Program-made: the position numbers and the translations under genes
Shown: piece after piece, positions 1-64,000 of the stretch
Layout: each line of letters opens with the position of its first letter
How positions within the stretch are numbered: position 1 is the first letter of the stretch
Notes under the pieces: generated by a model
The model's database searches: none
Told to the model about the DNA's origin: nothing
The model's input: the letters and a program-made list of their open reading frames with translations, nothing else
NCBI GenBank assembly: GCA_040882645.1
Contig: JBBEAX010000085.1
Location: forward strand, 148,801 to 212,800
DNA: 64,000 nucleotides
Origin: Acidimicrobiia bacterium
Lineage (GTDB): Bacteria > Actinomycetota > Acidimicrobiia > Spongiisociales > UBA11373
Direction of reading: 5' to 3'

Positions 1-844
1 GCCACAGCGACCGGAAGGCCAACCCGTCGAAGACCCGGCGCACCTCCTGGGGGTCCCAGGGGGCAAGCGCCATCGCACTCGGATCGACATCGATGGGGAC
101 GTCGTCGACCAGGCGGGTGAGGTCGCGGTTCAAGTACACCTGCTCGCGCGACGCCTCGAGGTTCTCCCGGAGTTTCGGGGTCAGCTCGGCCAGGTGCTCG
201 TAGATTCCCTCGAGCCCCCCGTACCCCGCCACCAGCTTCGCTGCGGTCTTCTCCCCCACCCCCGGCACCCCGGGAAGGTTGTCCGACGAGTCGCCCCGCA
301 GGGCGGCGTAGTCGGCGTACTGATCCGGGCGCACCCCGTAACGCTCCTCCACATATTCCGCGTCGGCCACGATCGTGTCGGTGATCCCCCGGCGGGTGTA
401 ATAGACCCGGATCGTGCCCTCGATCAGTTGGAAGGCGTCGCGGTCCCCCGTGACGATCAGCACGTCCCAGCCATCGGCAGCCGCCTTGCGGGCGATGGTG
501 GCGATGATGTCGTCGGCCTCCCAGCCGGGCGCCTCGAATTGCTTGAAGTTGAGCACATCGGCCACCTCGCGGATCAGCGGCAGCTGACTGCGGAACAGGT
601 CGGGCGCTGCAGCGCGTTGCGCCTTGTATTCCACGTATCGCTCCGAGCGAAAGGTCGCCGTCGGAGTGTCCCACGCCACTGCCAGCGCCTCGGGATGCTC
701 GTCACCGAGCAGCTTGATGATCATCGAGGTGAAGCCGTAGACCGCGTTTGTCACCTGCCCGCTCGGGGTCGCCAGATCCGACGGGAGTGCAAAAAAGGCG
801 CGATACGCCAGCGAGTGACCGTCGATCAAGGCGAGGGTGGGCAT
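1..844 (-). CDS. polA: DNA polymerase I, N-terminal 5'-3' exonuclease domain (partial; continues beyond window start)
   Basis: Reverse-strand translation from the ATG (complement of 842-844) reads MPTLALIDGHSLAYRAFFAL...GDSSDNLPGVPGVGEKTA, the classic Pol I 5'-nuclease N-terminus. There is no stop before position 1. Confidence 0.85.
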   Translation of the reverse strand, partial: MPTLALIDGHSLAYRAFFALPSDLATPSGQVTNAVYGFTSMIIKLLGDEHPEALAVAWDTPTATFRSERYVEYKAQRAAAPDLFRSQLPLIREVADVLNFKQFEAPGWEADDIIATIARKAAADGWDVLIVTGDRDAFQLIEGTIRVYYTRRGITDTIVADAEYVEERYGVRPDQYADYAALRGDSSDNLPGVPGVGEKTAAKLVAGYGGLEGIYEHLAELTPKLRENLEASREQVYLNRDLTRLVDDVPIDVDPSAMALAPWDPQEVRRVFDGLAFRSLW

Positions 845-967
845 TGGGCGCGATGGTAGGTGGCCTTGCGTGAGCGATCAGCTAGCGAGTGGGGGCGCGA
901 TGGGCGAAAGGCGAAAGGCGAAACCTCGCCCGGGGCCTTCGCGCGATCGGCGAGGCCGGATGGGATA

Positions 968-1070
968 CAAGAGTCAAGAATCAAGACTCACGATCCTGGC
1001 TCTTGGTTCTCGGTTCTTGATTCTTGGTTCTTGATTCTTGGTTCTTGGCCGTTGGCCGTTGGCTGTTGGC
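968..1070. repeat. Intergenic palindromic/tandem repeat: CAAGAG/TCAAGA hexamer units inverted against TCTTGG/TTCTTG units, followed by (CCGTTGG)x3
   Basis: Read directly: caagagtcaagaatcaagactca...ggctcttggttctcggttcttgattcttggttcttgattcttggttcttggccgttggccgttggctgttggc. Confidence 0.6.
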
Positions 1071-1073
1071 TTT

Positions 1074-1388
1074 CTACATCCGGTCGACCAGCCTGCGGCG
1101 CTGTTCTTCCAGACGGGACTCCTGGGATCGCAGGTCGACGAGCAGGCGTTCGAATCGGTTGACGTCGCCGGAGGTGATGCGGGCGTCCTCCCGCTCGATC
1201 GGGCCCCCGACCGCCGCATCGCGGCGGGCGTCGTCGTCGAGATGCTGGTGGATGCGCAGCTCCTCCTCGGTCAGGCGGACCTGCTCGCGCAGTTGCTCCA
1301 ACTCGTCGGAGATACGGAGGATCCGACGCTCGATGCGCCTCATCGTCGGCAACCTAACAGTGGCGAGGGTGCGACCGGCCCGTATCAT
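1074..1388 (-). CDS. Small coiled-coil hypothetical protein
   Basis: 104-aa ORF with strong GC3 bias and a charged heptad-like sequence (RIERRILRISDELEQLREQVRLTEEELR). An alternative start is at Met16. It lies divergent from tRNA-Leu. Confidence 0.45.
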   Translation of the reverse strand: MIRAGRTLATVRLPTMRRIERRILRISDELEQLREQVRLTEEELRIHQHLDDDARRDAAVGGPIEREDARITSGDVNRFERLLVDLRSQESRLEEQRRRLVDRM

Positions 1389-1398
1389 CGTGCCTCGC

Positions 1399-1481
1399 GC
1401 CGGGGTGGCGGAATGGCAGACGCGGCGGACTCAAAATCCGTTGGGCGCAAGCCCGTGGGGGTTCGACTCCCCCTCCCGGCA
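1399..1481 (+). tRNA. tRNA-Leu (anticodon CAA), long variable arm, CCA not encoded
   Basis: Manually folded. Acceptor stem GCCGGGG/TCCCGGC, anticodon stem GCGGA/TCCGT with loop CTCAAAA, long variable arm, T-arm GGGGG-TTCGACT-CCCCC, discriminator A. Confidence 0.85.
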
Positions 1482-1485
1482 CAAG

Positions 1486-1548
1486 GAGATTCAAGAGCCA
1501 AGAGTCGAGATTCAAAGTCTTGGCTCTTGAATCTCGACTCTTGGCTCA
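1486..1548. repeat. Perfect 18-bp inverted repeat (gagattcaagagccaaga / tcttggctcttgaatctc) immediately 3' of tRNA-Leu; same CAAGAGCCAAG family; terminator-like
   Basis: Read directly. Loop is 14 nt. A second partial copy (gactcttggctcag) follows. Confidence 0.6.
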
Positions 1549-3249
1549 GCTGTACCTGTTGGTGATCGGCAACCTGCGGTCGCGGCCCAAAGCCTTCGTG
1601 GTGATCTTGACACCTGGAGCAGCCTGGCGGCGCTTGTACTCGTTGCGGTCGACCATCCGGGTGATCCGCTTCACCAACGCACGATCGAACCCCGAGGCGA
1701 CGATCTCGTCTGCGGTCTGGTCGCCCTCGATGTAGCGCATGAGGATCGGGTCGAGTACGTCGTAGGGCGGAAGCGAATCGGTGTCGACCTGATTCGGTCG
1801 GAGCTCGGCCGACGGCGGCTTCTCGAGCACCGCCTCGGGAATGACCGACCCTTCGCGGTTTCGCCACCGGGCGATCCGATACAGATGGGTCTTGTAGATG
1901 TCCTTCAACACCGCGTATCCGCCCACCATGTCTCCGTACAGCGTCGCGTAGCCCACCGACATCTCCGACTTGTTCCCGGTGGCCACGACCATGCCCCCGA
2001 ACTTGTTGGAGAGCGCCATGAGAATCGCCCCGCGAGCCCGGGCCTGCAGGTTCTCCTCGGTGACGTCTTCGCCGGTTTCCTGGAACACCCCCGACAGGGC
2101 CTCGAGAAAGCCTTCAAACGGCGGCTCGATAGAGATCTCGTCGAACCGGATGCCCAGGTTCCCGGCGAGTTCACGAGAATCGGCCACCGACCCTTCCGAC
2201 GAGTAACGCGATGGCATGGTCACCCCCCACACCGCCTCGGGCCCGAGGGCGTCCGCGGCGATGACGGCGGTCAGAGAGGAGTCGATCCCCCCGGAGAGAC
2301 CGATGACGACGGAATCGAACCCGTTCTTTCGCACGTAGCCCCGCAGCCCCGCCACCAGTGCCCGATACACCTCGGCATCCTCTTCGAGGGATGCGTGCGA
2401 GGGCGGTGGTGGCTCGGGGTCGCCTTCGAGCAGGTCGCCAGACGATACAGGCAACGCGTCGACATCGGCCCGACCCGACTCGGGAAGCGGCACATCCACC
2501 CAGAAGAGGTCCTCCTCGAACTGGGGCGCCCGGTAGAGGAGGTCGCCCCCGGCGGCGAACACCATGCTCTGGCCGTCGAAGACCAGTTCGTCCTGCCCGC
2601 CGACGGAGTTGAGGTACACCACGGGCACGCCGTAGGCCCGGGCCCGCTCGGCGATCATCCGCTCACGCTCCACCCCCTTGCCCTGGTGGTAGGGCGAGCC
2701 GTTGATGTTGAGCAGGATGTCGGCGCCGCCCTTGGCTTGCAGCGAAGGGGGGCCATCGGGCACCCAGATGTCCTCGCAAACCGACACGCCGACGACGGCG
2801 CCGTTGATCTCCCACAGCGACCCGGGGCGTTGGCCGGCCGAGAAGTAGCGGTCTTCGTCGAATACGCCGTAGTTGGGGAGTAGACACTTGTGATAGATAC
2901 CGCGCACCCGGCCTCCGCTGACCAGGGCAGCCGCGTTGTGCACCCGGCGGTGGCCGGCGTCGTCGCGGTTCGTTCCGCCCGACCGGTCGACGAACCCGAT
3001 CACCGACGTCGTCGACCCGGAGCGCTCGGCGATGGTCCGAAGTTCGGCGATATTGGCCGACACGAAGCCGTCCCGAAGGACGAGGTCCTCGGGAGGATAC
3101 CCGGTGAGGGCCAATTCGGGAAGGAGCAGCACGTCTGCCTGGCAATCCTCGGCCCAGGCCATTGCCTCGACGATGCGGGATGCGTTGCCGTCGAGGTCAC
3201 CGACCACCAGGTCGATCTGCGCACAGGCAACGCGGAGGAAGTCGGTCAT
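1546..3249 (-). CDS. nadE: Glutamine-dependent NAD+ synthetase (C-N hydrolase domain + NAD synthase domain)
   Basis: 567 aa. N-terminal nitrilase-like domain, and a C-terminal domain with the SGGIDSS P-loop of NAD synthetase. Confidence 0.9.
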   Translation of the reverse strand: MTDFLRVACAQIDLVVGDLDGNASRIVEAMAWAEDCQADVLLLPELALTGYPPEDLVLRDGFVSANIAELRTIAERSGSTTSVIGFVDRSGGTNRDDAGHRRVHNAAALVSGGRVRGIYHKCLLPNYGVFDEDRYFSAGQRPGSLWEINGAVVGVSVCEDIWVPDGPPSLQAKGGADILLNINGSPYHQGKGVERERMIAERARAYGVPVVYLNSVGGQDELVFDGQSMVFAAGGDLLYRAPQFEEDLFWVDVPLPESGRADVDALPVSSGDLLEGDPEPPPPSHASLEEDAEVYRALVAGLRGYVRKNGFDSVVIGLSGGIDSSLTAVIAADALGPEAVWGVTMPSRYSSEGSVADSRELAGNLGIRFDEISIEPPFEGFLEALSGVFQETGEDVTEENLQARARGAILMALSNKFGGMVVATGNKSEMSVGYATLYGDMVGGYAVLKDIYKTHLYRIARWRNREGSVIPEAVLEKPPSAELRPNQVDTDSLPPYDVLDPILMRYIEGDQTADEIVASGFDRALVKRITRMVDRNEYKRRQAAPGVKITTKALGRDRRLPITNRYS

Positions 3250-3268
3250 GCGCGCCGGAGGGTAACCA

Positions 3269-3325
3269 CAGAGTCAAGAGTCAAGAGCCAAGGCGAGGGC
3301 TCTTGACCTTGGCTCTTGATTCTTG
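3269..3325. repeat. CAAGAGCCAAG-family palindrome between the nadE start and the histidine kinase stop
   Basis: agagtcaagagtcaagagccaagg cgagggctcttga ccttggctcttgattcttg. It is a 13-bp perfect stem plus nested arms. Confidence 0.6.
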
Positions 3326-4693
3326 CTACTCGAGGAGGACCCGGATGCTCGTCCCTTCGCCGGGAGCGCTCTCCACTTCGGTGGTGCCACCCATCGCTTC
3401 GACCAGCTCGCGAACGATGGACAAACCCAGGCCACTGCCTTCGGGTCGCACCGGTCGATACCGGGTCGCCACGTAGAGGCGCTCGAAGATGTGTGGGACG
3501 TCCGATTGATCCACCCCGGGCCCGGAGTCCGCCACTTCGATCATGAGGCCGGAGGGTCGCCGCTCGAGTCGCAGGGTCACGCTTCCCGCCTCGGGGGTGT
3601 AGCGCAGCGCGTTCTCCAGCAGATTGCCCACCACCTGGGCAATGCGATCGGGGTCGATCTCCACCGCGCCGACATCCGCCAGATCGAAGTCGAGGCTGAC
3701 CCGCGCCGAGTCGGCACGCTCACGAAAGCCTTCGAGCACGCCTTTGAGATGGCCGGCGAGGTCCACCGGTTCGGGACGAAGGCTGAACTCCCGCGCCTCG
3801 ATCCGCGCCAACAGCATCAGGTCTTCGACCAGTCGGCTGAGCCGGGATGCCTCGATCCGCAGCACCGAGGCGACTCGCGCCATCTCCTCCTGGGTGACCC
3901 GTCCTTCCTGGATCGCCTCGGAATACCCGGTGATCGTCGTCAGCGGAGTGCGGAGATCGTGGCCGACAGAGACCAGGAACTCTCGCTCCCGGCGGCGGGA
4001 CGCCTCGAGCTGTTTGGCCATCTCGTTGAACGCCACCGCCACCTGGGCGACCTCGTCATCGCCGTCGACCTCGACTCTGGCGCCGAGATCGCCGCCGGCG
4101 ATGTCACCCGAGGCGTCCCGCAGCGCCTCGAGGCGCCGCCCGGCGAATCGAGCGAACGATCCCGCCAGCACCGCAGCCAGGAGCACCGCCAGCACCATTG
4201 CCCAAGCGAGTCGTAACAGCACCTCGCGCCACGGCACCAGCTCGAGGGTGGTGCCGATCACGACCACCACCGTGCCCCGGTTCCCGGTGGCGAAAGGCTG
4301 GGCGACCACGGCCACCTTCGTCCCGTCGACCGTCGCGTCGAAATGAAGGGGGGCGCCGAGATCCCCAAGATCGGGAACGAGGTCGAGGAGTGCGGTGCCG
4401 TCGCCCAGGATGGTGACCGTCCCACGCGGCCCCACCAGCGCCGCCTCGACATAGTCGTGTCCCCCGATCGACGCGACAACTCCCAGCACCCCGGCAAGGC
4501 TGCGGGCCCCGAGCCCTGGAGTCCGGGCCAATTCGGCCTCGATTATTCGAGCGGTGGCGTTGGCCTGGCGAGCGAACTCGGACCTCACCGACGACTCGAC
4601 CGACCGGTTGATCAAGATGGCACCGGTCAGCCCCCCGATGGTCAACGTCACCAGAGCCACCCCCACCATCCCCCAGAAGAAGCGCCGCTTCAT
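3326..4693 (-). CDS. Two-component sensor histidine kinase (TM-HAMP-HisKA-HATPase)
   Basis: N-terminal TM helix; H-box SVGHDLRTPLTTITGY; G-boxes DSGPGVD and GSGLGLSIV. Confidence 0.85.
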   Translation of the reverse strand: MKRRFFWGMVGVALVTLTIGGLTGAILINRSVESSVRSEFARQANATARIIEAELARTPGLGARSLAGVLGVVASIGGHDYVEAALVGPRGTVTILGDGTALLDLVPDLGDLGAPLHFDATVDGTKVAVVAQPFATGNRGTVVVVIGTTLELVPWREVLLRLAWAMVLAVLLAAVLAGSFARFAGRRLEALRDASGDIAGGDLGARVEVDGDDEVAQVAVAFNEMAKQLEASRRREREFLVSVGHDLRTPLTTITGYSEAIQEGRVTQEEMARVASVLRIEASRLSRLVEDLMLLARIEAREFSLRPEPVDLAGHLKGVLEGFRERADSARVSLDFDLADVGAVEIDPDRIAQVVGNLLENALRYTPEAGSVTLRLERRPSGLMIEVADSGPGVDQSDVPHIFERLYVATRYRPVRPEGSGLGLSIVRELVEAMGGTTEVESAPGEGTSIRVLLE

Positions 4694-4805
4694 CCCAGTC
4701 CCCAGTCTCCAGTCCCCGGGCGGCCATTGGGCCGCCTAAGGCCGGCCTTCAGCCGGCCCAGCCCCCAGCAAGAACGAGCATCGCGGATCCGGTCACCCAC
4801 TCGAT

Positions 4806-4840
4806 TCTTGCGGGTGGCGGGTAGCGGGAGGCGGGAGGCG
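4806..4840. repeat. GCGGG(T/A)AGCGGG-family repeat in the response regulator / histidine kinase spacer
   Basis: ttcttgcgggtggcgggtagcgggaggcgggaggcg. Same family as the copies at 24906, 25241-25483 and 29298. Confidence 0.5.
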
Positions 4841-4844
4841 AGCA

Positions 4845-5522
<678 letters not shown>

Positions 5523-5567
5523 CGCGCCAGCTCCATGAGGGGATCTTCGGAAACGATTGTTAGAGAT

Positions 5568-6524
5568 CTATGAGACATCGACTGCGAAGTCGTCTAGTGG
5601 GAGTGCCCGCACCTCTGCCGAGGCGGCACCACCGGGCCATCGAATCTCCACCTCGGTACCAGGTTCGATCTCCCGCCTCACCGTCCCGAGGGCGATGGGT
5701 GCCCGCAGGGTCAGGGACTCACCGACAGATGAGAGCGCCCCGACCACATCACCGCCGTGGACGACATCTGCTCCCACCGGCGGGACGACCGTCTCACGCA
5801 ACACGATGCCGCGGAGGAGGCGATTCACATGGCCCCGTGAATCGATCCGGGCAACGAGTTCCTGGCCGACATAACAACCCTTGGTGAAGGAGACCGCGGC
5901 GGGAACCAGTCCCGTCTCCTGGGGAATGGTCACTTCGGTCGCATCCTGGCCCATTACCGGTTCGCCGGCCTCGATGCGCACGGTGGTCGCCGCGATCGAG
6001 CCGATGGGGCGGGCGCCCGCCAGGTCGGCTCCGCCGACGACGAGGAACCGAGGAACTCCGACCGGAATCGAGGCGACGACCGCGCCGTCGGCTGCCACCG
6101 CCCATCCCTCCGGGACCGGCAAACCTGCGTTCGCCAGCACCGTCGGCGTCTCGGGTCCCCACAAGGCCGCGATCGGTCGATCGTCGAGTGTTATGGCCGC
6201 GTCGACTCGAAAGCGAAACCGTTCGAGGAGCGTCGACGCCGTCAGGCCCACTCCGCGGTCTGCCACCAGGCCGACCCGGTCGGCACCCATCAGCACCCAG
6301 AGGATCGCTCGCAACTTCCCGCGGGGTTCGAGCAGGAACGATCGCGCCACTTCACCGGGCTTCATCGCGCCGAGGTCCTGAGTCAGTTGGCCGTCGAGAA
6401 ACCGGACTGCGTCAGGTCCGTCGACCCAGATCAGATCATGCGATCCCTGCAGCACCGCCGCCCCCCGGCGAGCCGCAAAATACTCGCCGGTGGTGTCGCC
6501 GTAAGAGAGGGGCGTCGCGGTCAT
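5568..6524 (-). CDS. ygfZ: YgfZ/GcvT-like folate-binding protein (aminomethyltransferase fold)
   Basis: 318 aa, GcvT-like N-terminal domain pattern (DLIWVDGPDAVRFLDGQLTQD). Confidence 0.7.
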   Translation of the reverse strand: MTATPLSYGDTTGEYFAARRGAAVLQGSHDLIWVDGPDAVRFLDGQLTQDLGAMKPGEVARSFLLEPRGKLRAILWVLMGADRVGLVADRGVGLTASTLLERFRFRVDAAITLDDRPIAALWGPETPTVLANAGLPVPEGWAVAADGAVVASIPVGVPRFLVVGGADLAGARPIGSIAATTVRIEAGEPVMGQDATEVTIPQETGLVPAAVSFTKGCYVGQELVARIDSRGHVNRLLRGIVLRETVVPPVGADVVHGGDVVGALSSVGESLTLRAPIALGTVRREIEPGTEVEIRWPGGAASAEVRALPLDDFAVDVS

Positions 6525-6582
6525 CGGTTGACCGGCCGCGAGTGAAGGTTCCCCGGAAGAGTCTCCACTTCGTGCCCGGGCT

Positions 6583-7329
6583 TCATACGTTCCACAACCA
6601 TTTCGGGAGAACCCGCTGGAACCAGATGTTGAGGTCGATCAACCGGCCGGAGATCATCAGCACGCCGAACACCGCAAGGAGCAGACCCGAGGCCACCGTG
6701 ATCGGCGTGAAGTGGCGTTTGAACCACCCGAAAGCCCCATAGGCCTTGTTGATGCCAAGCCCGGCGAGCACAAAGGGGACGCCGAGCCCCATCGAGTAGA
6801 CAAAGAGCAGGAACATGCCCTCCCCCACAGTGTCCTCGGTGGCGGCCACCGTGAGGATTGCCCCCAACGTCGGCCCGATGCATGGGGTCCATCCGAAGCC
6901 GAACGCCGCCCCCATCACCGGCGCGGCCCACGAGCCGAGTCGTGAGGGCCTGACGTCGACCCGGCGCTCGCGCATGAACGGAGCGAGCAGCCGGGGATTG
7001 ATGAGCGCCGAAAGGGCAATGAACAGACCCATCCCCAGGACGATCCACCCGGCAACGGCGAGGATCGTGCTCTCGTTGCGAACCAGCAGCCCGCGCAGCG
7101 ACGTGGCCGTGGCCCCGAGGGCGACAAAGACGGCGGTGAACCCGGCGACGAACAGCAGGGTCACCCGCAGCATTCGCCGGGTCGACACCTTCCCGTCCGC
7201 CATGTCCGCCGCCGAGTAGCCGGACATCATCGACAGGTAGCCCGGCAGCAGCGGGAGGACGCACGGCGACAAGAACGAGAGCGCTCCGAAGAGGAAGGCC
7301 GCGATCACATTGACGTTGCCGATGTCCAT
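6583..7329 (-). CDS. ccdA: Cytochrome c-type biogenesis protein CcdA (DsbD transmembrane domain)
   Basis: Six TM helices, with Cys pairs in TM1 (LSPCVLPLLPGY) and TM4 (GWTPCIGPTLG). Confidence 0.8.
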   Translation of the reverse strand: MDIGNVNVIAAFLFGALSFLSPCVLPLLPGYLSMMSGYSAADMADGKVSTRRMLRVTLLFVAGFTAVFVALGATATSLRGLLVRNESTILAVAGWIVLGMGLFIALSALINPRLLAPFMRERRVDVRPSRLGSWAAPVMGAAFGFGWTPCIGPTLGAILTVAATEDTVGEGMFLLFVYSMGLGVPFVLAGLGINKAYGAFGWFKRHFTPITVASGLLLAVFGVLMISGRLIDLNIWFQRVLPKWLWNV

Positions 7330-7395
7330 GATGTCTCCGCGCTCTGCCCGCCAACGCTAACGGACGCCCCTCTCGTTCCCGGTAACCTCCCGGCG

Positions 7396-7722
7396 GTGCC
7401 CACCATCAGTGACTGGCACGAACTCAAAGTCCGCGCGGGGACGATCAAACGTGCCGAGAAGAACGCCGGAGCACGAATGCCGTCGTATCGCCTCTGGATC
7501 GACTTCGGCGACCTGGGCGAACTGCAGTCGTCGGCGAAGATCACCGACCGCTACAGCCCTGACGAGCTGCCTGGCATGCAGGTGATCGCCGTGACCGGTT
7601 TCGAACCGATCAGGGTCGCCGGCTTTCGGTCGGACGTGCTGGTGCTTGGCGTTCTCACCGAGGACGGGGTCGTATTGCTCCGCCCCGATCGGCCCGTGGC
7701 GCCGGGCAGCGAGATCGCCTGA
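7396..7722 (+). CDS. csaA: tRNA-binding protein (CsaA/Trbp111 family, EMAP-type OB fold)
   Basis: 108 aa with a DWHELKVRAGTI...VAVTGFEPIRVAGFRSDVLVLGV pattern typical of CsaA. Confidence 0.7.
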   Translation: MPTISDWHELKVRAGTIKRAEKNAGARMPSYRLWIDFGDLGELQSSAKITDRYSPDELPGMQVIAVTGFEPIRVAGFRSDVLVLGVLTEDGVVLLRPDRPVAPGSEIA

Positions 7723-7724
7723 CG

Positions 7725-8981
7725 GTGGGGCTGCTCCAGGCGCTCCGACCCGCCGTTCGGATCGAGCATCGCGAAGCAGTGATTCTCACGCTGTTCTCGG
7801 TGGTGGCCCTCACCCAGGGTTGGGCAGGTACCGTCGTCACCCACGCCCTGTCGTTCGTTCAGACCGACCTGGCCCTTTCCGACGCGGAAGTCTTCGACCT
7901 GATGGCCACCATCCGCGCCGCGTCCCTGCTTGCGCTGGGTCTGTCGTGGTGGAGCGATCATCGAGGTCGTCGCCTTCCCTTGTTGGTGGCGTTCGCCATC
8001 CTCACCTCGGCGAATCTGGTGACAGCGCTGCTTCCGGGGACCAGCTCCTTCACCATCAGCCAGGCCATTGCCCGCATCGGCACCGTTGCCGTCGGCTCGC
8101 TGGCCCTGATCGTCCTCGCCGAGGAGATCGGCCCCCGGATTCGCGGATACGCCATCGGTCTGTACGCGCTGTTCACCTCGCTCGGGACTGGTGTCGGCCT
8201 GTTGCTCCGCCCATTCGGCGCCGGCGGCGATGAGTGGCGCCTCCTCTTCGGGCTGAGCGCGGTGCCACTGGTCGCGCTCCCCTTCCTGGCACGCCGGGTT
8301 CGAGAGTCGCGCGCATTCCAGGTCCCGGCCACCCGTCCCCCGCTGGCGGCCGTGTTTCGTCGCGGCCATGCCGCCCGCTTCTGGCCGATGGCGCTGCTGT
8401 CATTCGCCATATCCGCATTCACCGCCCCGACCGCGAACCTTCTGCTGGTTCGCCTCGAGAACGTGCTGGGCTGGTCGCCCGGCTCGGCCTCATTGCTGCT
8501 CGCCGCCACGAGCGCACCCGGGGTAGCGATAGGCCTCCTCGCCGGCGGCAGACTCGCCGATGTCGCCGGCAGACGGCCAACCGAAGCCGTAGCGATTCTC
8601 ATCGGTGTCACCGGCGGCGTCGGCGTGTATTTCGCCGAGACTGGTCCGCTGCTTGGCATAGGTATCTTTCTGTCGACCCTGGGGGGATCGGCGTTCGGAC
8701 CAGCATTCGCGTCCCAACGGTCCGAGCTCTTCCCGACCGACCTTCGAGCCACCGCGGGGGCCTGGATCGTCAACGCCAGCGTCCTCGGCGGCATCACCGG
8801 ATTCGCCGCGGGGCGGTTTGCCGTCGACGCGTGGGGCGTCCCGCAAACGATCGCCCTCCTCGGGGGATTTCTGCTGGTGTCGAGCGCCGCGATCGCGCTG
8901 CTCCCGGAGACGAAGGGAATCAGCCTCGTACCGGATTCGCAAACGGGCCCTGCCGAGCCGCCCGTCTCCATGCCAGGGTGA
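7725..8981 (+). CDS. MFS transporter
   Basis: 418 aa, 12 predicted TM helices, MFS signature-like GRRLPLL loop. Confidence 0.75.
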   Translation: MGLLQALRPAVRIEHREAVILTLFSVVALTQGWAGTVVTHALSFVQTDLALSDAEVFDLMATIRAASLLALGLSWWSDHRGRRLPLLVAFAILTSANLVTALLPGTSSFTISQAIARIGTVAVGSLALIVLAEEIGPRIRGYAIGLYALFTSLGTGVGLLLRPFGAGGDEWRLLFGLSAVPLVALPFLARRVRESRAFQVPATRPPLAAVFRRGHAARFWPMALLSFAISAFTAPTANLLLVRLENVLGWSPGSASLLLAATSAPGVAIGLLAGGRLADVAGRRPTEAVAILIGVTGGVGVYFAETGPLLGIGIFLSTLGGSAFGPAFASQRSELFPTDLRATAGAWIVNASVLGGITGFAAGRFAVDAWGVPQTIALLGGFLLVSSAAIALLPETKGISLVPDSQTGPAEPPVSMPG

Positions 8982-10242
8982 GGCCGCGTAGCCCCAGGAG
9001 AGCGCCGAGCGACCACCACACGCCATCGAGTCCCCAATCGAATGGCAGCACCAGTCCGAGCAACCCGACCGCGATGGCCGACGACACCACCATGGCGATC
9101 GCGAGGAATCCGAAGTCGCCGGCACCGATGAACACGCCGTCCCAGACGAATACCACTGCCGCGACCGGTTGCATCAGCACGAGAATGGTGAAGGCGCTTT
9201 CGATCGCCTCGCGGGTCGCCGGGTCCGAGGTGAACCATCCGGCAACGAACGGCCCGACCGCCCATAGGACCATGGTCGCCACTACCCCCACTGCCACCCC
9301 GATCACCAACAGGCGGTCTGCGACCTCTCGGGCCGCCACCCGGTCACCCGACCCCAGCACCCGCGCCACCAACGCCTGGGCGGCGATGGCCAACGCGTCG
9401 AGCCCGAGCGCCAGGAAGAGGAACAGCTGGGACACCACTTGATGTGCCGCCACGGCGACGTCCGACACCCGGGTGGCGATCGCCGTTGCCATGGTGAAGG
9501 TGGCCAGCAGTGCCCCGGTACGGATCGCCAGATCCCGTCCCACCCGCAGGAATCGACGCACCTCGTCCGCGACCGGTCGTGCGCCGACGAGGCCGTAGCG
9601 CGACCGTCCTCGCGCGAGCAGAGCGACGAACCAGCAAGCCCCGATCCACTGAGCAGTCACGGTTGCCCACGCCGCCCCGGCCACCCCCCAGTCGAACCCG
9701 AAGATGAGTATCGGGTCGAGAACGAGGTTGACCGCGTTGACCCCGAGAGCGACGACAAACGGCGTTCGGGTGTCCTGGTAGCCGCGGTAGGCGCCGTGGG
9801 CGGCCCGGCTGAGCAGCACCGCCGGCGCCGCCAGGGCACGGATGCCGATATACGTCATCGCACCCGACCTCACCCCACCGGTGGCACCAAGCATCTCGAC
9901 GATCGGACCCCGGAAAAGCACCAGCGTGATGGCGACCGCCGAACCACACGCGACGCCGAGCACCCCGGCCGTGATCGTGGCGCGCCCGGCAGCCGCCAGA
10001 TCTCCCCTTCCGACCGCCCGCGCCACCTCCGTCGTCGTCCCGTACTCGAGGAAGTTGAAGAGGAAGAACGCGAGGCCGAATACGGCTGCCGCCACCCCCA
10101 GCGCACCGAGGGCATCGGTGCCCACCCGGCCGATGAAGGCCGTGTCCACGAGGCTGAGAACCGGCTCGGCGATGAGGGACCCCAACGCCGGCACCGCCAG
10201 CGCGGCGATTGCCCGATCATGAGGCGACCGCCATCGGGTCAC
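8920..10242 (-). CDS. MATE-family efflux transporter
   Basis: 12 TM helices. N-terminus AIAALAVPALGSLIAEPVLSLVDTAFIGRVG is MATE-typical. The likely start is the GTG at 10242, which forms a GTGA overlap with the nth stop. The ORF track's longer N-extension is probably not translated. Confidence 0.75.
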   Translation of the reverse strand: MTRWRSPHDRAIAALAVPALGSLIAEPVLSLVDTAFIGRVGTDALGALGVAAAVFGLAFFLFNFLEYGTTTEVARAVGRGDLAAAGRATITAGVLGVACGSAVAITLVLFRGPIVEMLGATGGVRSGAMTYIGIRALAAPAVLLSRAAHGAYRGYQDTRTPFVVALGVNAVNLVLDPILIFGFDWGVAGAAWATVTAQWIGACWFVALLARGRSRYGLVGARPVADEVRRFLRVGRDLAIRTGALLATFTMATAIATRVSDVAVAAHQVVSQLFLFLALGLDALAIAAQALVARVLGSGDRVAAREVADRLLVIGVAVGVVATMVLWAVGPFVAGWFTSDPATREAIESAFTILVLMQPVAAVVFVWDGVFIGAGDFGFLAIAMVVSSAIAVGLLGLVLPFDWGLDGVWWSLGALLGLRGLTLAWRRAARQGPFANPVRG

Positions 10243-10913
10243 GGGGGAGGCGTCTTGTCCGGATAGGGGCACAGGTCGCGCAGGGGACACTCCCAACACC
10301 GGGGCTTGCGCGCCGAGCAGATATCCCGACCGAACTGGATCACCCGCATCGAGATCCCCGCCCACCGGGCCGGTGGATAGAGGCCCCGGAGATCCCCCTC
10401 GACCTTCACCGGATCGGTGGCCGCGGTCAATGCGAGGCGGCGAGCCACTCGCTTCACGTGAGTATCGACGGCGATGGCGGGTTTGCTCCATGCCTCGGCA
10501 AGCACCACGCTCGCCGTCTTCCGGCCGACACCTTTGAGTGTGACAAGGCGGCCGAGGTCGTCTGGCACCTCTCCATCGAACCGATCGATGAGATCCGCGC
10601 TCAGCGCGATGACCGCCCTGGTCTTCTGCCGGTAGAAGCCGGTCGAGTAGACCACCTGCTCGACTTCATCAGGGTCGGCGTTGGCCAGGTCGGCCGCCGT
10701 CGGCCACCGGGCAAACACCGCCGGGGTCACCCGATTGACGTTCTCATCGGTGGTCTGCGCACTCAGCACAGTGGCGACGAGCAACTGCCAGGGGTCTTCG
10801 TACTCGAGCGCCGTGCCGATATCGGGATAGCGACGCTGGAGTCGATTCAAGATCGTGCGTGCCCGGCGTCGCTCCGCGGCTTCGGCGACGGAGGGGGGAG
10901 AAGCGGGTGCCAT
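10239..10913 (-). CDS. nth: Endonuclease III
   Basis: HhH-GPD motif (LVTLKGVGRKTASVV), catalytic Lys/Asp, and C-terminal 4Fe-4S cluster CxxxxxxCxxCxxxxxC. Confidence 0.9.
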   Translation of the reverse strand: MAPASPPSVAEAAERRRARTILNRLQRRYPDIGTALEYEDPWQLLVATVLSAQTTDENVNRVTPAVFARWPTAADLANADPDEVEQVVYSTGFYRQKTRAVIALSADLIDRFDGEVPDDLGRLVTLKGVGRKTASVVLAEAWSKPAIAVDTHVKRVARRLALTAATDPVKVEGDLRGLYPPARWAGISMRVIQFGRDICSARKPRCWECPLRDLCPYPDKTPPP

Positions 10914-10994
10914 CGGCGGCGATGGTACCGATGCCGCCCTCCCCCCCTCAGTGACCCTGCGGGTGCCGAAATGGGCGAGACCGACCAGACGCCA

Positions 10995-11087
10995 AGAGGG
11001 TCAGCGAATGGACTCGCCCCGGGATCAGGTTTCGGCTTGCCGCAATCCGCAACCTGATGGAGTCAGCGATCCATTCGCTGACCCTCT
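10995..11087 (+). other. Structured RNA-like element: 17-bp perfect inverted repeat (agagggtcagcgaatgg / ccattcgctgaccctct) enclosing a nested 8-bp hairpin (atcaggtt / aacctgat)
   Basis: Read directly from the sequence. It lies in the divergent region between nth and the downstream membrane-protein gene. Confidence 0.4.
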
Positions 11088-11184
11088 AACCTCGGTGACC
11101 AGTTCCCTTGCCGTCCCCGGAGCCCAATTGCAGCCGCAGCATCGCCCACCGCCCACGACCCTGGCGTTTCACGCCTCGCGAATC

Positions 11185-11901
11185 GTGATCGATGTCGGAG
11201 TGCTCCTGGCGATGGCCTCGCTGAGCTTCGCGTTCGTGACTTCTCCGAGCGGCAACCGAACCGCGCTGCAGGCTGATGCACTGCCCGCGGTCGCCCTTCT
11301 TCTCCCCATTTTCCTCATCACCCTGCTCCCCGACCACACGCGGCCGCTCCCCCGCCCGCTGTCGTGGGCCTCGCTCGTCCTCGGCCTGGCGGCCTTCCCC
11401 TACGCGATCGTCAAGCATCTCGATGCCTCGGTCCTCGCGGACACCCTGGGGGGCTCGGTCGGCATCGGCGCCCGCCTCTTGGTGTTCGGAACTTTCGTCA
11501 CTCTGGTCGGTATCGGCGTCGGGCTCACCCGCACCTTTCTCGGCTTGCCAACTGGTGCGGATCCGTCGCGGCTGCACTCGGCGCAGACGGCCAGGTCCCG
11601 GCCTGCCGCCGCCGAGAAGGCCGCCGCGGCTCGGCCCGCCCGGGCAGAGACCGAGCGGGGCGCTGATCCGCCGCGGCCAGCTTCGGCGGATCCGAGCCCT
11701 GCCCCCCCGAGCCCCAGCCGGACACCGCAGCGACGCGAGCCGGAAGTCAGCCCGTTCGGGGAACCGCTGTTCGACTCTCTAGAGATCCCGGCATTTCTTG
11801 AGTCCGTCGACACTGACAACGACGGCACGCTGATCTTTGATGCTGAGCCCGCCAGCGACAGGGCCGCCGATGACGACGCCGACCGGCACCGCGAGGACTG
11901 A
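11185..11901 (+). CDS. Hypothetical membrane protein with a Pro/Ala-rich acidic C-terminal tail
   Basis: Four or more TM helices, then a disordered tail (PAAAEKAAAARPARAE...DTDNDGTLIFDAEP). Start chosen at the GTG at 11185, downstream of the hairpin. The ORF track's 10855 start overlaps nth and the hairpin. Confidence 0.4.
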   Translation: MIDVGVLLAMASLSFAFVTSPSGNRTALQADALPAVALLLPIFLITLLPDHTRPLPRPLSWASLVLGLAAFPYAIVKHLDASVLADTLGGSVGIGARLLVFGTFVTLVGIGVGLTRTFLGLPTGADPSRLHSAQTARSRPAAAEKAAAARPARAETERGADPPRPASADPSPAPPSPSRTPQRREPEVSPFGEPLFDSLEIPAFLESVDTDNDGTLIFDAEPASDRAADDDADRHRED

Positions 11902-11943
11902 CCGGTTGATTCCCCGGACGAAACCGCTCCGGGCCGGCTGAAC

Positions 11944-12321
11944 ATGCACCCTCACCGCCCGTTAGTGCTCGCAGGTGCAGTGTTCGGGGTGCTCGCGCTC
12001 TTTCTTCCCTTCGCCAGGCTGCCGGTGCTCGGAGCGATCGACGGCATCGCCGGTGACGGGTGGCCCGCAGTGGTGATAGCCGCCCCCGTGGTGGTCAAGG
12101 CGGCCTGGGGCGACTGGAGCCGCGGTAACTCCCCGGTGATCGGGATCATGCTGACGATGGTTGGCTGTCTTGCCACTGTGTTCGCCGCGGTGAAGTTGAC
12201 GGACGCCATTCACGCCGTAAGGGGTCTAGAGGGTGCGGCGCTCGGACCAGGCGCTCCCCTCCTGGTGGGGGCGATGGCACTCGTGGCGGCCGGAGCGGCG
12301 ATCTCCCTCTGGCGGCCCTGA
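11944..12321 (+). CDS. Small hypothetical membrane protein
   Basis: 125 aa, 4 TM helices, good GC3. It is 5 nt upstream of the EamA gene. Confidence 0.4.
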   Translation: MHPHRPLVLAGAVFGVLALFLPFARLPVLGAIDGIAGDGWPAVVIAAPVVVKAAWGDWSRGNSPVIGIMLTMVGCLATVFAAVKLTDAIHAVRGLEGAALGPGAPLLVGAMALVAAGAAISLWRP

Positions 12322-12326
12322 CGGCC

Positions 12327-13211
12327 ATGGTTACTCGACGGCCTGTCGTGGCGTATGTCGCGCTGGCGACGGCATCCCTTTTGTTCGGGGTCACCTTCGT
12401 GGTGGTCAAGGACGCGGTCGAGATCGTCCCGCCGCTGAGCTTCGTGGGATGGAGGTTCCTTCTTGGAGCAAGTCTGCTTTTCGCGATCCGACTCCCCACG
12501 GGGCGGCGGCTCTGGCGCGACGGCTCGATCGCCGGCGTCCTGTTGTTCACCGGGTACGCCCTGCAGACACAGGGATTGACGGCCACATCGGCTTCGAACT
12601 CGGGGCTGGTGACCGGCCTCTACGTCGTCCTTACACCGCTGCTCGCGGCGGCCGTCAGTCGGCGCGCCCCGCGCGGCATCGTTCTCGCGGGGGCGGCGCT
12701 GGCCGTCTGCGGATTCGGCGTGCTGACGATCGCCGACGGCTTTCGACTCGAGGCAGGCGACGCCTACACGGCGGGGTGCGCCGTCGCTTTCGCCGCTCAT
12801 ATCGTCTTCCTGGCACGAAGCGCCCACCGACACCCGGTCCTCTCGTTCACCGGCGTGCAGCTGGCTGTCACTGCCGTGCTCGGCCTTGCCGCCTCCGGGC
12901 TCGTGGAGGGAGTCGGCACACCACCTCGAGCGTCGTGGGCGGCTATCGCGATCACCGGCATCCTCGTCAGCGCCGGAGCCTTCTACCTGCAGGTGTGGAG
13001 TCAGACCGTGGTGGGGCCCTCGAGGACCGCGATCGTGCTGGCGCTCGAACCGGCGTTCGCGGCACTGTCCGGTGCGGTGCTGCTCGGCGACCGCCTCGGG
13101 GGGCGCGGCCTGGTGGGGGCCGCGCTCATCCTTGGAGGGATCTATGTCGTCCTCGCTGGCACCGGCCCTGAAGACGACCTGGAGACCATCGCAATCGGCG
13201 CCCCCCACTGA
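12327..13211 (+). CDS. EamA/DMT-family transporter
   Basis: 294 aa, 10 TM helices, duplicated EamA-domain pattern. Confidence 0.75.
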   Translation: MVTRRPVVAYVALATASLLFGVTFVVVKDAVEIVPPLSFVGWRFLLGASLLFAIRLPTGRRLWRDGSIAGVLLFTGYALQTQGLTATSASNSGLVTGLYVVLTPLLAAAVSRRAPRGIVLAGAALAVCGFGVLTIADGFRLEAGDAYTAGCAVAFAAHIVFLARSAHRHPVLSFTGVQLAVTAVLGLAASGLVEGVGTPPRASWAAIAITGILVSAGAFYLQVWSQTVVGPSRTAIVLALEPAFAALSGAVLLGDRLGGRGLVGAALILGGIYVVLAGTGPEDDLETIAIGAPH

Positions 13212-13217
13212 CAGGCG

Positions 13218-13553
13218 TCACGGGCGATGCGGTTTGCGGCCAAATTCCGCCGCCGCACCCTCGGCCTCGCGTCGTTGCTCCATTAGAGACCGAATATGAA
13301 AGGCTGCTCTGAGCAGCATCAGCAGGAGGAAGAGCACCACGACGAGCAACCCGACCAACTCCGGGCCGTCGAAGTATGAGGTGCGGCAGGATCCGAGACC
13401 CTCGGTACACAGCCCGAGGCCGTCCCCCCCTCCGGCAAGATCCAGCAGGGCGAACATCGGCACCAGGGCGATCAGCACGATTGCCCCGATGACGATCCCG
13501 ATCACGATCCGGATGCCGGTCACTTCGGGGACGGTATCAGCCTGCGGCCACAA
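13218..13553 (-). CDS. Small hypothetical membrane protein
   Basis: 111 aa, two hydrophobic helices. Convergent with the EamA gene. Confidence 0.3.
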   Translation of the reverse strand: MWPQADTVPEVTGIRIVIGIVIGAIVLIALVPMFALLDLAGGGDGLGLCTEGLGSCRTSYFDGPELVGLLVVVLFLLLMLLRAAFHIRSLMEQRREAEGAAAEFGRKPHRP

Positions 13554-13637
13554 GCTTCTCCTTCATCGGCGGCTCACTTGCCCCACCGTCGGCCGCGGTG
13601 ATACCGTCGCAGCGGTGGCAAATTACACGGGTGTGAG

Positions 13638-15314
13638 ATGACTGCGACGACCAGGAACCCGGTTGGGGCCCTGCCCCCGGTCGGGTACCACACGGAGACG
13701 TTTACACCCGACGAGACGGCGGTGCTTGCACGCTTCTTCACCAACACCTCCGAGCCGGTGTTCGGCCTCATCAATCTCCCCGAAGTCGTCAAGGGCGCAC
13801 TGTTCGCCCGCTACAGCCGCTCCCCCAAGTCGGTGAGGCGACTGTTTCTCGATGAGTTCTACGACGCCCCCGAGGTGGGGATCGCAGCGATAGCCGAGGG
13901 TCTCGAAGGCGACCACGAGCGGATCAAGTTGAGTCGAGCCGAGGACCTCTACAACCGGGTCTTCACGCAGTACGGTGACGATTCTGTGGCGCAGCTGGGC
14001 GGGGTGCACCTCGCCTGCGAGCAGGCCTCCAACGTCCTCACCAAGGTCCTCGAACGAGGCCGACTGGCGGCGTATCTGGAACAGAGCACGCGTTACATGT
14101 TCTACGACCAACGGCTCGGCGGGCGCTACCGGTTTCTCATCCCCCCAGAGGTCGCCACCTCTCCGCTGGCAGCGGAGTACTCGGCCACGATGGAGCGCCT
14201 GTTCGACACCTACGCCGGGCTGACCGAGCGGCTGACCGCGTACTACGAGTCGTTGTTCCCCAAGTCATCAGATGACTCCGACTTCGTCTACCGGTCGACC
14301 ATCAGGGCGAGGGTCTGTGACGATCTGCGGGGCTTGCTACCCGCGGCCACCCTGTCGAACGTCGGAATCTACGGCACGGGACAGGCTTACGAGATGCTGC
14401 TGCTCCGTATGCGGGCCAACCCAACCGCCGAGGTGCGCCAGGTGGCCGACCGGATGCTTACCGAGCTACGCAAGCTGATACCCGCGTTCCTCGTCCGGGT
14501 CGACAATCCGGAACGCGGCGGGGCGTGGAGTCGATACCTCGAGGACACCGCAGCCCGGATGCGGGCGGTGGCTGGAGAGATCTCCGAGCCGGTACCGGCG
14601 CGCCCCGAGGTGACCCTGGTCGAGTGGGATTCCGATGCCGAGACCAAGATCGCCGCGGCCGCTCTCTATTCCTATACCGATCTGCCGGACGACCGCCTCC
14701 TCGAGATGGCGCGGCAAATGACGGCGGAGGATCGTGCGAGGGTCATCGCCGCCTATGTGGGCGAACGCGAGAACCGCCGCCACAAGCCCGGTAGAGGGAT
14801 GGAGCGGGTCGCCTACCGGTTCGACATCCTGTGCGACTACGGCATCTTCCGTGATCTCCAACGCCATCGGATGCTCACCCTCGACTGGCAGCGCCTCGGA
14901 ACTCTCCACGGGTACGTGGTGCCTGAGTCCATCATCGACGTCGAGGCGGAAGGGGCGTGGCACGAAGCAATGGCCCGTGCTGAGGCGCTCCACGGGGAGA
15001 TGGTGTCATCGCTCGGAGCCGAACTCGCCCAATACGCGGTGCCGTTCGCGTACCGCATTCGATTCTTCATGCACCTCAACGCCCGCGAGGCGTTCCACCT
15101 TCTCGAATTGCGGACTGCCGAGGGCGGGCACCCCGACTACCGCCGGGTCTGCCAGGAGATGCATCGGTTGATCCGTGATCAGGCGGGGCATCGGGCCGTC
15201 GCCGATGCCATGCGCTTCGTCGATCATGGCGACCACGGGCTGGGCCGCCTCGCCACCGAGCGCCGGGCGGCAGCCAAGCGAGCCGCGGCTGGAGTCGCCG
15301 ATCCTGACGACTGA
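13638..15314 (+). CDS. Tandem-domain ThyX-fold protein (FAD-dependent thymidylate synthase family, both halves with altered catalytic motifs)
   Basis: The N-half has FARYSRS (compare ARVSF), ERGRLAAYLEQSTRY (compare RHRIASYNELSGRY) and ARVCDDLRGLLPAATLSN...EMLLLRMRANPTAEVRQ (compare R.VLPL.LYT...LRADSHAQWEI). The C-half repeats the fold with LQRHRMLTLDWQRLG and AVPFAYRIRFFMHLNAREAFHLLELR. Confidence 0.6.
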   Translation: MTATTRNPVGALPPVGYHTETFTPDETAVLARFFTNTSEPVFGLINLPEVVKGALFARYSRSPKSVRRLFLDEFYDAPEVGIAAIAEGLEGDHERIKLSRAEDLYNRVFTQYGDDSVAQLGGVHLACEQASNVLTKVLERGRLAAYLEQSTRYMFYDQRLGGRYRFLIPPEVATSPLAAEYSATMERLFDTYAGLTERLTAYYESLFPKSSDDSDFVYRSTIRARVCDDLRGLLPAATLSNVGIYGTGQAYEMLLLRMRANPTAEVRQVADRMLTELRKLIPAFLVRVDNPERGGAWSRYLEDTAARMRAVAGEISEPVPARPEVTLVEWDSDAETKIAAAALYSYTDLPDDRLLEMARQMTAEDRARVIAAYVGERENRRHKPGRGMERVAYRFDILCDYGIFRDLQRHRMLTLDWQRLGTLHGYVVPESIIDVEAEGAWHEAMARAEALHGEMVSSLGAELAQYAVPFAYRIRFFMHLNAREAFHLLELRTAEGGHPDYRRVCQEMHRLIRDQAGHRAVADAMRFVDHGDHGLGRLATERRAAAKRAAAGVADPDD

Positions 15315-15368
15315 CGGGGATGAGGCGATCGGGGTTCTAGGCTTGAGACCCAGACCGGAGTTGGGACG

Positions 15369-15590
15369 ATGGCGACATTCGACGTAGATGCCTTCAAGGA
15401 GCGCTTTCGGCGACGGGCCGAGGCCGTCAAAGAGCGCGGTGTTCCCCCGCTCGAAGGTGAAGCCCGTCGCAAGTTCCTCGCCGGGGCGCAACAGGACTTC
15501 GTCGACTATTCGCTCGTCGCCGACGCCGACGTCTCGGTCGAGGACGACGCGCTGGTGCTGCGAGTCCCCCTCGGCGACCAAACCGGATAG
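15369..15590 (+). CDS. Small conserved hypothetical protein (73 aa), co-operonic with the ArsA-like ATPases
   Basis: Strong GC3 bias. 55 nt after the ThyX-like gene and 16 nt before the first ArsA-like gene. Confidence 0.45.
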   Translation: MATFDVDAFKERFRRRAEAVKERGVPPLEGEARRKFLAGAQQDFVDYSLVADADVSVEDDALVLRVPLGDQTG

Positions 15591-15605
15591 CCCCACCTCT
15601 TTCGC

Positions 15606-16454
15606 ATGCTCGAACGGCGCCTCCTCATCGTCACCGGCAAGGGTGGGGCGGGCCGGAGCGCGCTGAGCGCCGCCGCCGCCCTCCACGCGGCGAAGCACGG
15701 CAGGCAGGTGCTCGCGATCGGCATGACCGACGCCACCGGCCTCGGTTCCCACCTCCGGGTGCCCGTGCTGGGGCCGCAGCCCGTGCTGGTGCGGCCCGGG
15801 CTTCACGCGCTGGCGGTCGATCCTGCGGCCGCCCTCGACGAGTATCTGAGGCTCCGCCTCAAGGTCCCTCGCTTTGGGCCGGCCACGCGGGCGTTTCGAG
15901 TGCTCGCGGAAACGGTGCCCGGAATCCGGGACACCGTGGTCATGGGCAAGATCCTCTTCGAGGCGACTCGCGACCGCTGGGATCTCGTGGTGGCCGACGC
16001 CCCTCCCACCGGGCAGGTCATGTCCTACCTGCGCGCTCCGGCGACGATCGAGTCGCTGGTCCCGCGGGGAAGAGTCAAAGAACAGGCCAGTTGGATGCGC
16101 ATGACCCTGCATGACCCCGAAGTGACCGGTCTGATGATCACAGCCACCCCCGAAGAACTGCCCGTTGCCGAAACGAACGAGACGCTGGTCGCCCTGGCCG
16201 CCGAGGGCTTGATGGAAGCCACCGGGGTGGTTGCCAACCGCGTCCTGCCGCCCCTCGCCATCCCCCCGGAACGCATCGCCCGGGAGCCTGCCGGGTCCCG
16301 GCGTGACGCCGCCACGCTCCACCTCCAGGTGGAGACGGCACAGCGAGTTCATCTCGACCGGCTCAAACCCGACATGAGGTTTCCGTTGCTCTTCGGGCTG
16401 CGCACTCCCGGCGAAGTGGCAAGTCGGCTCTCGGAGCTCTGGGGAGACGAATGA
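15606..16454 (+). CDS. ArsA/Get3-family ATPase paralogue with degenerate Walker A (GKGGAGRS)
   Basis: LIVTGKGGAGRS in place of GKGGVGKT. The rest of the fold is conserved. ATGA overlap with the next gene. Confidence 0.7.
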   Translation: MLERRLLIVTGKGGAGRSALSAAAALHAAKHGRQVLAIGMTDATGLGSHLRVPVLGPQPVLVRPGLHALAVDPAAALDEYLRLRLKVPRFGPATRAFRVLAETVPGIRDTVVMGKILFEATRDRWDLVVADAPPTGQVMSYLRAPATIESLVPRGRVKEQASWMRMTLHDPEVTGLMITATPEELPVAETNETLVALAAEGLMEATGVVANRVLPPLAIPPERIAREPAGSRRDAATLHLQVETAQRVHLDRLKPDMRFPLLFGLRTPGEVASRLSELWGDE

Positions 16455-17479
16455 CCGCGATCGTGCTGGTGGTGGGCGCCGGAGGAGTCGGCAAGACGAC
16501 CATGGCCGCGGCGATCGCCGCCGCCGCCGCTCGCGACGGGGTAAACACCCTCGTGCTCACGGTGGATCCAGCCCGGCGCCTGGCGGATGCCCTGGGGTTG
16601 GAACTGGGAAACCACCCCACGCCGGTCCCCGGTGTCGATGGCCTGGCGGCGGCCATGCTCGACGCCGCGGCCTCCTGGGAGGCAATCGTCCGCACCCACG
16701 CCAGCGGCCCCGTCGCCGACCGGCTGGTCGCCAACCCGCTGTTTCGCGCCGTGGCCGACCGGTTCCCGTCGGGTCAGGCATACGCCGCGGCCGAGGAGAT
16801 GACCACCCACGCCGACTCGGGGGTCTGGGACCTGGTGGTGGTGGACACCCCACCGTCCTCCGGTGGAATCGACTTCTTGGCATCGCCACAACGGATGAGA
16901 GCACTGGTGGCCGGCCGGGCGCTTCGTTGGCTCACCGGGCCCAAGCTCCCCGGCAAGCGAGCCGTCTACTCCTTCACCGCCCGGCCGGCGCTTCGCCTCG
17001 CCGATGCCGTGCTGGGTGGTCCTCTGCTGGAAGACGTGGCCGAATTTCTGCTCGATCTGCGCGAAACCTATGACGGCATCTCCAAGCGGTCGCGGCAGGT
17101 GGAAACAACGTTGCGAAGGGCAACGGCAGTGATCGTGACCACGGCCGATCCAACCCCGGTTCGGGAGATGGTCCGGTTCTTCGACGAGTTGCCGTCGTGG
17201 GCCGGGCGGCCCCGGGCAGTCGTGTTCAACAGGGCGCTGCCCGCCGCCTGGGCTCACGCCATCACCGACCCCGACGACGCTCTCGATGCGAATCTGGCGC
17301 GCTGGGGACTCGAGGCCGCCCGGCAGCAGGATATTCGGACGGAGATCGCGCTTCGCCATGGGCTCATCCCCATCGTGGTCCCCTGGCTTCCGGAGATGCC
17401 GGCCGACCCCGCGGCCCTGGCCGCCGTCGCCGAGCAGGCAGGAGGTCTCGATCTGAAGAGCATCGGCCTGATTCGGTGA
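16451..17479 (+). CDS. ArsA/Get3-family ATPase (intact Walker A GAGGVGKTT)
   Basis: VVGAGGVGKTTMAAAIA plus a VVDTPP switch-like motif. Translationally coupled to the upstream paralogue. Confidence 0.8.
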   Translation: MTAIVLVVGAGGVGKTTMAAAIAAAAARDGVNTLVLTVDPARRLADALGLELGNHPTPVPGVDGLAAAMLDAAASWEAIVRTHASGPVADRLVANPLFRAVADRFPSGQAYAAAEEMTTHADSGVWDLVVVDTPPSSGGIDFLASPQRMRALVAGRALRWLTGPKLPGKRAVYSFTARPALRLADAVLGGPLLEDVAEFLLDLRETYDGISKRSRQVETTLRRATAVIVTTADPTPVREMVRFFDELPSWAGRPRAVVFNRALPAAWAHAITDPDDALDANLARWGLEAARQQDIRTEIALRHGLIPIVVPWLPEMPADPAALAAVAEQAGGLDLKSIGLIR

Positions 17480-17534
17480 GCGAAGCGCTCTAGGGGGGTG
17501 AGCGAATAGGTCGCTGCCTAGGTGAGCACGTTGC

Positions 17535-20500
17535 CTAGGTGAGCACAGAATCGGCGCCCAACAGGGCCCGCAGCTCTGCGTATAGAGAGGTCCTCGCCTC
17601 CACCGTGTGCTCAGGGCCGAGCCGGACCACCTTTTCGGCGGGCTTGCCTTCGAGGTGCAAGTAGACCGGCGTCGGCCCCGGATGGTTCGAAAGCACCTCC
17701 TTGAGTCGATTCACCAGGGTCACCGACATCCGCTGAGCGGCGACCCGGAGACGTACGACGCGCTCGGCATCGATGTCGGGCTCGTGAATCTTCTGGGCAA
17801 TGAACTTGAGGCTGTCGCCCCGCTGATCGACCCGCCCGGCCACCACCAGGACCGCGTCGTCACGTACCAACGGCCCGGCCTCGGCGACCGTCCGGGGAAA
17901 CGCCAGCACCTCGACGCTCCCCTCCAGATCCTCCAGCGTGAAATAGAGCATCAACTCACCGGCGCGGGTGTAGCGGCGGGTGACCGCGCTGACGATTCCG
18001 GCGATGCTGGCGACGGTGCCGTCGCGGTGATCCTCGAGTCCGGCGATCGAAGTGGTCGCCAGCGCCTTGAGTGCGGTCTCGATCCCGAACAACGGATGAT
18101 CCGACACGTAGAGGCCGAGCATTTCCTTCTCGAACTGGAGCTTCACCTTCTTGTCCCACTCCATGTCGGGGATATCGATGACCCCGGAGTGGGTCGACGG
18201 CTCCTCCGCCCCGAACAACGAGAACTGCCCCATGTCTTCGGCCCGCCGCCGGGTGACCACCGCTTCGATCATTTGCTCGTGCACCGCCATCAGCCCTTTG
18301 CGGGGGGCGCCGGTGGAATCGAACGCGCCCGCCTTGATCAGTGATTCGATGGTGCGCTTGTTCAGAACCGACAGGTCGACCCGGTCGATGAAGTCCTGGA
18401 ACGATTCATAGAGGCCGTTCTTGCGGCGCTCTTCGGTGATCAACTCGACCACCCCCTCACCGACGTTGCGAATCGCCGACAGGCCGAAGGGCACTGCCCC
18501 GTCCCGGGCCACGAAGTCCGATTCCGACGCGTTCACATCGGGCACGAGCACTCGCACGCCCATCGCCCGGCACTCGTTGAGGTACACGGCCGTCCGGTCC
18601 TTGTCGCGCTTGGCCGAGGTGAGCAGCGCAGCCATGTACTCGGCGGGATAGTGCGCCTTGAGCCACGCGGTCTGATAGGCGATCAGCCCGTAGCCGACCG
18701 CGTGGGGCTTGTTGAAGCCGTATCCGGAGAAATGGGCGATCAGGTCGAAGAGCTCCTTGCCCAGCTCTCGTGGATGTCCCTCCGCGATGCAGCCCTCGAT
18801 GAACTGCTGCTCCTGCTCGGTCATCACCGACGCGATCTTCTTGCCCATCGCCTTGCGCAGGCTGTCCGCCTCCTCCATCGAGTAGCCGGCGATCAGCGCG
18901 GCCACCTGCATGACCTGCTCCTGATACACGATGATCCCGTAGGTGTCGCCGAGCACCTCCGCCAGGGCAGGGTGGAGATGGCCGATGGCGACCCTGCCGT
19001 TCTTTCGATCTGCATAGAGGTTGTGGGTTCCTGCACCCATCGGCCCGGGCCGGTAGAGCGACAGCAGGGCGACGATGTCGTTGAACCGGTCCGGCTGGAG
19101 GTTGCGCATGAGCGACCGCATCCCCGACCCCTCCAACTGAAAGACGCCCATCGAGTCGCCGCGTGAGAGCATCTCGTAGACACTCGGGTCGTCGAGGGGC
19201 ACGCCGTCGATGTCGGGCCGTTCACCCCGCGTTTCCTGAATCAGTTCGAGGCATCGCTCGATCGTCGAGAGGTTTCTCAGCCCGAGGAAGTCCATCTTCA
19301 GCAACCCGAGGCGCTCGATGGCATGCATCTCGAACTGGGTGACGACCTCGGCGTCCTCGCCCTTCTGCTGGATGGGCACGATGTCCGTGAGCGGGTCTGG
19401 GGTGATCACCACCGCAGCAGCATGGATCGAGTCCTGACGGCGCAACCCTTCCAGTCCCAGGGCCGTGTCGATCACCCGACGGGCATCAGGGTCGGAGGCA
19501 TACATCTCGCGCAACCCCGAGGCATTGGCGTGGGAGTCCCGGAGACCAGAGTCGGCGTCGTCGGGCAGATCGTCCAGGCACTGCGCCAGGCTCGCCTCCC
19601 GGCCGAGGATGGGGGGAGGCATCGCCTTGGCGGTGCGGTCGCCCACCGCGTAGGGATAGCCGAGAACCCGGGCGGCGTCGCGCACGGCCTGGCGGCCCTT
19701 GATGGTCGAGAAGGTGATGATCTGGGCGACATGGTCGCTGCCGTATCGCTCCGAGGCGTATCGGATCATCTCGGCGCGGTAGCGCTCGTCGAAGTCCATG
19801 TCGATGTCGGGCATCTCCCGCCGACCGGGGTTGAGGAATCGTTCGAAGATGAGCCCGTACGCGATCGGATCGAGATCGGTGATGCGTAGGCAATAGGAGA
19901 CGATCGACCCCCCCGCTGATCCCCGTCCGGGACCCACCCTGATCCCCTGCTCGCGGGCATGACGTATCAGGTCCCAGACGATCAAGAAGTAGGCGGGGAA
20001 GCCCATATCGTCGATCACCCGCAACTCGTACTCGATCCGGTCACGGATCTCGGTCGTCAGCGAATCCCCGTAGCGGAACCGGGCACCCTCCTCGACCAGG
20101 TCGCGGAGGTAGGCGTTCTCGGTGCGCCCGGCGGGCACCGGGAAGTGCGGCAGGAGGATGTTGCCGAAATCCATCGCGACGTCGGCCCGCTCGACGACGA
20201 GAAGGGTGTTGTCACAGGCTCCAGGAAAATCCTCGTCGGGGAACAGGCCGCGCATCTCGGCGGCGGTCTTCACGTAGTACCCCTCGCCCTGGAACGCGAA
20301 GCGGCCTTCATCACCCATCTGCGCTCCGGTTTGGATGCACAGCAGGGCGTCATGCGCCTCTGCCTCCTCGACCCGGCTGTAGTGGCAGTCGTTGGTGGCA
20401 AGCAGTGGTGCACCCAGTTCCTTGGCGATCGACAGGAGGTCGGGCAGCACCTTCCGCTGCGCCGGCACCCCATGGTCCATCACCTCGACGAAGAAGTTGT

Positions 20501-21047
20501 CCTTGCCGAAAATGTCCTGGTACATCGCCGCAGCGGACACTGCGGCCGTGTAGTCGCGTTGGCCGCCGACATTCCCCTCCTCGGCCGAGGCATCCGGGGC
20601 AAGCAGTTGAGGAACGTGCCCCCCGAGACATCCAGTGGTGGCGATCAAACCCTCCGAGTACTCGCTGAGCAGTTCCCGATCCATCCGTGGCTTGTAATAG
20701 AAGCCCTCGAGATACGCCCGGCTCGCCAGCTTGACCAGGTTGCGGTAGCCCTGCTGGGTCACTGCGAGGAGGGTGATGTGGTACCGGATGTCATCGCGGC
20801 GAGCCGGGCGATCGAACCGCGAACCTGGGGTCAGGTAGGCCTCCATCCCGATCACGGGAGTGACGCCGGCGGCGGTTGCCTGCTGGTAGAAGTCGACGGC
20901 GCCGTACAGGACGCCGTGGTCGGTCAGGCCTACGCCCGGTTGGCCATCCGCCACGACCGCCTTCATCACGTCGGCGACCCGGGCCGCCCCATCGAGCATC
21001 GAGTATTCAGTGTGCAGATGCAGATGGGCGAAGCCGCGTCCCGACAC
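17535..21047 (-). CDS. dnaE: DNA polymerase III alpha subunit (DnaE1)
   Basis: 1170 aa. N-terminal PHP domain (HLHLHTEYSMLDGA), and palm/fingers motifs throughout. Confidence 0.95.
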   Translation of the reverse strand: MSGRGFAHLHLHTEYSMLDGAARVADVMKAVVADGQPGVGLTDHGVLYGAVDFYQQATAAGVTPVIGMEAYLTPGSRFDRPARRDDIRYHITLLAVTQQGYRNLVKLASRAYLEGFYYKPRMDRELLSEYSEGLIATTGCLGGHVPQLLAPDASAEEGNVGGQRDYTAAVSAAAMYQDIFGKDNFFVEVMDHGVPAQRKVLPDLLSIAKELGAPLLATNDCHYSRVEEAEAHDALLCIQTGAQMGDEGRFAFQGEGYYVKTAAEMRGLFPDEDFPGACDNTLLVVERADVAMDFGNILLPHFPVPAGRTENAYLRDLVEEGARFRYGDSLTTEIRDRIEYELRVIDDMGFPAYFLIVWDLIRHAREQGIRVGPGRGSAGGSIVSYCLRITDLDPIAYGLIFERFLNPGRREMPDIDMDFDERYRAEMIRYASERYGSDHVAQIITFSTIKGRQAVRDAARVLGYPYAVGDRTAKAMPPPILGREASLAQCLDDLPDDADSGLRDSHANASGLREMYASDPDARRVIDTALGLEGLRRQDSIHAAAVVITPDPLTDIVPIQQKGEDAEVVTQFEMHAIERLGLLKMDFLGLRNLSTIERCLELIQETRGERPDIDGVPLDDPSVYEMLSRGDSMGVFQLEGSGMRSLMRNLQPDRFNDIVALLSLYRPGPMGAGTHNLYADRKNGRVAIGHLHPALAEVLGDTYGIIVYQEQVMQVAALIAGYSMEEADSLRKAMGKKIASVMTEQEQQFIEGCIAEGHPRELGKELFDLIAHFSGYGFNKPHAVGYGLIAYQTAWLKAHYPAEYMAALLTSAKRDKDRTAVYLNECRAMGVRVLVPDVNASESDFVARDGAVPFGLSAIRNVGEGVVELITEERRKNGLYESFQDFIDRVDLSVLNKRTIESLIKAGAFDSTGAPRKGLMAVHEQMIEAVVTRRRAEDMGQFSLFGAEEPSTHSGVIDIPDMEWDKKVKLQFEKEMLGLYVSDHPLFGIETALKALATTSIAGLEDHRDGTVASIAGIVSAVTRRYTRAGELMLYFTLEDLEGSVEVLAFPRTVAEAGPLVRDDAVLVVAGRVDQRGDSLKFIAQKIHEPDIDAERVVRLRVAAQRMSVTLVNRLKEVLSNHPGPTPVYLHLEGKPAEKVVRLGPEHTVEARTSLYAELRALLGADSVLT

Positions 21048-21090
21048 CGATGCTCCTCAGAGAATTACAGGCGTGTGAGAAGAGGATAGT

Positions 21091-21125
21091 CGGGGGGGGG
21101 GGGGGGCCCCCCCCCCCCCCCCCCC
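21091..21125. repeat. Homopolymer palindrome G15-C20, flanked by tagtc/gacta
   Basis: Read directly: gatagtc G15 C20 gactaacc. It lies 44 nt upstream of the dnaE start, in the divergent intergenic region. Confidence 0.9.
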
Positions 21126-21130
21126 GACTA

Positions 21131-21158
21131 ACCAGTCACCAGTCACCAGTCACCAGCC
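21131..21158. repeat. Heptamer tandem repeat (ACCAGTC)x3 + ACCAGCC
   Basis: accagtcaccagtcaccagtcaccagcc, read directly. Confidence 0.8.
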
Positions 21159-21183
21159 AGAGAAGAGCTTCCCTCTCTTTACA

Positions 21184-22119
21184 ATGCGCGGAGTCAGCGA
21201 ACGGAGTCAACCCATCATGGACCTCGGCTACGACGGCGATCTGTTCCTGCTCGCGTTCGATCATCGGGGCAGCTTCAAGTCGAAGATGTTCGGGATCGAA
21301 GAGGCGAGCGCCGCCGACACCGCCCGGTTGAGTTCAGCGAAACGGCTCGTCTGGGACGGTTTCGAGGCGGCGATGGCCACCGGCCTGCCCGCCGGCGCCG
21401 GCGTGCTGGTCGACGAGGAGATGGGCGCCGACGTGGCGCGGGCGGCTCGCCGGGCAGGAATCCCCTTTGCGATGCCCGTCGAGAAGTCGGGTCAGGATAT
21501 GTTCGACTTCGAGTACGGCGACGACTTTGGAGCCCATATCGAGGAGTTCGATCCCACCTTTGCGAAGGTCCTCGTCCGATGGAACCCCGAGGACGACCCC
21601 GCGACAAAGGAGATCCAGGCCAGCCGCCTCGCCGCGCTCGGCACCTGGCTCCACGATCGAGGGAGGAAGTTCTTGTTCGAACTGCTCGTCCCCGCATCGC
21701 CCCGCCAGATGGAGCTCGTCGCCGGCGACATCGACGCTTACGACCGGCAGATCCGCCCCGCGCTGATGTTGGAGACCATCGACGAGCTTCGCGCAGCCGG
21801 GGTCGAGCCGGACATCTGGAAGATTGAAGGCATCGACGCCTCGGACGACTGCCGCCTCGTCGCCGACCTGGCTCGTGCCGGCGACCGCGACCGGGTGGCG
21901 TGCGTGGTGCTCGGGCGCGGCGCGGACGAGGCGAGGGTCGACCATTGGCTATCCGCCGCAGCACCGGTGGCCGGCTACGCGGGTTTCGCAATTGGCCGTT
22001 CGATCTGGTGGGAGGCCGTAGCCGGATGGCGGGATGAGCGGCTCGCCACCGCCGACGCCGCGTCTCGGATCGGCGAGACCTACCGGCGGTTCATCGACGT
22101 CTATCAGAGCGCCCGCTGA
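21184..22119 (+). CDS. LacD/DUF2090-type class I aldolase-like protein (tagatose/fructose-bisphosphate aldolase family candidate)
   Basis: LLAFDHRGSF resembles the LacD ALAFDQRG motif. Overall aldolase-like length. An alternative start is the ATG at 21217. The stop is 1 nt before the pfk start. Confidence 0.4.
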   Translation: MRGVSERSQPIMDLGYDGDLFLLAFDHRGSFKSKMFGIEEASAADTARLSSAKRLVWDGFEAAMATGLPAGAGVLVDEEMGADVARAARRAGIPFAMPVEKSGQDMFDFEYGDDFGAHIEEFDPTFAKVLVRWNPEDDPATKEIQASRLAALGTWLHDRGRKFLFELLVPASPRQMELVAGDIDAYDRQIRPALMLETIDELRAAGVEPDIWKIEGIDASDDCRLVADLARAGDRDRVACVVLGRGADEARVDHWLSAAAPVAGYAGFAIGRSIWWEAVAGWRDERLATADAASRIGETYRRFIDVYQSAR

Positions 22120-22120
22120 G

Positions 22121-23137
22121 ATGTCCACGGTCGGACTTCTCACCGCCGGAGGGGACTGCCCGGGACTCAACGCAGCGATCCGCGCAGTCGTAGCGGCGGC
22201 GATCGCTGACGGCCATCGCGTAGTCGGCTTCCGCAACGGATGGGCGGGGGCGATGGACGATGACACCATCGACCTCGACCGGGACAGGGTGCGCGGAATC
22301 CTCGGTCGCGGCGGCACGATTCTGGGCACCTCACGACGGGACCCATTTGTTCATGGGAATGGCGCCGCTTCGATCAGTCCCACTCTCGGAAGGCACGGCG
22401 TCGACACCCTCATCGTGATCGGTGGCGATGGCACCCTCCGTACCGCCGCCCGCGTCGACGCGGAGGGGATTCCGGTGATCGGAATCCCCAAGACGATCGA
22501 CAACGACGTGCCCGCCACTGACGTGTCTTTTGGATTCGACACGGCGGTGGAGATCGCAACAGAGGCGATCGATCGGCTCACCACCACCGCCGAAGCGCAC
22601 AACCGCGTACAGCTTGTCGAGGTGATGGGCCGCACCCAGGGATGGATCGCGGTTCACGCTGGCATCGCCGCGGGTGCCGACGTGATCCTGATTCCGGAGT
22701 TCCCGATGCAACTCGAGGAGGCCGCCGAAATCATCCGCGGGCGCCACGAGCGGGGACGCAACTACTCAGTGGTCGTGGTCGCCGAAGGCATCGACAACCC
22801 CCGCGTAGCCCCGCCGCCGAAGGACGCGTACGGCTTCGAGAGGCTCGGTGGCGTGGCTTACGAGGTCGCTCCAATCCTCGAAGCACTCACCGGATTCGAG
22901 ACCCGGGTCACCGTGCTCGGCCATCTTCAACGCGGGGGGAAGCCGACTGCCCGCGATCGGGTGCTGGCAAGCCGGCTCGGGGCGGCGGCGATCGAGGCGA
23001 TGGCGCGGGGCGACCGCGGCATGATGATGGCGGTGCGCGGCAACGCGATCGTCCCCGTTCCGCTGACGGACCTCGGTGACGAGCCGCGCGGGGTGCCTCG
23101 TGAGTTGTACGAGGTCGCCCGCACCTTCTTCGGGTGA
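22121..23137 (+). CDS. pfk: ATP- or PPi-dependent 6-phosphofructokinase
   Basis: GLLTAGGDCPGLNAAIR, IGGDGT and GIPKTIDND motifs. Confidence 0.85.
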   Translation: MSTVGLLTAGGDCPGLNAAIRAVVAAAIADGHRVVGFRNGWAGAMDDDTIDLDRDRVRGILGRGGTILGTSRRDPFVHGNGAASISPTLGRHGVDTLIVIGGDGTLRTAARVDAEGIPVIGIPKTIDNDVPATDVSFGFDTAVEIATEAIDRLTTTAEAHNRVQLVEVMGRTQGWIAVHAGIAAGADVILIPEFPMQLEEAAEIIRGRHERGRNYSVVVVAEGIDNPRVAPPPKDAYGFERLGGVAYEVAPILEALTGFETRVTVLGHLQRGGKPTARDRVLASRLGAAAIEAMARGDRGMMMAVRGNAIVPVPLTDLGDEPRGVPRELYEVARTFFG

Positions 23138-23154
23138 TTCAGAGCGCTCGACGG

Positions 23155-24036
23155 TCAACCGAGGCCGTCGATCACTTCCTGGAGGTCGTCGGGCAACGGG
23201 CTCTCCACTTCCACCCGGGCTCCTGTGACGGGATGGTCGAAGGCCAGTCCGGCCGCGTGAAGAAACACCCGGGGAGCCCCCCGCCCGACCCCATACACCG
23301 CGTCTCCCACCACGGGTAGGCCGATCGCCCCGAGGTGGACCCGGATTTGGTGGGTCCGGCCCGTCTCGAGCCGAAGTTCGAGCAGTGTGTGCTCTGCCCA
23401 GGTGCCGAGGGTGCGGTAGTGGGTGCGCGCTGGACGTCCTTCGGGATCGACCTTCATCTCCATCGGCCGTCCCCGATCGCGGCCGAGCGGAGCATCGATG
23501 GTGCCCGTGGGGATGGCGGGGCGGCCCGCCACTAGCGCCAGATAGCGCCGTTCGATGGCGTGGGCGTGGATGGCCGCCCGCAGGCCTTCATATGCCGGCC
23601 AGTCGAGAGCAACGACCAGCAGGCCCGATGTCCCCCGATCGAGTCGGTGCACCAACCCCCATCGATCCTCGGCGCCGACGCCCCGAACCCGGGGCCAGCG
23701 ATGGAGGATCCCCGCCGCGAGAGTTCCGGTTCGGTTGCCGGCGCCCGGATGGGTGACGACCCCGCTCGGCTTGTCGATGACCGCCAGATGTGGATCCTCA
23801 TACCGCACCGCGAAGTCGACGACTTCCGGTTCCAGACTCGGGGCGGGAGCAGGCGGCTTGAATTCGACGACGCTGCCGGCCGCGAGCCGGTGCTTCGAGG
23901 TGGCAGGCGCCCCATCCACCACCACTTCCCCGAGGTCTACGAGCGACCTCGCCTGTGCCCGGCTCAGCCCCCCCAGCCGGGCGACTATCAAGTCGGCCCG
24001 CTCGCCGTCCAGCGCGGCCGGCACCTCGAACCTCAT
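23155..24036 (-). CDS. rluD: RluA-family 23S rRNA pseudouridine synthase (RluD-like)
   Basis: S4 domain, then the catalytic HRLDRGTSGLLVVA motif. Start taken at MRFEV (24036), which overlaps the lspA stop. The ORF track's 472-aa form is an in-frame read-through of the lspA region. Confidence 0.85.
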   Translation of the reverse strand: MRFEVPAALDGERADLIVARLGGLSRAQARSLVDLGEVVVDGAPATSKHRLAAGSVVEFKPPAPAPSLEPEVVDFAVRYEDPHLAVIDKPSGVVTHPGAGNRTGTLAAGILHRWPRVRGVGAEDRWGLVHRLDRGTSGLLVVALDWPAYEGLRAAIHAHAIERRYLALVAGRPAIPTGTIDAPLGRDRGRPMEMKVDPEGRPARTHYRTLGTWAEHTLLELRLETGRTHQIRVHLGAIGLPVVGDAVYGVGRGAPRVFLHAAGLAFDHPVTGARVEVESPLPDDLQEVIDGLG

Positions 24037-24512
24037 TCGCGCTTGAACGCAAGGAAGAGCGCCAGAAGCGCGCCGATCGTGATCGCCGAGTCGGCGGCAT
24101 TGAATGTTGGGAAGAAGGAAAAGGAGATGAAGTCCACCACGCCACCGTCGAGAAGGCCGTCGCCCCGGAAGACTCGATCGAGCAGGTTCCCCATGGCGCC
24201 ACCCAGTACCAGGCCGAGCGCAGCGGCCTCCGAGCGGTGAGGCACCTTGTGAACCACGATCACGATGAAGACGACGATCGCAACCGCCATCAGTGCGATG
24301 ATCGAACCGGCCCCCTGGAGCAGGTTGAAGGCCGCGCCCGTGTTCGTCACGTAATTCAACTGCAGGAAGCCGTCGATCAAGACGATCGGGTTTCCCGGCA
24401 GCACCGCGGACGCCCACCACTTGGTGAGTTGGTCGAGGACGACCACCGCCCCGGCGGCGACCAGCGCCGTGACTCTGGGGGTCAGCGCCGGCTGGCCGAG
24501 CAGTCGACGCAC
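24033..24512 (-). CDS. lspA: Lipoprotein signal peptidase II
   Basis: VLDQLTKWWA...NTGAAFNL...FNAADSAITIGA pattern of LspA. Start assigned to the GTG at 24512, overlapping the dksA-like gene's 3' end by 30 nt. Confidence 0.75.
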   Translation of the reverse strand: MRRLLGQPALTPRVTALVAAGAVVVLDQLTKWWASAVLPGNPIVLIDGFLQLNYVTNTGAAFNLLQGAGSIIALMAVAIVVFIVIVVHKVPHRSEAAALGLVLGGAMGNLLDRVFRGDGLLDGGVVDFISFSFFPTFNAADSAITIGALLALFLAFKRE

Positions 24513-24857
24513 AGTTTGGTGTAGGGGAGGGCGTCGAGCCTTGCCACCGGGATCGCAGAGCCGCACTCGGCACAGCGGCCGTAGGTGCCGTCCTCGATGC
24601 GAGTCACGGCCTCTTCGATCTTCGAGAGGATGTCCTGAGCGTTCTGCCACAGCGACAGCTCTTTTTCCATCTCGAAGGCCAAAGAGCCGCCTTCCGCGGT
24701 GTTCGGATCGGGGCTGCGATCCGAAGAAGTCTCGGTGAGCCTCACCTCTTCCCGCTCGGCCTCGATGTCACGAACCATCTCACCAAGGCGCGTTTGTTCT
24801 TCCTCGAGCCGTTTGCGGAAACGTTCCAGTGTGGATGGGGCGAGATCGCGTGCCATG
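24482..24857 (-). CDS. DksA/TraR-family C4 zinc-finger protein
   Basis: C-terminal CAECGSAIPVARLDALPYTKLCVDC (C4 zinc finger) preceded by a coiled-coil. Start at MARDL. Confidence 0.7.
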
Positions 24858-24905
24858 AGCCCTCCCTGCGAGCGAGCGACGATACCACGGGCGGCCAACA
24901 CCGGG

Positions 24906-24934
24906 CGCTACCCGCTGCCCGCTACCGGCAAGAA
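24906..24934. repeat. GCGGG(T/C)AGCGGG-family repeat copy (forward orientation)
   Basis: cgctacccgctgcccgctaccggcaagaa. Confidence 0.5.
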
Positions 24935-24944
24935 GGGGCGAACG

Positions 24945-25226
24945 TCAGCCGATCCCCAGCGACGATCGAGCGCTGGCGAGCGAAACACCCTCGATCAGCA
25001 CCCGTTTGCGCCTGGTGGTCGCGCCCCTCAGCAGTACGGCCCGATGCCCGGGAAAGCGGGCCTCCAACAACCTGACCACTGCCTGGTTGGCCCGCCCCCC
25101 TTCGGGCGGCGCCGCCACCCGGATACGAAGGGCATCGCCGTGCTCACCGACGATCTCGTCCTTGCTCGCCCCCGGCACCACCCAGACCGTGACCACCGTT
25201 CCTTCAGGATGATCCGATACCACCAA
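24945..25226 (-). CDS. DUF167 (YggU/UPF0235) family protein
   Basis: 93 aa, VTVWVVPGASKDEIVG...LRIRVAAPPEGGRANQAVVRLLA pattern. Confidence 0.7.
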   Translation of the reverse strand: MVVSDHPEGTVVTVWVVPGASKDEIVGEHGDALRIRVAAPPEGGRANQAVVRLLEARFPGHRAVLLRGATTRRKRVLIEGVSLASARSSLGIG

Positions 25227-25240
25227 GTCGACCCCCAGAT

Positions 25241-25483
25241 CGCTACCCGCTGCCCGCTACCCGCTACCGGCAACAGGGCGCTACCCGCTGCCCGCTACCC
25301 GCCACCGGTAAGAACGACGTACGGTTTCGTACGAGTCTGCCCATTCTCGCTGAATGCTGAAGGCCGATTCTGCCTGGCCTCTCATGATCCACCGGATCAG
25401 CGCCCACTGTCTTGCGGGAGGCGGGTAGCGGGAGGCGGGGCGGAGCTTTCTTGCGGGAAGCGGGCAGCGGGTAGCCGGTAGCG
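25241..25483. repeat. Composite inverted array: two forward plus two reverse copies of the ~32-nt GCGGGTAGCGGG-family repeat around a ~95-bp spacer
   Basis: Copies at 25241-25275, 25279-25314, 25411-25441 (reverse complement) and 25449-25483 (reverse complement). Confidence 0.6.
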
Positions 25484-25559
25484 AAGAGCCCGACGCCCGC
25501 TCCTGTTATTCTTAGGTCAAGGCGTCGAAGAGGACGCCATCGGGTCGGGACGGGCTCAG

Positions 25560-25760
25560 CGAGCCGGCGAATGGTGTGAGGCCGGCGCCCCGGATTCGAT
25601 GGACATCACCTCTGAGCCGTGGGAAGAACGGGTCACCCCGCTTAGAACCCACCGACCTCCCCACGAGAAGGGGGCCATGAGCGGCCGTCTCCAGGCGGCA
25701 AGCCGGGTGGTACCGCGGGCGTCGAGCTCGTCCCGGCGGCACGACCGCCGACCGAGGACG
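25560..25760 (+). promoter_or_regulatory. T-box leader (isoleucine) controlling ileS
   Basis: Conserved T-box sequence GGGUGGUACCGCGG at 25705-25718. Candidate specifier AUC followed by A at 25605-25608. The start codon follows a GAGGA Shine-Dalgarno immediately downstream. ileS T-boxes are established in Actinobacteria. Confidence 0.55.
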
Positions 25761-25762
25761 AC

Positions 25763-28700
25763 ATGGCCGACTCATCGTTCGACCGGGCACCTTCGGATGT
25801 CTCGTTCCCCGCGCTCGAAGAGCAGATCCTCGACCTGTGGGATCGGATCGACGCGTTCCACGAATCGGTGCGGATGCGGCCCGAGGACAACGAGTTCACC
25901 TTCTACGACGGCCCGCCCTTCCCCACCGGGAGTCCGCACTACGGGAACCTCCTCGCCGGCGTCCTCAAGGACATCGTTCCCCGCTACTGGACGATGCGGG
26001 GGCACCGCGTCGTCAGACGTTTCGGGTGGGACACCCACGGTCTGCCGATCGAGCTGGAGGTCCAGGACGAGCTCGACCTCTCCGGGCCGTCGGACATCCT
26101 CGAATACGGCGTCGCCCGCTTCAACGAGGCCTGTCGCGTGCGGGTGATGGAGAACACCGAGGTGTGGGAGTCGGTCACGCGCCGTATTGGTCGCTGGGTC
26201 GACTTCGAGGATGACTACAAGACGATGGACACCGACTTCATGGAGTCGGTGTGGTGGGTGTTCAAGCGGCTGTGGGACGAGGGACTCGTCTACAAGGCGT
26301 TCAAGGTGCTGCCCTACTCGTGGGGCGCAGCGACACCACTCTCCAACTTCGAGGTCAACCTCGGCGAGTACCGCGACGTCGAAGACCCGTCCATCACGGT
26401 GCGACTCGCCGTGACCGAGGGCACCGGTCCGGTGCAACCCGGCGACCTGCTGCTGGTATGGACCACCACGCCGTGGACGATGCCGTCGAACCTTGGAGTG
26501 GCCGTCGGCCGCGACATCACCTACATGCGGATCGATGAGCCACTCGACGGCGAACCGGGGCGCCATTGGATCGCCGCCGATCGAGTGTCGGCGTACTGGC
26601 CGGAGGGCACCACGGGAACCGCGACGGCATCGGGTGAAGAGCTTCTGGGGACGCGCTACCGGCCCGCCTTCGACTATTTCGCCTCCCTCGCCGGTGAGGG
26701 CGCTTTCGTGGTCATTCCCAGCCCCGAGGTGTCCGTCGAGGAGGGCACCGGCCTGGTCCACATGGCGCCCGCCTTCGGCGAGGCCGACCTGGCGGCCTTC
26801 ACCGACGCCCGCCTCGACCACCTGCTGGTCGACCCGGTCGACGCCGAGGGGCGATTCACCGCGGCGGTCCCCGAGGTGGCCGGGGTGAGGGTGAAGGACG
26901 CCGACCCGGCCTTGATCAAGCTGCTCCGGGAACGCGGTGCACTGGCCCGCAGCGAGCGGATCACCCACTCGTATCCCTATTGCTGGCGCACCCACACCCC
27001 TCTCATATACAAGGCGATCCCCACCTGGTTCGTGGCCGTCGAGCGGATCCGCGACCGCATGGTGGAACTCAACGAGACCATCCACTGGGTGCCCGACCAC
27101 GTCGGGTCGAAGCGGTTCGGCAACTGGCTCGAACAGGCGCGCGACTGGGCGGTGTCCCGCAACCGGTTCTGGGGCTCATGTATCCCCGTGTGGGAGTGCG
27201 ACGGATGCGACGAGACCGTGTGCGTCGGCAGCATCGAAGAGTTGCGCGAGCGAAGCGGAGTCCTCGTCGACGACCTTCACAAGCACATCGTCGACGAGGT
27301 GACCTTCGGATGCAGTGCCTGCTCCGGGACGATGCACCGGGTCCCCGAGGTGCTCGACGTCTGGTTCGAGTCCGGGGCGATGCCATACGGCCAGAACCAT
27401 TACCCGTTCGAGAACAAGGAACGATTCGAGCGAGGATTCCCTGCCCACTACATCGCCGAGGGCCTCGATCAGACGCGGGGATGGTTCTACACGCTCGTGG
27501 TCCATGCGACCGCACTGTTCGATTCAGTCCCCTTCCGCAATTGCGTGGTCAATGGCCTGATCCTCGCCGAGGACGGACACAAGATGTCCAAGAGCCTCAA
27601 GAACTACCCGGACCCCCTGGTGCTGGTGGATTCGACCGGGGCCGACGCACTACGGGCGTACCTGATCAACTCCCCGGTGGTTCGGGCCGAGCCCCTGCGA
27701 TTCTCCGAGCGGGGGGTCCGCGAGGTGGTCCGCACCGTGATGCTCCCCTATTGGAATGCCTATTCGTTCTTCACCACCTACGCCGCGGCCGAGCGGCTCA
27801 CCGTTGATGACCTTGCCTCCGCCCCCGCCCCCGCCGACCGGCCCGAGATCGACCGGTGGATCCTCTCTGTGCTGCAGAGCCTGGTGAATCGGGTCAACAC
27901 GGAGATGGAGGGCTATTACCTGTACAACGTCATCCCCCCACTGATCGACTTCGTCGACGACCTGACCAATTGGTACATCCGCCGCTCGCGCCGGCGCTTC
28001 TGGACCGTCCGGGGTACCGACGCCGCCGACAGCCTGGCTGCCTTCGCCACCCTCTATGAAGTGCTCGTCACCTTTTCAAAGCTCATGGCCCCGGTCCTGC
28101 CGTTTGTGACCGAAGCGATGTACCAGGAGCTCGTCGTCGCCCGCAGGGCGCGGGCGGAGGACGGCCCCGCCAGCGTCCACCATGAGGACTATCCGGAATC
28201 GGACGACTCGCTGATCGACCGGCGCCTCGAGGCGGACATGGCCGCGGTGCGCGAGACGGTCGGCCTCGGGAGAGGGCTTCGGGTGACGGAGGGGATCAGG
28301 ATTCGCCAGCCCCTCGCCACCCTGACCGTCGTCAGCCACGACAGTGAGGTTCGTCAGGCAGTCGACCGGCACCGCGAGCTGGTTGCCGACGAACTCAACG
28401 TCAAGTCAGTGGTCACCTCGTCCGACGAGGGAAGCCTGGCGGTGGTCACCGCCAAGCCGAACTACCGCACCCTCGGCCCGCGCTTTGGGGCACGGATGGC
28501 CGAAGCAGCCGCGGCCATCGAGCAGCTCGCTCCTGCTGCCCTCAGCCGCATTCTCGAAGGGAAGACGATCGAGATACTCGGCGCCGAGGTGGGGACGGCC
28601 GACGTCGTGGTGGCCAGGGCGCCGAACCCCGGAGTGGCCGTGGCGAGTGGCGAGCGCCTCTCGGTCGCACTCGACACCGCCATCACCGCCGAACTCGCTC

Positions 28701-29233
28701 GGGAGGCGCTCGCCCGCGAGATCGTCAAGCTGGTGCAGGGCCAACGCAAGGATGCCGGCCTCGACGTCTCCGACCGCATCGATCTCTTTTGGGACTCGGT
28801 CTCGTCGGCCGTTGCGGCGGCATTCGAGCGCCACGCCGAATGGATCGCCTCGGAAGTACTGGCCGAAACAATCACCCGGGGCGAAGCCGGCGCGGACCAC
28901 GACGCGGCCGGAGAGCCGGTGGCCCTTCGGGTCGAGAGGTTCATCGCCAGGAAGACACCGAAACCTCCAAAGAAGGCCGCCGCCAAGAAGGTCACTCCCA
29001 AGACGAAGGGCAAAGGGGGACGCGCGGTTCACACCCTCCCCCACAACAAGGGCTGGGCCAACAAGCGCGCCGGCGCCTCCAAGGTGAGCAAGGTCTTCTC
29101 GACGAAGACCGCCGCCCAGAAGGCCGGTCGCGCGACGGCCATGCGTGAGAAGGTGGAGCACATCATCTACACCGCCGACGGGAAGTTGAGTGAACGAAGG
29201 TCGTACGGGAACGATCCACGCGGAAGGGGCTAG
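25763..29233 (+). CDS. ileS: Isoleucyl-tRNA synthetase with a C-terminal K/P-rich linker plus a DUF2188-like domain
   Basis: HYGN (HIGH-class) and KMSKS motifs plus the editing domain. The last ~100 aa are a TPKPPKKAAAKKVTPKTKGKGG linker followed by VHTLPHNKGWANKRAGASKVSKVFSTKTAAQKAGRATAMREKVEHIIYTADGKLSERRSYGNDP. Confidence 0.9.
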   Translation: MADSSFDRAPSDVSFPALEEQILDLWDRIDAFHESVRMRPEDNEFTFYDGPPFPTGSPHYGNLLAGVLKDIVPRYWTMRGHRVVRRFGWDTHGLPIELEVQDELDLSGPSDILEYGVARFNEACRVRVMENTEVWESVTRRIGRWVDFEDDYKTMDTDFMESVWWVFKRLWDEGLVYKAFKVLPYSWGAATPLSNFEVNLGEYRDVEDPSITVRLAVTEGTGPVQPGDLLLVWTTTPWTMPSNLGVAVGRDITYMRIDEPLDGEPGRHWIAADRVSAYWPEGTTGTATASGEELLGTRYRPAFDYFASLAGEGAFVVIPSPEVSVEEGTGLVHMAPAFGEADLAAFTDARLDHLLVDPVDAEGRFTAAVPEVAGVRVKDADPALIKLLRERGALARSERITHSYPYCWRTHTPLIYKAIPTWFVAVERIRDRMVELNETIHWVPDHVGSKRFGNWLEQARDWAVSRNRFWGSCIPVWECDGCDETVCVGSIEELRERSGVLVDDLHKHIVDEVTFGCSACSGTMHRVPEVLDVWFESGAMPYGQNHYPFENKERFERGFPAHYIAEGLDQTRGWFYTLVVHATALFDSVPFRNCVVNGLILAEDGHKMSKSLKNYPDPLVLVDSTGADALRAYLINSPVVRAEPLRFSERGVREVVRTVMLPYWNAYSFFTTYAAAERLTVDDLASAPAPADRPEIDRWILSVLQSLVNRVNTEMEGYYLYNVIPPLIDFVDDLTNWYIRRSRRRFWTVRGTDAADSLAAFATLYEVLVTFSKLMAPVLPFVTEAMYQELVVARRARAEDGPASVHHEDYPESDDSLIDRRLEADMAAVRETVGLGRGLRVTEGIRIRQPLATLTVVSHDSEVRQAVDRHRELVADELNVKSVVTSSDEGSLAVVTAKPNYRTLGPRFGARMAEAAAAIEQLAPAALSRILEGKTIEILGAEVGTADVVVARAPNPGVAVASGERLSVALDTAITAELAREALAREIVKLVQGQRKDAGLDVSDRIDLFWDSVSSAVAAAFERHAEWIASEVLAETITRGEAGADHDAAGEPVALRVERFIARKTPKPPKKAAAKKVTPKTKGKGGRAVHTLPHNKGWANKRAGASKVSKVFSTKTAAQKAGRATAMREKVEHIIYTADGKLSERRSYGNDPRGRG

Positions 29234-29297
29234 TGCCAGCTCTGCCAGTTTCCTGCCAATTACCAATGGCCGGAGTGCGGTGACTGGAGATCTCTTC

Positions 29298-29340
29298 TGT
29301 TGCTGGCAGCGGGAAGCGGGAAGCGGGTAGCCGGCAGCGC
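29298..29340. repeat. GCGGGTAGCGGG-family repeat between convergent ileS and yggT
   Basis: ttctgttgctggcagcgggaagcgggaagcgggtagccggcagcgc. Confidence 0.5.
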
Positions 29341-29343
29341 TCC

Positions 29344-29595
29344 CTAACAAATCACCGCAGACAGAATCCCCAAGCCGATCAGCAGGATCAGCGGCGAGAG
29401 GTCGAGGCCCATACCCCCGAGCCGTACCGGCGGTAGCAGGGCGCGAAGCGGGCGGAGCACAGGCTCGGTGACGGCGCGGAAGATGGCTCGCACCCGCGCC
29501 ACCGGATGGTCATACGAGACGGGGATCCATTCGAGCACGATCCGGGCGAAGACGACGATGCTGTATGCCTGGATGAGGAAGCAGAGGATCGTCAC
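29344..29595 (-). CDS. yggT: YggT-family membrane protein
   Basis: 83 aa, two TM helices. Conserved position after sepF. Confidence 0.75.
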   Translation of the reverse strand: MTILCFLIQAYSIVVFARIVLEWIPVSYDHPVARVRAIFRAVTEPVLRPLRALLPPVRLGGMGLDLSPLILLIGLGILSAVIC

Positions 29596-29598
29596 CGG

Positions 29599-30345
29599 TC
29601 AGGGTTCTTCCGGCGCCTGGTAGTAGCCGAGTTCCTTCAAGCGACGCTTCTCGTCCCGAGAGATGTTCACGTTGGCCGGGTTGACGAGCACCACCCCTTG
29701 CCCGATCTTTCGCATCGACCCGCCGAGGGCGTAGGTGAGCCCGCTCGAGAAGTCGACCAGCCGACGCACCATGGCCGGTTCGACGTTGCGCAGGTCGAGG
29801 ACCACCGGGATGTTCGCCCGGATGTGATCTGCCAGCACCTGCGCGTCGGTGTACGACCGGGCGACTATCACCTCGCATTCGAGGTCGGCATCCGACATGG
29901 TCCTGACCATCGGGCGATCGGCCGGCGAGAGGGTCACGCCTGCTTCCGACATCGATGGATCCGACCCGACCCTGCGGCGCCGGGTCGTCATCGGAGGCTC
30001 GACTCGGCGACCCTGTACGCCGCTCGGGGCAGGTGCCACTCGAGGCTCACCGCGACGATTGGCGGCGATACGCTCGCCGGTGGTGAGGGTCGGGTCGAGG
30101 TTGGGCTCGTCGAGCTCGCTGCGATTGCCGAGCGACACCCCGGGGCGTTGCGGTTGGCGCGCCTGCGGCTGACGGCCCTGGGCCTGCCGCGCCGTAGGCG
30201 GCCGTCCCACCGTCTGCCGGGAGGGCTCTCGGCCCGGCGGGGCGACGGGTTCCTGCTCCCAGCCCTGCGCACCGTACTGCTGCTCCTCGACGGCATCCTC
30301 GTCGACGAGTCCCAAATAGAAGAGTGTCTTCTGCCACATACTCAC
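29599..30345 (-). CDS. sepF: Cell division protein SepF
   Basis: MSMWQKTLFYLGLV N-terminus, a disordered linker, then the C-terminal SepF domain. Confidence 0.85.
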   Translation of the reverse strand: MSMWQKTLFYLGLVDEDAVEEQQYGAQGWEQEPVAPPGREPSRQTVGRPPTARQAQGRQPQARQPQRPGVSLGNRSELDEPNLDPTLTTGERIAANRRGEPRVAPAPSGVQGRRVEPPMTTRRRRVGSDPSMSEAGVTLSPADRPMVRTMSDADLECEVIVARSYTDAQVLADHIRANIPVVLDLRNVEPAMVRRLVDFSSGLTYALGGSMRKIGQGVVLVNPANVNISRDEKRRLKELGYYQAPEEP

Positions 30346-31020
30346 TGATTCAGCCCCTTTGGGGGAACGGGGTCAAAGATAGCCCGTCCGATCCGTAACA
30401 CGGTTGCACCCTCCTCCACCGCCACCTCGAAGTCATCGCTCATGCCCATCGACAGTTGGGCGAGCGCGGGATGATCCTGGCGAATCCGGTCGCGCAGATC
30501 ACGCAGCCGCCGGAACCAGGGGCGGGAGTCTTCGGGACGATCACCCAGGGGCGGGACGGTCATCAGCCCGACCACCTCGAGACCGAGAGATGTCGCGATC
30601 CGAATCAATGCGCCTGCTTCGTCCGGCGCGACCCCGCCCTTCTGTACCTCCCCGGCGAGGTTCACCTGAACCAGCACGGGCGGCGGCATCCCCGGGCCTT
30701 TGACCCAATGTTCGGCGAGGGCGGGTCGATCGAGTGAATGAAGCATGGAAACAATCGGTCGAACCTGTCGAACCTTGTTCCCCTGGAGGCGCCCGACGAA
30801 ATGCCACCGGACCCCGGCCGGGAGCAAGACCGAGCGAGCTGCGAGCTCCTGGGCTCGGTTCTCTCCGAAGTCGGCGAGGCCCTCGGCATGGGCAGCGACG
30901 ACCGCCGCGTCGTCGGCGTATTTGCTCACCCCGACCAGGGTGATATCTCGAGGATCACGTCGGGCCCTTTCAGCAGCCGCGACGATCCTGCGCCGAACTT
31001 CGGTCAGCCCGGTAGCCATG
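30342..31020 (-). CDS. yggS: YggS-family PLP-binding protein
   Basis: LVGVSKYADDAAV (PLP lysine) and LHFVGRLQGNKVRQV motifs. Start at MATGL (31020). Confidence 0.85.
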
Positions 31021-31630
31021 CCACTGCCACCTGCCGCTCGCTGGCGCGGTCGCGCCGATGTGAATGGTATCCGTCGTCCGACATGGTGCACACGCCGGCG
31101 TCCCAGACATCGAGGCCGGCGAGGGCGGCGACGATGTCGCCGCGGAGGTCCACCGAGAGGGTGCCCCACGCGGTTTGGCGCCGATGGTCGGGAAACTGCG
31201 CAGCCACTTCCGCTCCGACCTCGAAGCAACACGGGCCGATGCCAGGGCCGATCGCGGCGCGTGCCGGTGTGAACCCGACGGCTGCCATCGCCTCGCGGAG
31301 TGCACCGACAACGCCCGCGGCCGTGCCGCGCCAGCCTGAGTGGGCGATCCCTACCGCGCCATCAGCCTCGAGGATCACCGGGTAACAGTCGGCCGTGGCT
31401 ACGGCGAGCGGAAGCCCCGCCTGCGTCGTGAACGCCGCGTCGGCATCGCCCTGCGGGCCAGAGCGAGACACTCTGACGACTCCACGGCCGTGGACCTGGC
31501 GGAGCCACGCCCAGTCGGAGGAAATGCCGAGCGATGTCGAGATCGCGGCTCGGGACACTGGCTGGGACCGGCCGTCGCCGTCGAACTCGTCACCGAACGC
31601 GGCGCCGCGAAAGCCCGGCGGCCGGATCAT
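31004..31630 (-). CDS. pgeF: YfiH/PgeF (LACC1-type) family protein
   Basis: ADCYPV...[14 protein letters not shown] signature. The ATG at 31630 overlaps the ftsZ stop (ATGA). Confidence 0.8.
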
Positions 31631-32730
31631 CCCTTGAGGAAGTCGGGGATATCCAGATCGTCGAGCGAGGCGGTGCCGTCGTCGAACCCCGCCAGTGCGG
31701 GCTCGTCGCGTCGGGTCGGCTTCGGGATCGACGGAGACTGAACGGACGGCGACTGTATCCGCGGGCGGTCTGGAGGCCCGCCGCCAAATCCGGCGGCGAT
31801 CACCGTCACCCGCATTTCGTCTCCCATCGAGTCGTCGATGGTGGCGCCGAAGATGACATTGGCATCGGGGGTGCAATGCTCGGCGATGGTGGTCGCCGCC
31901 TGGTTCACTTCGTGGAGGCTCATCGACTTCGACCCGGCAACCGAGAGCAGCACTCCGCTGGCGCCTTCCACCGACGACTCGAGCATCGGGCTTGCGATCG
32001 CCTTGCTCGCCGCCTGCACCGCCCGATTCTCACCGGAGGCCCGGCCGATGCCCATGACCGCGGTGCCGGCCCCCCACATGACCGACTTCACGTCGGCGAA
32101 GTCGACGTTGATGAGACCAGGAGTGGTGATCAGATCGGTGATGCCGCCCACGCCATGGAGGAGCACCTCGTCGGCCAGGCGAAACGCGTCGACGATGGGA
32201 AGGCTCTGGTCGGCATGCTCGAGCAGCCGTTGGTTGGGGATCACGATCAGCGTGTCCACCGCATTCCGGAGGGCGGCGATGCCCTGTTCCGCCTGCACCG
32301 AGCGGCGGCGGCCCTCGAAACCGAAAGGCCGGGTCACCACCGCGACCGTCAGCGCTCCGAGGTTGCGGGCGATTTCGGCCACCACGGGGGCGGCTCCGGT
32401 GCCGGTGCCACCGCCCTCGCCGGCGGTGATGAACACCATGTCTGCGCCGCGCAGCGAATCCTCGATGTCGTCGCGGTGAGCCTCGGCGGCGCTGCGGCCG
32501 ACTTCGGGATCCGCCCCGGCGCCGAGACCGCGGGTGAGTTCGCGCCCGACGTCGAGCTTCACGTCGGCGTCCGACATCAGCAATGCCTGCGCATCGGTGT
32601 TGATGGCGATGAACTCGACGCCGCGCAACCCAGCATCGATCATCCGGTTCACGGCGTTCACGCCGCCGCCGCCGACGCCTATCACTTTGATGACGGCCAG
32701 ATAGCTCTGGAGACCGTCGTTGGTCACCAT
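31627..32730 (-). CDS. ftsZ: Cell division GTPase FtsZ
   Basis: [13 protein letters not shown] tubulin signature, T7 loop, and a C-terminal DIPDFLK peptide. Confidence 0.95.
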
Positions 32731-32844
32731 GGGTTCTCCTCGGTCTGTAGCCCACTGTGGGGCCGACGACCGACCTCGGGGGACGGGAGGAAGGATACTC
32801 CACCCTCGACCCGAGGATCACGATTCATCGTCGGTACCCTCGAC

Positions 32845-33591
32845 CTAACCTTGAGGGACCGCATCGATGATGGCAGGACGCGACGCCGAGGTGAGGTCGA
32901 TCACCGCGCCTGACGAAAGCTCCTGGCCCAAAAGGACGAGCAGCGTCCGCGCCTTGTCGGCGAGGTCGATCGGATGGCCGAGACGCACCGGATGGCCCAG
33001 AGCCTCGGTCCACATCTCGGCGCCCTGCATCTCGAGGACGATGGTGCCCCCGATGAACTCGTCGAGAACGAGTGCCATCTCGACGATCTCGTGCCAGCCA
33101 GGATCGACCGGACGCACCCCGGGATCCACATCGGGGAAGGCGACCGAGGCCCGGAGCCGCCCAGCCTCAGGTTCGGGGGCACGTTCGACGACCGTGCCGT
33201 CCTCGGCCACCAGCATCCATCCGAGAATCCCCTCGATCCATGCGACCGGCCGGTGTTCGAGCACCTCCACCACAAGCCGGTTGGGAAACACCTTGTCGAT
33301 CCGGACATCGCTCACCCACGGGTCGGCAAGCACCGCCCGTTCGAGCGCTCCCGAGTCGATCCAAAGCAGCAGCGCCCCCTCCCCCACCCCCGCGCCGGCG
33401 ATGCGGGCACGGGTCTCGGACTGCACCTGACCCAGCACCTCTACCTCGCCGACAGAGAGCCAGGGGCTATGGGCGATCAAGGTTCCGGCGGCGAGGACCA
33501 ATAGCAGGGCCAACCATCCGATCCATCGGCGGCGGCGGGGAGCAACGGGTCGGCTGCGGTCGGCGGCGACCTGATCGCGGATCGCGGTCAT
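32845..33591 (-). CDS. ftsQ: Cell division protein FtsQ/DivIB
   Basis: Single TM helix, then a POTRA-like domain. Conserved position between murB and ftsZ. Confidence 0.7.
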   Translation of the reverse strand: MTAIRDQVAADRSRPVAPRRRRWIGWLALLLVLAAGTLIAHSPWLSVGEVEVLGQVQSETRARIAGAGVGEGALLLWIDSGALERAVLADPWVSDVRIDKVFPNRLVVEVLEHRPVAWIEGILGWMLVAEDGTVVERAPEPEAGRLRASVAFPDVDPGVRPVDPGWHEIVEMALVLDEFIGGTIVLEMQGAEMWTEALGHPVRLGHPIDLADKARTLLVLLGQELSSGAVIDLTSASRPAIIDAVPQG

Positions 33592-34493
33592 CGATAAAAC
33601 TCCCCAACGAACCTGATCTCCGGCTCGAGATCGACCCCGGTGGACTCGAGAATGCGCCGCCGTACTTCCTCCACGAGCCGGCGCAGGTCGTCGGCGCTCA
33701 CCCCAGCATCGGCTACGAAGAAGTTGGCGTGGCGCTCGCTCACTGCCGCCCCCCCGATGCGGAGGCCCTTCAAGCCAGCGTGATCGATGATGCGGCCGGC
33801 CGAATCACCCGGCGGGTTCTTGAAGACGCTGCCCGCGTTGAGGGTGCCCCCGGGCTGGTTGTCGCGACGCCATCGGGTGATCTCGCGAATCGTCGCCTCG
33901 CCCTCGCCCGGCTCCCGGTCGACAGTTCGGAAGGCGGCGCTGACCACGAACTGCCGATCCGTCAGGTTGGTATGCCGGTAACCCATGTCCAGTTCGACCG
34001 GGGTAGGCGACGACACCGCCCCATCGACCAGGTCGAACACCCGGGCGGTGACCAGCCACGCGGCGGTGTCGCTCCCATGGCAACCGGCGTTCATCCGAAC
34101 CGCTCCGCCCACGCTCCCGGGTATTCCGGTGAAGAACTCGAGCCCACCCCGGCCCGCTCGCACCGTCTCGCGGGCGAGCAGCGGGAGCGGGGTGCCCGCA
34201 CCCGCAGACACGACGGCACCCTCACCGAGAGACCATCCCGAAAGACCGGGTCCGGGCCGGATCACCACCCCGGGAAACCCGGAGTCGGCAACGATGAGAT
34301 TGCTTCCCCGGCCGAGCGCAATCAGGGGCAACTGTTCTTCGGCGGCCAGCGAGGCGGCAAGTCGGAGGTCCTCCTCGTCGTCGACCACCACCAGGAATCT
34401 CGCCGGGCCCCCGACCTTGTAGGTGGTCAGCGGAGCCAACGGGGCGCCGGTGGTCACCTTGCCGCGGTCGACGAGGTTGGCGAGTGATGTCAC
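33588..34493 (-). CDS. murB: UDP-N-acetylenolpyruvoylglucosamine reductase
   Basis: FAD-binding PCMH domain (GGPARFLVVV...GRGSNLIV) plus the MurB C-terminal domain. Confidence 0.85.
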   Translation of the reverse strand: MTSLANLVDRGKVTTGAPLAPLTTYKVGGPARFLVVVDDEEDLRLAASLAAEEQLPLIALGRGSNLIVADSGFPGVVIRPGPGLSGWSLGEGAVVSAGAGTPLPLLARETVRAGRGGLEFFTGIPGSVGGAVRMNAGCHGSDTAAWLVTARVFDLVDGAVSSPTPVELDMGYRHTNLTDRQFVVSAAFRTVDREPGEGEATIREITRWRRDNQPGGTLNAGSVFKNPPGDSAGRIIDHAGLKGLRIGGAAVSERHANFFVADAGVSADDLRRLVEEVRRRILESTGVDLEPEIRFVGEFYR

Positions 34494-35860
34494 CCGGCAC
34501 CCGCCAACAGGGGTGCGATCTCGTCGGCCACGAGGGTGATGTCGCCGGCTCCCATGATGAGGATCAGGTCGCCTTCCACCGCCTCGGCGGCGATCGCCAT
34601 CGCCAGGTCGGCGCGGCGGGGCACATATGACACGTTGGCACCGGCGGCGACAGCAGCATCGGCCACCACCCTGCCCGTCACTCCCGGGACCGGAGTCTCG
34701 CTGGCCGCGTAGACGTCGGTGACGAACACTCGTGCCGCTCCGGCGAGGGCGGTCCCCAACTCCACCCCCAGTTCGGCGGTCCTGCTGAATCGGTGAGGCT
34801 GGAACACGGCGATGATCCGCCGCCCCTGGCGCGCCTGGCTGGCGGCGTCGATCGTGGCGGCGATCTCGGTCGGATGGATGGCGTAGTCGTCGATTACGGT
34901 GACCCCGCGGATCCGGGCTCTGGTCTCGAACCGTCGGCGGACTCCGGCAAAGCGCTCGAGGCCGGCAGCCGCCGCCACGACATCGAGGCCCATCTCACCG
35001 ATGAGCGCCAGCACCCCGGCCGCGTTGCGAGCGACGTGGGTTCCCGGTTTGGGAACCCGCACCGGCAGGTCGGCGTGAGGGCCGCGGAGCCGGAACCGCA
35101 CGGAATCCGCACCGTGCCGGATGTCGCTGATGTGCCAAACGGCTTCATCGGACGTTCCGTATCCGACGACCCCATCGACCCTGGCTGCTACCGCCGCAGC
35201 CCCCCGGTCGTCGATGCCGGCGACGACCGGGCCGTCCACGGCCCCAGCCACTTCGGCGAAGGCATCCTCGAGGTCGGCCAGCGACCCGTAGTGGTCGAGG
35301 TGGTCGGGCTCGACATTGGTGATCACAAGGCCCTTCAGATGGAGTGAGAGAAACGTTCCGAAGGCCTCGTCGGCCTCCAGCACGAACAGATCCTCCTCGC
35401 CCAGGTGCGAGTTGGTGGCGAGGTCGACGAGCACACCCCCAACCATGAAGGAGGGATCACGACCAAGCGCCCGCAACGCGGCGATGGTCATGGCGGTGCC
35501 GGTCGTCTTGCCGTGGGTGCCGGTGACGCCGACGGTTCGCAGCCGACGGGTGATCGCCTGCAGCAGCCGGGGGCGGTCCCATACCTCGACCCCCCGCTGG
35601 CGCGCCGCCGTGATCTCGGGGTCACGATCCGGCACCGCGCTCGACGCCACCACCAGGTCCCATCCGGTGGCAGCCTCCGGCCGGTGACCCACCCATACCG
35701 CGACCCCGGTGCCTGCGAGGGCATTCAGGTGGGCGCCCGGCTTCAAGTCCGACCCGGTGACCTGGTGGCCCCATTGCGAGAGGATCTTGGCAAGGCCCGA
35801 CATTCCCGCTCCCCCAACACCGACCACGTGGATTCGCCGATGAGGCACCAGATCAGCCAT
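34490..35860 (-). CDS. murC: UDP-N-acetylmuramate--L-alanine ligase
   Basis: HVVGVGGAGMSGLA and GTHGKTTGTAM Mur ligase motifs. Confidence 0.9.
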   Translation of the reverse strand: MADLVPHRRIHVVGVGGAGMSGLAKILSQWGHQVTGSDLKPGAHLNALAGTGVAVWVGHRPEAATGWDLVVASSAVPDRDPEITAARQRGVEVWDRPRLLQAITRRLRTVGVTGTHGKTTGTAMTIAALRALGRDPSFMVGGVLVDLATNSHLGEEDLFVLEADEAFGTFLSLHLKGLVITNVEPDHLDHYGSLADLEDAFAEVAGAVDGPVVAGIDDRGAAAVAARVDGVVGYGTSDEAVWHISDIRHGADSVRFRLRGPHADLPVRVPKPGTHVARNAAGVLALIGEMGLDVVAAAAGLERFAGVRRRFETRARIRGVTVIDDYAIHPTEIAATIDAASQARQGRRIIAVFQPHRFSRTAELGVELGTALAGAARVFVTDVYAASETPVPGVTGRVVADAAVAAGANVSYVPRRADLAMAIAAEAVEGDLILIMGAGDITLVADEIAPLLAGAG

Positions 35861-36926
35861 CGGCCGCCTCCATGAGATGGCGGGCGATCACGGCTCCGGC
35901 GTCGGGACGCCCCACGCCGCGTGCTCGGACTCCCATCCGCTCCAACTCCCCGGGGTCGAACAGGAGGGACCGAACGATGCCGGGAAGTGCCGCGGCGGTG
36001 GCTTGCGGTACCACCCGGGCTCCGCCCGCCCCGGCGAGCATCAGGGCATTTTCCCCCTGACCCACCCGGTCGAGAGGCACCAGGATCGACGGGGTGCCGG
36101 TGGCTGCCAGCTCACTCACCGTCATCGCTCCGGAACGACAGACGACGAGATCCACCGCAGCGTAGAAATATTGCATCTCTGCCTCGAAAGGTCGGCAAGT
36201 CCACGGTACCCCGGCATCAGATGCCAGCCGCGCCATGGCCGGGTAGGCATCAGGTCCGGTGAGATGCACCGTTCCCGCCGCCCCCGACCCCTCCACCATT
36301 GCCGCGGCAGCATCGTTGAGCACCCGGGCCCCCAAGGACCCTCCAAGGATTCCGAGCACAGGACCCGAGGCTTCGAGCCCGTAACGATGCCGGGCCTCGG
36401 GTCTGAGAGCGAAACGATCGACCCCGGCAATTTCCTCACGGAGCGGATTCCCCACCACGGTGCTCCGGGGAAGCCGCTCCGACTCGCCGGATAGGCCGAG
36501 GAACGTCGCCCTGGCCCGCCGGGCTGCATACCGCGATGCCCGGCCGGGGCTGGCGTTCTGCTCCTGGAGGAAGAATGGAACACCGACCCTGTTGGCCGCG
36601 ATCGAGGCGGGGACCGAGACGTATCCCCCCATGCCCACGACCACCCTGGCGCCGCTATCCCGGAGGTGGTCGGCGATTGCCGCCGCGCTGCGGCGGACCA
36701 CGAACGGAATCGTGAGGTTGGCCGGACTCGACCAACTGCGCAGGCGGGCGAGACCGAACGATCTGAACGGATACCCCGCCTCAGGGACGGCCCGAGCCTC
36801 GAACCGGTCGCCGCCGAGGAAGCCGATCTCGTGCTGAGGCACCCCCAGATCCTCCAGTGCCCGCGCCAGCGAGAGGGCGGGATACACATGGCCGCCCGTC
36901 CCGGCGGCGGCGATGGCGAATATCAC
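35853..36926 (-). CDS. murG: UDP-GlcNAc:undecaprenyl-PP-MurNAc-pentapeptide GlcNAc transferase
   Basis: AAGTGGHVYPAL N-terminus. The GTG at 36926 overlaps the ftsW stop. Confidence 0.85.
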   Translation of the reverse strand: MIFAIAAAGTGGHVYPALSLARALEDLGVPQHEIGFLGGDRFEARAVPEAGYPFRSFGLARLRSWSSPANLTIPFVVRRSAAAIADHLRDSGARVVVGMGGYVSVPASIAANRVGVPFFLQEQNASPGRASRYAARRARATFLGLSGESERLPRSTVVGNPLREEIAGVDRFALRPEARHRYGLEASGPVLGILGGSLGARVLNDAAAAMVEGSGAAGTVHLTGPDAYPAMARLASDAGVPWTCRPFEAEMQYFYAAVDLVVCRSGAMTVSELAATGTPSILVPLDRVGQGENALMLAGAGGARVVPQATAAALPGIVRSLLFDPGELERMGVRARGVGRPDAGAVIARHLMEAADG

Positions 36927-38092
36927 CGCTCGGGCACCGGGGCGGTCGGTGCCTGCCGTGCCACCGACACGAGCACCCCGACGCCAACGAGGGAGACCAC
37001 GAGTGCGCTCCCGCCGGACGAAACGAACGGCAGCGGGACGCCGGTGATGGGGAGGAGGCCGACCACGCCGCCGATGTTGACGATCGCCTGCGCCGAAAGC
37101 CAGGACGTGATGCCGACCGCCAGGAGCCGACCGAATCGATCGGTGCAACGCAGGGCGATGAGCGTGCCAGCGATGGTGAACACGGCGAACATCGCCACGA
37201 TGGCGAGCGATCCTGCCAGCCCGGTCTCCTCACCGAGAATTGCGAAGACGAAGTCGGTGTGTGCATTGGGCAGGAACGACCATCGCGCCCGGCTCGCCCC
37301 GAGGCCGACTCCCCACAAGCCTCCGGTTCCCAACGCCACCAGCCCCTGTACCGCCTGATAAGAGGTGCCAAGAGGGTCACTCTGGAGATCGAGGAATGCG
37401 GTCACCCTCGCCCACCTATAGGGCGAACTCATCGCCAGGGCGAAGGCGGTGCCGCCCGCGGCGATGCCCGTGCCGATCACATGCCGCATGGGCACGGCAC
37501 TAGCCCAAAGCACCGCAAACGCCCCGGCAGCGACGAGCAGGGTGGTCCCGAGATCGGGCTGGAGCATCACCAGCCCGCCGACCAGACCGACGGTGGCGGC
37601 AACGGGCCCGAAGAAGTCACGGTATCGCCTCATCGACAGCTCACGACGGCTGACGACCGTGGCGAGCATCACGACGGTGGCCAGCTTGGCGATCTCGGAG
37701 GGCTGTATCGATACCGGTCCAACTATCAGCCAGCGGATCGCCCCGTTCACCCGGGTGCCCACGAACAAGACCGCGACGAGCAAGCCGAGGGTCGTCACGA
37801 ACATCGGAAGCGCAAGCTTCTTCCACCACCGCAACGGGATGAATGCGGCCACGACCATTGCCACTACCCCGACCACCAGCCAGGCGATCTGACGCTTGAA
37901 GAAGAAGAGCCCGTCGCCGGTCTCACGCAGGCCGACGACCGACGACGCCGACAGGATCGCCCCGAGGCCGATGATAACGAGCAATACCACCGGCACCAGC
38001 AGGAACATCATCGTGCGCGACACCCCCCGCTCGACGGCGCGAATGGTCCGTAAGGCGGCCCGGGCGCTCGGCATCGAAACGACGTTCGCCAT
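36923..38092 (-). CDS. ftsW: Peptidoglycan glycosyltransferase FtsW (SEDS family)
   Basis: 10 TM helices, SEDS motifs. Start at MANVV, just after the murD stop. Confidence 0.85.
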   Translation of the reverse strand: MANVVSMPSARAALRTIRAVERGVSRTMMFLLVPVVLLVIIGLGAILSASSVVGLRETGDGLFFFKRQIAWLVVGVVAMVVAAFIPLRWWKKLALPMFVTTLGLLVAVLFVGTRVNGAIRWLIVGPVSIQPSEIAKLATVVMLATVVSRRELSMRRYRDFFGPVAATVGLVGGLVMLQPDLGTTLLVAAGAFAVLWASAVPMRHVIGTGIAAGGTAFALAMSSPYRWARVTAFLDLQSDPLGTSYQAVQGLVALGTGGLWGVGLGASRARWSFLPNAHTDFVFAILGEETGLAGSLAIVAMFAVFTIAGTLIALRCTDRFGRLLAVGITSWLSAQAIVNIGGVVGLLPITGVPLPFVSSGGSALVVSLVGVGVLVSVARQAPTAPVPER

Positions 38093-38093
38093 A

Positions 38094-39374
38094 TCAGGCC
38101 TGCTTTCTCGCCAGGACGGCTGCGGCGAAGCGCTCGCCGCGGTCGGAGTAGGAACGGAACATGTCGAATGAGGCGCATCCGGGGGCGAGCAGCACGGTGT
38201 CCCCAGGCCGGCTGGCGTCATCTGCCGCAGCCACCGCCTCCTCCAGGGTGGCGACGATGGTCACCGGGCCCGCGGTGGCGGCCAACTCGGCGGCGGCCTC
38301 ACCGATGGCAAACACCCGGCGGACATTCGGCTCGAGCGGAAGTCCTCCTACGTCGAGGCCCTTGTTCCGGCCCCCGGCGATCAGGACGACCGGGCCGTGA
38401 TCCCGGATCGCGGCGAGCGCTGCATGGGGGTTGGTCGCCTTCGAGTCGTCGACCCAGGCGACGCCGCTCCAGGTGCCGATCAACTGCCGGCGGTGAGGCC
38501 CGGGAGTGAACTCGGCGACAGCCGAAAGAACCCCGCCGGGCGTGGCCCCCACGTGAAGGGCAGCCTGCGCCGCCGCCGCAACATCGACCAGCATCACCGG
38601 ATCCCGCCGGGGGATCTGCTCGAGCGGGATCTCGAGGCCGGCGACGACCAGCGCGCCGCCTTCGGGTCCCCAGCCCCCTTCGGGACGGGAGCGTCCGCTT
38701 ACCGGCACCCGTTGCGACCGCGCACCGGTGACCAAAGTCGAAGCGCCCTCGTCGTCAGCGTCGTAGATGACGACATCGTCGGGGGTCTGCCGCTCGAGGA
38801 TCCGCGCCTTGGCCGCGGCGTAGGCCTTGAAGGACCCGTGCCAATCGAGATGGTCGGGGGCCACATTGAGCAGCACCGCCGCGTCGGCGTGAAACGTATC
38901 GACGAACCTGAGCTGAAAGGAAGACGCCTCGACCACCACGACATCCCAGTCGTGGCCCACGGCGCCGCAGAGCGGATCGCCGATGTTGCCGGCGGCAGCG
39001 GCATCGAGGCCCGACGACCGCAGCATCCGGGCCGCGAGCTCGGTGACCGTGGTCTTGCCATTCGTGGCCGTTACGGCCACCACCGGGCAGCGGAGGTGTC
39101 GGAATCCGAGTTCCAGCTCGCTCCAGATCGGTACGCCGGATACCAGGGAATCCCGCACCGGCGCCGCATGTTCGGGAACGCCCGGGCTGGTGATCACGAG
39201 GTCGATGCCGTCGAGCAGCGACGGCATCCACGGACCACCGTGCGCTTCGTCGGCGTCGACTCCCTCGACCGCGACCGGGTCGGCGTCGTACACGATCACT
39301 TTGTCACCGAGGGAACGGAGCAAGGAGGCGGCAGCCCTGCCGCTTACTGCCGCTCCAATTACAAGGGCGGTCAT
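38094..39374 (-). CDS. murD: UDP-N-acetylmuramoylalanine--D-glutamate ligase
   Basis: Mur ligase domains (GTNGKTTVTEL). The ATG at 39374 overlaps the mraY stop. Confidence 0.85.
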   Translation of the reverse strand: MTALVIGAAVSGRAAASLLRSLGDKVIVYDADPVAVEGVDADEAHGGPWMPSLLDGIDLVITSPGVPEHAAPVRDSLVSGVPIWSELELGFRHLRCPVVAVTATNGKTTVTELAARMLRSSGLDAAAAGNIGDPLCGAVGHDWDVVVVEASSFQLRFVDTFHADAAVLLNVAPDHLDWHGSFKAYAAAKARILERQTPDDVVIYDADDEGASTLVTGARSQRVPVSGRSRPEGGWGPEGGALVVAGLEIPLEQIPRRDPVMLVDVAAAAQAALHVGATPGGVLSAVAEFTPGPHRRQLIGTWSGVAWVDDSKATNPHAALAAIRDHGPVVLIAGGRNKGLDVGGLPLEPNVRRVFAIGEAAAELAATAGPVTIVATLEEAVAAADDASRPGDTVLLAPGCASFDMFRSYSDRGERFAAAVLARKQA

Positions 39375-40417
39375 CCGATACCCCCGGAAGCGAGGAAATC
39401 CCCATAGAAGAGGCCGAGGCCGAGGGCTACGAAAAGCGCGGCGAGGATCCAGAACCGGATGATGATCATGGTCTCCGGCCAACCCTTCAGCTCGAAATGG
39501 TGATGCAGGGGCGCCATCTTGAAGATCCGCCGCTTGAAGCCCCGGAAGGCCACCACCTGGAGGATCACCGACATCGTTTCCATCACATAGAGGCCGCCGA
39601 GAACGACGAGCAGCAGGTGGGTGTTGGTCAGCAACGCCATCGCCGCCATCGCTCCACCCAGAGCCTGGGAGCCGGTGTCACCCATGATGATTTTGGCCGG
39701 CGCGGCGTTCCACCACAGGAACCCGAGCACCGCCCCGGTGAGGGCGGCGGCGAGCAGCGCCAGCTCGAGTGTTCCCACGATCTCGTAGAACTCCGGGTGG
39801 CGGAACTGCCAGAACGAGATGATCACAAAGGCGCCGAAAACGAGTGCGCTGGAACCCGACGCGAGACCGTCGAGGCCGTCGGTGATGTTCACTGCGTTGG
39901 CAGCCGCCGTCAGCATGACCAGCACCCAGAGCACATACCACCATCCGAGGTCCACGCCGAACGGCCGTGTGAACGACATCTGGGTGGCGACTCCATAGTT
40001 GATGGCGCCCCACGCGAACAGACCGGCGATGGACAGCTGGCCGATGAACTTCCAGCGTTTGTTGAGGCCGAGGTTGCGCGCCCGGGTGACTTTCGACAGG
40101 TCGTCGAGGAAACCGATCAAACCCATGCCGAGGAAAGCCACCAGCACGAGCAGGCCGGGAACCTGGAACTCGCGCCAGGAGAGGCTCCAGGCCCCTTCCG
40201 GCGTCCGGGCGTCGACATGTCCCACCAGCCATCCGACGACCACCGCCAGGATCATGACCAGGCCACCCATGGTCGGCGTCCCCTGCTTGTGCTCGTGGGC
40301 GACTTCGACCTGTATGAACTGCCCGATGCCCCGTGTGCGGAAGAACCGTATGACGACCGGAGTGAGCAGGATGGTCACCAGGAACGCCACGGCGGCGGAA
40401 GCGAGCATGGCGATCAT
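39371..40417 (-). CDS. mraY: Phospho-N-acetylmuramoyl-pentapeptide transferase
   Basis: 10 TM helices, DDxxN and HHH-type MraY motifs. Confidence 0.9.
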   Translation of the reverse strand: MIAMLASAAVAFLVTILLTPVVIRFFRTRGIGQFIQVEVAHEHKQGTPTMGGLVMILAVVVGWLVGHVDARTPEGAWSLSWREFQVPGLLVLVAFLGMGLIGFLDDLSKVTRARNLGLNKRWKFIGQLSIAGLFAWGAINYGVATQMSFTRPFGVDLGWWYVLWVLVMLTAAANAVNITDGLDGLASGSSALVFGAFVIISFWQFRHPEFYEIVGTLELALLAAALTGAVLGFLWWNAAPAKIIMGDTGSQALGGAMAAMALLTNTHLLLVVLGGLYVMETMSVILQVVAFRGFKRRIFKMAPLHHHFELKGWPETMIIIRFWILAALFVALGLGLFYGDFLASGGIG

Positions 40418-41748
40418 GCCGCACCCTCGATCGCTTCTGCCACCGCTTCGAGGCCGGCGGCGCGCGAACCTTTGACCAGCACGACATCCCCGGGGCGAAC
40501 GATCTCAGCCAGGGCGGAGGCAGCCTCAGCGGCGTCGCTGACGACCACGGAGGCGGCTCCCGCGCCGACCGCGATCCCGGGATCGTCTCCAACCACGATC
40601 ACGATCGCAAAACCCGACTCGATCGCCATTCGTCCGATGGCGCGGTGCAACTCGCCCTCCGCGGTTCCCAACTCGTGCATCTTGCCGAGAACGGCGATTC
40701 GGCGACCTGGCATCGCCGCGACAGTGGCGAATGCCGCCCGCATCGAGTCCGGGTTGGCGTTGTAGGCGTCGTTGACGAGCACGATCGCTCCATCCGCCAC
40801 CGCGACATCTCGCACCTCCATACGCCACGGAGCGGTCGTGGCGAGCGCCACCCGGCCGGCCGCCTCGTCGAAATCTCGGCCCAGCGCCACCGCGGCTGCG
40901 ATGGCGGCAGCGGCGTTGACCGGCTGGTGGCTGCCCGGCTGCGCCAGGGAAATCGTCCTGGCGGATCCCAGGTAGGTGATGCGGAACGAGGCGCGGCCCC
41001 GCGCGTCGAACGAGACGTCGGACACCTCGACGTCCGCACCGGACTCCTCTTCCCCGAAGGTGATCATCGCGCCGTTCCGCCGGCTGGTCAGCCGGGGGTC
41101 ACCAGCGGGCAGTACGGCCACGCCGTCAGGTCCCAAAGCATCGACCAGTTCCCACTTCGCCTCCAGCACCGAGGCAACGTCGCCGAACATCTCGAGGTGG
41201 GCCGGCCCGATGTTGGTCACCACCGCCACATCGGGTCGCACCACCGCGGCCAGGGCGGAAATGTGCCCCGCGCCACGGCTCCCCACTTCCACCACGACCG
41301 CCGATGCGTCGTCGGGAGCGCCGAGCACCGTGAGCGGCACCCCCACCTCGTTGTTGAAGGAGCGCGGCGCAGAGTGGGTGCCCGCGCCGAGGGCTGCAGC
41401 AGTCATGTCCTTGGTGGTCGTCTTGCCTGAGCTCCCGGTGATGGCAACGAAGGGCGCGATGATCTCTGATCGGCGCCGCTCGCCGAGACGGGCGAGCGCA
41501 CCCAGCGTGTCGTCGACTTCGACCCCGAAAGCGCCCGCAGGCAGTCGCGACCGTTCGACCAACACCGCGGCGCCGTGCGCGGCGGCATCAGCGGCGAAGT
41601 CGTTCCCGTCGAAGCGTTCGCCGCGCACCGCCACGAAGAGGGATCCAGGAACGGCCTCGCGCGAATCGATCACCACTCGATCGACGATGGCGGCCCCGGT
41701 GGCGTGCCCGCCGGTGGCGGAGGCGATGGTGGCGAGATCCCACTTCAT
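40414..41748 (-). CDS. murF: UDP-MurNAc-tripeptide--D-Ala-D-Ala ligase
   Basis: ITGSSGKTTTKDM P-loop and Mur ligase C-terminal domain. Confidence 0.85.
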   Translation of the reverse strand: MKWDLATIASATGGHATGAAIVDRVVIDSREAVPGSLFVAVRGERFDGNDFAADAAAHGAAVLVERSRLPAGAFGVEVDDTLGALARLGERRRSEIIAPFVAITGSSGKTTTKDMTAAALGAGTHSAPRSFNNEVGVPLTVLGAPDDASAVVVEVGSRGAGHISALAAVVRPDVAVVTNIGPAHLEMFGDVASVLEAKWELVDALGPDGVAVLPAGDPRLTSRRNGAMITFGEEESGADVEVSDVSFDARGRASFRITYLGSARTISLAQPGSHQPVNAAAAIAAAVALGRDFDEAAGRVALATTAPWRMEVRDVAVADGAIVLVNDAYNANPDSMRAAFATVAAMPGRRIAVLGKMHELGTAEGELHRAIGRMAIESGFAIVIVVGDDPGIAVGAGAASVVVSDAAEAASALAEIVRPGDVVLVKGSRAAGLEAVAEAIEGAA

Positions 41749-43226
41749 CGGGAGATCGCCTCCTCCCTGACGACCAGCCGGTCGTCGAAGGGAACAACCG
41801 TCGCTCCGAAGTCTTGCCCGGACTCGTGACCCTTGCCGAGAATCAACACCGCATCACCGGACCTCGCCTCGCCGAGGGCCACGCGGATCGCCTGTCGCCG
41901 GTCGATCTCCTCGATCACCCGACCAGGCCCATCGGCGCCCGCGGCCACCGCCGCGAGGATGGCCGCCGGGTCCTCTCGCCGCGGGTTGTCGGACGTGAGC
42001 ACCGCGATGTCGGCGTTCGACGCGGCGCGGCCCATCAGCGGTCGCTTCTCCCTGTCGCGATCCCCACCGGCACCCACGACCGCGATCACGCGACCGTGAT
42101 CGCCGACGATGTCGCGGGCGGCCGCCACCGCCGCAGCGATTCCGTCGGGAGTGTGGGCGTAGTCCACCACGACGGTGAAGTCGGCCCCGGTGGGAACCAG
42201 TTCGAACCGGCCGGGCACCTGCGCAACGGCGGCGATACCGGCGACGATGTCGGCCCAGCCGATCCCGAGGGTCTCGGCGCACCCCATGGCGACAAGGGCA
42301 TTGGCGACATTGAAGCGACCGGCGAGCGGAAGGGTCACCGCGGCATCCCCCGCCCGGCCCCGAGCCACAAAGCGCGAACCCTCGAACCCGAGCACGACAT
42401 CGTGGGCCGTGACGTCTGCCGGCTGGTTCACCCCGACCCGCGTCATGGGGATCGACAGAGTGCGAGCGAGGCGTTCCCCCCAGGGATCGTCCACCCACAC
42501 CACTGCGGAATCGGCTTGCTCGAAAATGGAGGCCTTGGCGAGGAAGTAAGACTCCATGTCACCGTGGAAGTCGAGGTGATCTCGTGACAGGTTGGTAAAC
42601 GCGGCGACGGCGAACCTCGCTCCAGACACCCGTCCCAGGGTGAGTGCATGTGAGGACACCTCGACGGCGGCGAGATCGACTCCCGCCTCCACCATGCGAG
42701 CGAGCAGCCTCTGAAAGTCGGGGGCCTCGGGCGTGGTCCTCGACACCTGCACCCCTTCTCCGAGGATCCGGGCGCCGACTGTCCCGACAATCGCCGCGGG
42801 GATCTTCGCGGCAGCCGCGATCGATTCGAGCAGATGAGTGACCGTTGTCTTGCCGTTCGTGCCGGTGACGCCAACAAGCCGGAGCCGGGTCGACGGCATT
42901 CCATGGGCCTGGGCAGAGAGAACACCAAGGACCGCCCTGGTATCGGGCACCACGATTGCCGAGACCCCGGCGGCATATCGATCGTTCTCGACACACACGG
43001 CCGAAGAGCCCGCCGCGGTGGCGGCGTCGACAAAGTTGTGCCCGTCAACAGAGAACCCCCTGACCGCCACGAACAGGACCCCGGGTCCGGCCTCGTGCGA
43101 ATCGTGGGTGACATCCGTGATGGCGACCGAGCCATCGCCGACCACCGAGCCCCCGACCGCATCGGCCAGCTGGCGCAGTGTCCGGGCCTTTCGAGGCGAG
43201 CTTGGCTCACGCTTCGGCTCACGCAT
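41745..43226 (-). CDS. murE: UDP-MurNAc-L-Ala-D-Glu--2,6-diaminopimelate ligase
   Basis: VTGTNGKTTVTHL P-loop and a DNPR motif (SDNPRRED). Confidence 0.85.
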   Translation of the reverse strand: MREPKREPSSPRKARTLRQLADAVGGSVVGDGSVAITDVTHDSHEAGPGVLFVAVRGFSVDGHNFVDAATAAGSSAVCVENDRYAAGVSAIVVPDTRAVLGVLSAQAHGMPSTRLRLVGVTGTNGKTTVTHLLESIAAAAKIPAAIVGTVGARILGEGVQVSRTTPEAPDFQRLLARMVEAGVDLAAVEVSSHALTLGRVSGARFAVAAFTNLSRDHLDFHGDMESYFLAKASIFEQADSAVVWVDDPWGERLARTLSIPMTRVGVNQPADVTAHDVVLGFEGSRFVARGRAGDAAVTLPLAGRFNVANALVAMGCAETLGIGWADIVAGIAAVAQVPGRFELVPTGADFTVVVDYAHTPDGIAAAVAAARDIVGDHGRVIAVVGAGGDRDREKRPLMGRAASNADIAVLTSDNPRREDPAAILAAVAAGADGPGRVIEEIDRRQAIRVALGEARSGDAVLILGKGHESGQDFGATVVPFDDRLVVREEAISR

Positions 43227-44916
43227 CGGGGGGCACCCCGAGCTGGTTCAAGGCGGCGAGCATCACTTCGGAAAAGATCGGAGCGGCGCCGCGGCCACCG
43301 CTGGCATCTTCGACTGGACCGTCGAGCACCACCACGACAACGACGCGGGGAGCGTCGATAGGTGCCATTCCGATGAAGCTCGCCACGACCTCTTCCTCGC
43401 TGTACGACTGTGCCTCCGAGAGGTACTTCTCCGTCGTGCCGGTCTTCCCGCCCACACGGTATCCCGGTACCGCAGCGAGCGAACCGGTCCCCTCCTCGAC
43501 GACGGCCTGGAGCATCGCCCGCACCTGGCGCGCGGTGCGGGGGGAGATGACCTGGCGCTCGATGGCATCGACGGCCTGCCGGATGCCGGAACCATCGACG
43601 ATCTCACTCACGAGGTGCGGCTGCACCCACACCCCGTCGTTGGCGATGGTGGCGTAGACCATGGCCATCTGCAGCGGGGTCACCGACACGTGGTACCCGA
43701 TCGAGGTGCCGGCGAGACAGGTGGTGAGGCACCACTCCTCCGCCGGGCGGAGCACTCCGGACGCCTCTCCTGGGAAGTCGATACCGGTGCGGGCGCCCTG
43801 CCCGAACTGCTGCATGATCGCGTGCAGTTGGCTCGCCCCAATCAGGTCGCCAAGAAGGATCGTCCCCAGGTTCGACGAGTGCGTCACGATCTCGGTGACG
43901 GTGAGCCTCGAGGGGTGCACCGTGAAGTCTTCGAAGACCGTGTCCTGAATCTCGATCTTCTCTGGTATGTCGAAGCGGGTCCCGGGGAGCACCAGGCCCG
44001 ATTCGAGAGCTCCCGATACGGTGACAGCCTTCTGCGTCGACCCGGGCTCGAAGACATCGGTGACCGCCCGGTTGCGGATCGCATCCCGGGGCACCTCGGC
44101 ACGCGCATTCGGGTCGTAGCTCGGCAGATTCACCATGGCGAGCACCTCGCCGTTCGTCGGATCGATCACCACGATCGAGCCCGAGGTGGCACCTGTGCGC
44201 TCCATCCCACGAGCGAGTGCCCTTTCGGCCGCGTACTGGATCTCGACTTTGATCGTGGTCACCAGGTCGCTCCCCTGCACCGCGGGCTCCACCTGGTACT
44301 CGCCCTGGGGGATCACCAGCCCGGCGGGATCGCGCTCGACCAGCAGCTCTCCGGGGATACCGGTGAGCGCTTCGTCGTATTGGAGTTCGAGGCCTTCGAG
44401 CCCGACATTGTCCGCCGAACGCACGAATCCCACCACGTGGACCGCGAGTCCATCGGTCGGATACACCCGCTTCGGTTCCGTGAGGAAGTAGACACCGGGA
44501 ATGTCAGCCTCCCGAATCGGCTCGACGTCCTCGGGATCCATCTGGCGGGCGAGATAGACGAAGGCAGTACCGGCGGTGAGGTCCTTGGCGAGCTCGCGGA
44601 CGTTGCGGTCGAGGAGCGGAGCCAGTTGGAGGGCGGCGGCTTCAGGGTCGGCCATCTCACGCGGGTTGGCGTACACGCTCACCGAGTCGATGGTGACCGC
44701 GAGTTCCCGCCCGTCGCGGTCGAAAATAGTTCCACGGTCGGCCGGAAGCGTCTGCAGCTGCAGGCGTTGGTCGAGTCCGCGGGCGGCAAACTCGTCGGCC
44801 TGGGCGCCCTGGACGACGGTGAGCCGATAACCGACGATCGTCCACGCCAGCACGAGCAAGGCTCCGACCGTGGCCAGTCGGCGATTGCTCATGGCGCGGC
44901 GCGGCCGCTGGTCCAT
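43219..44916 (-). CDS. ftsI: Penicillin-binding protein (FtsI-type transpeptidase)
   Basis: N-terminal TM helix, PBP dimerisation domain, and transpeptidase SxxK/SxN/KTG motifs (GSTQK, KTGT). Confidence 0.85.
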   Translation of the reverse strand: MDQRPRRAMSNRRLATVGALLVLAWTIVGYRLTVVQGAQADEFAARGLDQRLQLQTLPADRGTIFDRDGRELAVTIDSVSVYANPREMADPEAAALQLAPLLDRNVRELAKDLTAGTAFVYLARQMDPEDVEPIREADIPGVYFLTEPKRVYPTDGLAVHVVGFVRSADNVGLEGLELQYDEALTGIPGELLVERDPAGLVIPQGEYQVEPAVQGSDLVTTIKVEIQYAAERALARGMERTGATSGSIVVIDPTNGEVLAMVNLPSYDPNARAEVPRDAIRNRAVTDVFEPGSTQKAVTVSGALESGLVLPGTRFDIPEKIEIQDTVFEDFTVHPSRLTVTEIVTHSSNLGTILLGDLIGASQLHAIMQQFGQGARTGIDFPGEASGVLRPAEEWCLTTCLAGTSIGYHVSVTPLQMAMVYATIANDGVWVQPHLVSEIVDGSGIRQAVDAIERQVISPRTARQVRAMLQAVVEEGTGSLAAVPGYRVGGKTGTTEKYLSEAQSYSEEEVVASFIGMAPIDAPRVVVVVVLDGPVEDASGGRGAAPIFSEVMLAALNQLGVPPDA

Positions 44917-45004
44917 CGGTCCTCCTCGTTTCCCCGGCCTTGCGGCCGCCCGCCTCTCCGGCAGGACGGGGTCTTCGCCCTGCCGCTCCGAGCCGAACCC
45001 CCGC

Positions 45005-45424
45005 TCAGGGCTCGGCGCTGGCGCTCAGCAGCGCCTTCAGGTCGATCCAACGATCCTCGATGCCCGGCCCGGGGCCGCCCAGGCCGGGCACCTCAATCGT
45101 GAAGATCCGATCGGGGTACACCATCCCCATCTCGGCGGCGATCGTCGCAATCCGCTCGGCCGACTGCAGATCCGTCACCTGAAGCCGCAGCTCCCAGTAA
45201 CGCGCCTCTTCGACGGCGATGCGGACCTCGTAGTCCTCCAGGACAAACGCGGCGCGGTCGAGCGCGATGCGCGACGAGACCAACAGCAGGAACATCGCCG
45301 ACAACGCAATCGCCAGCCCGATCCAGCCCCCGATCCGCCGACGGCGGGTCGCCGGCCCGATGACGACGTGAAAGCCGCGGGTGCGAGGGAGGGGAAATCC
45401 GGAGGGGGCCGAGCGGGAGACCAT
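45005..45424 (-). CDS. ftsL: Cell division protein FtsL-like (septum formation initiator family)
   Basis: 139 aa, single TM helix plus a coiled-coil. Canonical slot between rsmH and ftsI. Confidence 0.6.
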   Translation of the reverse strand: MVSRSAPSGFPLPRTRGFHVVIGPATRRRRIGGWIGLAIALSAMFLLLVSSRIALDRAAFVLEDYEVRIAVEEARYWELRLQVTDLQSAERIATIAAEMGMVYPDRIFTIEVPGLGGPGPGIEDRWIDLKALLSASAEP

Positions 45425-46329
45425 CAGATCCGCTCCGCGACCCGGAGCCGCGCACTGCGTGCTCGGGGATTGGCCGTGATCTCTACCTCGGCGGGAAGTT
45501 CGGGACGGCGAGTCAGAATCCGCAACTCAGCGATCTGGTCGCAGACGCACACCGGAAACTCCGGAGGACAGACACAATCACGCGCGCCGGCAACGAAACG
45601 CAACTTGACGATGCGATCCTCGAGCGACTGGTAGGAGATCACGATGATCCGTCCTCCAGGTCGCAGCAGCCGCAGGGCGAGGTCCAGACCATCGGCAAGT
45701 GCCTCCAGCTCGTCATTGACTGCGATGCGGATCGCCTGAAAAGTTCGGCGGGCAGGATGGGGCCGATCGCGGGGCCCAGGCGGCACGGCCCCGGCGACCA
45801 CGTCGGCGAGATGCGCCGTGTCGCGGATCGGCCGATTGCGGACGATCGCCCTGACGATGCGTTTGGCGAAGCGTTCTTCGCCGAACTGGCGAAGGATCCG
45901 GACCAATTCGGCTTCTTCCCAGCGGTTGACGACGTCGTCGGCACTCCGTGGGGCGTCCGGGCCCATCCGCATGTCGAGAGGGCCAGACCGTTGATAGGAG
46001 AACCCTCGCTCCCCCACGTCGAGCTGATGCGAGGAGACCCCGAGGTCGAAGACGGCTGCAGCGAGCTCATCGATGCCCTCCAGGTCCAGCGGCCGATCCA
46101 GCGAACGGAAGTCGGCGAGATGGAACGAAAGGCGGGGATGAGGCTGGGTCGGGCGCGCTGCCGGGTCGCGATCGAGCGCGATCACCCGTGACGCCGGCAG
46201 CGCCTCGAGGATCGCCGCCGAATGCCCTCCGCCGCCGTAGGTCGTGTCGAGGATCACTCCCCCGTCGAGCGGTCGCAGCCAATGGACGACCCGATCGACC
46301 AGAACCGGAATGTGATAGGCGCGGTCCAC
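45424..46329 (-). CDS. rsmH: 16S rRNA (cytosine1402-N4)-methyltransferase
   Basis: HIPVLVDRVV...DTTYGGGGHS SAM motif. Confidence 0.9.
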   Translation of the reverse strand: MDRAYHIPVLVDRVVHWLRPLDGGVILDTTYGGGGHSAAILEALPASRVIALDRDPAARPTQPHPRLSFHLADFRSLDRPLDLEGIDELAAAVFDLGVSSHQLDVGERGFSYQRSGPLDMRMGPDAPRSADDVVNRWEEAELVRILRQFGEERFAKRIVRAIVRNRPIRDTAHLADVVAGAVPPGPRDRPHPARRTFQAIRIAVNDELEALADGLDLALRLLRPGGRIIVISYQSLEDRIVKLRFVAGARDCVCPPEFPVCVCDQIAELRILTRRPELPAEVEITANPRARSARLRVAERI

Positions 46330-46429
46330 GGTCAGCCCTCCAGAGCGCTGGCGTCAATATGGAAGCGGGCGGAGTAAGGGGCTTTCCACGTGACATCCGG
46401 AGGGCTGACCCTGAGCCGTACCTCATCAT

Positions 46430-46861
46430 TCAGATTCCTTCCTCGCTGAGAGACTCCTCGATTCCCGAGTAGAGGTCGTCGGCCTCGTGCGAGACCGCCT
46501 CCCACTGCGCGGTGTCCCAGATCTCCACGCGATCCGCCACCCCGAGGACGACGACGTCCTTGTCGAGAGCGGCGTAGGTGCGGAGGGGTTGGGGGATCTG
46601 CACCCGGCCCTGCTTGTCCATCTGCTGGTCGGTGGCCGACCCGAAGAACGACCGCGCGTAGTTCCGGTTGCGGTGGTTGGTCCGTGGCAGTCGGTTGATC
46701 CGTGCCACCTCTTCCTCCCATCGGTCCATCGGGAATACGTAGAGACATCGCTCCTGGCCCTTGGTGACGACCAGGCCACGCGACAGGCGATCGCGAAAGC
46801 GGGCGGGCATGACCACCCTCCCCTTGTCGTCCACGCTGTGCTGGTACTCGCCGAGGAACAC
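46430..46861 (-). CDS. mraZ: Transcriptional regulator MraZ
   Basis: MFLGEYQHSVDDKGRVVMP plus a second DxxxR repeat. Confidence 0.9.
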   Translation of the reverse strand: MFLGEYQHSVDDKGRVVMPARFRDRLSRGLVVTKGQERCLYVFPMDRWEEEVARINRLPRTNHRNRNYARSFFGSATDQQMDKQGRVQIPQPLRTYAALDKDVVVLGVADRVEIWDTAQWEAVSHEADDLYSGIEESLSEEGI

Positions 46862-46965
46862 TCGGTTTCTCCGTCCTTCGCACCGTCATCGCCTCGCTTC
46901 CGAGGGCGCTGGGCCAAGGAACAAGTCGTGCTCCGCTTCGGAGATCGATTTGTTCCCGTTCTCCA

Positions 46966-47004
46966 CGTTGTCCCACTTTGGACCACTCTAACCCACTTGT
47001 CAAC
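46966..47004 (-). promoter_or_regulatory. mraZ promoter: TTGACA -35 followed by three AGTGG(G/T) direct repeats spaced 10 bp (MraZ-box array)
   Basis: The minus strand reads ggTTGACAAGTGGGttagAGTGGTccaaAGTGGGac. MraZ is established to bind triplicated GTGGG-type repeats in its own promoter. Confidence 0.5.
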
Positions 47005-47106
47005 CCGTTTGTGACACTTCGGAACCATTCCGAACCCCCGGTGGATGCCTGATGGGATGGGCCGACGCCCCGGCGTCGCCCCCACCGGCGCATCTAGCCT
47101 GGACGC

Positions 47107-47832
47107 ATGCTGCAGGGGCGGAACATCCTGGTGACGGGCGCGTCGAGCGGAATCGGGCGCGGCTTGGCGCTCGAGTACGCCGTCAACGGCGCCCGGGTGT
47201 GGGCGGTGGGGCGCCGCTCCGAGCCCCTCGAGCGGGTGGCGGAGGAGGCGTCCGGGCGGATCACCCCATTGGCCGTCGACCTCACCACCCTTGGCGGCCG
47301 GAGGGCGGTGGCCACCGCCATCGAGCACGACGGCGGCCGCCTCGATGTCGCAGTCCACGCCGCCGGGCTACTCGGCCCGGTCGGAATCAGTCTCGCCGAT
47401 TACCCCGAGGACGAATGGCGCGCGGTGTTCGAGATCAACGTGACCGCAGTGCACCTGTTGCACCAGGACCTCCAGCGCCACCTCGACCGCGGGGTGGCCC
47501 CGGCCGTGATCGGATTGGCGTCCACAGTCGGACGCGAGCCGCGGGCGGGCTGGGGGATGTATGCCGTCTCCAAGCATGCCCTCGAGGGATGGTTGGGTAC
47601 GCTCGCCGCAGAGTGGCCGGCGGGCCGGGTCTACTCGGTGAACCCCGGCGGAACCCGTACCCCGATGCGGGCAGAGGCGCGCCCTGACGAGGATCCGGCA
47701 ACCGTCCCCGCTCCCGGGGAGATCGCCCCACTGTTCCTCCGCCTCGCCCACCCGGCAGCACCTGAGCCTTCGGGATCGGTTCTCGAAGCCCGGGACTGGA
47801 TCGGACACGACCCCTGGGAGGGCCTCGGCTGA
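47107..47832 (+). CDS. SDR-family short-chain dehydrogenase/reductase
   Basis: TGASSGIGRG Rossmann motif and catalytic YAVSK. Confidence 0.8.
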   Translation: MLQGRNILVTGASSGIGRGLALEYAVNGARVWAVGRRSEPLERVAEEASGRITPLAVDLTTLGGRRAVATAIEHDGGRLDVAVHAAGLLGPVGISLADYPEDEWRAVFEINVTAVHLLHQDLQRHLDRGVAPAVIGLASTVGREPRAGWGMYAVSKHALEGWLGTLAAEWPAGRVYSVNPGGTRTPMRAEARPDEDPATVPAPGEIAPLFLRLAHPAAPEPSGSVLEARDWIGHDPWEGLG

Positions 47833-47840
47833 GAGGGCTC

Positions 47841-48464
47841 TCAGTCCCCAGCCGTCGAGTCTTCGGCCGTGTCGGCGGTGATGATGTGGATCATGACGTC
47901 ACCATCCGGAAGGATCCCGGGGGGGTCGATGCGATGCGCCCCGATCGACCGGGCGTGCTCCCCCACCCGCTCCAAGACGTCGCGAATGATCATCCGGCTG
48001 GGACCAGGCCCTTCCGCCGCGTCGAGGAGCGGCAGATCGGCGGGGTCGGTGGAGATCACCAGCACCCCGCGTCCCCGCAGATCCCACAGCATGATCTCCT
48101 GGACGATCTGATCGGAAGACAGCACCGACACCCCCGGCACGATTACAGCGTCGGCGGCGCCCGAAGCGATGACCCCCAGGAGCCCGAGATAGCCGTCACG
48201 GCCGAGCGCCTCGCCGGCGACTCGAGCGTCGAGGCAGACCGCCACGATGGACAGCCCATGCTCGAGCGCATGGCGGCGGATCGCTTCTTGTTGCTCGAAT
48301 GCCGAGTGTCCCGCCGACGGGTCGGCGGACTCGCGCACATACCCCACGACGCGCACAGAACCTCCCGCTGCAAATCGTACCACTACGGATAGTGCGGGGT
48401 TGGGTGACGGATAGTGCTCGGAGCAGCCCCCGCTCCAGCCACAGCCACGGCCAGAATCAGCCAC
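47841..48464 (-). CDS. Serine-recombinase (resolvase) catalytic-domain-like protein, no recognisable DNA-binding domain
   Basis: VVGYVRESADPS...EQQEAIRRHALEHGLSIVAVCLDARVAG...DAVIVPGVSVLSSD matches the resolvase N-terminal domain pattern (Y-x-R-x-S nucleophile region, vxxxDxgxSG-like, vlvvxxldRl-like). Start uncertain: M at 48464 or an internal GTG. Confidence 0.45.
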   Translation of the reverse strand: MADSGRGCGWSGGCSEHYPSPNPALSVVVRFAAGGSVRVVGYVRESADPSAGHSAFEQQEAIRRHALEHGLSIVAVCLDARVAGEALGRDGYLGLLGVIASGAADAVIVPGVSVLSSDQIVQEIMLWDLRGRGVLVISTDPADLPLLDAAEGPGPSRMIIRDVLERVGEHARSIGAHRIDPPGILPDGDVMIHIITADTAEDSTAGD

Positions 48465-48496
48465 AGCCCCAGCAACGGCCAGACGCGTGAACGACC

Positions 48497-48600
48497 TCCC
48501 ATGCGGATCTGGCTGGGGCCGGAGCTGGAGCCGGAGCCGGATTGGCTGGGGCTGGAGCCGGAGCCGGGGCTTGGGGGCGGCTCAGACCGCCGCCCCCAAG
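48497..48600. repeat. ~33-nt tandem direct repeat x2 followed by a perfect 11-bp hairpin (cttgggggcgg/ccgcccccaag)
   Basis: ggctggggccggagctggagccggagccgga / ttggctggggctggagccggagccgggg, then cttgggggcggctcagaccgcccccaag. Confidence 0.5.
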
Positions 48601-49082
48601 TACGCGTGCCATGAGGGATGCGGCGGGGACCCGAGGCCAACCAGTAGCCAGCCGTGCTCGCGGGGGGCACCAGGGGCGCCCACCAGGCTCATCCCTGCCT
48701 CGTCGGGGGTCCGATCACCCTTACGGGTGTTGCACCGGCGGCAGGCGGCGACGACGTTCTCCCAGGTATGGGTGCCGCCCCGGGACCGGGGCATCACATG
48801 GTCGAGGTTCTCGGCGCCGTGACCGCAGTACTGGCAGGTGTGGAGATCGCGGGCAAACACCGCCCGGCGATTCAACGGGACCCTCCGACGGTACGGCACC
48901 CGCACGTACCTACGCAGCCGTATGACGGTGGGCACCTCCACCTCGAGGTGCTCCGACCGCCACACCTGGTTCTGCGAGTGGATCAGTTCGGCCTTCTCTC
49001 GCACCACCAGGACGACGGCGCGCCGCGCCGACACCACCGAAAGTGGCTCGAATGACGCGTTCAGGACGAGCGCTTGAGCCAT
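48582..49082 (-). CDS. HNH endonuclease
   Basis: CQYCGH...LDHVMPRSRGGTHTWENVVAACRRCNTRKG HNH motif. The stop codon lies inside the hairpin. Confidence 0.8.
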   Translation of the reverse strand: MAQALVLNASFEPLSVVSARRAVVLVVREKAELIHSQNQVWRSEHLEVEVPTVIRLRRYVRVPYRRRVPLNRRAVFARDLHTCQYCGHGAENLDHVMPRSRGGTHTWENVVAACRRCNTRKGDRTPDEAGMSLVGAPGAPREHGWLLVGLGSPPHPSWHAYLGAAV

Positions 49083-49136
49083 GCGACGCGCGACGATAGG
49101 CGAGCCGTGGACGGCATGCAGCGGGCAGCGACCCGG

Positions 49137-49451
49137 CTAGTCCTCTTCGACCGAATGCTTCCTCAGCACGTCGCGTTCGCCGGCCATGCGGCGGCGCCGA
49201 CGGCGCCACGATCGCCACAGCCAGCCGAGCACTTTGCCGCCTACCAACCCTGCCGCGAAGGTGGCGCTCAGCACCAGCCACTGGGGCGCGCTCCACTCAT
49301 AGTTCGCCCAAGCCAGGGTGGCGGTCTCGGTATTCGAAACGATGAGGATCACGATCGGGGTCAGGATCACGACCAGGAGGATCAGGGGCCCGATCCATCG
49401 TCTGGGCTCTTCGACTGTCTGCTGCTGGGTGTCGGGTCGATCGTTGGTCAT
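49137..49451 (-). CDS. LapA/DUF1049-like small membrane protein
   Basis: 104 aa, two TM helices, Arg-rich tail. Confidence 0.45.
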   Translation of the reverse strand: MTNDRPDTQQQTVEEPRRWIGPLILLVVILTPIVILIVSNTETATLAWANYEWSAPQWLVLSATFAAGLVGGKVLGWLWRSWRRRRRRMAGERDVLRKHSVEED

Positions 49452-49487
49452 CCGCCGATGATACGGATGTTGAAACCGGCTTGGGGC

Positions 49488-50237
49488 TCAGCTGCGGAGC
49501 GCGACGTAGGCGGCGCGGGCCACCGCGTATGCCTTGGCAGCTTTGACGATGGCAGCGCCGGCGACACGCGACCCGTTCGACTTCTCGACGACCACGGTCA
49601 CCACCTCGGATCCATCCACGGTCGCCGCCGACACCCACAGCATTCGCTGCGGCTTGCCTTCGGCGAGTGCCCCCACCGCGGCCACGATCGCCGAGGCTAC
49701 GGCCTCGTCGGTGACCGCCGCGGCGCGGCGACTGAACCGTTGACCATCCGCGGCAACCGCAGTCACCGTCACTCCGTCAGCGGCCTCCTCGTAGGCGAGG
49801 GCGGCCAGAGTGCGTCCGCTCCCCGAATCGTCCTGGGGCCGACCTGGAGAAGGACCAACCGCCGCGGGTGCGGATTCGACGGCCGGAGTCGAGGGCGGTT
49901 CACTCCTGATGTCCTCGGCGCGAGGCGGATCGGCTACCGGCGGTGACGGGGCGAGCGTCTCTGGTGTGGGCGGTGGCGCTTCCGGACGAGGCGGGACCGC
50001 CCCGGGGGCGAACGGCAGGCTCACCACCGGAGCAAGGTCGTCGTGGTCTCCCGCCACCCGCGAACGCATGCCATGTGACGCCAGCACCCGCTGCACCATC
50101 GCGCCGATCGCCTGCGGGTCGGCGTCCGGCCGCAGCCGAACCCGGACACCGGAAGGCGACCCGTCTTCGGCGTCCACCTCGGCATCGGCGATGCCGGGCA
50201 GGGCCATCAATTCATCACGAAGGCTGTCGGAGGCCAC
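49488..50237 (-). CDS. Hypothetical two-domain protein with a Pro-rich linker
   Basis: 249 aa, good GC3. Internally similar N- and C-domains (…GVRVRLRPDADPQAIGAMV… / …TVTAVAADGQRFSRRAAAVTDEAVASAIV…) separated by a PPRPEAPPPTPETLAPSPP linker. Confidence 0.4.
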   Translation of the reverse strand: MASDSLRDELMALPGIADAEVDAEDGSPSGVRVRLRPDADPQAIGAMVQRVLASHGMRSRVAGDHDDLAPVVSLPFAPGAVPPRPEAPPPTPETLAPSPPVADPPRAEDIRSEPPSTPAVESAPAAVGPSPGRPQDDSGSGRTLAALAYEEAADGVTVTAVAADGQRFSRRAAAVTDEAVASAIVAAVGALAEGKPQRMLWVSAATVDGSEVVTVVVEKSNGSRVAGAAIVKAAKAYAVARAAYVALRS

Positions 50238-50436
50238 CGGCCACTCCCTCTGCTGTTCCCCGTCGATCTCTGCTAGTCACAGAGAGTAGTCATATCTACC
50301 ACACTCTGTCACTGACTTTCTCGACCAAGGGGAGACCCACGGGAACCGCCCCGTCCCCGCCGGGAAGGGGCGCCCGTTCGTAATCCGCATTCCCCGACCA
50401 CTGATAGGCTCTCCCGCCACGAGACGAGGAGGCTCA

Positions 50437-51414
50437 GTGACGTCCCAACTGGCCCAGGACGAACTCGCCTGGTTCGCCGATCGGTTCGACGCGGTCGCTG
50501 CGAACATCGAACGCGTCATCCAGGGCAAGCGCGAGGCGGTCGACCTGGTGGTGATGAGCATGCTGTCGGAGGGCCATGTGCTCATCGAGGACGTCCCCGG
50601 CGTCGGCAAGACGCTGCTCGCCAAGTCGCTCGCCCGAAGCATCCACTGCGGTTTCACCCGCATCCAGTTCACCCCCGACCTGCTGCCCTCCGACATCACC
50701 GGGGTCTCCGTCTGGGACCGGGAGCGCAGCGGCTTCGTATTCCGCGCTGGACCGGTGTTCACGAACATCGTCCTTGGCGACGAGATCAACCGGGCGAGCC
50801 CGAAGACCCAGTCGGCGCTGCTCGAGGCCATGGAGGAGCACCAGGTAACCGTGGACGGCACCACCCGGGAACTGCCGGCTCCGTTCATGGTCATCGCCAC
50901 TCAGAACCCGATCGAGCACGAGGGCACCTATCCCCTGCCCGAGTCCCAGCTCGACCGGTTCATGATGCGGGTGATCATGGGCTACCCCTCCCGCGCCAAG
51001 GAACTCGAGATCCTCGAGACCCACGGGCGGCAGTCTTCCTACACAGACCTGGAACCGGTGGTCACTGCGGACGACGTGCAGCAGATGATCGGTATCGCGC
51101 GGCGGGTTCATGTCTCCGATCCGGTGAAGGAGTACCTCGTCGACACGGTGGAGGCGACCCGCCACGATCCCGACCTCCTGCTTGGCGCCTCGCCGCGAGC
51201 CACGCTGTACCTGCAGCGGGCCGCGCGGACCCGGGCGGCGGTTGCCGGTCGAGGATATGTGACCCCGGACGACGTGAAGGCGATTCTGCGCCCGGTGCTG
51301 ACCCACCGTTTGATCCTGCGGGCCGAAGCGCAGATGCGAGGCTCCGAAATCGACGAGATCCTCGACGGCGTCGCCGCCGGGATTCCCGTACCGGGGAGCG
51401 GGGTCAGGGCCTGA
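50437..51414 (+). CDS. MoxR-family AAA+ ATPase
   Basis: Walker A GVGKT, MoxR-specific LxEE and sensor motifs. Confidence 0.9.
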   Translation: MTSQLAQDELAWFADRFDAVAANIERVIQGKREAVDLVVMSMLSEGHVLIEDVPGVGKTLLAKSLARSIHCGFTRIQFTPDLLPSDITGVSVWDRERSGFVFRAGPVFTNIVLGDEINRASPKTQSALLEAMEEHQVTVDGTTRELPAPFMVIATQNPIEHEGTYPLPESQLDRFMMRVIMGYPSRAKELEILETHGRQSSYTDLEPVVTADDVQQMIGIARRVHVSDPVKEYLVDTVEATRHDPDLLLGASPRATLYLQRAARTRAAVAGRGYVTPDDVKAILRPVLTHRLILRAEAQMRGSEIDEILDGVAAGIPVPGSGVRA

Positions 51415-52583
51415 TGCCCACGGGCCGGGGCTGGTCCGCCATCGGCGTATCCGCCAGCCTCTTCGTCTTGTGGGCGGCGTTCGGCGAGAACGACCTGATG
51501 ACCACGGCGGTGTTCTTGATCGCCGCGGTCTTGGTCGGCCTGCTCTTCGTGCACATGGTCCCCCCGGAAGTAGCGGTGTGGAGGCGGATCACCCCGGCCC
51601 AGGTCCACGAGGGCGACACGGTGATCATCGACATGGATGTGATCGCGGCACGCCGGCTCCGCAACGTCTCTCTAGAGGACACCGTCCACGGGTTGGGTAC
51701 CGCACGATTCGCCGCCGGATCGGCGCGTCCCCGAGAGCCGCTGACCGGACGGTACGAAGTCCGCTGCCGCGGCCGGGGCATCTTCCCGGTAGGGCCGCTG
51801 GTGCTTTCGGTCTCGGACCCGTTCTCGTTGGCAGAGCGTCGCTCGAGCATCGGCGAGGTCGACCGCCTCACGGTCTATCCGCGGATCGAACCGCTCGTCG
51901 GATTGCCCGTGGTGAGGGGGCTCGACCCCACGGTCAATTCGACCCGGCCGACGTCGGCCCCCTTCGGCGGAGAGGACTTCTTCACCCTCCGCGAGTACCA
52001 GGTTGGCGACGACCTTCGTAAAGTCCATTGGCCCACTTCAGCGAAGCGCGACGAGTTGATGATCAAGCAGCTCGAGGTGCCGTGGCAGAACCGGGCTTTA
52101 GTGCTGCTCGATACTCGCTCGCACCGCTACCCGACCCCGGAGGCCTTCGAACAGGCGGTGCGAGGTGCGGCATCCGCGTTTGCTCACCTCCACCGGGCCG
52201 GATTCAGCCCCGAACTGTGGTCGGGCGCCAACACGCGCAGCCGGTCGTTGAATCGCTACGCCGAGGCGATGGAGACTCTTGCGACCATCCACGCTGGTGA
52301 CCGGCTCGACCTTCGCAACACAGTGAGTCGGCTGCTGAGCCACGGCGGCGGAGGCGGTGCCCTGGTGCTGGTGACCGGCACGCCAGACGAGGGCTTGCGC
52401 GGGGCCTACCGGTTGCTCGCCGGCCAATTCAGCCAGACGATTGTGATGGCGGTCACCGACGATCCTGATGCTGCCTCATCGCGGCTCCTCGGCATGAACG
52501 CGGTGATCGTCACCATCGGGACCCAGGGCCGCTGGGCACCCTCGTGGCGGGCGGCGATGGAGGTGACATGGGCTACCGCCTGA
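51414..52583 (+). CDS. DUF58 (vWA-like) protein
   Basis: FFTLREYQVGDDLRKVHWPTSAK signature of DUF58. Confidence 0.8.
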   Translation: MPTGRGWSAIGVSASLFVLWAAFGENDLMTTAVFLIAAVLVGLLFVHMVPPEVAVWRRITPAQVHEGDTVIIDMDVIAARRLRNVSLEDTVHGLGTARFAAGSARPREPLTGRYEVRCRGRGIFPVGPLVLSVSDPFSLAERRSSIGEVDRLTVYPRIEPLVGLPVVRGLDPTVNSTRPTSAPFGGEDFFTLREYQVGDDLRKVHWPTSAKRDELMIKQLEVPWQNRALVLLDTRSHRYPTPEAFEQAVRGAASAFAHLHRAGFSPELWSGANTRSRSLNRYAEAMETLATIHAGDRLDLRNTVSRLLSHGGGGGALVLVTGTPDEGLRGAYRLLAGQFSQTIVMAVTDDPDAASSRLLGMNAVIVTIGTQGRWAPSWRAAMEVTWATA

Positions 52584-54943
52584 CATGGGTGGCAGGGGTC
52601 GCCGGCATCTCTCTCGCGCTGGCGCGGGTGGCGCGCCTGCTTCTTCCCTCATCGAGCGGGCTCCCCTGGGAGATCCTGCTCATCGCCGCCGCGGTACTGG
52701 GGGCAACCATCTCCTGGGCGGCGGCGGCATACCGGGTGCCGGGGGCGTTGCTCGCCATCCTCCACCTCGCCGCGACAACCGTAACGGTCGTCCGGGTGGC
52801 GGTTCCGGACACGACCTGGTTCATCTTCCCGACCCGCGCCTCCTTCACCGCGCTGGGCGCCGAGCTCACGTTTGCCCGCGATGTGATTCGGGCGGGCATC
52901 GCTCCGGTCCTTCCGCTCGCCGGGCTCGTCGCCATCCTTGCCATCGTGTTCTGGGCGATGGGCGCCCTCCTCGCGTGGGGCCTGCTCACCGGCCGCCCCT
53001 ACGTCGCGGTCCTGACCCCTCTCGTCGTGTATCTCGAGTTCGCCGTTCTCGACAGCCGCATCGGCGGCTTGTGGACCACGGGATACATGGCGTTGATCGG
53101 CTTCACCCTCATCGCGGTGACAATCGACCATCGGCGCGAAGGCACCGGCCTGTTGAAATCGGCCAGGCGGGGAGGACGCCTGCGACGAACGATCCCGGTC
53201 GTCGGGCTGACGACGCTGCTCGCCACGGTGCTGGTAGCGAGCAATGCCAGCCAGGCGATAGCCGACCTCGTGCCCCGGAGAGGATTCCTCGACTGGCAGG
53301 GCACCAGCAAGCTGTCCGGCGATTTCTTCGGCAGCATCGCATACAACCCGTTTGTCGGCATCCAGCAGAGCCTCGTCACCCAGACGAATGTGCCGGTGTT
53401 CGTGTTCGAGCCTGAGCCGGGGCACCCGGCCGACCAGGTGTACTGGCGGCTGCTGACACTCGACGCCTTCGACGGAGCTCAATGGCACGCGGGCAACTCC
53501 CGCCTCGAGGGATTCGACGAGGTGGCGACCTTCGAGGATCAGGGCGCCGCCTTTGCCGGACCCCGGTCGAGTTTCCGGGCCACGGTGACGATCCTCGCCC
53601 TGCAGATGGATTGGCTACCGGCGCCATACGCCCCGGTGTCTCTCGACATCGACGAGGGCTCGGTACGCAGCGGAATCCGCTTGCGTCCGGGTGACGGTTC
53701 GATCCACTTCGACGCTCTGACCTTCCGGGGGATGGCTTACACCATTGAATCGGAGATCCCGCAGCCGAGTATCGACATCCTCAGCCGGCGTGACGATGGC
53801 ACCCCTTCGACGATCTTCCGTTCGGCGATCGAGACCGGAGACTTCGGTCTCGTCGGCGTCGACCTGCCGACCATCGTGAACCGCTCACTGCCCGACGCCG
53901 AGGCGCATCTCGAACTCCCCGACGAACTCGACCCGCGCATCCAACTGCTCGCCGAGTCGCAGATCGAAGGGCTCGAGACCGACTACGAACGAGCACTGTC
54001 GCTCGAGAACTTCTTTCGGAGGCCGGGGAAATTCGTCTACACCCTCGAGGTCCCGCCCGGTCACGGTGCCGACACCCTCGCCAATTGGCTGCTCGAGCCG
54101 GACAGCGCCAACTACCGCGCCGGCTACTGCGAGCAGTTCGCCACGAGCATGGCCGTCATGGCGCGCACCATCGGGATCCCCAGCCGCGTCGTCCTCGGTT
54201 TCACCCCGGGGAACACACTCGAGGACGGGCGCCTCGTGATCCGCGATCGCAACGCCCATGCCTGGGTAGAGCTGTGGATGCCGAGCCAGGGCTGGGTGAA
54301 GTTCGATCCGACGCCTCGCACCGACGGGATCAACCCTTCCGCCGCCGAGGATCTTCCGTTCCGGGCGGCCGACCATCTCGACGCCGCCCAGGCCGAAACC
54401 CGTCCGCGCCCGGAACCCGGGGGGACCCCTGTCACGACGGTTCCCACCACCGTCCCGTTCTCCCCCGACGGGGGCCTGAGCGGAGAGGTGCCGAGTGACC
54501 TGCCGGCACGAACCCGCTCGCTGCTCATCCCGTTCCTGGTTCTTGGCTTCGCCCTACTGCTGGTGCCGTCGATCAAGTTCGTGCGCCGCCGCCGCCGGAT
54601 CAGGCGGCTCGAACGCGGTGACGTCTCGGGTGCCTGGCAGGAGATCGTCGACCAGCTGGCCGATCTCGGCACCGAATTGCACCGCTCGGAAACACCCGCC
54701 GAGCTGGCGGCCCAGGTCGGCCCGGTGCTCGCCCCGCTTGCCGACGTGTATTCGGAGTCGGCTTACGGTCCCGGCGCGCCGCTGACCAGCCGCCGGATCG
54801 CCACCGCCTCCCGCTCCCTGACGGAGACAGAGGCCGAACTTGCCCGAGAGAACTCGATCTTCAAACGAATCGGCGCGAGGTATCGGGTGAAGTCGCTGCT
54901 GCGGAGGCACACCACACAATCCGGGCTGGGCACCAAGCGATAA
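52544..54943 (+). CDS. Transglutaminase-like membrane protein (TgpA-type: DUF3488 + transglutaminase core)
   Basis: N-terminal polytopic membrane domain. Catalytic core CEQFATSMAVMAR...HAWVELW...FDPT (Cys-His-Asp). A C-terminal TM helix. Confidence 0.8.
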   Translation: MAGGDGGDMGYRLTWVAGVAGISLALARVARLLLPSSSGLPWEILLIAAAVLGATISWAAAAYRVPGALLAILHLAATTVTVVRVAVPDTTWFIFPTRASFTALGAELTFARDVIRAGIAPVLPLAGLVAILAIVFWAMGALLAWGLLTGRPYVAVLTPLVVYLEFAVLDSRIGGLWTTGYMALIGFTLIAVTIDHRREGTGLLKSARRGGRLRRTIPVVGLTTLLATVLVASNASQAIADLVPRRGFLDWQGTSKLSGDFFGSIAYNPFVGIQQSLVTQTNVPVFVFEPEPGHPADQVYWRLLTLDAFDGAQWHAGNSRLEGFDEVATFEDQGAAFAGPRSSFRATVTILALQMDWLPAPYAPVSLDIDEGSVRSGIRLRPGDGSIHFDALTFRGMAYTIESEIPQPSIDILSRRDDGTPSTIFRSAIETGDFGLVGVDLPTIVNRSLPDAEAHLELPDELDPRIQLLAESQIEGLETDYERALSLENFFRRPGKFVYTLEVPPGHGADTLANWLLEPDSANYRAGYCEQFATSMAVMARTIGIPSRVVLGFTPGNTLEDGRLVIRDRNAHAWVELWMPSQGWVKFDPTPRTDGINPSAAEDLPFRAADHLDAAQAETRPRPEPGGTPVTTVPTTVPFSPDGGLSGEVPSDLPARTRSLLIPFLVLGFALLLVPSIKFVRRRRRIRRLERGDVSGAWQEIVDQLADLGTELHRSETPAELAAQVGPVLAPLADVYSESAYGPGAPLTSRRIATASRSLTETEAELARENSIFKRIGARYRVKSLLRRHTTQSGLGTKR

Positions 54944-55035
54944 GCAATACGCGATACGCGATACGACGGAACCCGACTGAGCATCACCGGACAATCACCG
55001 ACTCTGTCGTATTGCGAATCGCGTATTGCGAATCG

Positions 55036-55104
55036 CGGACGAACGCAACGGGGCTGGCCGACCGAAGGTCGGCCCAAGGCGGCTAAAGACGGCCGAAGGC
55101 CGTC
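55036..55104. repeat. Pair of GC-rich GAA-loop mini-hairpins (ggccgacc-gaa-ggtcggcc; gacggcc-gaa-ggccgtc) between convergent genes
   Basis: Read directly. An imperfect ATACGCGATACG palindrome precedes them at 54949-55030. Confidence 0.5.
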
Positions 55105-55114
55105 AGCCGCCCGC

Positions 55115-55606
55115 CTACCCCTCCGCGGCCTCCGCCTGGACGTCGTCCTCGACGCGGCGCAGCATCTCGAGGAAGCGGTCCCGGTCGAGCTCGAAGCGGG
55201 TCACGTCCTCTTCGACCTGTCGAGTGATCTCGTCGATGGCGACGAAGAACGCCAACTGGCCCTCTCGCAACGCGTCGACCAACTCCCCCTCGTCGCTGGC
55301 CACCTTGAAGATCGACTGACCGTCGGTGACGAGCTTCACCTCGGCGAGGTGCTGATCCATGTCGGCGGTGCGACGCAGGTAGTCCCACGCCCGACGCACC
55401 CGCTGGACCGACATGCCGTTGTCGAGCAGGCTCTTGACAACGCGCAAGGCGACGAGATCGCGGAACGAGTAGAGGCGGCGCTTGCCGGGTCTGCCCCCGG
55501 TGCCCTGGATCGAGGGCTGTATCAGCCTGACACGGTCCCAGTATCGGAGTTGATGCGCGGTGCAATCAGTGAGACGGCATGCCTGCTGTGCGGTGAACCC
55601 TTCCAA
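55115..55606 (-). CDS. MerR-family transcriptional regulator
   Basis: N-terminal HTH (FTAQQACRLTDCTAHQLRYWDRVRLIQP) plus a coiled-coil effector region. Confidence 0.8.
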   Translation of the reverse strand: MEGFTAQQACRLTDCTAHQLRYWDRVRLIQPSIQGTGGRPGKRRLYSFRDLVALRVVKSLLDNGMSVQRVRRAWDYLRRTADMDQHLAEVKLVTDGQSIFKVASDEGELVDALREGQLAFFVAIDEITRQVEEDVTRFELDRDRFLEMLRRVEDDVQAEAAEG

Positions 55607-55682
55607 ACCTTCCTCTCTCCCTCCAAGGTCGTCCGCCGAACGCGGAGGCCGGACGACTCAGTCTCCCCAGAGGTTGGCGACT

Positions 55683-56015
55683 CTAGCGGCTGCGCCAGCG
55701 CCGCCGCATCCGCCCCACCATCGACCCGGGTGACGCGGCACCAACTCCCGACCGCTTCCTCAAAATCGCGACCATCCATGCCGCGCTCATCACCATGCCG
55801 GCGAAACCAAACAGTGCGACGAGGGTCAGCCGCGTGAAGAACGCGAGCATCAGCACGAACCCGACCACCATCCCCAGGAACGCCCACTTCAGTCGACCGC
55901 GCGACACCGACGCCAGCGTCGCGTCGCGCACGGTCTCGGCGAGACGGGGATCCTCTTGATAGAACTGCCGCTCGATCTCCTCGAGGATGCGCTGTTCTCT
56001 GTCATCGAGGGGCAT
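55683..56015 (-). CDS. DUF3040-family membrane protein
   Basis: MPLDDREQRILEEIERQF N-terminus plus two TM helices. Start at the internal Met (56015), not the ORF track's 56180. Confidence 0.6.
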   Translation of the reverse strand: MPLDDREQRILEEIERQFYQEDPRLAETVRDATLASVSRGRLKWAFLGMVVGFVLMLAFFTRLTLVALFGFAGMVMSAAWMVAILRKRSGVGAASPGSMVGRMRRRWRSR

Positions 56016-56217
56016 CGCGTTCTCCGGCAGGGTGGCGGGCTGAGTATACCGAGCGTGTCTTATTTGGCACCGAGTGACCGCGGCGGATCCCCCTCGGTAT
56101 CGAGCAGACGAGCCCGCGCCACCGCGGACGATCCGAAGCGGCCGCGAACCTCCTCGACCACGCCCTCCAACTCGTCCCAAGATCGCGGCGCGGGATCGCC
56201 ACCTACACTCCCCCGCC

Positions 56218-56850
56218 GTGCTCGAACGCCTTCATCTGGTCCGCCACGGCGAGGTCGCGAACCCCGACGGAGTGGTGTACGCCGACCTGCCCGGGTTCTC
56301 GCTGTCCGCGGCCGGACGCGCCCAGGCTGCGGCCAGCGCCCGCTACCTCCAGGCCCGTAGCCCCGAGGCAGTGGTTTCCTCGCCGCTCGACCGGGCAATG
56401 GAAACGGCCCGGGCAATCGCCGACGCGATCGGCGTGGCGGTGACGACCGACGACCGTCTGCTCGAGTGGCGATTGTCCGGGCGGTGGGCCGGGGTTCGCT
56501 GGGACGACCTCCCCTCCAGGTTCCCCGGAGAGCTCGAGGCATACCTGGCCACCCCCTACGACCTCGCCTTCGCACCAGAGAGCGTCGACGAGGTCGCCGC
56601 ACGCATGGTCTCCCTGGTGGTGTCCCTCGATTCCGCCGATCTCAAGGACGCGGTACTGGTCTCTCACCAGGACCCCGTCCAGGCGCTCCGGGTGCATCTC
56701 GTCGGCGGCGCCCGGGAGTCCTTCACCACCGGCAAGCCAGGCCACGCTTCGGTGACGACCCTCGAGCGGATCCGAGGACTATGGCACGAGATCGGTTACT
56801 GGGAACCGGAGATCGAGACGATTCCCTTCCCTCCACCGGGGCCCCCTTGA
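56218..56850 (+). CDS. Histidine phosphatase (phosphoglycerate-mutase-like) family protein
   Basis: LHLVRHGEV catalytic RHG motif close to the N-terminus. Start assigned to the GTG at 56218. The longer 56074 start only adds a Pro/Arg-rich extension. Confidence 0.7.
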   Translation: MLERLHLVRHGEVANPDGVVYADLPGFSLSAAGRAQAAASARYLQARSPEAVVSSPLDRAMETARAIADAIGVAVTTDDRLLEWRLSGRWAGVRWDDLPSRFPGELEAYLATPYDLAFAPESVDEVAARMVSLVVSLDSADLKDAVLVSHQDPVQALRVHLVGGARESFTTGKPGHASVTTLERIRGLWHEIGYWEPEIETIPFPPPGPP

Positions 56851-56855
56851 TTCCC

Positions 56856-57000
56856 GGGCCGACCACGGCGGGGCTGGGACCCGCTCGTGGAGGAGGGCCG
56901 ACCGGCTTCGGTGTGGCCCAAGTCTGTCCGGGAATCAAGAGGGCACGGACGGCCACGGCGGGGCTGGGGACCCCGCTAGTGGAGGAGGGCCGACCGACGT
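56856..57000. repeat. ~50-bp direct repeat x2 (ggccgaccacggcggggctgggacccgctcgtggaggagggccgaccg), each followed by GC-rich mini-hairpins
   Basis: Copies at 56856-56905 and 56947-57000, roughly 85% identical. Confidence 0.6.
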
Positions 57001-57070
57001 CTGTTCGGCCCGAAGGGCCGAAGTCGGCCCGGCCTGACCTGGAGTCACGGTCCGGCGGCATAATGCGCCA

Positions 57071-57832
57071 GTGCTCCCCGCCCCTCTGATCGTCGCGGCT
57101 GCACTCGGCATTGCTTCCCTCGCCGGGGCGATCCACCTCGCCGTCGACGAAACGCCGTTCGCGCCGGGGGCCGCGGGTTTGATCGCCGTCGGGATGATGA
57201 TCCTCGCCCTAACCGCCGTCGCCGGAGTGCTTCTTGCCCGCAGCAGGTGGTCGAGGCTCGCGGCTGCCGGCGTCGCCGCGGGATGGATCGCCATTGCTGG
57301 GTCGAGTTCGGTGTCGCGGTGGTCCGTTGCGACGATCGCTTCGGCCGGCCTCGCCCTCGCCGGGTCTCTAGGTCCGTGGCTGGCCAGGTGGCTGCGGCAT
57401 CGGGCCTCGGCCGACGGACCACCGCCGGCTGCCGTCGTCGCCCTGCTGCTGCTGCTCGCCACCCCCGCTGCGGTCGGCCTGGTCTCGGCAGGCGGGGTCG
57501 CACTGCCCGGCTGGGTTCTCGCTGGCTGGTCGGTGGTGCTCGCCCTTTCACTCGCTCGGGCGATGGCGGGATCTCTCACCGCTGCCAGGGTGGTTCACCC
57601 GGTCCTGTCGGTGGCCGCCGGTGTCACCGCCGGAGTCGCCGGGGGGGTGGTCCTGGGGCTGCTCGGCCTGGCGGTTGCGGGTCTCGCCTGGCGGCGGGAG
57701 GTGGCGATATCAGTGGCCCCGCGCCTGACCGGCGGCGCACAAAGTGCTCTACGGATTCCACCCGAACTCGCCCCGCCCGACGTCCTCGACGCAGCCGGAG
57801 CGGATTCGACCGGCCGGGTGAGGCGGCCATGA
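57071..57832 (+). CDS. Hypothetical polytopic membrane protein (Ala/Gly/Leu-rich)
   Basis: 253 aa, 7 or more hydrophobic helices. Confidence 0.45.
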   Translation: MLPAPLIVAAALGIASLAGAIHLAVDETPFAPGAAGLIAVGMMILALTAVAGVLLARSRWSRLAAAGVAAGWIAIAGSSSVSRWSVATIASAGLALAGSLGPWLARWLRHRASADGPPPAAVVALLLLLATPAAVGLVSAGGVALPGWVLAGWSVVLALSLARAMAGSLTAARVVHPVLSVAAGVTAGVAGGVVLGLLGLAVAGLAWRREVAISVAPRLTGGAQSALRIPPELAPPDVLDAAGADSTGRVRRP

Positions 57833-58110
57833 GGCGGTTGCCCAACCCGTGGGTTGGCGTGCCCGCGCTACTGGCCGGGATCGCCGGCGGCATCGTTGCC
57901 TTCATCGTCACCGAAGCTTCGTGCGCTCCCGGCAGCTGCGCCGCGGTGGCGTCGATCAGTGCCGTCGTCGTCGGCCTGGGCATCGCCGCCGGAGTCGGTG
58001 TCGTGGCGGTCCTCGCTCTGAAGTCGATCGACGAACATCGGACTCATCGCGAGCGGATGGTGCTCACGATGATCGAAGGCGACACGCGACCCGAGGAACC
58101 GCGGGAGTGA
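57829..58110 (+). CDS. Small membrane protein, translationally coupled (ATGA) to the upstream membrane protein
   Basis: 93 aa, MRRLPNPWVGVPALLAGIAGGIVAFIV. The ORF track's 287-aa form is an out-of-frame antisense extension. Confidence 0.4.
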   Translation: MRRLPNPWVGVPALLAGIAGGIVAFIVTEASCAPGSCAAVASISAVVVGLGIAAGVGVVAVLALKSIDEHRTHRERMVLTMIEGDTRPEEPRE

Positions 58111-58114
58111 CCCC

Positions 58115-59371
58115 TTAGGGCTGATGCGCCGCGAACACCAGGGCGGCGTTGTGGCCGCCAAATCCGAATGAGTTGGTCATCGCATTCCGCACCGTCACCG
58201 CCCGGGCCTCATTGGGCACGTAGTCGAGATCGCACTCAGGGTCGGGGTTCTCGTAGTTGATCGTGGGTGGGACGATCCCGTCGCGAATCGAGAGAATGCA
58301 CACCAGCGACTCGAGGGCGCCAGCCCCACCGAGAAGATGGCCGGTCATCGACTTTGTCGATGACACGGGCGTCTTGTAGGCGTGATCGCCGAAGACGGCC
58401 TTGATCGCCGCAGTCTCGGTCGAGTCGTTGGCCTGAGTCGAGGTCCCGTGGGCGTTGATGTAGTCGATCGACTCGGGACCGAGCCCGGCGTCGTCGATGG
58501 CGTTCTGCATCGCCCGGGCGGCGCCACCTCCCCCGGGGCGGGGCAAGGTGACGTGATAGGCATCGGCGGACATCCCGTAGCCGACAATCTCTGCGTAGAT
58601 CTTGGCCCCTCTCGCCAGAGCGTGCTCGCGCTCCTCGAGGATCAGCGTTGCGGCCCCCTCGCCCATCACAAACCCGTCGCGCTCGGCGTCGAAGGGGCGG
58701 CTGGCCCGTTCGGGCTCGTCGTTGCGGGTGGAGAGGGCGCGGGCCTGGCTGAAGCCGGCCATGGCGAACTCGCAGATGGGTGCCTCGCCTCCCCCGGCGA
58801 CCATCACGTCGGCGGCGTTGCGCTTGATCAACTCGGCGGCGTCCCCGATGGCGTTGGCCGAAGCGGCGCAAGCGGTGACGATGCAGGTGTTGGGCCCCCG
58901 CAGGTTGAAGCGGATCGACACCAGACCGGCGGCCATGTTCGAAATTATCTGAGTGATCGCCAACGGGCTCACCCGGTCGGGGCCGCGTTGGCGCATCGTG
59001 TCGACCCCTTCCTGGAAGGAGATCATGCCCCCGATGCCAGAGCCGACGACCACCCCGGCCCGATGTGACGCCGGGTCGTCCTCCTCGTAGGCGATTCCCG
59101 CGTCCTCGATCGCCTGCTGGGTGGCAGCCCAGAAGAACTGGTCATACCGGTCGAGGCGGCGGGCCTCCTTGCGCTCGATGTACTGCTCGGGGTCGAAGTC
59201 CTTCACCTCGGCGGCGATGGTTGCCTTGTACCCGGAAGTGTCGAAAGCGGTGATCTGGCCCACCCCAGATCTGCCTTCTAGAGCGGCCTTCCAGAACGAC
59301 TCGACGTCGTGCCCGAGCGGGTTGATCGTGCCGAGGCCGGTCACCACGACCCGCCGGGTCAAGTCAGCCAC
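58115..59371 (-). CDS. fabF: 3-oxoacyl-ACP synthase II
   Basis: Active-site Cys region (IVTACAASANAIG) and His-His catalytic motifs. GTG start. Confidence 0.9.
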   Translation of the reverse strand: MADLTRRVVVTGLGTINPLGHDVESFWKAALEGRSGVGQITAFDTSGYKATIAAEVKDFDPEQYIERKEARRLDRYDQFFWAATQQAIEDAGIAYEEDDPASHRAGVVVGSGIGGMISFQEGVDTMRQRGPDRVSPLAITQIISNMAAGLVSIRFNLRGPNTCIVTACAASANAIGDAAELIKRNAADVMVAGGGEAPICEFAMAGFSQARALSTRNDEPERASRPFDAERDGFVMGEGAATLILEEREHALARGAKIYAEIVGYGMSADAYHVTLPRPGGGGAARAMQNAIDDAGLGPESIDYINAHGTSTQANDSTETAAIKAVFGDHAYKTPVSSTKSMTGHLLGGAGALESLVCILSIRDGIVPPTINYENPDPECDLDYVPNEARAVTVRNAMTNSFGFGGHNAALVFAAHQP

Positions 59372-59609
59372 CGAGCTTCTGCATCACCAGGTCGACGGCC
59401 TGCCCGACCGTGCCGATCTGTTCGGCCTCCTCATCGGGGATGCTCACCCCGAAGTTGTCCTCGAGCGCCATCAGCAACTCGACGACCCCCAACGAATCGA
59501 CTTCGAGATCCTCTTCGAACGAGGCGGACATCGCGATCTTGCCACGATCGATGCCGAGCTCGTCGACGAGCAGGTCGGTCATCTTTGCTTCGACTTCGGC
59601 CCGGTCCAT
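59364..59609 (-). CDS. acpP: Acyl carrier protein
   Basis: 81 aa, LEVDSLGVVEL phosphopantetheine-attachment Ser. Confidence 0.9.
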   Translation of the reverse strand: MDRAEVEAKMTDLLVDELGIDRGKIAMSASFEEDLEVDSLGVVELLMALEDNFGVSIPDEEAEQIGTVGQAVDLVMQKLGG

Positions 59610-59632
59610 GCTGGCTCCTTTGTTCTCAAGGC

Positions 59633-60370
59633 CTAGAACGAAAGTCCGCCATCGACCACCAGCACCTGGCCGGTGACGTAGGAGGCCTCGTCCGAGGCAA
59701 GATAGCCCACCGCCGACGCGATCTCGACAGGCGTCCCGAACCGCCCTACCGCGATGGAGGGCAGCACCGCCTCGCGCACTTCCCCGCCCAGAGCGTCGGT
59801 CATATCGGTCTCGATGAAGCCCGGGGCGACCGCGTTGACGGTGATGCCCCGAGACCCCACCTCCTTGGCGACGGACTTGGTGAACCCGATCAGCCCGGCC
59901 TTGGCGGCGGCGTAGTTCGCCTGCCCTGGGTTGCCGGCGATGCCGGCTACCGAAGCGATCGAGATGATCCGGCCCCACCGCGCCTTGAGCATCCCTCGCA
60001 ACGCCGCCTTGGTGGTCAGGAACGCCGAACTCAGGTTGGTGCGGATCACCGCGTCCCAGTCCTCGGGCTTCATCCGCAACAGGAGGTCATCCGCAGTGAT
60101 CCCGGCGTTGTTGACGAGGATCTCGACCGGGCCGAACGCCTCTTCGACCGCGCCAAACATCGCCGCGACGGCCGCAGCGTCGCCGACGTCACCCTCGACC
60201 GCCACAGCCTCCCCACCACCGGCGACGATCGCCGCGACCGCCTCGTCGGCGGCATCTCGCCGTGACCGGTAGTTGACGGCCACCCGATGGCCATCGGCTC
60301 CGAGCTTTTCGGCGATCGCCCTGCCGATGCCGCGCGACCCGCCGGTCACCAATGCAACCCGCCCCGCCAC
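59633..60370 (-). CDS. fabG: 3-oxoacyl-ACP reductase
   Basis: TGGSRGIGRAIA Rossmann motif and catalytic YAAAKAG. Confidence 0.9.
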   Translation of the reverse strand: MAGRVALVTGGSRGIGRAIAEKLGADGHRVAVNYRSRRDAADEAVAAIVAGGGEAVAVEGDVGDAAAVAAMFGAVEEAFGPVEILVNNAGITADDLLLRMKPEDWDAVIRTNLSSAFLTTKAALRGMLKARWGRIISIASVAGIAGNPGQANYAAAKAGLIGFTKSVAKEVGSRGITVNAVAPGFIETDMTDALGGEVREAVLPSIAVGRFGTPVEIASAVGYLASDEASYVTGQVLVVDGGLSF

Positions 60371-60372
60371 CC

Positions 60373-61458
60373 TCAGACGCCCTTGCCGTGAACGGCGACG
60401 TTGGGCTGCAGCAGCTCGAGGGCGGTTGCGGTGCTTGGAGGCAATTCAGCATCCGAGGTACCACGCGGCGTGGTGCGTGCACCCCACCTGTAGACGCAGG
60501 CCGCCCAGGTGAAACCCCCGCCGAACGCGGCGAACACGAGGTTGGAACCGCCCTGAATCCGCCCTTCTTCGAGCGCCTCCGTCAGGGCGATGGGAATCGT
60601 CGCCGCTGAGGTGTTCCCGTAGGAGGCAATGTTCACGTACACCCGGGCTGGGTCGAGCGACAAGCGGCGGGCGGTGGCATCGATGATCCGCACATTCGCC
60701 TGGTGAGGGATCAGCAGGTCGATGTCGCCGACCTGGAGTCCCGCCTTGGCGATCACCCGGGCGGAGGAATCGCCCATCGCCACGACTGCACGCCGGAACA
60801 CGTCCTGCCCCTCCATGAGGATCGACGGCGCCTGCGAGTCGAGGGGGTTGCCCTCGGTGCCGGTTCCGGGAACGCAGAGCAGATCACCGGCCGTGCCGTC
60901 GCTCCCCAGTTCGAAGGCCAGCAAGCCGCCTTCCTCGTCGCTTGCTTCGATCACCACGGCCCCGGCGCCGTCGCCGAACAGAACGCTGGTGGAGCGGTTG
61001 GTGAAATCGAGCCAGTAGGAGAGCTTCTCGGCACCGATCACCAGAATCCGCCGCATCGATCCCGCCCGAATCATCTGGTCGGCGGTCGACAGCCCGAAGA
61101 GGAACCCCGAGCACGCGGCGTTCAAGTCCATGGCTGCCGCCCGGGTGGCGCCGATCTTGGCCTGCACCATGGTGCCAGCGCTCGGGATCAACCGGTCGGG
61201 GCTGCAGGTCGCCATGATGATGAGATCGATGTCCGTGGGTTCGAGACCCGCCGCAGCGATTGCGTGCCGGGCGGCCACCGCCGACATGTCGGATACCTCG
61301 ACGTGGGAGATCCGGCGTTCTTTTATGCCGGTGCGGGTCGTTATCCAGTCGTCACTCGTGTCTGTCAGCGTCTCGAGGTCGCTGTTGGTGAGGACGGCGG
61401 GAGGCACACACTTTCCCCAACCCGTGATGATGGCGTTCGGCACCGTGCCCTCCTCCAA
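60373..61458 (-). CDS. fabH: 3-oxoacyl-ACP synthase III
   Basis: Cys-His-Asn triad context (ACSGFLFGL, HQANVRI, GNTSAAT). Confidence 0.9.
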   Translation of the reverse strand: MEEGTVPNAIITGWGKCVPPAVLTNSDLETLTDTSDDWITTRTGIKERRISHVEVSDMSAVAARHAIAAAGLEPTDIDLIIMATCSPDRLIPSAGTMVQAKIGATRAAAMDLNAACSGFLFGLSTADQMIRAGSMRRILVIGAEKLSYWLDFTNRSTSVLFGDGAGAVVIEASDEEGGLLAFELGSDGTAGDLLCVPGTGTEGNPLDSQAPSILMEGQDVFRRAVVAMGDSSARVIAKAGLQVGDIDLLIPHQANVRIIDATARRLSLDPARVYVNIASYGNTSAATIPIALTEALEEGRIQGGSNLVFAAFGGGFTWAACVYRWGARTTPRGTSDAELPPSTATALELLQPNVAVHGKGV

Positions 61459-61497
61459 GTCTCCGATTCATGAGGCTACGCGGATGGCCGCGCTCTG

Positions 61498-62433
61498 TCA
61501 GCCTGTGGAAGGCTGCAGAAGGTCGACCACCGCGGCGATCCCGTCCAACGATGACACCGCGATCGCGTCGGCACCCTGTACCGACCTCTTCGCCAGACCT
61601 GCGGTTACATCGCCCGGGCCGACATGCACGAACACATCCACGCCGGCCGACTCCATCGCCAGCAGGGACTCCGCAAACCGCACCGGGGCGGTGAGCTGAG
61701 CCACCAGCATCGGTCCCACGTCGTCGCCGTGGGGCTCAGCGGTCACGTTCGACCACACAGGGAACGCCGCCGGTCGGGTAATCACGGCGGCGACCGCTTG
61801 ATCCAGCTCGCGGGCTGCCGCGGCCATGAACGGTGAGTGAAATGCCCCCGCCACCTTGAGCGGGATCGCTCGCCTGACGCCGAATCGGGCCACATTCGCC
61901 TCGGCCCACTCGATGTCCTCGGCTCCCCCGGCGACGACGACCTGGCCCGGGGCGTTGAGGTTGGCCACCCACAGCCGCCCGCCCTCCTCGCGTCGCGCGC
62001 CCGCCAACGCCTCCGCCGTGGCCGGATCGGCCCCGATGAGCGCTGCCATCCCCGACTCCTCATGGTCGGCCGCCGCCGCCATCGCCTGCCCCCTCGCCGC
62101 CACGAGACGGAGACCATCGAAGAAGTCGACCACTCCGGCGGCGGCAAGGGCGGTGTACTCACCCAGGGAGTGCCCCCCGGCGGCGACGGGAGCGCCGGCG
62201 AGCCGCGTCTCCAGTTCCCTCCACAATGCGAACGCCACCGCATACAAGGCGGGCTGGGCGTGCTCGGTGCGGGTAAGCGCCTCTTCGGGGCCTTCGAGGC
62301 ACATCGCTTGCAGCGACCATCCCAGAATCTCATCGGCGGGCGGACCGAGGAGGTCGGGATGGCGCTCGAACAGGTCGGCCCCCATCCCGACGGCCTGGCT
62401 GCCCTGGCCAGGGAAGAGGACGGCGAAGTTCAC
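61498..62433 (-). CDS. fabD: Malonyl-CoA:ACP transacylase
   Basis: FPGQGSQAVGMG and GHSLGEY active-site Ser motif. Confidence 0.9.
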   Translation of the reverse strand: MNFAVLFPGQGSQAVGMGADLFERHPDLLGPPADEILGWSLQAMCLEGPEEALTRTEHAQPALYAVAFALWRELETRLAGAPVAAGGHSLGEYTALAAAGVVDFFDGLRLVAARGQAMAAAADHEESGMAALIGADPATAEALAGARREEGGRLWVANLNAPGQVVVAGGAEDIEWAEANVARFGVRRAIPLKVAGAFHSPFMAAAARELDQAVAAVITRPAAFPVWSNVTAEPHGDDVGPMLVAQLTAPVRFAESLLAMESAGVDVFVHVGPGDVTAGLAKRSVQGADAIAVSSLDGIAAVVDLLQPSTG

Positions 62434-62440
62434 GCTTGCC

Positions 62441-63124
62441 TCACTTCCAGCGCGAGGCGTGCTTCACCTCGAGGCCGCCGAGGGCGCACAGCGCCTGGAT
62501 CTCGAGACGCGGTGCGCCCGCACCGCCGAGCGCTCGTTCGGTGGTGTCGTCCCAACCACCCATCAACGGCAAACCGCGGATCTCCACTACCCAGCCACGC
62601 GGGACCATGATCACCACGCTTCCGAGGATCGCCGTCACCGAGATCTCGGCACCCTCGGCCGTGGGCAGCGCCTCGTTGAGGTCGAGCGTCAGCCCGCCGA
62701 GCACGGCCGTCAAGCTGGCGCGGCGAAAGGCCTTGGAGCGAGTCGTATGGAGTGCCGAGCCGAGAATCGCGATGCCGTCGATCTCATCGTCGTCGGCGGG
62801 ACGGCGACCGAGTCGTTTCCCCCAGCCCACCATCAGCCAGAGCCCGATCAGCACCAGGGCGGTCGGCCAGACGTAACCCCACGCGTCGTCGCCCAATAGG
62901 CCGGTGGTGACCCCGAGCAGGGCGAGTCCGATGCCGATGAGCGCGAATGCCCCACCGGCGACCCGCTTGACCGAGATGGCGTGAAACACACCAAGGGCAA
63001 CGATCGCCGCAGGCCACCACCCGGCGACGGCGTCACCCGCGTCGAGCACATCCACCGAGTCGAGAAAGAACAGGACACCGAGGGCCGCAAGCGCGCTCCC
63101 GGCAAGCAGCCTCCCGGCGTTCAC
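62441..63124 (-). CDS. Membrane protein with C-terminal LiaF/DUF2154-like domain
   Basis: Three TM helices, then [31 protein letters not shown] (LiaF C-terminal-domain-like). GTG start overlapping the upstream stop. Confidence 0.45.
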
Positions 63125-63489
63125 CGCGCCACCGCCCTGGCGGCAAGACGCAGACGACTCGGCACGAAGCGACCCGCCAGGGCGAGGGCACCGAGCAATG
63201 CGTCGAGCGCAGCCGGGGATCCGTCCCAGTGCTCCCGCACGATGTCGTCGCCGGCAGCCTCCACCAATCGGGTGAGCGCCAGCACCGCGATGGCGGCGTC
63301 GTCCACCTTGCCCAGCACCGGAATGCGGTCGGGGATCAGGTCGATCGGGAGCACCGCGTAGGCGAGGGCGAGACCCGCTCCGACCCGATGCTTGCGATCG
63401 ATTCGCTCGTCCCGCGCCAGCCGCACTACGAGCTTGGCGACGGCGGGCACCGCGGTCACCGCCTGCCGGGCGGTATCTACCCAGGTCAT
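63121..63489 (-). CDS. DUF1232/YkvA-family membrane protein
   Basis: [23 protein letters not shown] signature. Confidence 0.6.
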
Positions 63490-64000
63490 ACCGGCGCTCC
63501 TGCGAGAAGGGCGGCGCCGACGATTCCGGCACGGGTGCCGAAGGTCGCCGCTACCACCGGCGTTTCCAGTCGATGACGCCGCCCGCTGAGGGACTCGTTC
63601 AACGCGGCGCGCGCCGGTTCTAGCAACGGCTCACCCATCGCGCCGACACCGCCACCAACCACTATCACATCAGGGTCGAACACGACCACCATGTTGGCCA
63701 GGCCCCGTCCAAAATGCACGGCGAACTCCTCGAACGCCGCGCCGGCCGGCCCGTCACCGGCAGATGCCGCCTCGACGAGGTGGCGTCCCGAGGGAACCGA
63801 AGCACCGGCCAGACTGGCGACCATCGAGGTCGGATCGTCCGCGGCCAGAGCCCGCGCCGCCCGATCGAGCGCAGTCCCCGACGCGAGCGCCTCCCAGCAG
63901 CCGAAGTTGCCGCACGAGCACCGGGGCCCACCGGGATCCACGATGACGTGGCCGATCTCTCCGAGAAACCCCCGGCCGTGTTCGATGCGGCCATCGACCA
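63486..64000 (-). CDS. ROK-family sugar kinase/regulator (partial, N-terminus beyond window)
   Basis: [18 protein letters not shown] zinc motif. The ORF continues past position 64000. Confidence 0.75.

Follow-up and report, generated by a model that had tools for sequence, protein, structure and literature searches.

Complementary halves of a fused two-domain ThyX in an Acidimicrobiia bacterium, predicted to share a composite active site

A 558-aa protein encoded by Acidimicrobiia bacterium belongs to a large, already annotated family of fused flavin-dependent thymidylate synthases (ThyX) and is typical of it. Judged from its residue pattern, it most likely serves as a housekeeping thymidylate synthase that has half as many active sites as usual, in which each half of the chain most likely keeps one side of a single shared site. 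The gene lies in a stretch of 64,000 nucleotides of contig JBBEAX010000085.1, here called the window, and is followed on the same strand by a gene for a 73-aa protein and by two genes for ATPases of the ArsA/Get3 fold that resemble BagA and BagB of Mycobacterium tuberculosis. The four genes are probably best read together as a fused thymidylate synthase, a BagAB-like pair and an orphan, functionally uncoupled and brought side by side by lineage-specific collinearity. No description of the fused, complementary-halves ThyX architecture was found in the literature searched; the annotation of the family as ThyX is known.

Domain organisation and family of the fused ThyX

The fused gene occupies positions 13638–15314 on the + strand. 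Its product matches the Pfam Thy1 domain (PF02511) in two stretches (E 1e-44), scoring 153 bits over the whole protein against a gathering cutoff of 24.8 bits. Scored alone, half 1 (residues 1–318; positions 13638–14591, + strand) reaches 72.6 bits and half 2 (residues 319–558; positions 14592–15314, + strand) 84.6 bits. Both exceed the Thy1 cutoff, which bears out the two ThyX folds that an earlier, sequence-only reading had proposed for this product. Profile searches aligned half 1 residue by residue with M. tuberculosis ThyX (2af6/3gwc, E 1e-4), and half 2 with ThyX from Thermotoga maritima and Helicobacter pylori (E ~2e-4). A single-sequence search with the 558-aa protein returned no PDB match. 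Homology between the two halves is barely recognisable (hhalign probability 22%). The AlphaFold2 (AF2) monomer model of the protein is poor (pLDDT 60), and alignments alone therefore give the predicted geometry of the composite site.

More than 8000 homologues of the 558-aa protein were retrieved. The best 120 are 531–697 aa long, mostly about 545–560 aa, align over their full length with 67–98% identity and carry the source name FAD-dependent thymidylate synthase. The same name extends to distant members, including one from Ferrimicrobium sp. The fused family comprises 549 clusters at 50% identity (E ≤ 1e-30) and occurs in at least 594 species genomes, from Acidimicrobiia, Dehalococcoidia, Rokubacteria and Vicinamibacterales. 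The idea that the fused protein is an oddity was rejected, given a family thousands strong that already bears this name. Griffin et al. are said to have reported in J Biol Chem in 2005 a chlamydial ThyX of about 530 aa, roughly double length, that is biochemically a thymidylate synthase.

Complementary halves and a predicted composite active site

The active site of M. tuberculosis ThyX combines RHR95–97 and Arg199 from subunit A with Ser105, Arg107 and Tyr108 from subunit C (PMC6514825). The PBCV-1 enzyme likewise draws Ser88/Gln89 from monomer B and Gln75/Arg182 from monomer A (PMC3498832). In the fused protein, half 2 has the residues of 'subunit A', namely RHR and the equivalent of Arg199/Arg174, and half 1 has the Ser-x-Arg-Tyr loop of 'subunit C'.

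Conservation was counted in 86 fused homologues from several phyla. Residues Glu148, Ser150, Arg152, Tyr153 and Arg231 of half 1, which keeps the dUMP-loop side, are invariant (86/86). Half 2 keeps the RHR/FAD side (Arg405, Arg409-His410-Arg411, Asn481, Arg483 and Arg492), and Arg405, Arg409, His410, Arg411, Arg483 and Arg492 are likewise invariant in all 86. The motif RHRxxSxxxxSxR(Y) is complete in neither domain, so these are not two ordinary ThyX domains with intact motifs. Half 1 reads [W/R]GRLAAYLEQSTRY and has lost RHR; half 2 reads RHRMLTLDW, and its SxR loop is deleted. The ELSGR loop of half 2 carries a five-residue deletion, and Gln465 stands at the equivalent of T. maritima Arg147. 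When the halves are combined in the alignment, the FAD/dUMP-contact set is complete for one composite site in 86/86 homologues.

These counts agree with most of what the sequence-only reading had said of the active site. It had noted that half 2 keeps RHR and lacks the Ser, and that the two halves of a fused pseudo-heterodimer carry complementary losses; both points stand, and the losses are invariant among the 86 fused homologues. The single reconstituted active site that it offered as one option also fits, the A-role set lying in half 2 and the C-role set in half 1. Both motifs that it quoted, one for each half, are present, but the change of RHR to RGR is not general: WGR occupies this position in 69 of the 86 fused homologues, and the RGR of the window is a local variant.

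The proposed origin of this pattern begins with an ancient internal duplication, which would have produced two ThyX domains that each then specialised. A canonical site can be viewed as the sum of an 'A-role' subunit, supplying RHR for FAD and dUMP together with the Arg174/Arg199 equivalent, and a 'C-role' subunit, supplying the Glu-x-Ser-x-Arg-Tyr dUMP loop. Half 2 would have been left with the A-role set only and half 1 with the C-role set only. Because each half holds one role set, a dimer of fused chains, mimicking the ThyX tetramer, would have two intact composite sites rather than four.

The fused form shares the Thy1 domain with the canonical homotetrameric ThyX enzymes, also called FDTS (T. 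maritima TM0449, M. tuberculosis Rv2754c, the H. pylori enzyme and PBCV-1 A674R), and has the same catalytic set once its halves are combined (RHR and the equivalents of Arg174, Glu86/Ser88/Arg90/Tyr91 and Arg147). The canonical active site spans subunit boundaries, and that of the fused form would correspondingly span domains. Canonical chains are about 220–250 aa long, whereas the fused form packs two domains into 558 aa, neither with the full RHRxxSxxxxSxRY motif; of the pockets in a pseudo-tetramer, two are predicted to be intact and two rebuilt.

The residues that replace the catalytic ones (Lys136, Asp114, Gln119, Leu120, Gly141 and Trp417) are present in 86/86 homologues and are thus as invariant as the catalytic residues themselves. 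It is conceivable, if doubtful, that the second pocket, formed from the 'A-side' of half 1 and the 'C-side' of half 2, was rebuilt for a new role in an obligate half-of-sites enzyme. Such a pocket could serve as a dedicated NADPH/folate site or as an allosteric nucleotide site. The invariant residues of the half 1 pocket itself (Lys136, Asp114, Gln119, Leu120 and Gly141) hint at a retained function beyond a simple 'dead site' model.

Thymidylate synthase or another methyltransferase

The same rebuilt pocket, with its new invariant residues, could also be taken to mean that the fused protein has been neofunctionalised into a flavin-dependent methyltransferase that takes another nucleotide, or some other compound, as its substrate. 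The protein has diverged strongly from the solved ThyX structures and falls below the TIGR02170 thyX equivalog cutoff (61.2 versus 87.9 bits), and a review mentions a ribothymidylate synthase that methylates UMP, a precedent for such a change within the ThyX family (PMC5954106). However, all reported dUMP/FAD contacts are invariant (RHR and the equivalents of Arg174, Ser88, Arg90, Tyr91 and Arg147). Moreover, the scan found one copy per species genome, and identity across phyla is 50–70%, as is typical of an essential housekeeping enzyme; the fused thyX gene also sits in core-genome contexts, among which there are no biosynthetic clusters. A change of substrate is accordingly quite unlikely, and thymidylate synthesis is the preferred assignment.

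If the thymidylate synthase assignment is right, a half-site, fused ThyX makes thymidylate in a large share of Acidimicrobiia and in several other uncultured phyla from soil and marine settings. The family would then be a clear natural example of an essential enzyme whose subunit was duplicated and fused, with the copies degenerating in complementary ways, and would bear on work on ThyX-targeted inhibitors. It also matters for annotation rules, since the fused protein misses the TIGR02170 cutoff.

The BagAB-like ATPase pair

Two ATPase genes end the four-gene stretch. The first (positions 15606–16454, + strand) encodes a BagA-like protein of 282 aa with the Walker-A sequence GKGGAGRS, and the second (16451–17479, + strand) a BagB-like protein of 342 aa with GAGGVGKT. 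The genes overlap by 4 nt in A-then-B order. Both products pass the ArsA_ATPase cutoff (PF02374, 24.3 bits), with 78.3 and 87.9 bits, respectively. Their top PDB matches are the two chains of the M. tuberculosis complex, 6bs3_A (Rv3679; E 2.8e-22) for the 282-aa protein and 6bs3_B (Rv3680; E 2.7e-41) for the 342-aa protein. The top NCBIfam matches are BagA (NF053622) and BagB (NF053621), both below the equivalog cutoffs (112 versus 400 and 183 versus 521 bits). The pair is therefore of the Rv3679/Rv3680 type, as had been suspected from the sequence.

M. tuberculosis BagA/BagB (PDB 6bs3–6bs5) are thus the closest solved relatives, and the gene order is shared. At 282 and 342 aa, the ATPases of the window are shorter than the PDB chains, which have 340 and 394 aa. 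Both score far below the equivalog cutoffs, and the BagA-like protein of this strain carries Arg where the P-loop has Lys. With ArsA/Get3 (TRC40) the pair shares the ArsA_ATPase fold, a deviant Walker A and a dimeric working form. It differs in being encoded by two separate, diverged genes, not as a homodimer or one internally fused chain, and both proteins miss the TIGR00345 subfamily cutoff of 135 bits (82.3 and 85.6 bits).

The Lys-to-Arg change in the BagA-like Walker A was found only in the window and in one other locus, whose ThyX-like protein is 98% identical; it is private to the strain or species of the window. The other 25 relatives, including those with 86% and 80% ThyX-like identity, have GKGG[VA]GKS with Lys. 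The replaced Lys reported by the sequence-only reading is thus real, but a 'dead site' is not a design feature of such pairs. The conserved asymmetry lies instead in the second ATPase, where G[AG]GGVGKT without the signature Lys occurs in 15 relatives, as it does in M. tuberculosis Rv3680.

The 282-aa and 342-aa proteins would form a heteromeric, BagA/BagB-like pair, translationally coupled through the 4-nt overlap. In M. tuberculosis, BagA/BagB reportedly protect from glycerol and nitric-oxide toxicity, and their substrate is unknown (PMC10597346); by analogy with mycobacteria, a stress-protection role is presumed for the pair in the window. The surrounding genes include no arsenic-resistance or membrane-insertion genes.

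The 73-aa orphan

Between the fused gene and the ATPase pair lies a gene for a conserved orphan protein of 73 aa (positions 15369–15590, + strand). It belongs to no Pfam family and has 393 homologues, all of about 70 aa and all from Acidimicrobiia. AF2 predicts a helix-loop-helix and a β-hairpin (pLDDT 90.8), and a fold search with this model gave no informative match.

In the lineage of the window, the small gene stands immediately upstream of the BagA-like gene wherever both are present, at a gap of −1 to 65 nt when in + orientation, and it is confined to the lineage that has BagAB at the same site. This arrangement would suit a dedicated BagAB partner (an adaptor, a regulator or a substrate-like factor), the unit then being small-BagA-BagB. 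Against this, four loci (L002, L006, L007 and L008) retain the small gene without BagAB; in L002, L006 and L008 it follows dnaE on that gene's strand at a distance of at most about 50 nt, and in L007 the distance is about 680 nt. It is also divergent from BagA in about half of the loci, being antisense in 14 of 27 and in three of four further loci (together 17 of 31 related loci with the gene), and its predicted fold offers no functional clue. A partnership with BagAB is consequently unlikely, and the 73-aa protein would rather be a lineage-restricted orphan, independent of both ThyX and the ATPases.

Gene order and the question of a functional module

The four + strand ORFs are separated by true intergenic gaps of 54, 15 and −4 nt. 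The earlier values of 55 and 16 nt were coordinate differences; the −4 nt overlap and the four + strand ORFs were given correctly. The + strand has no terminator-like site. With such short gaps and no such site, co-transcription, which had been called almost certain, is plausible in the genome of the window, and the four genes may share a transcript there. It is not conserved as a trait of this locus: in the 17 related loci noted above, the 73-aa gene is on the other strand.

The window is part of the core chromosome and carries, in order, the genes for NadE, Nth, DnaE, IleRS and FtsZ/Mur. A housekeeping block of about 10 kb is fully collinear in the lineage of the window. Its upstream anchor is endonuclease III (nth; positions 10239–10913, − strand; HhH-GPD and EndIII_4Fe-2S domains), found upstream in syntenic relatives. 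Its downstream anchor is DNA polymerase III alpha (DnaE; positions 17535–21047, − strand), which in syntenic relatives is 54–74% identical and follows the small gene directly where BagAB is absent.

Within this Acidimicrobiia lineage, BagAB lies at most 2 kb downstream of the fused gene in 20 of 25 informative loci, and the adjacency is hence not absent from all relatives. Outside it, the count is 0/45, made up of 0/25 in a HelY-context clade and 0/20 in other loci. A second lineage has its own fixed, unrelated context (TatC..HelY-YegS_C-like), and the neighbours of the fused gene are unrelated in all other lineages. Adjacency and common orientation across lineages therefore do not go beyond general synteny. 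To our knowledge, BagAB is not adjacent to thyX in M. tuberculosis.

A true functional module would have BagAB and the small protein assist the ThyX-like enzyme, for example by cofactor loading, targeting or protection, or share a stress pathway with it. The compact, same-strand layout of the four genes, with no + strand terminator-like site, would suit such a module, as would the order kept in 20/25 loci and, when sampled from the BagB side, the ThyX-small-BagAB order in 4/4 loci of the lineage. Yet the adjacency says little, because the entire block of unrelated housekeeping genes is just as collinear. In five loci of the same lineage (L002, L005, L006, L007 and L008) BagAB is missing and the fused gene is intact, four of them retaining ThyX-small-DnaE; BagAB is never near the fused gene in the 45 informative loci of other lineages; and roughly half of the loci have the intervening small gene in antisense orientation. 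A functional module is thus very improbable, and the suggested link of the ATPases with the ThyX-like enzyme is unsupported. What the ThyX-BagAB adjacency reflects is lineage-specific gene order and no conserved functional unit. The locus also carries a warning for genome scanning: close spacing on one strand in a single genome pointed to an operon, and comparison with relatives does not support it.

One point speaks the other way: within the lineage the ThyX-small-BagAB order is well conserved (20/25 from the ThyX side, 4/4 from the BagB side), which might stem from weak selection to keep the genes close and not from inertia alone.

Complementary halves of the fused ThyX

The observations made on the four-gene locus by a sequence-only reading were largely correct. 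The 558-aa product of its first gene (13638–15314, + strand) contains two ThyX folds, as that reading had proposed. Pfam Thy1 matches the protein twice (E 1e-44), and each half exceeded the cutoff of 24.8 bits by itself when the two were scanned apart (72.6 bits for half 1, residues 1–318; 84.6 bits for half 2, residues 319–558). The 558-aa protein scored 61.2 bits against the thyX equivalog TIGR02170, under its cutoff of 87.9. As a phmmer search of the PDB with the single full-length sequence returned nothing at E ≤ 0.01, half-specific profiles were built from 44 diverse family members to reach solved ThyX structures. The half 1 profile matched M. tuberculosis ThyX (3gwc/2af6, E 1e-4), and the half 2 profile matched H. 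pylori and T. maritima ThyX (E about 2e-4). Because the halves aligned only weakly with one another by hhalign (probability 22%, partly misregistered), internal duplication is argued from the separate Thy1 and solved-ThyX matches of each half; that they are barely recognisable as mutual homologues indicates an old duplication. An AlphaFold2 model of the protein, made from a 19-sequence alignment, was discarded (mean pLDDT 60, active-site segments below 50), and a Foldseek search of the PDB with this model gave noise only.

Canonical positions were placed on the protein through residue-level profile alignments to solved ThyX. In T. maritima numbering, half 1 keeps the dUMP loop residues E86, S88 and R90 (E148, S150 and R152), Y91 (Y153) and R147 (R231; Arg172 in M. 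tuberculosis). It has lost R74 (K136) and both N163 and R165 (GQA), and of the R78-H79-R80 (RHR) motif, represented by R140-G141-R142, it keeps R142 alone. Half 2 keeps R74 (R405), the entire RHR motif (R409-H410-R411), N163 and R165 (N481 and R483) and R174 (R492; Arg199 in M. tuberculosis). It has a five-residue deletion at the dUMP loop, W417 in place of Y91, and Q465 in place of the lost R147. The counterpart of R174 in half 1 lies in an ambiguous alignment (R257-M258-R259). The M. tuberculosis stretch G-H69-x-S-x-x-E74-H75 reads GDDSVAQL in half 1, with loss of H69, E74 and H75, and maps partially to half 2, where E389 and R390 align to T. maritima E58 and H59.

The complementary losses noticed earlier hold beyond the window. 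All 86 fused proteins taken from the fetched loci conserve E148, S150, R152, Y153 and R231 of half 1, and likewise R405, R409, H410, R411, R483 and R492 of half 2. Position 140 is Trp in 69 of the 86 and Arg in 17, so that the RGR ascribed to half 1 is a local variant of WGR, although the loss of RHR itself stands.

In M. tuberculosis ThyX, subunit A of a site supplies the RHR motif (residues 95–97) and Arg199, and subunit C supplies Arg87, Ser105, Arg107 and the lid residue Tyr108 to the same site (PMC6514825). In PBCV-1 ThyX, monomer B gives Ser88/Gln89 and monomer A gives Gln75/Arg182 (PMC3498832). By these published subunit origins, the residues retained in half 2 are precisely the A-role set, and those retained in half 1 precisely the C-role set. 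Two fused chains associating as a dimer would be the equivalent of the ThyX tetramer: two composite sites would be intact, and the two reciprocal pockets would have been rebuilt. The replacement residues in the reciprocal pocket (K136, D114, D115, Q119, L120 and G141 in half 1; W417 and Q418 in half 2) are invariant in 86/86 proteins, which suggests that the second pocket was rebuilt for some function and not left to decay. The proposal of a single reconstituted asymmetric active site is, at the level of sequence, well supported by the invariant complementary residue sets across the halves, and the architecture is probably half-of-sites.

Family size and distribution

There is nothing exceptional about the 558-aa protein within its family, which is very large and already in databases as ThyX. 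A word-indexed homologue search gave at least 8000 matches; the best 120 of these are 531–697 aa long (most about 545–560), align over their full length at 67–98% identity and, where named, are called 'FAD-dependent thymidylate synthase' or 'thymidylate synthase ThyX'. When genomes were scanned at one per species, at least 594 species carried the fused gene. Most of the species listed are Acidimicrobiia, and others are labelled Dehalococcoidia/Chloroflexota, Rokubacteria/Methylomirabilota or Vicinamibacterales. Half 1 alone, searched exhaustively with HMMER, recovered 549 clusters (50% identity) at E ≤ 1e-30, in which full-length members are 520–580 aa, always carry the half 1 domain N-terminally and extend to about 40% identity. 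Distant members, one from Ferrimicrobium sp., bear the same thymidylate synthase name. The labels Gammaproteobacteria, Bifidobacterium breve or Bifidobacteriaceae attached to several metagenome-assembled genomes with the Acidimicrobiia-type block or the fused gene (related loci L023, L031, L075, L040 and L081) probably reflect mis-binning or mislabelling of the assemblies.

A chlamydial ThyX of about 530 aa was reportedly demonstrated to be active by Griffin et al. in 2005. A literature search for fused, tandem or two-domain ThyX found no description, and the architecture is apparently undescribed in the literature searched. A fused, probably half-of-sites ThyX with a conserved, rebuilt second pocket, widespread in uncultured phyla, is the most interesting feature to remain from the locus.

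Genomic context of the fused ThyX

The fused gene is followed on the + strand by a small 73-aa gene (15369–15590), a 282-aa BagA-like gene (15606–16454) and a 342-aa BagB-like gene (16451–17479). Gaps of 54 and 15 nt separate the first three, and the last two overlap by 4 nt; the four-gene region has about 67% G+C without a compositional break. The surroundings are core chromosome, with Pfam matches to NAD synthase, a two-component system, DsbD, MatE, endonuclease III and EamA upstream, and to DnaE, DUF2090, PFK, pseudouridine synthase, IleRS, SepF, FtsZ, FtsQ, MurB and MurC downstream. The isoleucyl-tRNA synthetase (25763–29233, 1156 aa) carries C-terminal DUF5915 and DUF2188 domains. A predicted 111-aa membrane protein without a Pfam family lies divergent and upstream of the fused ThyX (13218–13553, − strand), and it is conserved there in most syntenic relatives (36–69% identity). 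No thyA, folA or single-domain thyX occurs among the Pfam-annotated ORFs at 1,546–35,860, no terminator-like site on the + strand at 13100–17700, and no promoter-like site was found at the locus. The sole Rfam match was a tRNA at 1399–1481, far from the locus, and PADLOC defence models gave P-loop noise and nothing relevant.

The neighbours of the fused gene were compared with 85 related loci by tblastn. In the window's own lineage, the BagAB pair lies within 2 kb downstream of the fused ThyX in 20 of 25 informative loci, and the order MatE-nth-(EamA)-small membrane protein-ThyX-small-BagA-BagB-...-DnaE is collinear throughout. Four further loci, found from the BagB side, all have the same block (4/4). 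Outside this lineage the adjacency is absent, both from a second large Acidimicrobiales clade (0/25 informative loci) and from Dehalococcoidia, Rokubacteria, Vicinamibacterales and others (0/20), which have no shared context. The second clade has a fixed context of its own: TatC ... HelY-type helicase - YegS_C-like protein - fused ThyX ... Lnt, GNAT, NUDIX. It was seen in L025–L027, L030, L031, L035, L039, L043–L047, L049, L051 and L053–L057, and in L060, L063, L066, L069, L070, L072, L073, L076 and L081. The helicase is of the DEAD/DSHCT type, the YegS_C-like protein of about 228 aa lies directly 5′ of the fused ThyX, and Lnt, a GNAT acetyltransferase and a NUDIX hydrolase recur downstream in subsets of loci.

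Given these lineage-limited counts and the collinearity of the whole block, the adjacency of ThyX and BagAB is kept only where everything else is kept. It is dispensable even inside the window's lineage, where L002, L005, L006, L007 and L008 are without BagAB. Four of these five retain ThyX-small-DnaE, with the small gene 3′ of dnaE on the same strand and, in L002, L006 and L008, within about 50 nt of it. Furthermore, an antisense small gene interrupts the adjacency about half the time. The adjacency thus holds for most loci of one lineage and fails outside it, and the functional linkage of ThyX with BagAB is not supported by comparative context. In mycobacteria, too, bagAB lies within a few kilobases of nth and is not known to neighbour thyX, which would fit BagAB being part of an old actinobacterial backbone not tied to the ThyX gene. 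Extra genes lie between BagB and DnaE in L087 (7076–10114) and L089 (5642–6919), among them one for a 741-aa He_PIG-domain protein; genes have evidently been gained at this junction.

The BagA/BagB-like ATPase pair

The assignment of the ATPases to the Rv3679/Rv3680 type was borne out, as the best solved match of each is the corresponding M. tuberculosis subunit: Rv3679 for the 282-aa protein (6bs3_A, E 2.8e-22) and Rv3680 for the 342-aa protein (6bs3_B, E 2.7e-41). Both match Pfam ArsA_ATPase, and their top NCBIfam models are BagA (112 bits vs an equivalog cutoff of 400) and BagB (183 bits vs 521), respectively. In M. tuberculosis, BagAB reportedly confers protection from glycerol and nitric-oxide toxicity, its substrate being unknown (PMC10597346, PMC12216072).

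The replaced Walker A lysine of the BagA-like protein (GKGGAGRS) is present as described, but its reading as a 'dead' site characteristic of the pair does not hold. The P-loop Lys-to-Arg change (CGG, codon 16, 15651–15653) is private to the window and L083, a related locus whose ThyX-like protein is 98% identical. GKGG[VA]GKS is found in L084 and L085 (ThyX-like 86% and 80% identical), in 19 species-level relatives and in four further loci. Judged by this distribution, the change is a recent strain- or species-level substitution in an ATPase that is conserved otherwise, and not a family trait. Sequencing error was rejected as its source because the independent assembly L083 has the identical codon.

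The conserved asymmetry lies in the BagB-like protein, which is without the signature Lys (G[AG]GGVGKT), as is M. tuberculosis Rv3680. In deviant Walker-A ATPases, the signature Lys works across the dimer interface. With this residue lost from the BagB-like protein, the BagA-like site would be the less complete site of the pair, and this may be a reason why Arg is tolerated there.

Inversions of the small gene

The gene for the 73-aa protein, a conserved orphan of about 70 aa, occupies the same slot 3′ of the fused ThyX in relatives, between it and BagA or DnaE, on either strand (window 15369–15590, L001–L034, L064 and L083–L089). Of 27 loci compared, 14 carry it on the minus strand, as do three of the four sampled from the BagB side. 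On a neighbour-joining tree of the fused protein the flips are scattered, and they are likewise spread over the two subtypes of small-protein sequence, PPLEGEARR and PPVAGxER. An invertible element was considered; flanking inverted repeats were sought and none was consistent, so the flips are treated as evolutionary inversions. Repeated inversion of one gene of about 210 nt is unusual.

Follow-up and report, generated by a model that had tools for sequence, protein, structure and literature searches.

Phase-variable homopolymeric promoter tracts include the poly-C tracts of Bordetella fim and the poly-G/C tracts of Neisseria porA and opc. A cruciform has been described in the exsBA intergenic region of Vibrio parahaemolyticus, where it is attenuated by HlyU (PMC10325908). 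The locus described herein has features in common with both of these systems. It is located within a 64,000-nucleotide stretch of DNA from an Acidimicrobiia bacterium (contig JBBEAX010000085.1; termed the window), where a run of G residues followed directly by a run of C residues forms the core of a palindrome between divergently oriented genes.

As with exsBA (PMC10325908), the Acidimicrobiia locus carries a perfect or near-perfect inverted repeat in an intergenic control region. Both structures overlap or abut a promoter, which is predicted in the present case, so extrusion would be repressive, and supercoiling is the expected driver for both. Unlike the exsBA cruciform, the stem is all G:C and homopolymeric, the proposed target gene is dnaE, and extrusion is only proposed and would be kinetically harder. 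What the locus shares with the fim, porA, and opc tracts is that the promoter DNA contains long runs of G or C (13-19 nt) with an inherent tendency to slip. Unlike those tracts, however, two complementary runs are placed back to back to form a palindrome, relatives carry a non-homopolymeric palindrome, the adjacent genes are housekeeping genes, and the runs do not appear to reside between a -35 and a -10 element. Actinobacterial terminators of the intrinsic or 'I-shaped' kind and palindromes of the REP type are likewise GC-rich intergenic stem-loops, but the palindrome lacks the U-tract of a terminator and is situated between two gene starts. Unlike REP elements, it is single-copy, and the copies that occur across the window and fetched loci are all orthologous. 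To our knowledge, no bacterial palindrome made of G and C homopolymers placed back to back has been described, and this lowers the prior for a genuine tract.

The palindrome and its surroundings

The window has a GC content of 67.5%, and its longest homopolymer besides the tract is 7 nt. Furthermore, no homopolymer of at least 10 nt was found across 955 kb of related loci. The G-run and C-run (Table 1) are bordered by TAGTC (21087-21091) and GACTA (21126-21130), which are exact inverted copies of each other. Flank complementarity reaches GGATAGTC/GACTAACC, or 8 nt with one A/A mismatch (7 of 8 complementary, 5 exact). The best hairpin for this region has a perfect 20-bp stem, a 4-nt CCCC loop, and two additional outer pairs. 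Perfect pairing over this length around so short a loop is what would be looked for in a cruciform element. Its stem is the longest perfect hairpin of the window, with a runner-up of 12 bp. The predicted DNA fold (-31.2 kcal/mol) has a z-score of -6.1 versus dinucleotide shuffles, and none of 200 shuffles folds as well. The G15-C19 tract is far beyond chance expectation.

The sequence-only reading of this DNA had reported an extraordinarily improbable G15-C20 tract with a 5-nt inverted flank match that forms a perfect hairpin of about 20 G:C pairs, followed by four ACCAGTC units, all in a divergent dnaE / aldolase-pfk context. The homopolymer, hairpin, and shuffle comparisons bear out the improbability, folding confirms the 20-bp stem, and the Pfam annotations agree with the divergent context. 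The count of 15 G residues also stands, whereas the C-run is 19 nt rather than 20. The flank match is exact over 5 nt, with the extension to 8 nt noted above. Three exact heptamer units are present as claimed, but the fourth is the variant ACCAGCC.

Table 1. Features of the dnaE / DUF2090-pfk divergent region (positions in the window)
Feature	Position	Strand	Basis
dnaE, DNA polymerase III alpha, 1170 aa, GTG start at 21047	17535-21047	-	Pfam domains
dnaE Shine-Dalgarno GAGGAG	21053-21058	-	Sequence; conserved in L081, L116, L181, and L179
Candidate operator, dnaE-leader inverted-repeat motif TCACAcgccTGTAAT (Y-Y-ACA-N4-TGT-R-R-Y)	21064-21078	-	Conservation
Predicted dnaE -10 hexamer of the TANNNT type, TATCCT, sharing bases with the outer palindrome stem	21083-21088	-	Inference from conservation
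Whole palindrome, GGaTAGTC-G15-CCCC-C15-GACTAaCC	21084-21133	none	Fold; orthologous palindromes in relatives
G15 run, 5' arm of stem	21092-21106	+	Sequence
C19 run, CCCC loop and 15-nt 3' arm	21107-21125	+	Sequence
Heptamer array, (ACCAGTC)x3 + ACCAGCC, about -34 to -61 of the predicted DUF2090 promoter	21131-21158	+	TRF
Predicted -10 TACAAT of the DUF2090-pfk operon	21180-21185	+	Inference; conserved TTACAAT
DUF2090 gene Shine-Dalgarno GGAG	21203-21206	+	Precedes the DUF2090 gene
DUF2090 (IolC-C-terminal/aldolase-like) gene	21217-22119	+	Pfam PF09863, E = 3.8e-35
6-phosphofructokinase (pfk) gene	22121-23137	+	Pfam PFK, E = 8e-104, computed on the longer ORF 22034-23137

The DnaE protein carries PHP, DNA_pol3_alpha, finger, HHH_6, and OB domains, and it has the same length in relatives. 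Exact-protein look-ups with DnaE and with both alternative starts of the DUF2090 protein had no match, but cluster membership revealed that the DUF2090 protein is 100% identical to NCBI MEX1208818.1. The pfk start was set by analogy with relatives, in which a 338-aa PFK gene comes immediately after DUF2090. The inverted-repeat motif of the dnaE leader precedes this gene in 27 Acidimicrobiia loci. An RNA hairpin formed by this motif (TYACA-N4-TGTAR) is unlikely, as G-U versus C-A patterns favor opposite strands across lineages. Because these wobble and mismatch patterns favor neither strand, the motif is probably a DNA-level site.

A TANNNT hexamer resides 3-11 nt upstream of this motif in all 15 'ACAC-type' leaders, and reads TATCCT, TAACCT, or TATCGT in close relatives. 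Relative to this predicted dnaE promoter, the G15-C19 tract spans about -13 to -52, and no recognizable -35 element whose spacing the tract would alter was found there. On the opposite side, TTACAAT is kept at the same place in seven related loci (L081, L082, L116, L118, L119, L179, and L181). The tract is upstream of both predicted -10 boxes. Transcription would be predicted to start at about 21074-21077 for dnaE (minus strand) and at about 21191-21193 for DUF2090 (plus strand).

The heptamer array was called by TRF as (ACCAGTC) x3.7 at 21131-21156, and the variant fourth unit carries it to 21158. It is orthologous to (CCAGCCW)x5 arrays in L081 and L116, and all of these end in CACCAGCCAGA. 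The position of the array is kept between relatives, but its copy number and unit sequence vary. Arrays are identical between two conspecific metagenome-assembled genomes (MAGs), among six L119-type assemblies, and among three L181-type assemblies. The window, with 14 period-7 arrays, and its closest relatives show strong enrichment of such arrays. Intergenic tandem heptamers are likewise known for Xanthomonas (GGGAATC) and Nostoc (GGGGAYT) (PMC4692102), and TTTTGAT heptads are known from the Vibrio cholerae ctxAB promoter (preprint). The array described here differs from these in its host phylum (Acidimicrobiia). It also differs from known heptameric simple sequence repeats in that a single genome contains many different units, frequently arranged as pairs of inverted arrays, and in that the ACCAGTC unit implies neither a binding factor nor a G4 motif. 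A target-site duplication was also considered given that GAGAAGAG occurs at 21077-21084 and 21160-21167, but this was dropped because the left copy is common to relatives that lack the right copy.

Orthologous palindromes in related Acidimicrobiia

The gene order arsA-like / dnaE(-) / DUF2090-pfk-rluA-lspA-dksA-ileS is shared with related Acidimicrobiia contigs. From dnaE through ileS, it is identical in L119-L121 and L181 and partly the same in L081, L116, L082, and L179. Moreover, many GTDB MAGs have pfk or DUF2090 divergent from dnaE. The sequence-only reading had pointed to such synteny as a check, and dnaE is indeed found beside DUF2090-pfk in related genomes in the same order. On either side, the tract is bordered by sequence that aligns with that of relatives nucleotide for nucleotide, and the left flank is identical to that of L181 at 44 of 44 positions.

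Perfect GC-rich palindromes are present at exactly the same site in four other lineages (L181-183, L116, L081, and L082). The L181 allele, to which L182 and L183 are identical despite their origin in three separate metagenomes, is TAGTC-GGGGGCGGCC-tgc-GGCCGCCCCC-GACTA with a 17-bp stem. The L116 allele contains GGGGGCGGGC-gag-GCCCGCCCCC (18-bp stem), the L081 allele contains GGCAGGCG-(8 nt)-CGCCTGCC (16-bp stem), and the L082 allele is G8CGGCC...GGCCGC5. The outer stem TAGTCGGGGG...CCCCCGACTA is common to the window and relatives, and in the window the core alone has become homopolymeric. The five alleles differ in their cores, and each is exactly self-complementary. When L116 and L181 are compared with L081 over the outer 16 pairs, there are five double changes and zero to one one-sided change, and the window and L116 differ by one double change and one one-sided change. 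The alleles therefore differ by two-sided, compensatory changes with hardly any broken pairs, and pairing is kept despite sequence change, as looked for in a cruciform element. Lineages with DUF2090 identities of 81-93% retain the site of the palindrome and the outer 10 bp of each arm, while all sequence on its right is reshuffled. Alignment of related loci reveals fast intergenic turnover.

The palindrome was not found upstream of dnaE in most of the more distant Acidimicrobiia. A metagenome DNA scan gave 0 matches to the conserved dnaE-leader 22-mer, a protein-guided metagenome scan recovered only relatives at no more than 71% identity, outside the clade, and a further search for homologues, run with the N-terminal part of DnaE, yielded no close relatives. 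A conspecific MAG contig (L180) begins at window position 21532, about 400 nt to the right of the tract, and is 99.83% identical to the window with no gaps.

Given these comparisons, we lean toward the interpretation that the tract is a genuine, homopolymerized allele of a clade-conserved GC-rich palindrome that occupies a fixed site between dnaE and DUF2090-pfk and serves as a DNA-level promoter element. The second of two proposals in the sequence-only reading, that of a genuine structure-forming tract, is supported in its general form by the perfect GC-rich palindromes that occupy exactly this site in relatives. These palindromes also mean that the tract is not a free-standing oddity, and the suggestion of Z-DNA is ruled out because the tract has no purine-pyrimidine alternation.

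Alternative explanations

The tract itself is probably real sequence. The main alternative, unlikely but of some weight because GnCm junk exists at the read level in public assemblies, is an artefact confined to the core. By this account, a true palindrome resembling that of L181 or L116 had an unread interior, and reads with G-run and C-run junk tails were fused at facing contig tips. Tracts of at least 12 G followed by at least 12 C are present in 33 IMG/VR contigs, with run lengths of 12-30 that are comparable to the 15 and 19 observed here. Most of these tracts are less than 150 nt from a contig end, and many reside amid polyA, polyG, or other homopolymer junk. In addition, the real bases that would have been retained by the window (TAGTCGGGGG / CCCCCGACTA) exactly match those of relatives, and the conspecific contig L180 does not span the tract. 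The window tract has the G-then-C composition and run lengths of such junk. Unlike this junk, however, it is internal, at a distance of over 21 kb from both ends of the window. Its flanks consist of clean, ordinary sequence that is collinear with relatives by synteny and base-level orthology on both sides, mutually complementary, and placed at the site of the relatives' palindrome. None of the 33 IMG/VR tracts has complementary flanks of more than 3 nt. The artefact would also need a coverage gap, and yet five short-read assemblies (L081, L116, and L181-183) cross GC stems of 15-18 bp at this site. Moreover, rare G-to-C junk would be required on both tips simultaneously. The usual minimum k for assembly is 21, and by reasoning rather than computation, both runs are shorter than this value and therefore each k-mer of the tract must have co-occurred in reads with a flank or with the G-to-C junction. 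Thus, reads would have to include both the left flank joined to G15 and C, and G joined to C19 and the right flank. No frameshifts were found at the C7/G7 runs of the window.

If the sequence is real, the palindrome might nevertheless be a non-functional by-product of template switching and slippage, which create or re-perfect palindromes that are then tolerated rather than used. We consider this to be unlikely as well, although it is not far-fetched. Template-switch mutation can yield perfect stems with double changes in the absence of selection (PMC8794818), and every stem pairs strictly by Watson-Crick rules, with G-T intermediates being absent, as this process predicts. The wealth of period-7 arrays in the intergenic DNA of the window and the rapid intergenic turnover also fit such an origin. 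However, the retention of the site and of the outer arms amid a reshuffled right side argues against it, and the other divergent regions of the window have no such palindrome.

It is rather improbable that the tract is a contingency switch wherein slippage of the G- or C-run toggles the expression of dnaE and/or DUF2090-pfk. Runs of 15 and 19 nt exceed the length of about 8 nt looked for in contingency loci and are well inside the hypermutable range. The unequal arms suggest independent slippage, and the tract is within the predicted dnaE promoter. On the other hand, dnaE is essential and its neighbors are housekeeping, glycolysis-type genes rather than typical surface or restriction genes, and there is no recognizable -35 element for the tract to re-space. 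The heptamer arrays likewise are invariant among the sets of assemblies noted above. Because the palindromes of relatives are non-homopolymeric, it is the pairing and not the slippery run that is conserved.

A transcribed RNA hairpin that functions as a 5' stabilizer or attenuator of dnaE mRNA, or as a U-tract-less 'I-shaped' actinobacterial terminator against read-through, is quite doubtful. Such a hairpin would be very stable on either strand (-54 to -56 kcal/mol), and on the dnaE strand it is followed immediately, on its 3' side, by a CCUC sequence with the potential to pair with GAGG of the Shine-Dalgarno sequence. However, there is no TANNNT hexamer upstream of the palindrome on either strand, while conserved -10-like hexamers are downstream on both sides. 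Strand-specific G-U pairs are absent, and no Rfam 15 family reaches its gathering score at the palindrome, where generic miRNA-hairpin matches score at most 36 bits versus cut-offs of at least 42 bits. An intrinsic terminator was rejected given that there is no predicted site and no T-run on either side, and that the palindrome resides between two start codons. A dispersed REP/MITE palindrome was likewise rejected, because TAGTC-(GC-rich)-GACTA occurs only at the orthologous site in the 64-kb window and the fetched loci.

Finally, the first proposal of the sequence-only reading, a chimeric mis-join or fold-back in which the dnaE and pfk sides belong to different places, is scarcely credible even though GnCm tracts in general are often artefacts, given that related contigs from independent assemblies have the identical gene order, orthology of both flanks extends to the very edge of the tract, and complementarity ends after merely 8 nt, which is too little for a fold-back chimera.

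A possible structural element at the dnaE promoter

How might a homopolymeric allele of the conserved palindrome have arisen? The core could have become all-G and all-C through a few arm-symmetric C:G to G:C changes, along with slippage expansion of the G5/C5 runs that already exist in relatives. Independent slippage of each run would account for the unequal lengths of 15 and 19. Because a conserved TANNNT hexamer resides in the foot of the palindrome, we read the palindrome as an untranscribed element that presumably shares bases with the dnaE -10 hexamer TATCCT and extends over about -8 to -57 of that promoter, with the DUF2090 -10 sequence TACAAT perhaps about 50 bp downstream. An untranscribed, promoter-overlapping position would in turn mean that the palindrome acts at the DNA level.

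It seems reasonable to speculate that negative supercoiling, which would build between the divergent promoters, drives the extrusion of a hairpin or cruciform or the folding of the two runs into G4/i-motif structures. The extruded structure could then occlude or de-tune the dnaE promoter, and slippage might render the stem length adjustable. Thus, the function of the conserved palindrome, as judged from sequence, may be the structure-dependent modulation of dnaE transcription, with a length that is prone to slippage. However, cruciform extrusion from an all-GC center is kinetically unfavorable, and this counts against the proposed mechanism. A more elaborate possibility, which we regard as a long shot, is that the two runs constitute a self-tuning structural switch derived from a non-slippery palindrome. 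Slippage would alter stem and loop length and therefore would shift the supercoiling threshold for the hairpin, cruciform, or G4/i-motif, creating a heritable, reversible rheostat for dnaE and perhaps for the glycolytic operon.

A practical lesson from this locus is that an internal GnCm tract is not automatically a mis-join, and that comparison with relatives makes it possible to tell a real mis-join from a local peculiarity. Should the tract be genuine, it would represent a natural case of G and C homopolymers joined back to back as a palindrome in a bacterial chromosome, located at the predicted promoter of an essential replication gene, and it would stand at the end of a series of perfectly compensated palindromes whose evolution can be followed. 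The Acidimicrobiia that carry these palindromes therefore would offer a system to ask whether housekeeping genes are regulated by cruciforms or hairpins close to their promoters, and whether perfect stems are maintained by selection or by template-switch mutation.

A GC palindrome between dnaE and DUF2090-pfk

The divergent intergenic region between dnaE and the DUF2090-pfk genes carries a run of G residues followed directly by a run of C residues, enclosed by inverted flanks that pair out to GGATAGTC and GACTAACC with one A/A mismatch. The sequence-only reading of this tract correctly counted 15 G residues but gave 20 C residues, one too many, and of the four exact heptamers that it reported alongside, three are exact and the fourth is a variant. 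Its perfect hairpin of about 20 bp is borne out by the computed fold, and the flanking genes it named (dnaE and an aldolase-pfk pair) are those annotated, the aldolase-like gene encoding a DUF2090 (IolC-C-terminal) protein.

Feature coordinates in the window
Feature	Position	Strand	Detail
dnaE	17535-21047	minus	
Inverted-repeat motif, dnaE leader	21064-21078		TCACAcgccTGTAAT (minus strand TCACACGCCTGTAAT)
Direct repeat, 8 nt	21077-21084, 21160-21167		GAGAAGAG
Predicted dnaE -10	21083-21088	minus	TATCCT; 5/6 bases within outer stem of palindrome
Whole palindrome	21084-21133		50 nt; best fold 20-bp perfect stem, CCCC loop
Tract with inner flanks	21087-21130		TAGTC-G15-C19-GACTA
Heptamer array beside tract	21131-21158		(ACCAGTC)x3, then ACCAGCC
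Predicted DUF2090-pfk -10	21180-21185	plus	TACAAT
DUF2090 gene	21217-22119	plus	
pfk	22121-23137		annotated
Other heptamer arrays	903-1070, 3270-3330, 4694-4717, 4810-4840, 24906-24926, 25241-25306, 25414-25483, 29308-29339, 54937-55037		3270-3330, (AGAGTCA)n...(TCTTGAY)n; 54937-55037, GCGATAC...CGTATTG
GCGGGAG/GCGGGTA repeats	4805-4840, 24906-24935, 25241-25310, 25410-25483, 29300-29340		
Hexamer array	48504-48567		GCCGGA
12-bp perfect hairpin	48570-48600		CTTGGGGGCGGC-tcagacc-GCCGCCCCCAAG
ORF	48582-49082	minus	

Folded as DNA, the palindrome reaches -31.2 kcal/mol (z = -6.1), a value that not one of 200 dinucleotide shuffles equaled. The GC content of the window is 67.5%, its longest homopolymer after the tract is 7 nt, and its second-best perfect hairpin is 12 bp. 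No homopolymer run of 10 nt or more occurs in 955 kb of related loci. The direct repeat around the palindrome and heptamer array is probably due to chance, judging from an alignment in which its left copy is common to relatives and its right copy is missing there.

GC-rich perfect palindromes occupy exactly the position of the tract in the related loci L181-L183, L116, L081, and L082 (G8CGGCC...GGCCGC5 in the last). The alleles of L181, L182, and L183, which are identical although derived from three separate metagenomes, form a 17-bp stem (GGATAGTC-GGGGGCGGCC-tgc-GGCCGCCCCC-GACTATC), that of L116 an 18-bp stem (GGATAGTC-GGGGGCGGGC-gag-GCCCGCCCCC-GACTATCC), and that of L081 a 16-bp stem (GGTTAGTC-GGCAGGCG-(8 nt)-CGCCTGCC-GACTAACC). 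L179 carries a degenerate version (TTAGTCGGGGGGCG...), and the L119 group has heptamers and then a different hairpin. With pairs numbered from the outer end, five two-sided changes (pairs 3, 11, 12, 14, and 15) separate L116 and L181 from L081, along with at most a single one-sided change. A comparison of the window with L116 gives one two-sided change in the outer 16 pairs (pair 14), another at pair 18, and five extra G:C pairs in the window; pair 3 of the window is unpaired, with a left arm like that of L116 and a right arm like that of L081. TAGTCGGGGG...CCCCCGACTA is common to the window, L181, and L116, and only the 13-nt core of the latter two alleles differs in the window, which has G10-CCCC-C10 instead. 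The G15-C19 tract is thus the extreme member of a series whose stems are already lined by runs of G5-G8 and C5. The heptamer array is also orthologous, corresponding to (CCAGCCW)5 in L081 and L116, and all three arrays end in CACCAGCCAGA. Stems lined by G5/C5 recur in the window genome.

Authenticity of the tract

We consider the tract probably real. A modest chance must be allowed that its core alone is artifactual: reads would have left part of a real palindrome uncovered, and two junk tails, each running from G to C, would have closed the gap. Tracts of at least 12 G followed by at least 12 C do exist in public assemblies, in 33 of 2.9 million IMG/VR contigs (L083-L115, all viral). Most of these are no more than 150 nt from a contig end, many stand amid polyA/polyG junk, and in none of the 33 do complementary flanks exceed 3 nt; such tracts are plainly junk from read tails surviving at contig tips, a recognizable class of artifact. 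A few cases are internal and clean (L083, G12C17; L093, G32C28; L100, G20C15; L105, G14C13). In contrast to the junk, the window tract is internal, has clean, orthologous flanks that are complementary over five exact bases (7/8), and takes the place of a palindrome core. Both of its runs are also shorter than the usual minimum assembly k of 21, and by this reasoning reads must contain the left flank, exactly 15 G, and C, as well as G, 19 C, and the right flank. An artifactual core is further weakened because five short-read assemblies pass 15-18-bp GC stems at the same site.

A mis-join of the dnaE and pfk sides, which the sequence-only reading had offered as one possibility, is very improbable, since L119-L121 and L181 have the same gene order (arsA-like / dnaE(-) / DUF2090 / pfk / rluA / lspA / dksA / ileS), the left flank up to TAGTC matches L181 at 44 of 44 positions, and on the right side L081 and L116 can be aligned with the flank. 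Shorter related contigs hold part of the arsA-like-to-ileS order, and in more distant MAGs the divergent neighbor of dnaE is again pfk or DUF2090.

The closest DnaE proteins among GTDB genomes come from Acidimicrobiia MAGs, at no more than 76% identity, and the window DUF2090 protein is 100% identical to NCBI MEX1208818.1 (Acidimicrobiia MAG). A contig of a second MAG (L180; GCA_040904265.1) matches window positions 21532-26752 at 99.83% identity without gaps, but begins 400 nt to the right of the tract and thus neither confirms nor contradicts it.

Heptamer repeats in the window and its clade

Intergenic DNA in the window abounds in tandem heptamer arrays with many different units (14 arrays of at least three copies in 64 kb), often paired as inverted copies around a spacer. 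The enrichment is strongest in the clade of the window (7 arrays in 10.9 kb of L081 versus 65 in 1.02 Mb over all related loci), and a literature search found no description of it in Acidimicrobiia. Dispersed GCGGGAG/GCGGGTA repeats, which usually end in CTTGC / GCAAG(AA) and lie in both orientations in several intergenic regions, are possibly a mobile or recombining SSR family. Arrays and hairpins have the same copy numbers in the window and the conspecific L180, and are identical among six (L119-L124) and three (L181-L183) independent assemblies of two related species. Therefore, arrays of 3-9 copies are not hypervariable at the population level. Arrays at the dnaE/DUF2090 locus can grow greatly, given that the orthologous stretch upstream of the promoter in L178 (DUF2090 81% identical) holds at least 13 CCTTCCG copies at positions 1-95, in an array cut off by the start of the contig. 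Elsewhere in the window, a 12-bp hairpin lies directly after a GCCGGA array and at the 5′ end of an ORF, across its putative start.

Predicted promoters and a possible role

The dnaE leader contains an inverted-repeat motif kept in 27 Acidimicrobiia loci. This 5-4-5 repeat (consensus TTACA-N4-TGTAR; scanned as Y-Y-ACA-N4-TGT-R-R-Y upstream of dnaE in L001-L059) lies 15-45 nt upstream of the dnaE start, whatever the upstream neighbor, and is a candidate operator for a dnaE regulator. A TANNNT hexamer is found 3-11 nt upstream of the motif in 15 of 15 'ACAC'-type loci. If TATCCT is taken as the -10 element, the palindrome would span about -8 to -57 of the dnaE promoter; no -35 can be recognized. 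On the other side, eight orthologous regions (window, L081, L082, L116, L118, L119, L179, and L181) keep TTACAAT about 30 nt before the DUF2090 start, although the DNA from this motif to the palindrome is wholly reshuffled among relatives. The heptamer array would thus sit at about -34 to -61 of the predicted DUF2090 promoter. There is no TANNNT upstream of the palindrome on either strand, no U-tract or Rfam match at it, and no strand-specific G-T pair in any stem compared, which leads us to favor an untranscribed, DNA-level element.

We propose, with low confidence, that a structure-forming palindrome between divergent promoters damps dnaE transcription. Negative supercoils would build up between the two promoters when both fire, and extrusion of the palindrome would both take the dnaE -10 out of duplex B-DNA and absorb supercoils, thereby damping transcription. 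Alternatively, the G runs that the two strands carry in the window genome (G15 and G19) might adopt a G4/i-motif fold. Among systems with experimental support, the nearest analogue is the repressive cruciform of the exsBA intergenic region in V. parahaemolyticus (PMC10325908).

An alternative to be taken seriously is that slippage and template-switch mutation in this lineage produced the palindrome as a by-product, which is tolerated. Even in the absence of selection, stems can arise and be restored to perfect pairing by template switching (PMC8794818), and heptamer arrays are numerous in the clade. However, the position of the palindrome and the outermost 10 bp of each arm are retained across lineages of 81-93% DUF2090 identity while the DNA rightward is reshuffled. 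The homopolymer state would bring slippage-prone length variation, and run lengths of 15 and 19 fit independent slippage in each run. Classical ON/OFF phase variation is unlikely, because dnaE is essential and it is the pairing that relatives keep, not slippery runs.

Palindromes near promoters, homopolymeric tracts in promoters, and heptamer SSRs between genes all belong to known kinds of element. What is new in this uncultured organism is their combination, in which a conserved, compensated palindrome on a predicted dnaE promoter has probably turned into a back-to-back G/C homopolymer.

Follow-up and report, generated by a model that had tools for sequence, protein, structure and literature searches.

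Does the isoleucyl-tRNA synthetase gene (ileS) in this 64,000-nucleotide stretch of DNA (the window) genuinely encode an enzyme with a basic linker and a DUF2188 domain at its C-terminus and, if so, where did this tail come from and what might it do? The initial annotation had described the extension as unusual and had offered two accounts of it, a genuine fusion, perhaps for nucleic-acid or ribosome tethering, or the loss of a stop codon between ileS and a downstream DUF2188 gene. The in-frame succession of IleS, basic linker and DUF2188 was confirmed by the listing of open reading frames, by Pfam and by a second MAG.

The fused gene and its neighbourhood

A single uninterrupted ORF on the forward strand (25763-29233) encodes a protein of 1156 aa, which ends exactly in the C-terminus that had been claimed for it, ...GEPVALRVERFIARKTPKPPKKAAAKKVTPKTKGKGGRAVHTLPHNKGW...SYGNDPRGRG followed by the stop. 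The ORF opens with a complete type-2 IleS (aa 1-1059) and, after two junction codons, continues with a Lys/Pro/Ala-rich linker of 28 aa and then with the DUF2188 domain (Table 1). The enzyme was identified as a type-2 IleS on all criteria, namely the equivalog model (TIGR00392 ileS of NCBIfam, 880 bits against a cutoff of 621, aa 11-867), the motifs (the class I signatures HYGN at aa 59 and KMSKS at aa 607, and the CP1 editing motif GTGLVH at aa 328), the Pfam domains (PF00133, PF08264 at aa 697-851, and PF19302, or DUF5915, at aa 872-1058 with E 2e-42), and the synteny together with the T-box leader, which marks a regulated housekeeping ileS. In NCBIfam the protein fell short of the mupirocin-resistant IleS families MupA and MupB, scoring 651 and 642 bits where 1900 are required.

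A Pfam scan of the tail, which the initial annotation had asked for, placed PF09954 (DUF2188) above its gathering score at aa 1090-1148. The whole protein gave E 7.4e-15 and 55 bits against a gathering score of 22, the tail alone gave E 2.1e-16, and the match, at 55-60 bits, covered model positions 2-62 of 62. The fused domain departs from the typical small stand-alone DUF2188 (~60-80 aa) in lying at the C-terminus of an 1156-aa enzyme. The residues that precede it (aa 1060-1089) include nine Lys, two Arg and four Pro, and no Asp or Glu. The description of the linker as histone-like was apt for its composition but not for its family membership, as PF07382 (HC2) had no match in the window protein at E<=0.01.

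The gene order rluD-lspA-traR-yggU, ileS, yggT-sepF-ylmE was common to the window and its relatives. The fused gene lies in the conserved dcw-end/ileS housekeeping neighbourhood, among cell-division and housekeeping genes, and no toxin, cyclase or TIR gene was found near it. The yggT product is identical to MEX1208825.1. Window 25421-28921 aligned with the unfused locus L086 at 91.7% nucleotide identity, and window 29348-31000 aligned with L086 3726-5366 at 90.7%.

Table 1. Features of the fused ileS locus (positions in the window).
Feature	Position	Strand	Remarks
T-box leader upstream of ileS	25516..25738	+	Rfam RF00230, 59.3 bits (under the gathering score of 93), E 2.2e-11, full model 1-219
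IleS body, type-2, codons 1-1059	25763..28939	+	Collinear with unfused relatives up to their final 1-2 codons
Junction codons TTC ATC (F1060, I1061)	28940..28945	+	At the place of GCT GAG TAG in unfused alleles
Lys/Pro/Ala-rich linker, aa 1062-1089	28946..29029	+	Shares homology with the final stretch of the basic N-terminal tail in stand-alone paralogues
DUF2188 domain	29030..29230	+	Pfam match aa 1090-1148 (29030-29206); remainder is the C-terminal ...DPRGRG
TAG stop of fused gene	29231..29233	+	The stop of the imported DUF2188 gene; blastn homology spans it
Post-stop spacer	29234..29296		GCCAATYRCCAAT motif common only to the other fused allele (alignment A5)
Heptamer-periodic repeat arm (GCGGGNA)n	29297..29339		Repeat search (D2, I1, I3); counterpart, by homology, of the right arm of unfused L122
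yggT	29344..29595	-	Right-hand synteny anchor, convergent with ileS; directly after ileS in unfused relatives

A second fused allele and the unfused relatives

In two large homology searches the fusion seemed, wrongly, to be confined to the window genome, because clustering at 90% identity had placed both fused proteins under an unfused representative and had so hidden them. This view was overturned by a cluster look-up, which exposed a second fused IleS, MEX0826589.1 (P0304), in the MAG GCA_040878325.1. The second protein is likewise 1156 aa long, carries PF09954 on its record and has the same synteny. It differs from the window protein, which is present in the collection as MEX1208824.1, at 92 residues (8% amino acid divergence), with no indels and with a linker of identical length. 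Both fused alleles have the same TTC ATC junction, frame and length, and synonymous differences run through the junction.

The supposed rarity of the arrangement was borne out, in that PF09954 was present in none of the 120 best IleS relatives and the 63 proteins in the next ten clusters at 90% were all 1082 aa or shorter. The comparison of IleS length in relatives gave 1061-1065 aa in five equally close lineages, with yggT directly after the stop and no DUF2188; the close unfused ileS genes followed directly by yggT are those of L002, L003, L086/L087, L088, L122 and L123. Fused alleles occur in two of about seven equally related lineages, which are star-like in their relationship, at an ileS-body dS of 0.25-0.45. 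Since sister lineages carry an unfused ileS, the enzyme works well without the tail. The fused locus L121 and the unfused L122 are 96-97% identical right up to the junction, and a conversion tract ending at the heterology explains this near-identity. A scan of genome contigs returned, among the matches listed, only IleS of at most 49% identity. A second metagenome scan was swamped by low-complexity patterns, and ileS lay near the DUF2188 gene in none of the loci L089-L120. Two loci with an apparent match past the end of IleS, L006 and L010, were tried as further extended IleS and rejected, both having normal stops.

The recurrence of the same junction, frame and length in two MAGs, despite 8% amino acid divergence and synonymous differences through the junction, makes it extremely improbable that the fusion is an artefact, be it a faulty assembly, a chimeric contig or a miscalled base by which the stop before a separate DUF2188 gene was lost. 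The suspicion has some footing, in that the window derives from a MAG, an exact-product look-up failed to return the fused protein despite its presence in the collection, JGI metagenomes contained no match to the gapped ileS..DUF2188 pattern, and Logan contig L085, which is 100% identical to window 29083-30123, spans the right junction only. However, the insert sits between two syntenic anchors, so that a chimera would need two joins, none of the four codons flanking the junction (AGG TTC ATC GCC) is one substitution from a stop, and GC3 is continuous across it (0.83 in the tail and 0.86 in ileS). The two doubts raised in the initial annotation also fell away. The diverged second MAG, with its identical junction and length, argues against a sequencing error, and the loss of a stop before a downstream DUF2188 gene is contradicted by the relatives, none of which has a DUF2188 gene downstream of ileS, as well as by the tail itself, which has no in-frame start codon in either fused genome. 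The sole in-frame ATG, GTG or TTG between 28880 and 29070 is a GTG at 28919, inside IleS, and no stop occurs in the fused frame before 29231. Having no start codon of its own, the tail is made only as part of IleS.

Edges and origin of the insertion

Comparison with the C-termini of unfused relatives placed the beginning of the added part at 28940, rather than at 28900 as first claimed. The unfused relatives stop 1-2 codons past the residue equivalent to R1059. In alignment A5 the window and L121 read ...ARG followed by TTC ATC GCC ARG AAG at this point, and the unfused L122 and L123 read ...AAG followed by GCT GAG TAG. At the other end, blastn homology of the tail to the stand-alone loci L004/L001 extends from 28970 to 29231, through the stop, and homology to the L089 group reaches 29241, past it. 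The spacer that follows the stop was unmatched in unfused relatives and downstream of stand-alone genes, and came with or after the insertion. The heptamer-periodic repeat beyond it marks the right edge of the insertion; it is the right arm, still in place, of a hairpin in the ancestral spacer between ileS and yggT. The spacer region 29228-29350 had no greater structure than shuffled sequence (z = -0.1), and a scan downstream of the fused stop found no terminator-like site. Microhomology between the end of ileS (GTCGAGAGG) and the donor RBS (GTCAGGAGG) was considered as a recombination site and set aside as too weak (13/21 bases by hand count).

The tail itself is a paralogue of a free-standing Acidimicrobiia gene that encodes an H1-like basic tail followed by DUF2188. 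Its DUF2188 core is 83-85% identical in amino acids to the stand-alone proteins P0004, P0006, P0007 and P0144. The nearest relatives are thus DUF2188 proteins, as had been proposed, but they are not bare domains of 75 aa; they are 97-152 aa long and carry an N-terminal K/A/P-rich tail (for example MEX0826831.1, or P0006, of 146 aa; P0007, of 151 aa; and MDP2623662.1, or P0144, of 97 aa), which indicates that the linker was imported with DUF2188 and not invented at the fusion. They belong to the same DUF2188 subfamily and have their basic segment directly N-terminal of the domain, and the fused tail aligns with nearly the full length of the 97-aa members. In contrast to the fused copies, each is a gene in its own right, equipped with an RBS and a GTG/ATG start. 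Their basic tails reach ~80 aa and show a weak HC2 match (P0007, 29 bits against a cutoff of 40). Their neighbourhood runs (RNR or YjeF_N) - DUF2188 - (glyoxalase) - HhH-GPD - methyltransferase - ECF sigma - Ada/Ogt, so that they normally adjoin a DNA-alkylation-repair cluster and not defence islands.

One such gene, P0006, is retained in GCA_040878325.1 beside the fused copy, in the order RNR - DUF2188 - HhH-GPD. Relocation of the sole DUF2188 gene was accordingly rejected for this genome, which holds both copies. The ancestral stand-alone DUF2188 locus is absent from the 64-kb window. The two fused copies form one clade (458/500 bootstraps, 92%), sister to the long-tailed stand-alone genes, and this monophyly indicates that the fusion arose once. 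Independent site-specific insertions in the two genomes are disfavoured by the same monophyly, by the post-stop spacer that the two have in common and by a tail dS equal to the genome dS.

A paralogue with a shortened 5' end or a short tail thus entered the housekeeping type-2 ileS a single time, in frame and at its extreme 3' end, and took the place of the last 1-2 codons and stop of ileS and of the left half of the spacer before yggT. IleS is therefore translated with a 97-residue appendage of about +21, consisting of a flexible basic linker and a small beta-beta-beta-alpha-beta-beta domain. The fusion has outlasted the split of at least two lineages (dS ~0.3), under purifying selection weaker than that on the free paralogue.

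Constraint on the tail and its place among known systems

Between the two fused copies the tail gave a dS of 0.324, a dN of 0.109 and an omega of 0.34, figures that are drawn from 95 codons only, and its 22 non-synonymous and 18 synonymous changes put it significantly below the neutral expectation (binomial P=0.003). The DUF2188 core had an omega of 0.27 (P=0.0024); the linker alone, with an omega of 0.61 (8 non-synonymous and 4 synonymous changes), was indistinguishable from neutral evolution. The ileS body had a dS of 0.29 and an omega of 0.12, and the stand-alone pair L001-L004 an omega of 0.06, the free gene being ~4x more tightly constrained than the fused domain (Fisher P=0.07). In the window copy, residue 1136 is Tyr (H1136Y), at a position where 123 of 155 relatives have His and none has Tyr, and there are two further conservative deviations (V to L and I to L); the domain otherwise keeps W, G, T, A, R, A, E, D-G and S-Y-G-x-D-P. 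In L121 the conserved SYGNDP has become SYAIDP. The tail is strongly basic, with a net charge of +21 and a pI of 11.4 over the 95 residues from aa 1062, of which the linker (aa 1062-1088) contributes +11 (pI 12). The DUF2188 core of the window, at about +10 to +11, is extreme among 151 relatives (median +3), and hand counts from the translation gave ~+7 for the linker and ~+9 for the core of L121. The net charge of the IleS body is -55.

These values can be read in two ways. The tail could be a passenger, a real but accidental in-frame insertion tolerated by IleS, idle in aminoacylation and decaying or nearing loss, in which case the residual constraint would reflect only that an appendage which misfolds or is toxic is selected against when an essential enzyme carries it. 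A patchy distribution among near-equidistant lineages is what such a passenger would show, as are a tail omega ~4x that of the stand-alone genes, a linker omega that is not significant and the alteration of a family-conserved residue in each fused copy; moreover, an in-frame join has a prior of 1 in 3, and stops are absent near the junction in all frames. We nevertheless regard this as possible but doubtful. The tail omega is significantly below 1 over a dS of ~0.3, the linker has kept one length in both fused copies when ~12 to ~84 residues precede DUF2188 in the free genes, strong positive charge has been kept in the window and in L121 alike, and the remaining nearly invariant DUF2188 residues are all in place. 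This is a genuine and selected fusion, restricted to a small clade of uncultured Acidimicrobiia; as an overall account we consider it probable, with a tail that could serve as a non-specific RNA/polyanion arm.

DUF2188 is found in 627 representative clusters at E<=0.001, on plasmids, in phages (phrog_3220) and in defence neighbourhoods, and its other fusion partners include DprA+HhH, MerR and hemerythrin, with a marginal match to sigma-70 region 4. No biochemical function was described for it in the literature found, and the published suggestions concern defence or antitoxin roles, not translation. DUF2188 genes have been found in CapH/CapP-controlled operons and in a Thoeris island, and a published HHpred comparison (PMC13621843) links the domain with RPA3313 (PDB 5JN6) as well as with the HicB antitoxin's N-terminal domain. 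The tail itself matches PADLOC PDC-S16 (PDLC04941) with 74 bits (E 2e-21). Together with the carriage of the domain by phages, this could mean that DUF2188's own function, be it defence-associated or that of a HicB-like antitoxin or sensor, wires IleS into a stress or phage response, with the tail, for instance, in the role of decoy, sensor or regulated inhibitor of charging. Such a role is very unlikely at a housekeeping dcw-end/ileS locus devoid of toxin, cyclase or TIR genes, and in an atypically basic subfamily whose stand-alone members adjoin HhH-GPD, ECF sigma factor and Ada/Ogt genes instead of defence islands. Neither HicB nor 5JN6 was recovered by the sequence profile search of the PDB or by Foldseek against it. 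The AF2 model of 29018-29230, built from a 130-sequence alignment, had a pLDDT of 88 and a beta-beta-beta-alpha-beta-beta topology (a model from 14 sequences, with a pLDDT of 58, was discarded), and Foldseek searches with it gave no informative match in the PDB or BFVD (best PDB E 0.13, TM ~0.3).

A putative polyanion-binding tail can be placed on the enzyme as follows. Established IleRS structures put the C-terminal (DUF5915) domain at the anticodon end of bound tRNA. The tail would leave the enzyme from this domain, near the tRNA anticodon end, and could serve as a non-specific polyanion-binding arm, which would raise the local tRNA affinity of a very acidic enzyme or tether it to ribosomes or the nucleoid. 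We infer that its likeliest role is that of a non-specific RNA/polyanion tether by the tRNA anticodon-binding end. The retention of the tail by selection hints that DUF2188 acts on RNA or on the translation machinery. A bolder, Rosetta-stone reading takes the very basic DUF2188 subfamily as an RNA/ribosome-binding module and its free proteins as translation or RNA factors, not defence or nucleoid proteins; we consider this distinctly unlikely. RPA3313, a solved DUF2188-like protein, reportedly associates with ribosomal proteins, which, if so, would fit such a reading. Were it true, the IleS fusion would be the bacterial counterpart of the eukaryotic appended tRNA-binding domains, and might channel tRNAIle or dock IleS on the ribosome.

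Appended domains are uncommon on bacterial aminoacyl-tRNA synthetases and, if selected, usually point to interaction with nucleic acids or partners. The present fusion has a datable single origin, a free paralogue in the same genome as an internal control and minus-tail alleles in sister lineages, and these together make it a clean system for asking what DUF2188 does. It also carries a warning on methods, as clustering at 90% identity can hide fused proteins under an unfused representative.

Among known systems, HicB-N and RPA3313 (5JN6) agree with the topology predicted by the AF2 model, but the fused IleS differs from HicB in having neither a HicA partner nor a C-terminal DNA-binding domain. 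PDC-S16 owes its candidate status to its association with defence islands, whereas here the domain is part of a housekeeping enzyme, in a dcw/ileS region that has no defence genes close by. Another bacterial IleS with a fused accessory domain is that of NF040702 (isoleucine--tRNA ligase, N-acetyltransferase domain-containing); its accessory domain is, however, a GNAT, and the window protein, at 256 bits against a cutoff of 1999, is not a member. In eukaryotic LysRS a disordered appended domain, rich in lysine, binds tRNA (PMC6213541). The fused IleS resembles the human enzyme with its N-terminal appended domain in that a Lys-rich and presumably disordered stretch has been added to an otherwise whole synthetase, a likeness to which the low-complexity composition of the linker conforms. 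Eukaryotic extensions of this kind are mostly N-terminal, lack a globular DUF2188 and are universal in their lineages, in contrast to the patchy IleS fusion. They add non-specific tRNA affinity and, by analogy, may serve as a working model for the linker. IleS-DUF2188 adds a new example to the known theme of domains appended to aminoacyl-tRNA synthetases.

Architecture of the fused IleS

The ORF listing of the window contained a single uninterrupted reading frame of 1156 aa at ileS, whose last 110 residues were identical to the IleS C-terminal sequence given in the initial annotation. NCBIfam identified the product as a bona fide IleS (TIGR00392, 880 bits against a cutoff of 621) and ruled out a MupA/MupB-type enzyme. 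The motifs HYGN and KMSKS and the CP1 motif GTGLVH were all found, and the body domains PF00133, PF08264 and PF19302 (DUF5915, aa 872-1058) lay N-terminal of PF09954 (DUF2188); IleS is complete in the fused protein. The proposed DUF2188 domain was recovered by Pfam at aa 1090-1148 (E 7.4e-15, or 2.1e-16 when the tail alone was scanned). The fusion had been placed at 28900-29233, and is indeed there, but the added part begins at 28940.

Between the IleS and DUF2188 domains, aa 1060-1089 comprise 9 Lys, 2 Arg, 4 Pro and no acidic residues, and the 95 residues from aa 1062 carry a net charge of +21 (pI 11.4), with -55 on the enzyme body. In the tail, a flexible basic segment leads into a compact domain that is small and very basic. 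GC3 was continuous over the join (0.86 and 0.83), no stop was found near the junction in any frame, and no in-frame ATG, GTG or TTG belongs to the tail in the window allele, the fused allele of a second genome (locus L121) likewise having no tail start codon. The tail can be translated solely as part of IleS. The ValS model NF011492 (PRK14900 valS; NCBIfam) gave its best-scoring stretch at aa 323-1130, reaching model position 1033/1044 and extending past the IleS body through the basic linker and into the first part of the DUF2188 domain; this family may have a basic C-terminal extension of its own.

A T-box leader, possibly of the short actinobacterial ileS type, lies directly upstream of ileS, and heptamer repeats flank the gene on both sides, forming long inverted-repeat pairs. 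These repeats resemble rapidly evolving REP-like or terminator elements. Those of the ileS-yggT spacer are lineage-specific (CCTTCCG/CCATCCG in L003, GTTGCCC/GTTACCC in L088, both unfused loci, and GCCAATC/GACTGGA in L121), and folding is strong for the spacer of L088 (z = -3.9) but not for that of the window (z = -0.1). Relative to L088, yggU is inverted in the window while the adjoining traR and ileS are still collinear; because the gene sits between 28-nt inverted heptamer-repeat arms, 93% complementary (pair I2), inversion by recombination between them is suggested.

Coordinates of features in the window and of free-standing basic tail + DUF2188 genes at two other loci
Feature	Location	Strand	Details
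Fused ileS ORF	25763-29233	+	1156 aa
T-box leader	25516-25738	+	Rfam RF00230, full model, 59 bits, E 2e-11; below gathering score 93
Heptamer repeats, (GCGGGNA)n and complement	24906-24950, 25242-25330, 25410-25483, 29297-29339		7-nt periodic, intergenic
yggU/DUF167 gene	24945-25226	-	flanks 24907-24934 and 25448-25475
Free-standing gene, L001	8001-8441
Free-standing gene, L004	1273-1728

Unfused relatives and a second fused allele

The best 120 IleS homologues (63-94% identity) measured 955-1104 aa, or 1049-1104 aa where matched across the full body, against 1156 aa for the fused protein, and none of the 120 had PF09954 on record. Unfused proteins end in ...GEPVALRVER[T/V/A] or ...VKKA[E/R]. 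DNA was compared for six close relatives (L002, L003, L086/L087, L088, L122 and L123), in all of which a DUF2188 gene was absent downstream of ileS; convergent yggT follows 12-205 nt after the stop, then sepF, ylmE and ylmD. The alternative of a stop lost between ileS and a separate downstream DUF2188 gene therefore found no counterpart in the relatives, which have yggT there instead. The window and L086 are collinear over 25421-28921 (91.7% nt identity) and 29348-31000 (90.7%), with 426 nt of the window between these blocks in place of 131 nt of L086.

Two large-scale searches for homologues and a look-up of the exact product had suggested that the fusion was unique to the window, which the members of its protein cluster overturned. 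The window protein (NCBI MEX1208824.1, from a 250-kb contig of an Acidimicrobiia MAG) falls in a 90% identity cluster represented by the unfused P0024 (1065 aa), and the same cluster contains a second 1156-aa protein, MEX0826589.1 (P0304), with PF09954 on record, encoded at L121 in MAG GCA_040878325.1 with gene order as in the window. Because both fused proteins were hidden under an unfused representative, the homology search could not show the second allele, and the cluster-member look-up alone exposed it. No further fused IleS was found among the best 120 homologues or ten neighbouring 90% clusters. NCBI annotates both fused proteins as isoleucine--tRNA ligase and nothing more.

P0304 and the window protein show 92 amino-acid differences and no indels, the body being 93% and the tail 79% identical. 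At the junction, the sequence of both fused alleles is ...GTC RAG ARG / TTC ATC GCC ARG AAG..., where the unfused L122 and L123 read ...AAG AAG / GCT GAG TAG, and both share the post-stop spacer motif GCCAATYRCCAAT, which the unfused relatives do not have. The Logan assembly of SRR27977658 matched window 29083-30123, spanning the right junction, at 100% identity. An assembly error or lost-stop error as the source of the fusion would have to have recurred identically in two sequences differing by 8% in amino acids, and is extremely improbable; the same junction in a second MAG at this divergence bears out a genuine fusion.

Source, history and constraint of the tail

The tail had been likened to bare 75-aa DUF2188 proteins. 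Its nearest relatives are instead free-standing Acidimicrobiia/Actinomycetota proteins of 97-152 aa, in which a basic, K/A/P-rich N-terminal tail immediately precedes the domain. Identity to the fused tail over the aligned domain is 85% for P0004, P0006 and P0007, and residues 4-97 of P0144 (97 aa) align with tail residues 2-95. Since these relatives already carry a basic tail, the linker came in along with the domain. Among close relatives this basic tail ranges from ~30 to ~80 aa.

The free-standing genes (L001 and L004 in the table; also L089-L096) have their own RBS and GTG start and a conserved position in the order (class II RNR or YjeF_N) - DUF2188 - (glyoxalase) - HhH-GPD glycosylase - methyltransferase - ECF sigma - Ada/Ogt, the last four being downstream in every long-enough contig, from several samples. 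Such neighbours may connect the free protein with chromatin or with the repair of DNA alkylation. Within the 64-kb window there was no second DUF2188 copy and no free-gene neighbourhood. GCA_040878325.1 has free-standing P0006 (MEX0826831.1) on a different contig beside its fused copy; the fused copy is therefore a paralogue, and a relocated gene as its source was ruled out.

In a tree on the 204-nt core the fused copies cluster together in 458/500 bootstraps, with the long-tailed free genes as sister. This monophyly, the identical junction and the spacer motif common to both copies point to one fusion event. Linker length is exactly equal in both copies, and the tail has been maintained as coding sequence throughout the divergence of the two genomes.

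Substitution rates in the tail, ileS body and free genes (tail estimates rest on 95 codons and are indicative)
Comparison	dS	dN	omega	N:S	Versus neutral
Tail, window vs L121	0.324	0.109	0.34	22:18	P=0.003
DUF2188 core, window vs L121	0.363	0.096	0.27	14:14	P=0.0024
Linker, window vs L121	0.235	0.144	0.61	8:4	not significant
ileS body, window vs L121	0.29	0.036	0.12
Free genes, L001 vs L004	0.412	0.026	0.06	4:15

The tail is kept by purifying selection, at a constraint roughly fourfold weaker than that acting on the free gene (Fisher P=0.07). Both fused copies are altered at one family-conserved residue each, H1136Y in the window (His in 123/155 relatives, Tyr in 0/155) and SYGNDP to SYAIDP in L121. 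The main rival to a function, that the tail is a tolerated passenger, seems unlikely to us, and we are highly confident that the fusion is real, of single origin and selected.

Pairwise dS in the ileS body is 0.25-0.36 for the window, L121, L122 and L086, and in the star-like IleS protein tree fused alleles are intermixed with unfused ones. This patchy history may reflect one gain and several losses, or else homologous recombination, acting by spread or by replacement. Over the final ~480 nt of ileS, up to codon 1059 (equivalent to window ~28460-28939), the fused L121 allele and the unfused L122 allele share 96-97% identity, against 82-96%, mostly 82-94%, outside that stretch. The simplest reading would be a recent gene-conversion tract halted at the heterology of the insertion boundary.

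Putative role of the tail and known systems

AlphaFold2 gave a confident model of the domain (pLDDT 88, pTM 0.72; 130-sequence alignment) with the order beta-beta-beta-alpha-beta-beta. Neither profile nor single-sequence searches matched PDB sequences, the best Foldseek match in PDB had E 0.13, and in BFVD only uncharacterised phage proteins were matched (best E 2.7e-5). HHpred has related DUF2188 to RPA3313 (PDB 5JN6) and the HicB N-terminal domain, the fold being given as three strands and a helix, to which further strands may be added (PMC13621843); this topology agrees with our predicted model, although the relationship was not recovered by our searches. DUF2188 has been called uncharacterised yet linked to defence operons (10.1101/2022.04.27.489752; 10.64898/2025.12.03.692087), and the tail matches PADLOC candidate PDC-S16 and phrog_3220; a defence or antitoxin-type role nevertheless appears improbable.

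In P0277, P0287, P0179/P0278 and P0289, among the closest relatives, DUF2188 is joined to DprA (DNA_processg_A) plus an HhH motif, to a MerR HTH and to hemerythrin, and in one protein stands beside a marginal sigma-70 region 4 match; several of these partners bind DNA. The variety of partners marks DUF2188 as a mobile, promiscuous module. The subfamily of the tail is the most basic of 151 relatives, with a core net charge of +11 against a median of +3.

In IleRS-tRNA structures the C-terminal domain sits at the anticodon end of the bound tRNA. With ~30 disordered basic residues and a domain of about +10 attached there, the tail would most plausibly bind RNA non-specifically, and could strengthen tRNA binding by the strongly acidic enzyme or anchor IleS to ribosomes or to the nucleoid. 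Eukaryotic synthetases have lysine-rich appended domains that play such a part (PMC6213541). A specific tethering function is put forward tentatively, and a real, selected fusion with tethering is, taken as a whole, the explanation that we moderately favour.

Among 13 papers mentioning DUF2188, none deals with an aaRS. The IleS-DUF2188 fusion is a well-supported curiosity and a testable handle on a widespread DUF. Since appended aaRS domains are already known, including the IleS+GNAT variant, which also carries an appended domain on a bacterial IleS and has its own NCBIfam model, the fusion is a new variant on the aaRS appended-domain theme and no new kind of system.
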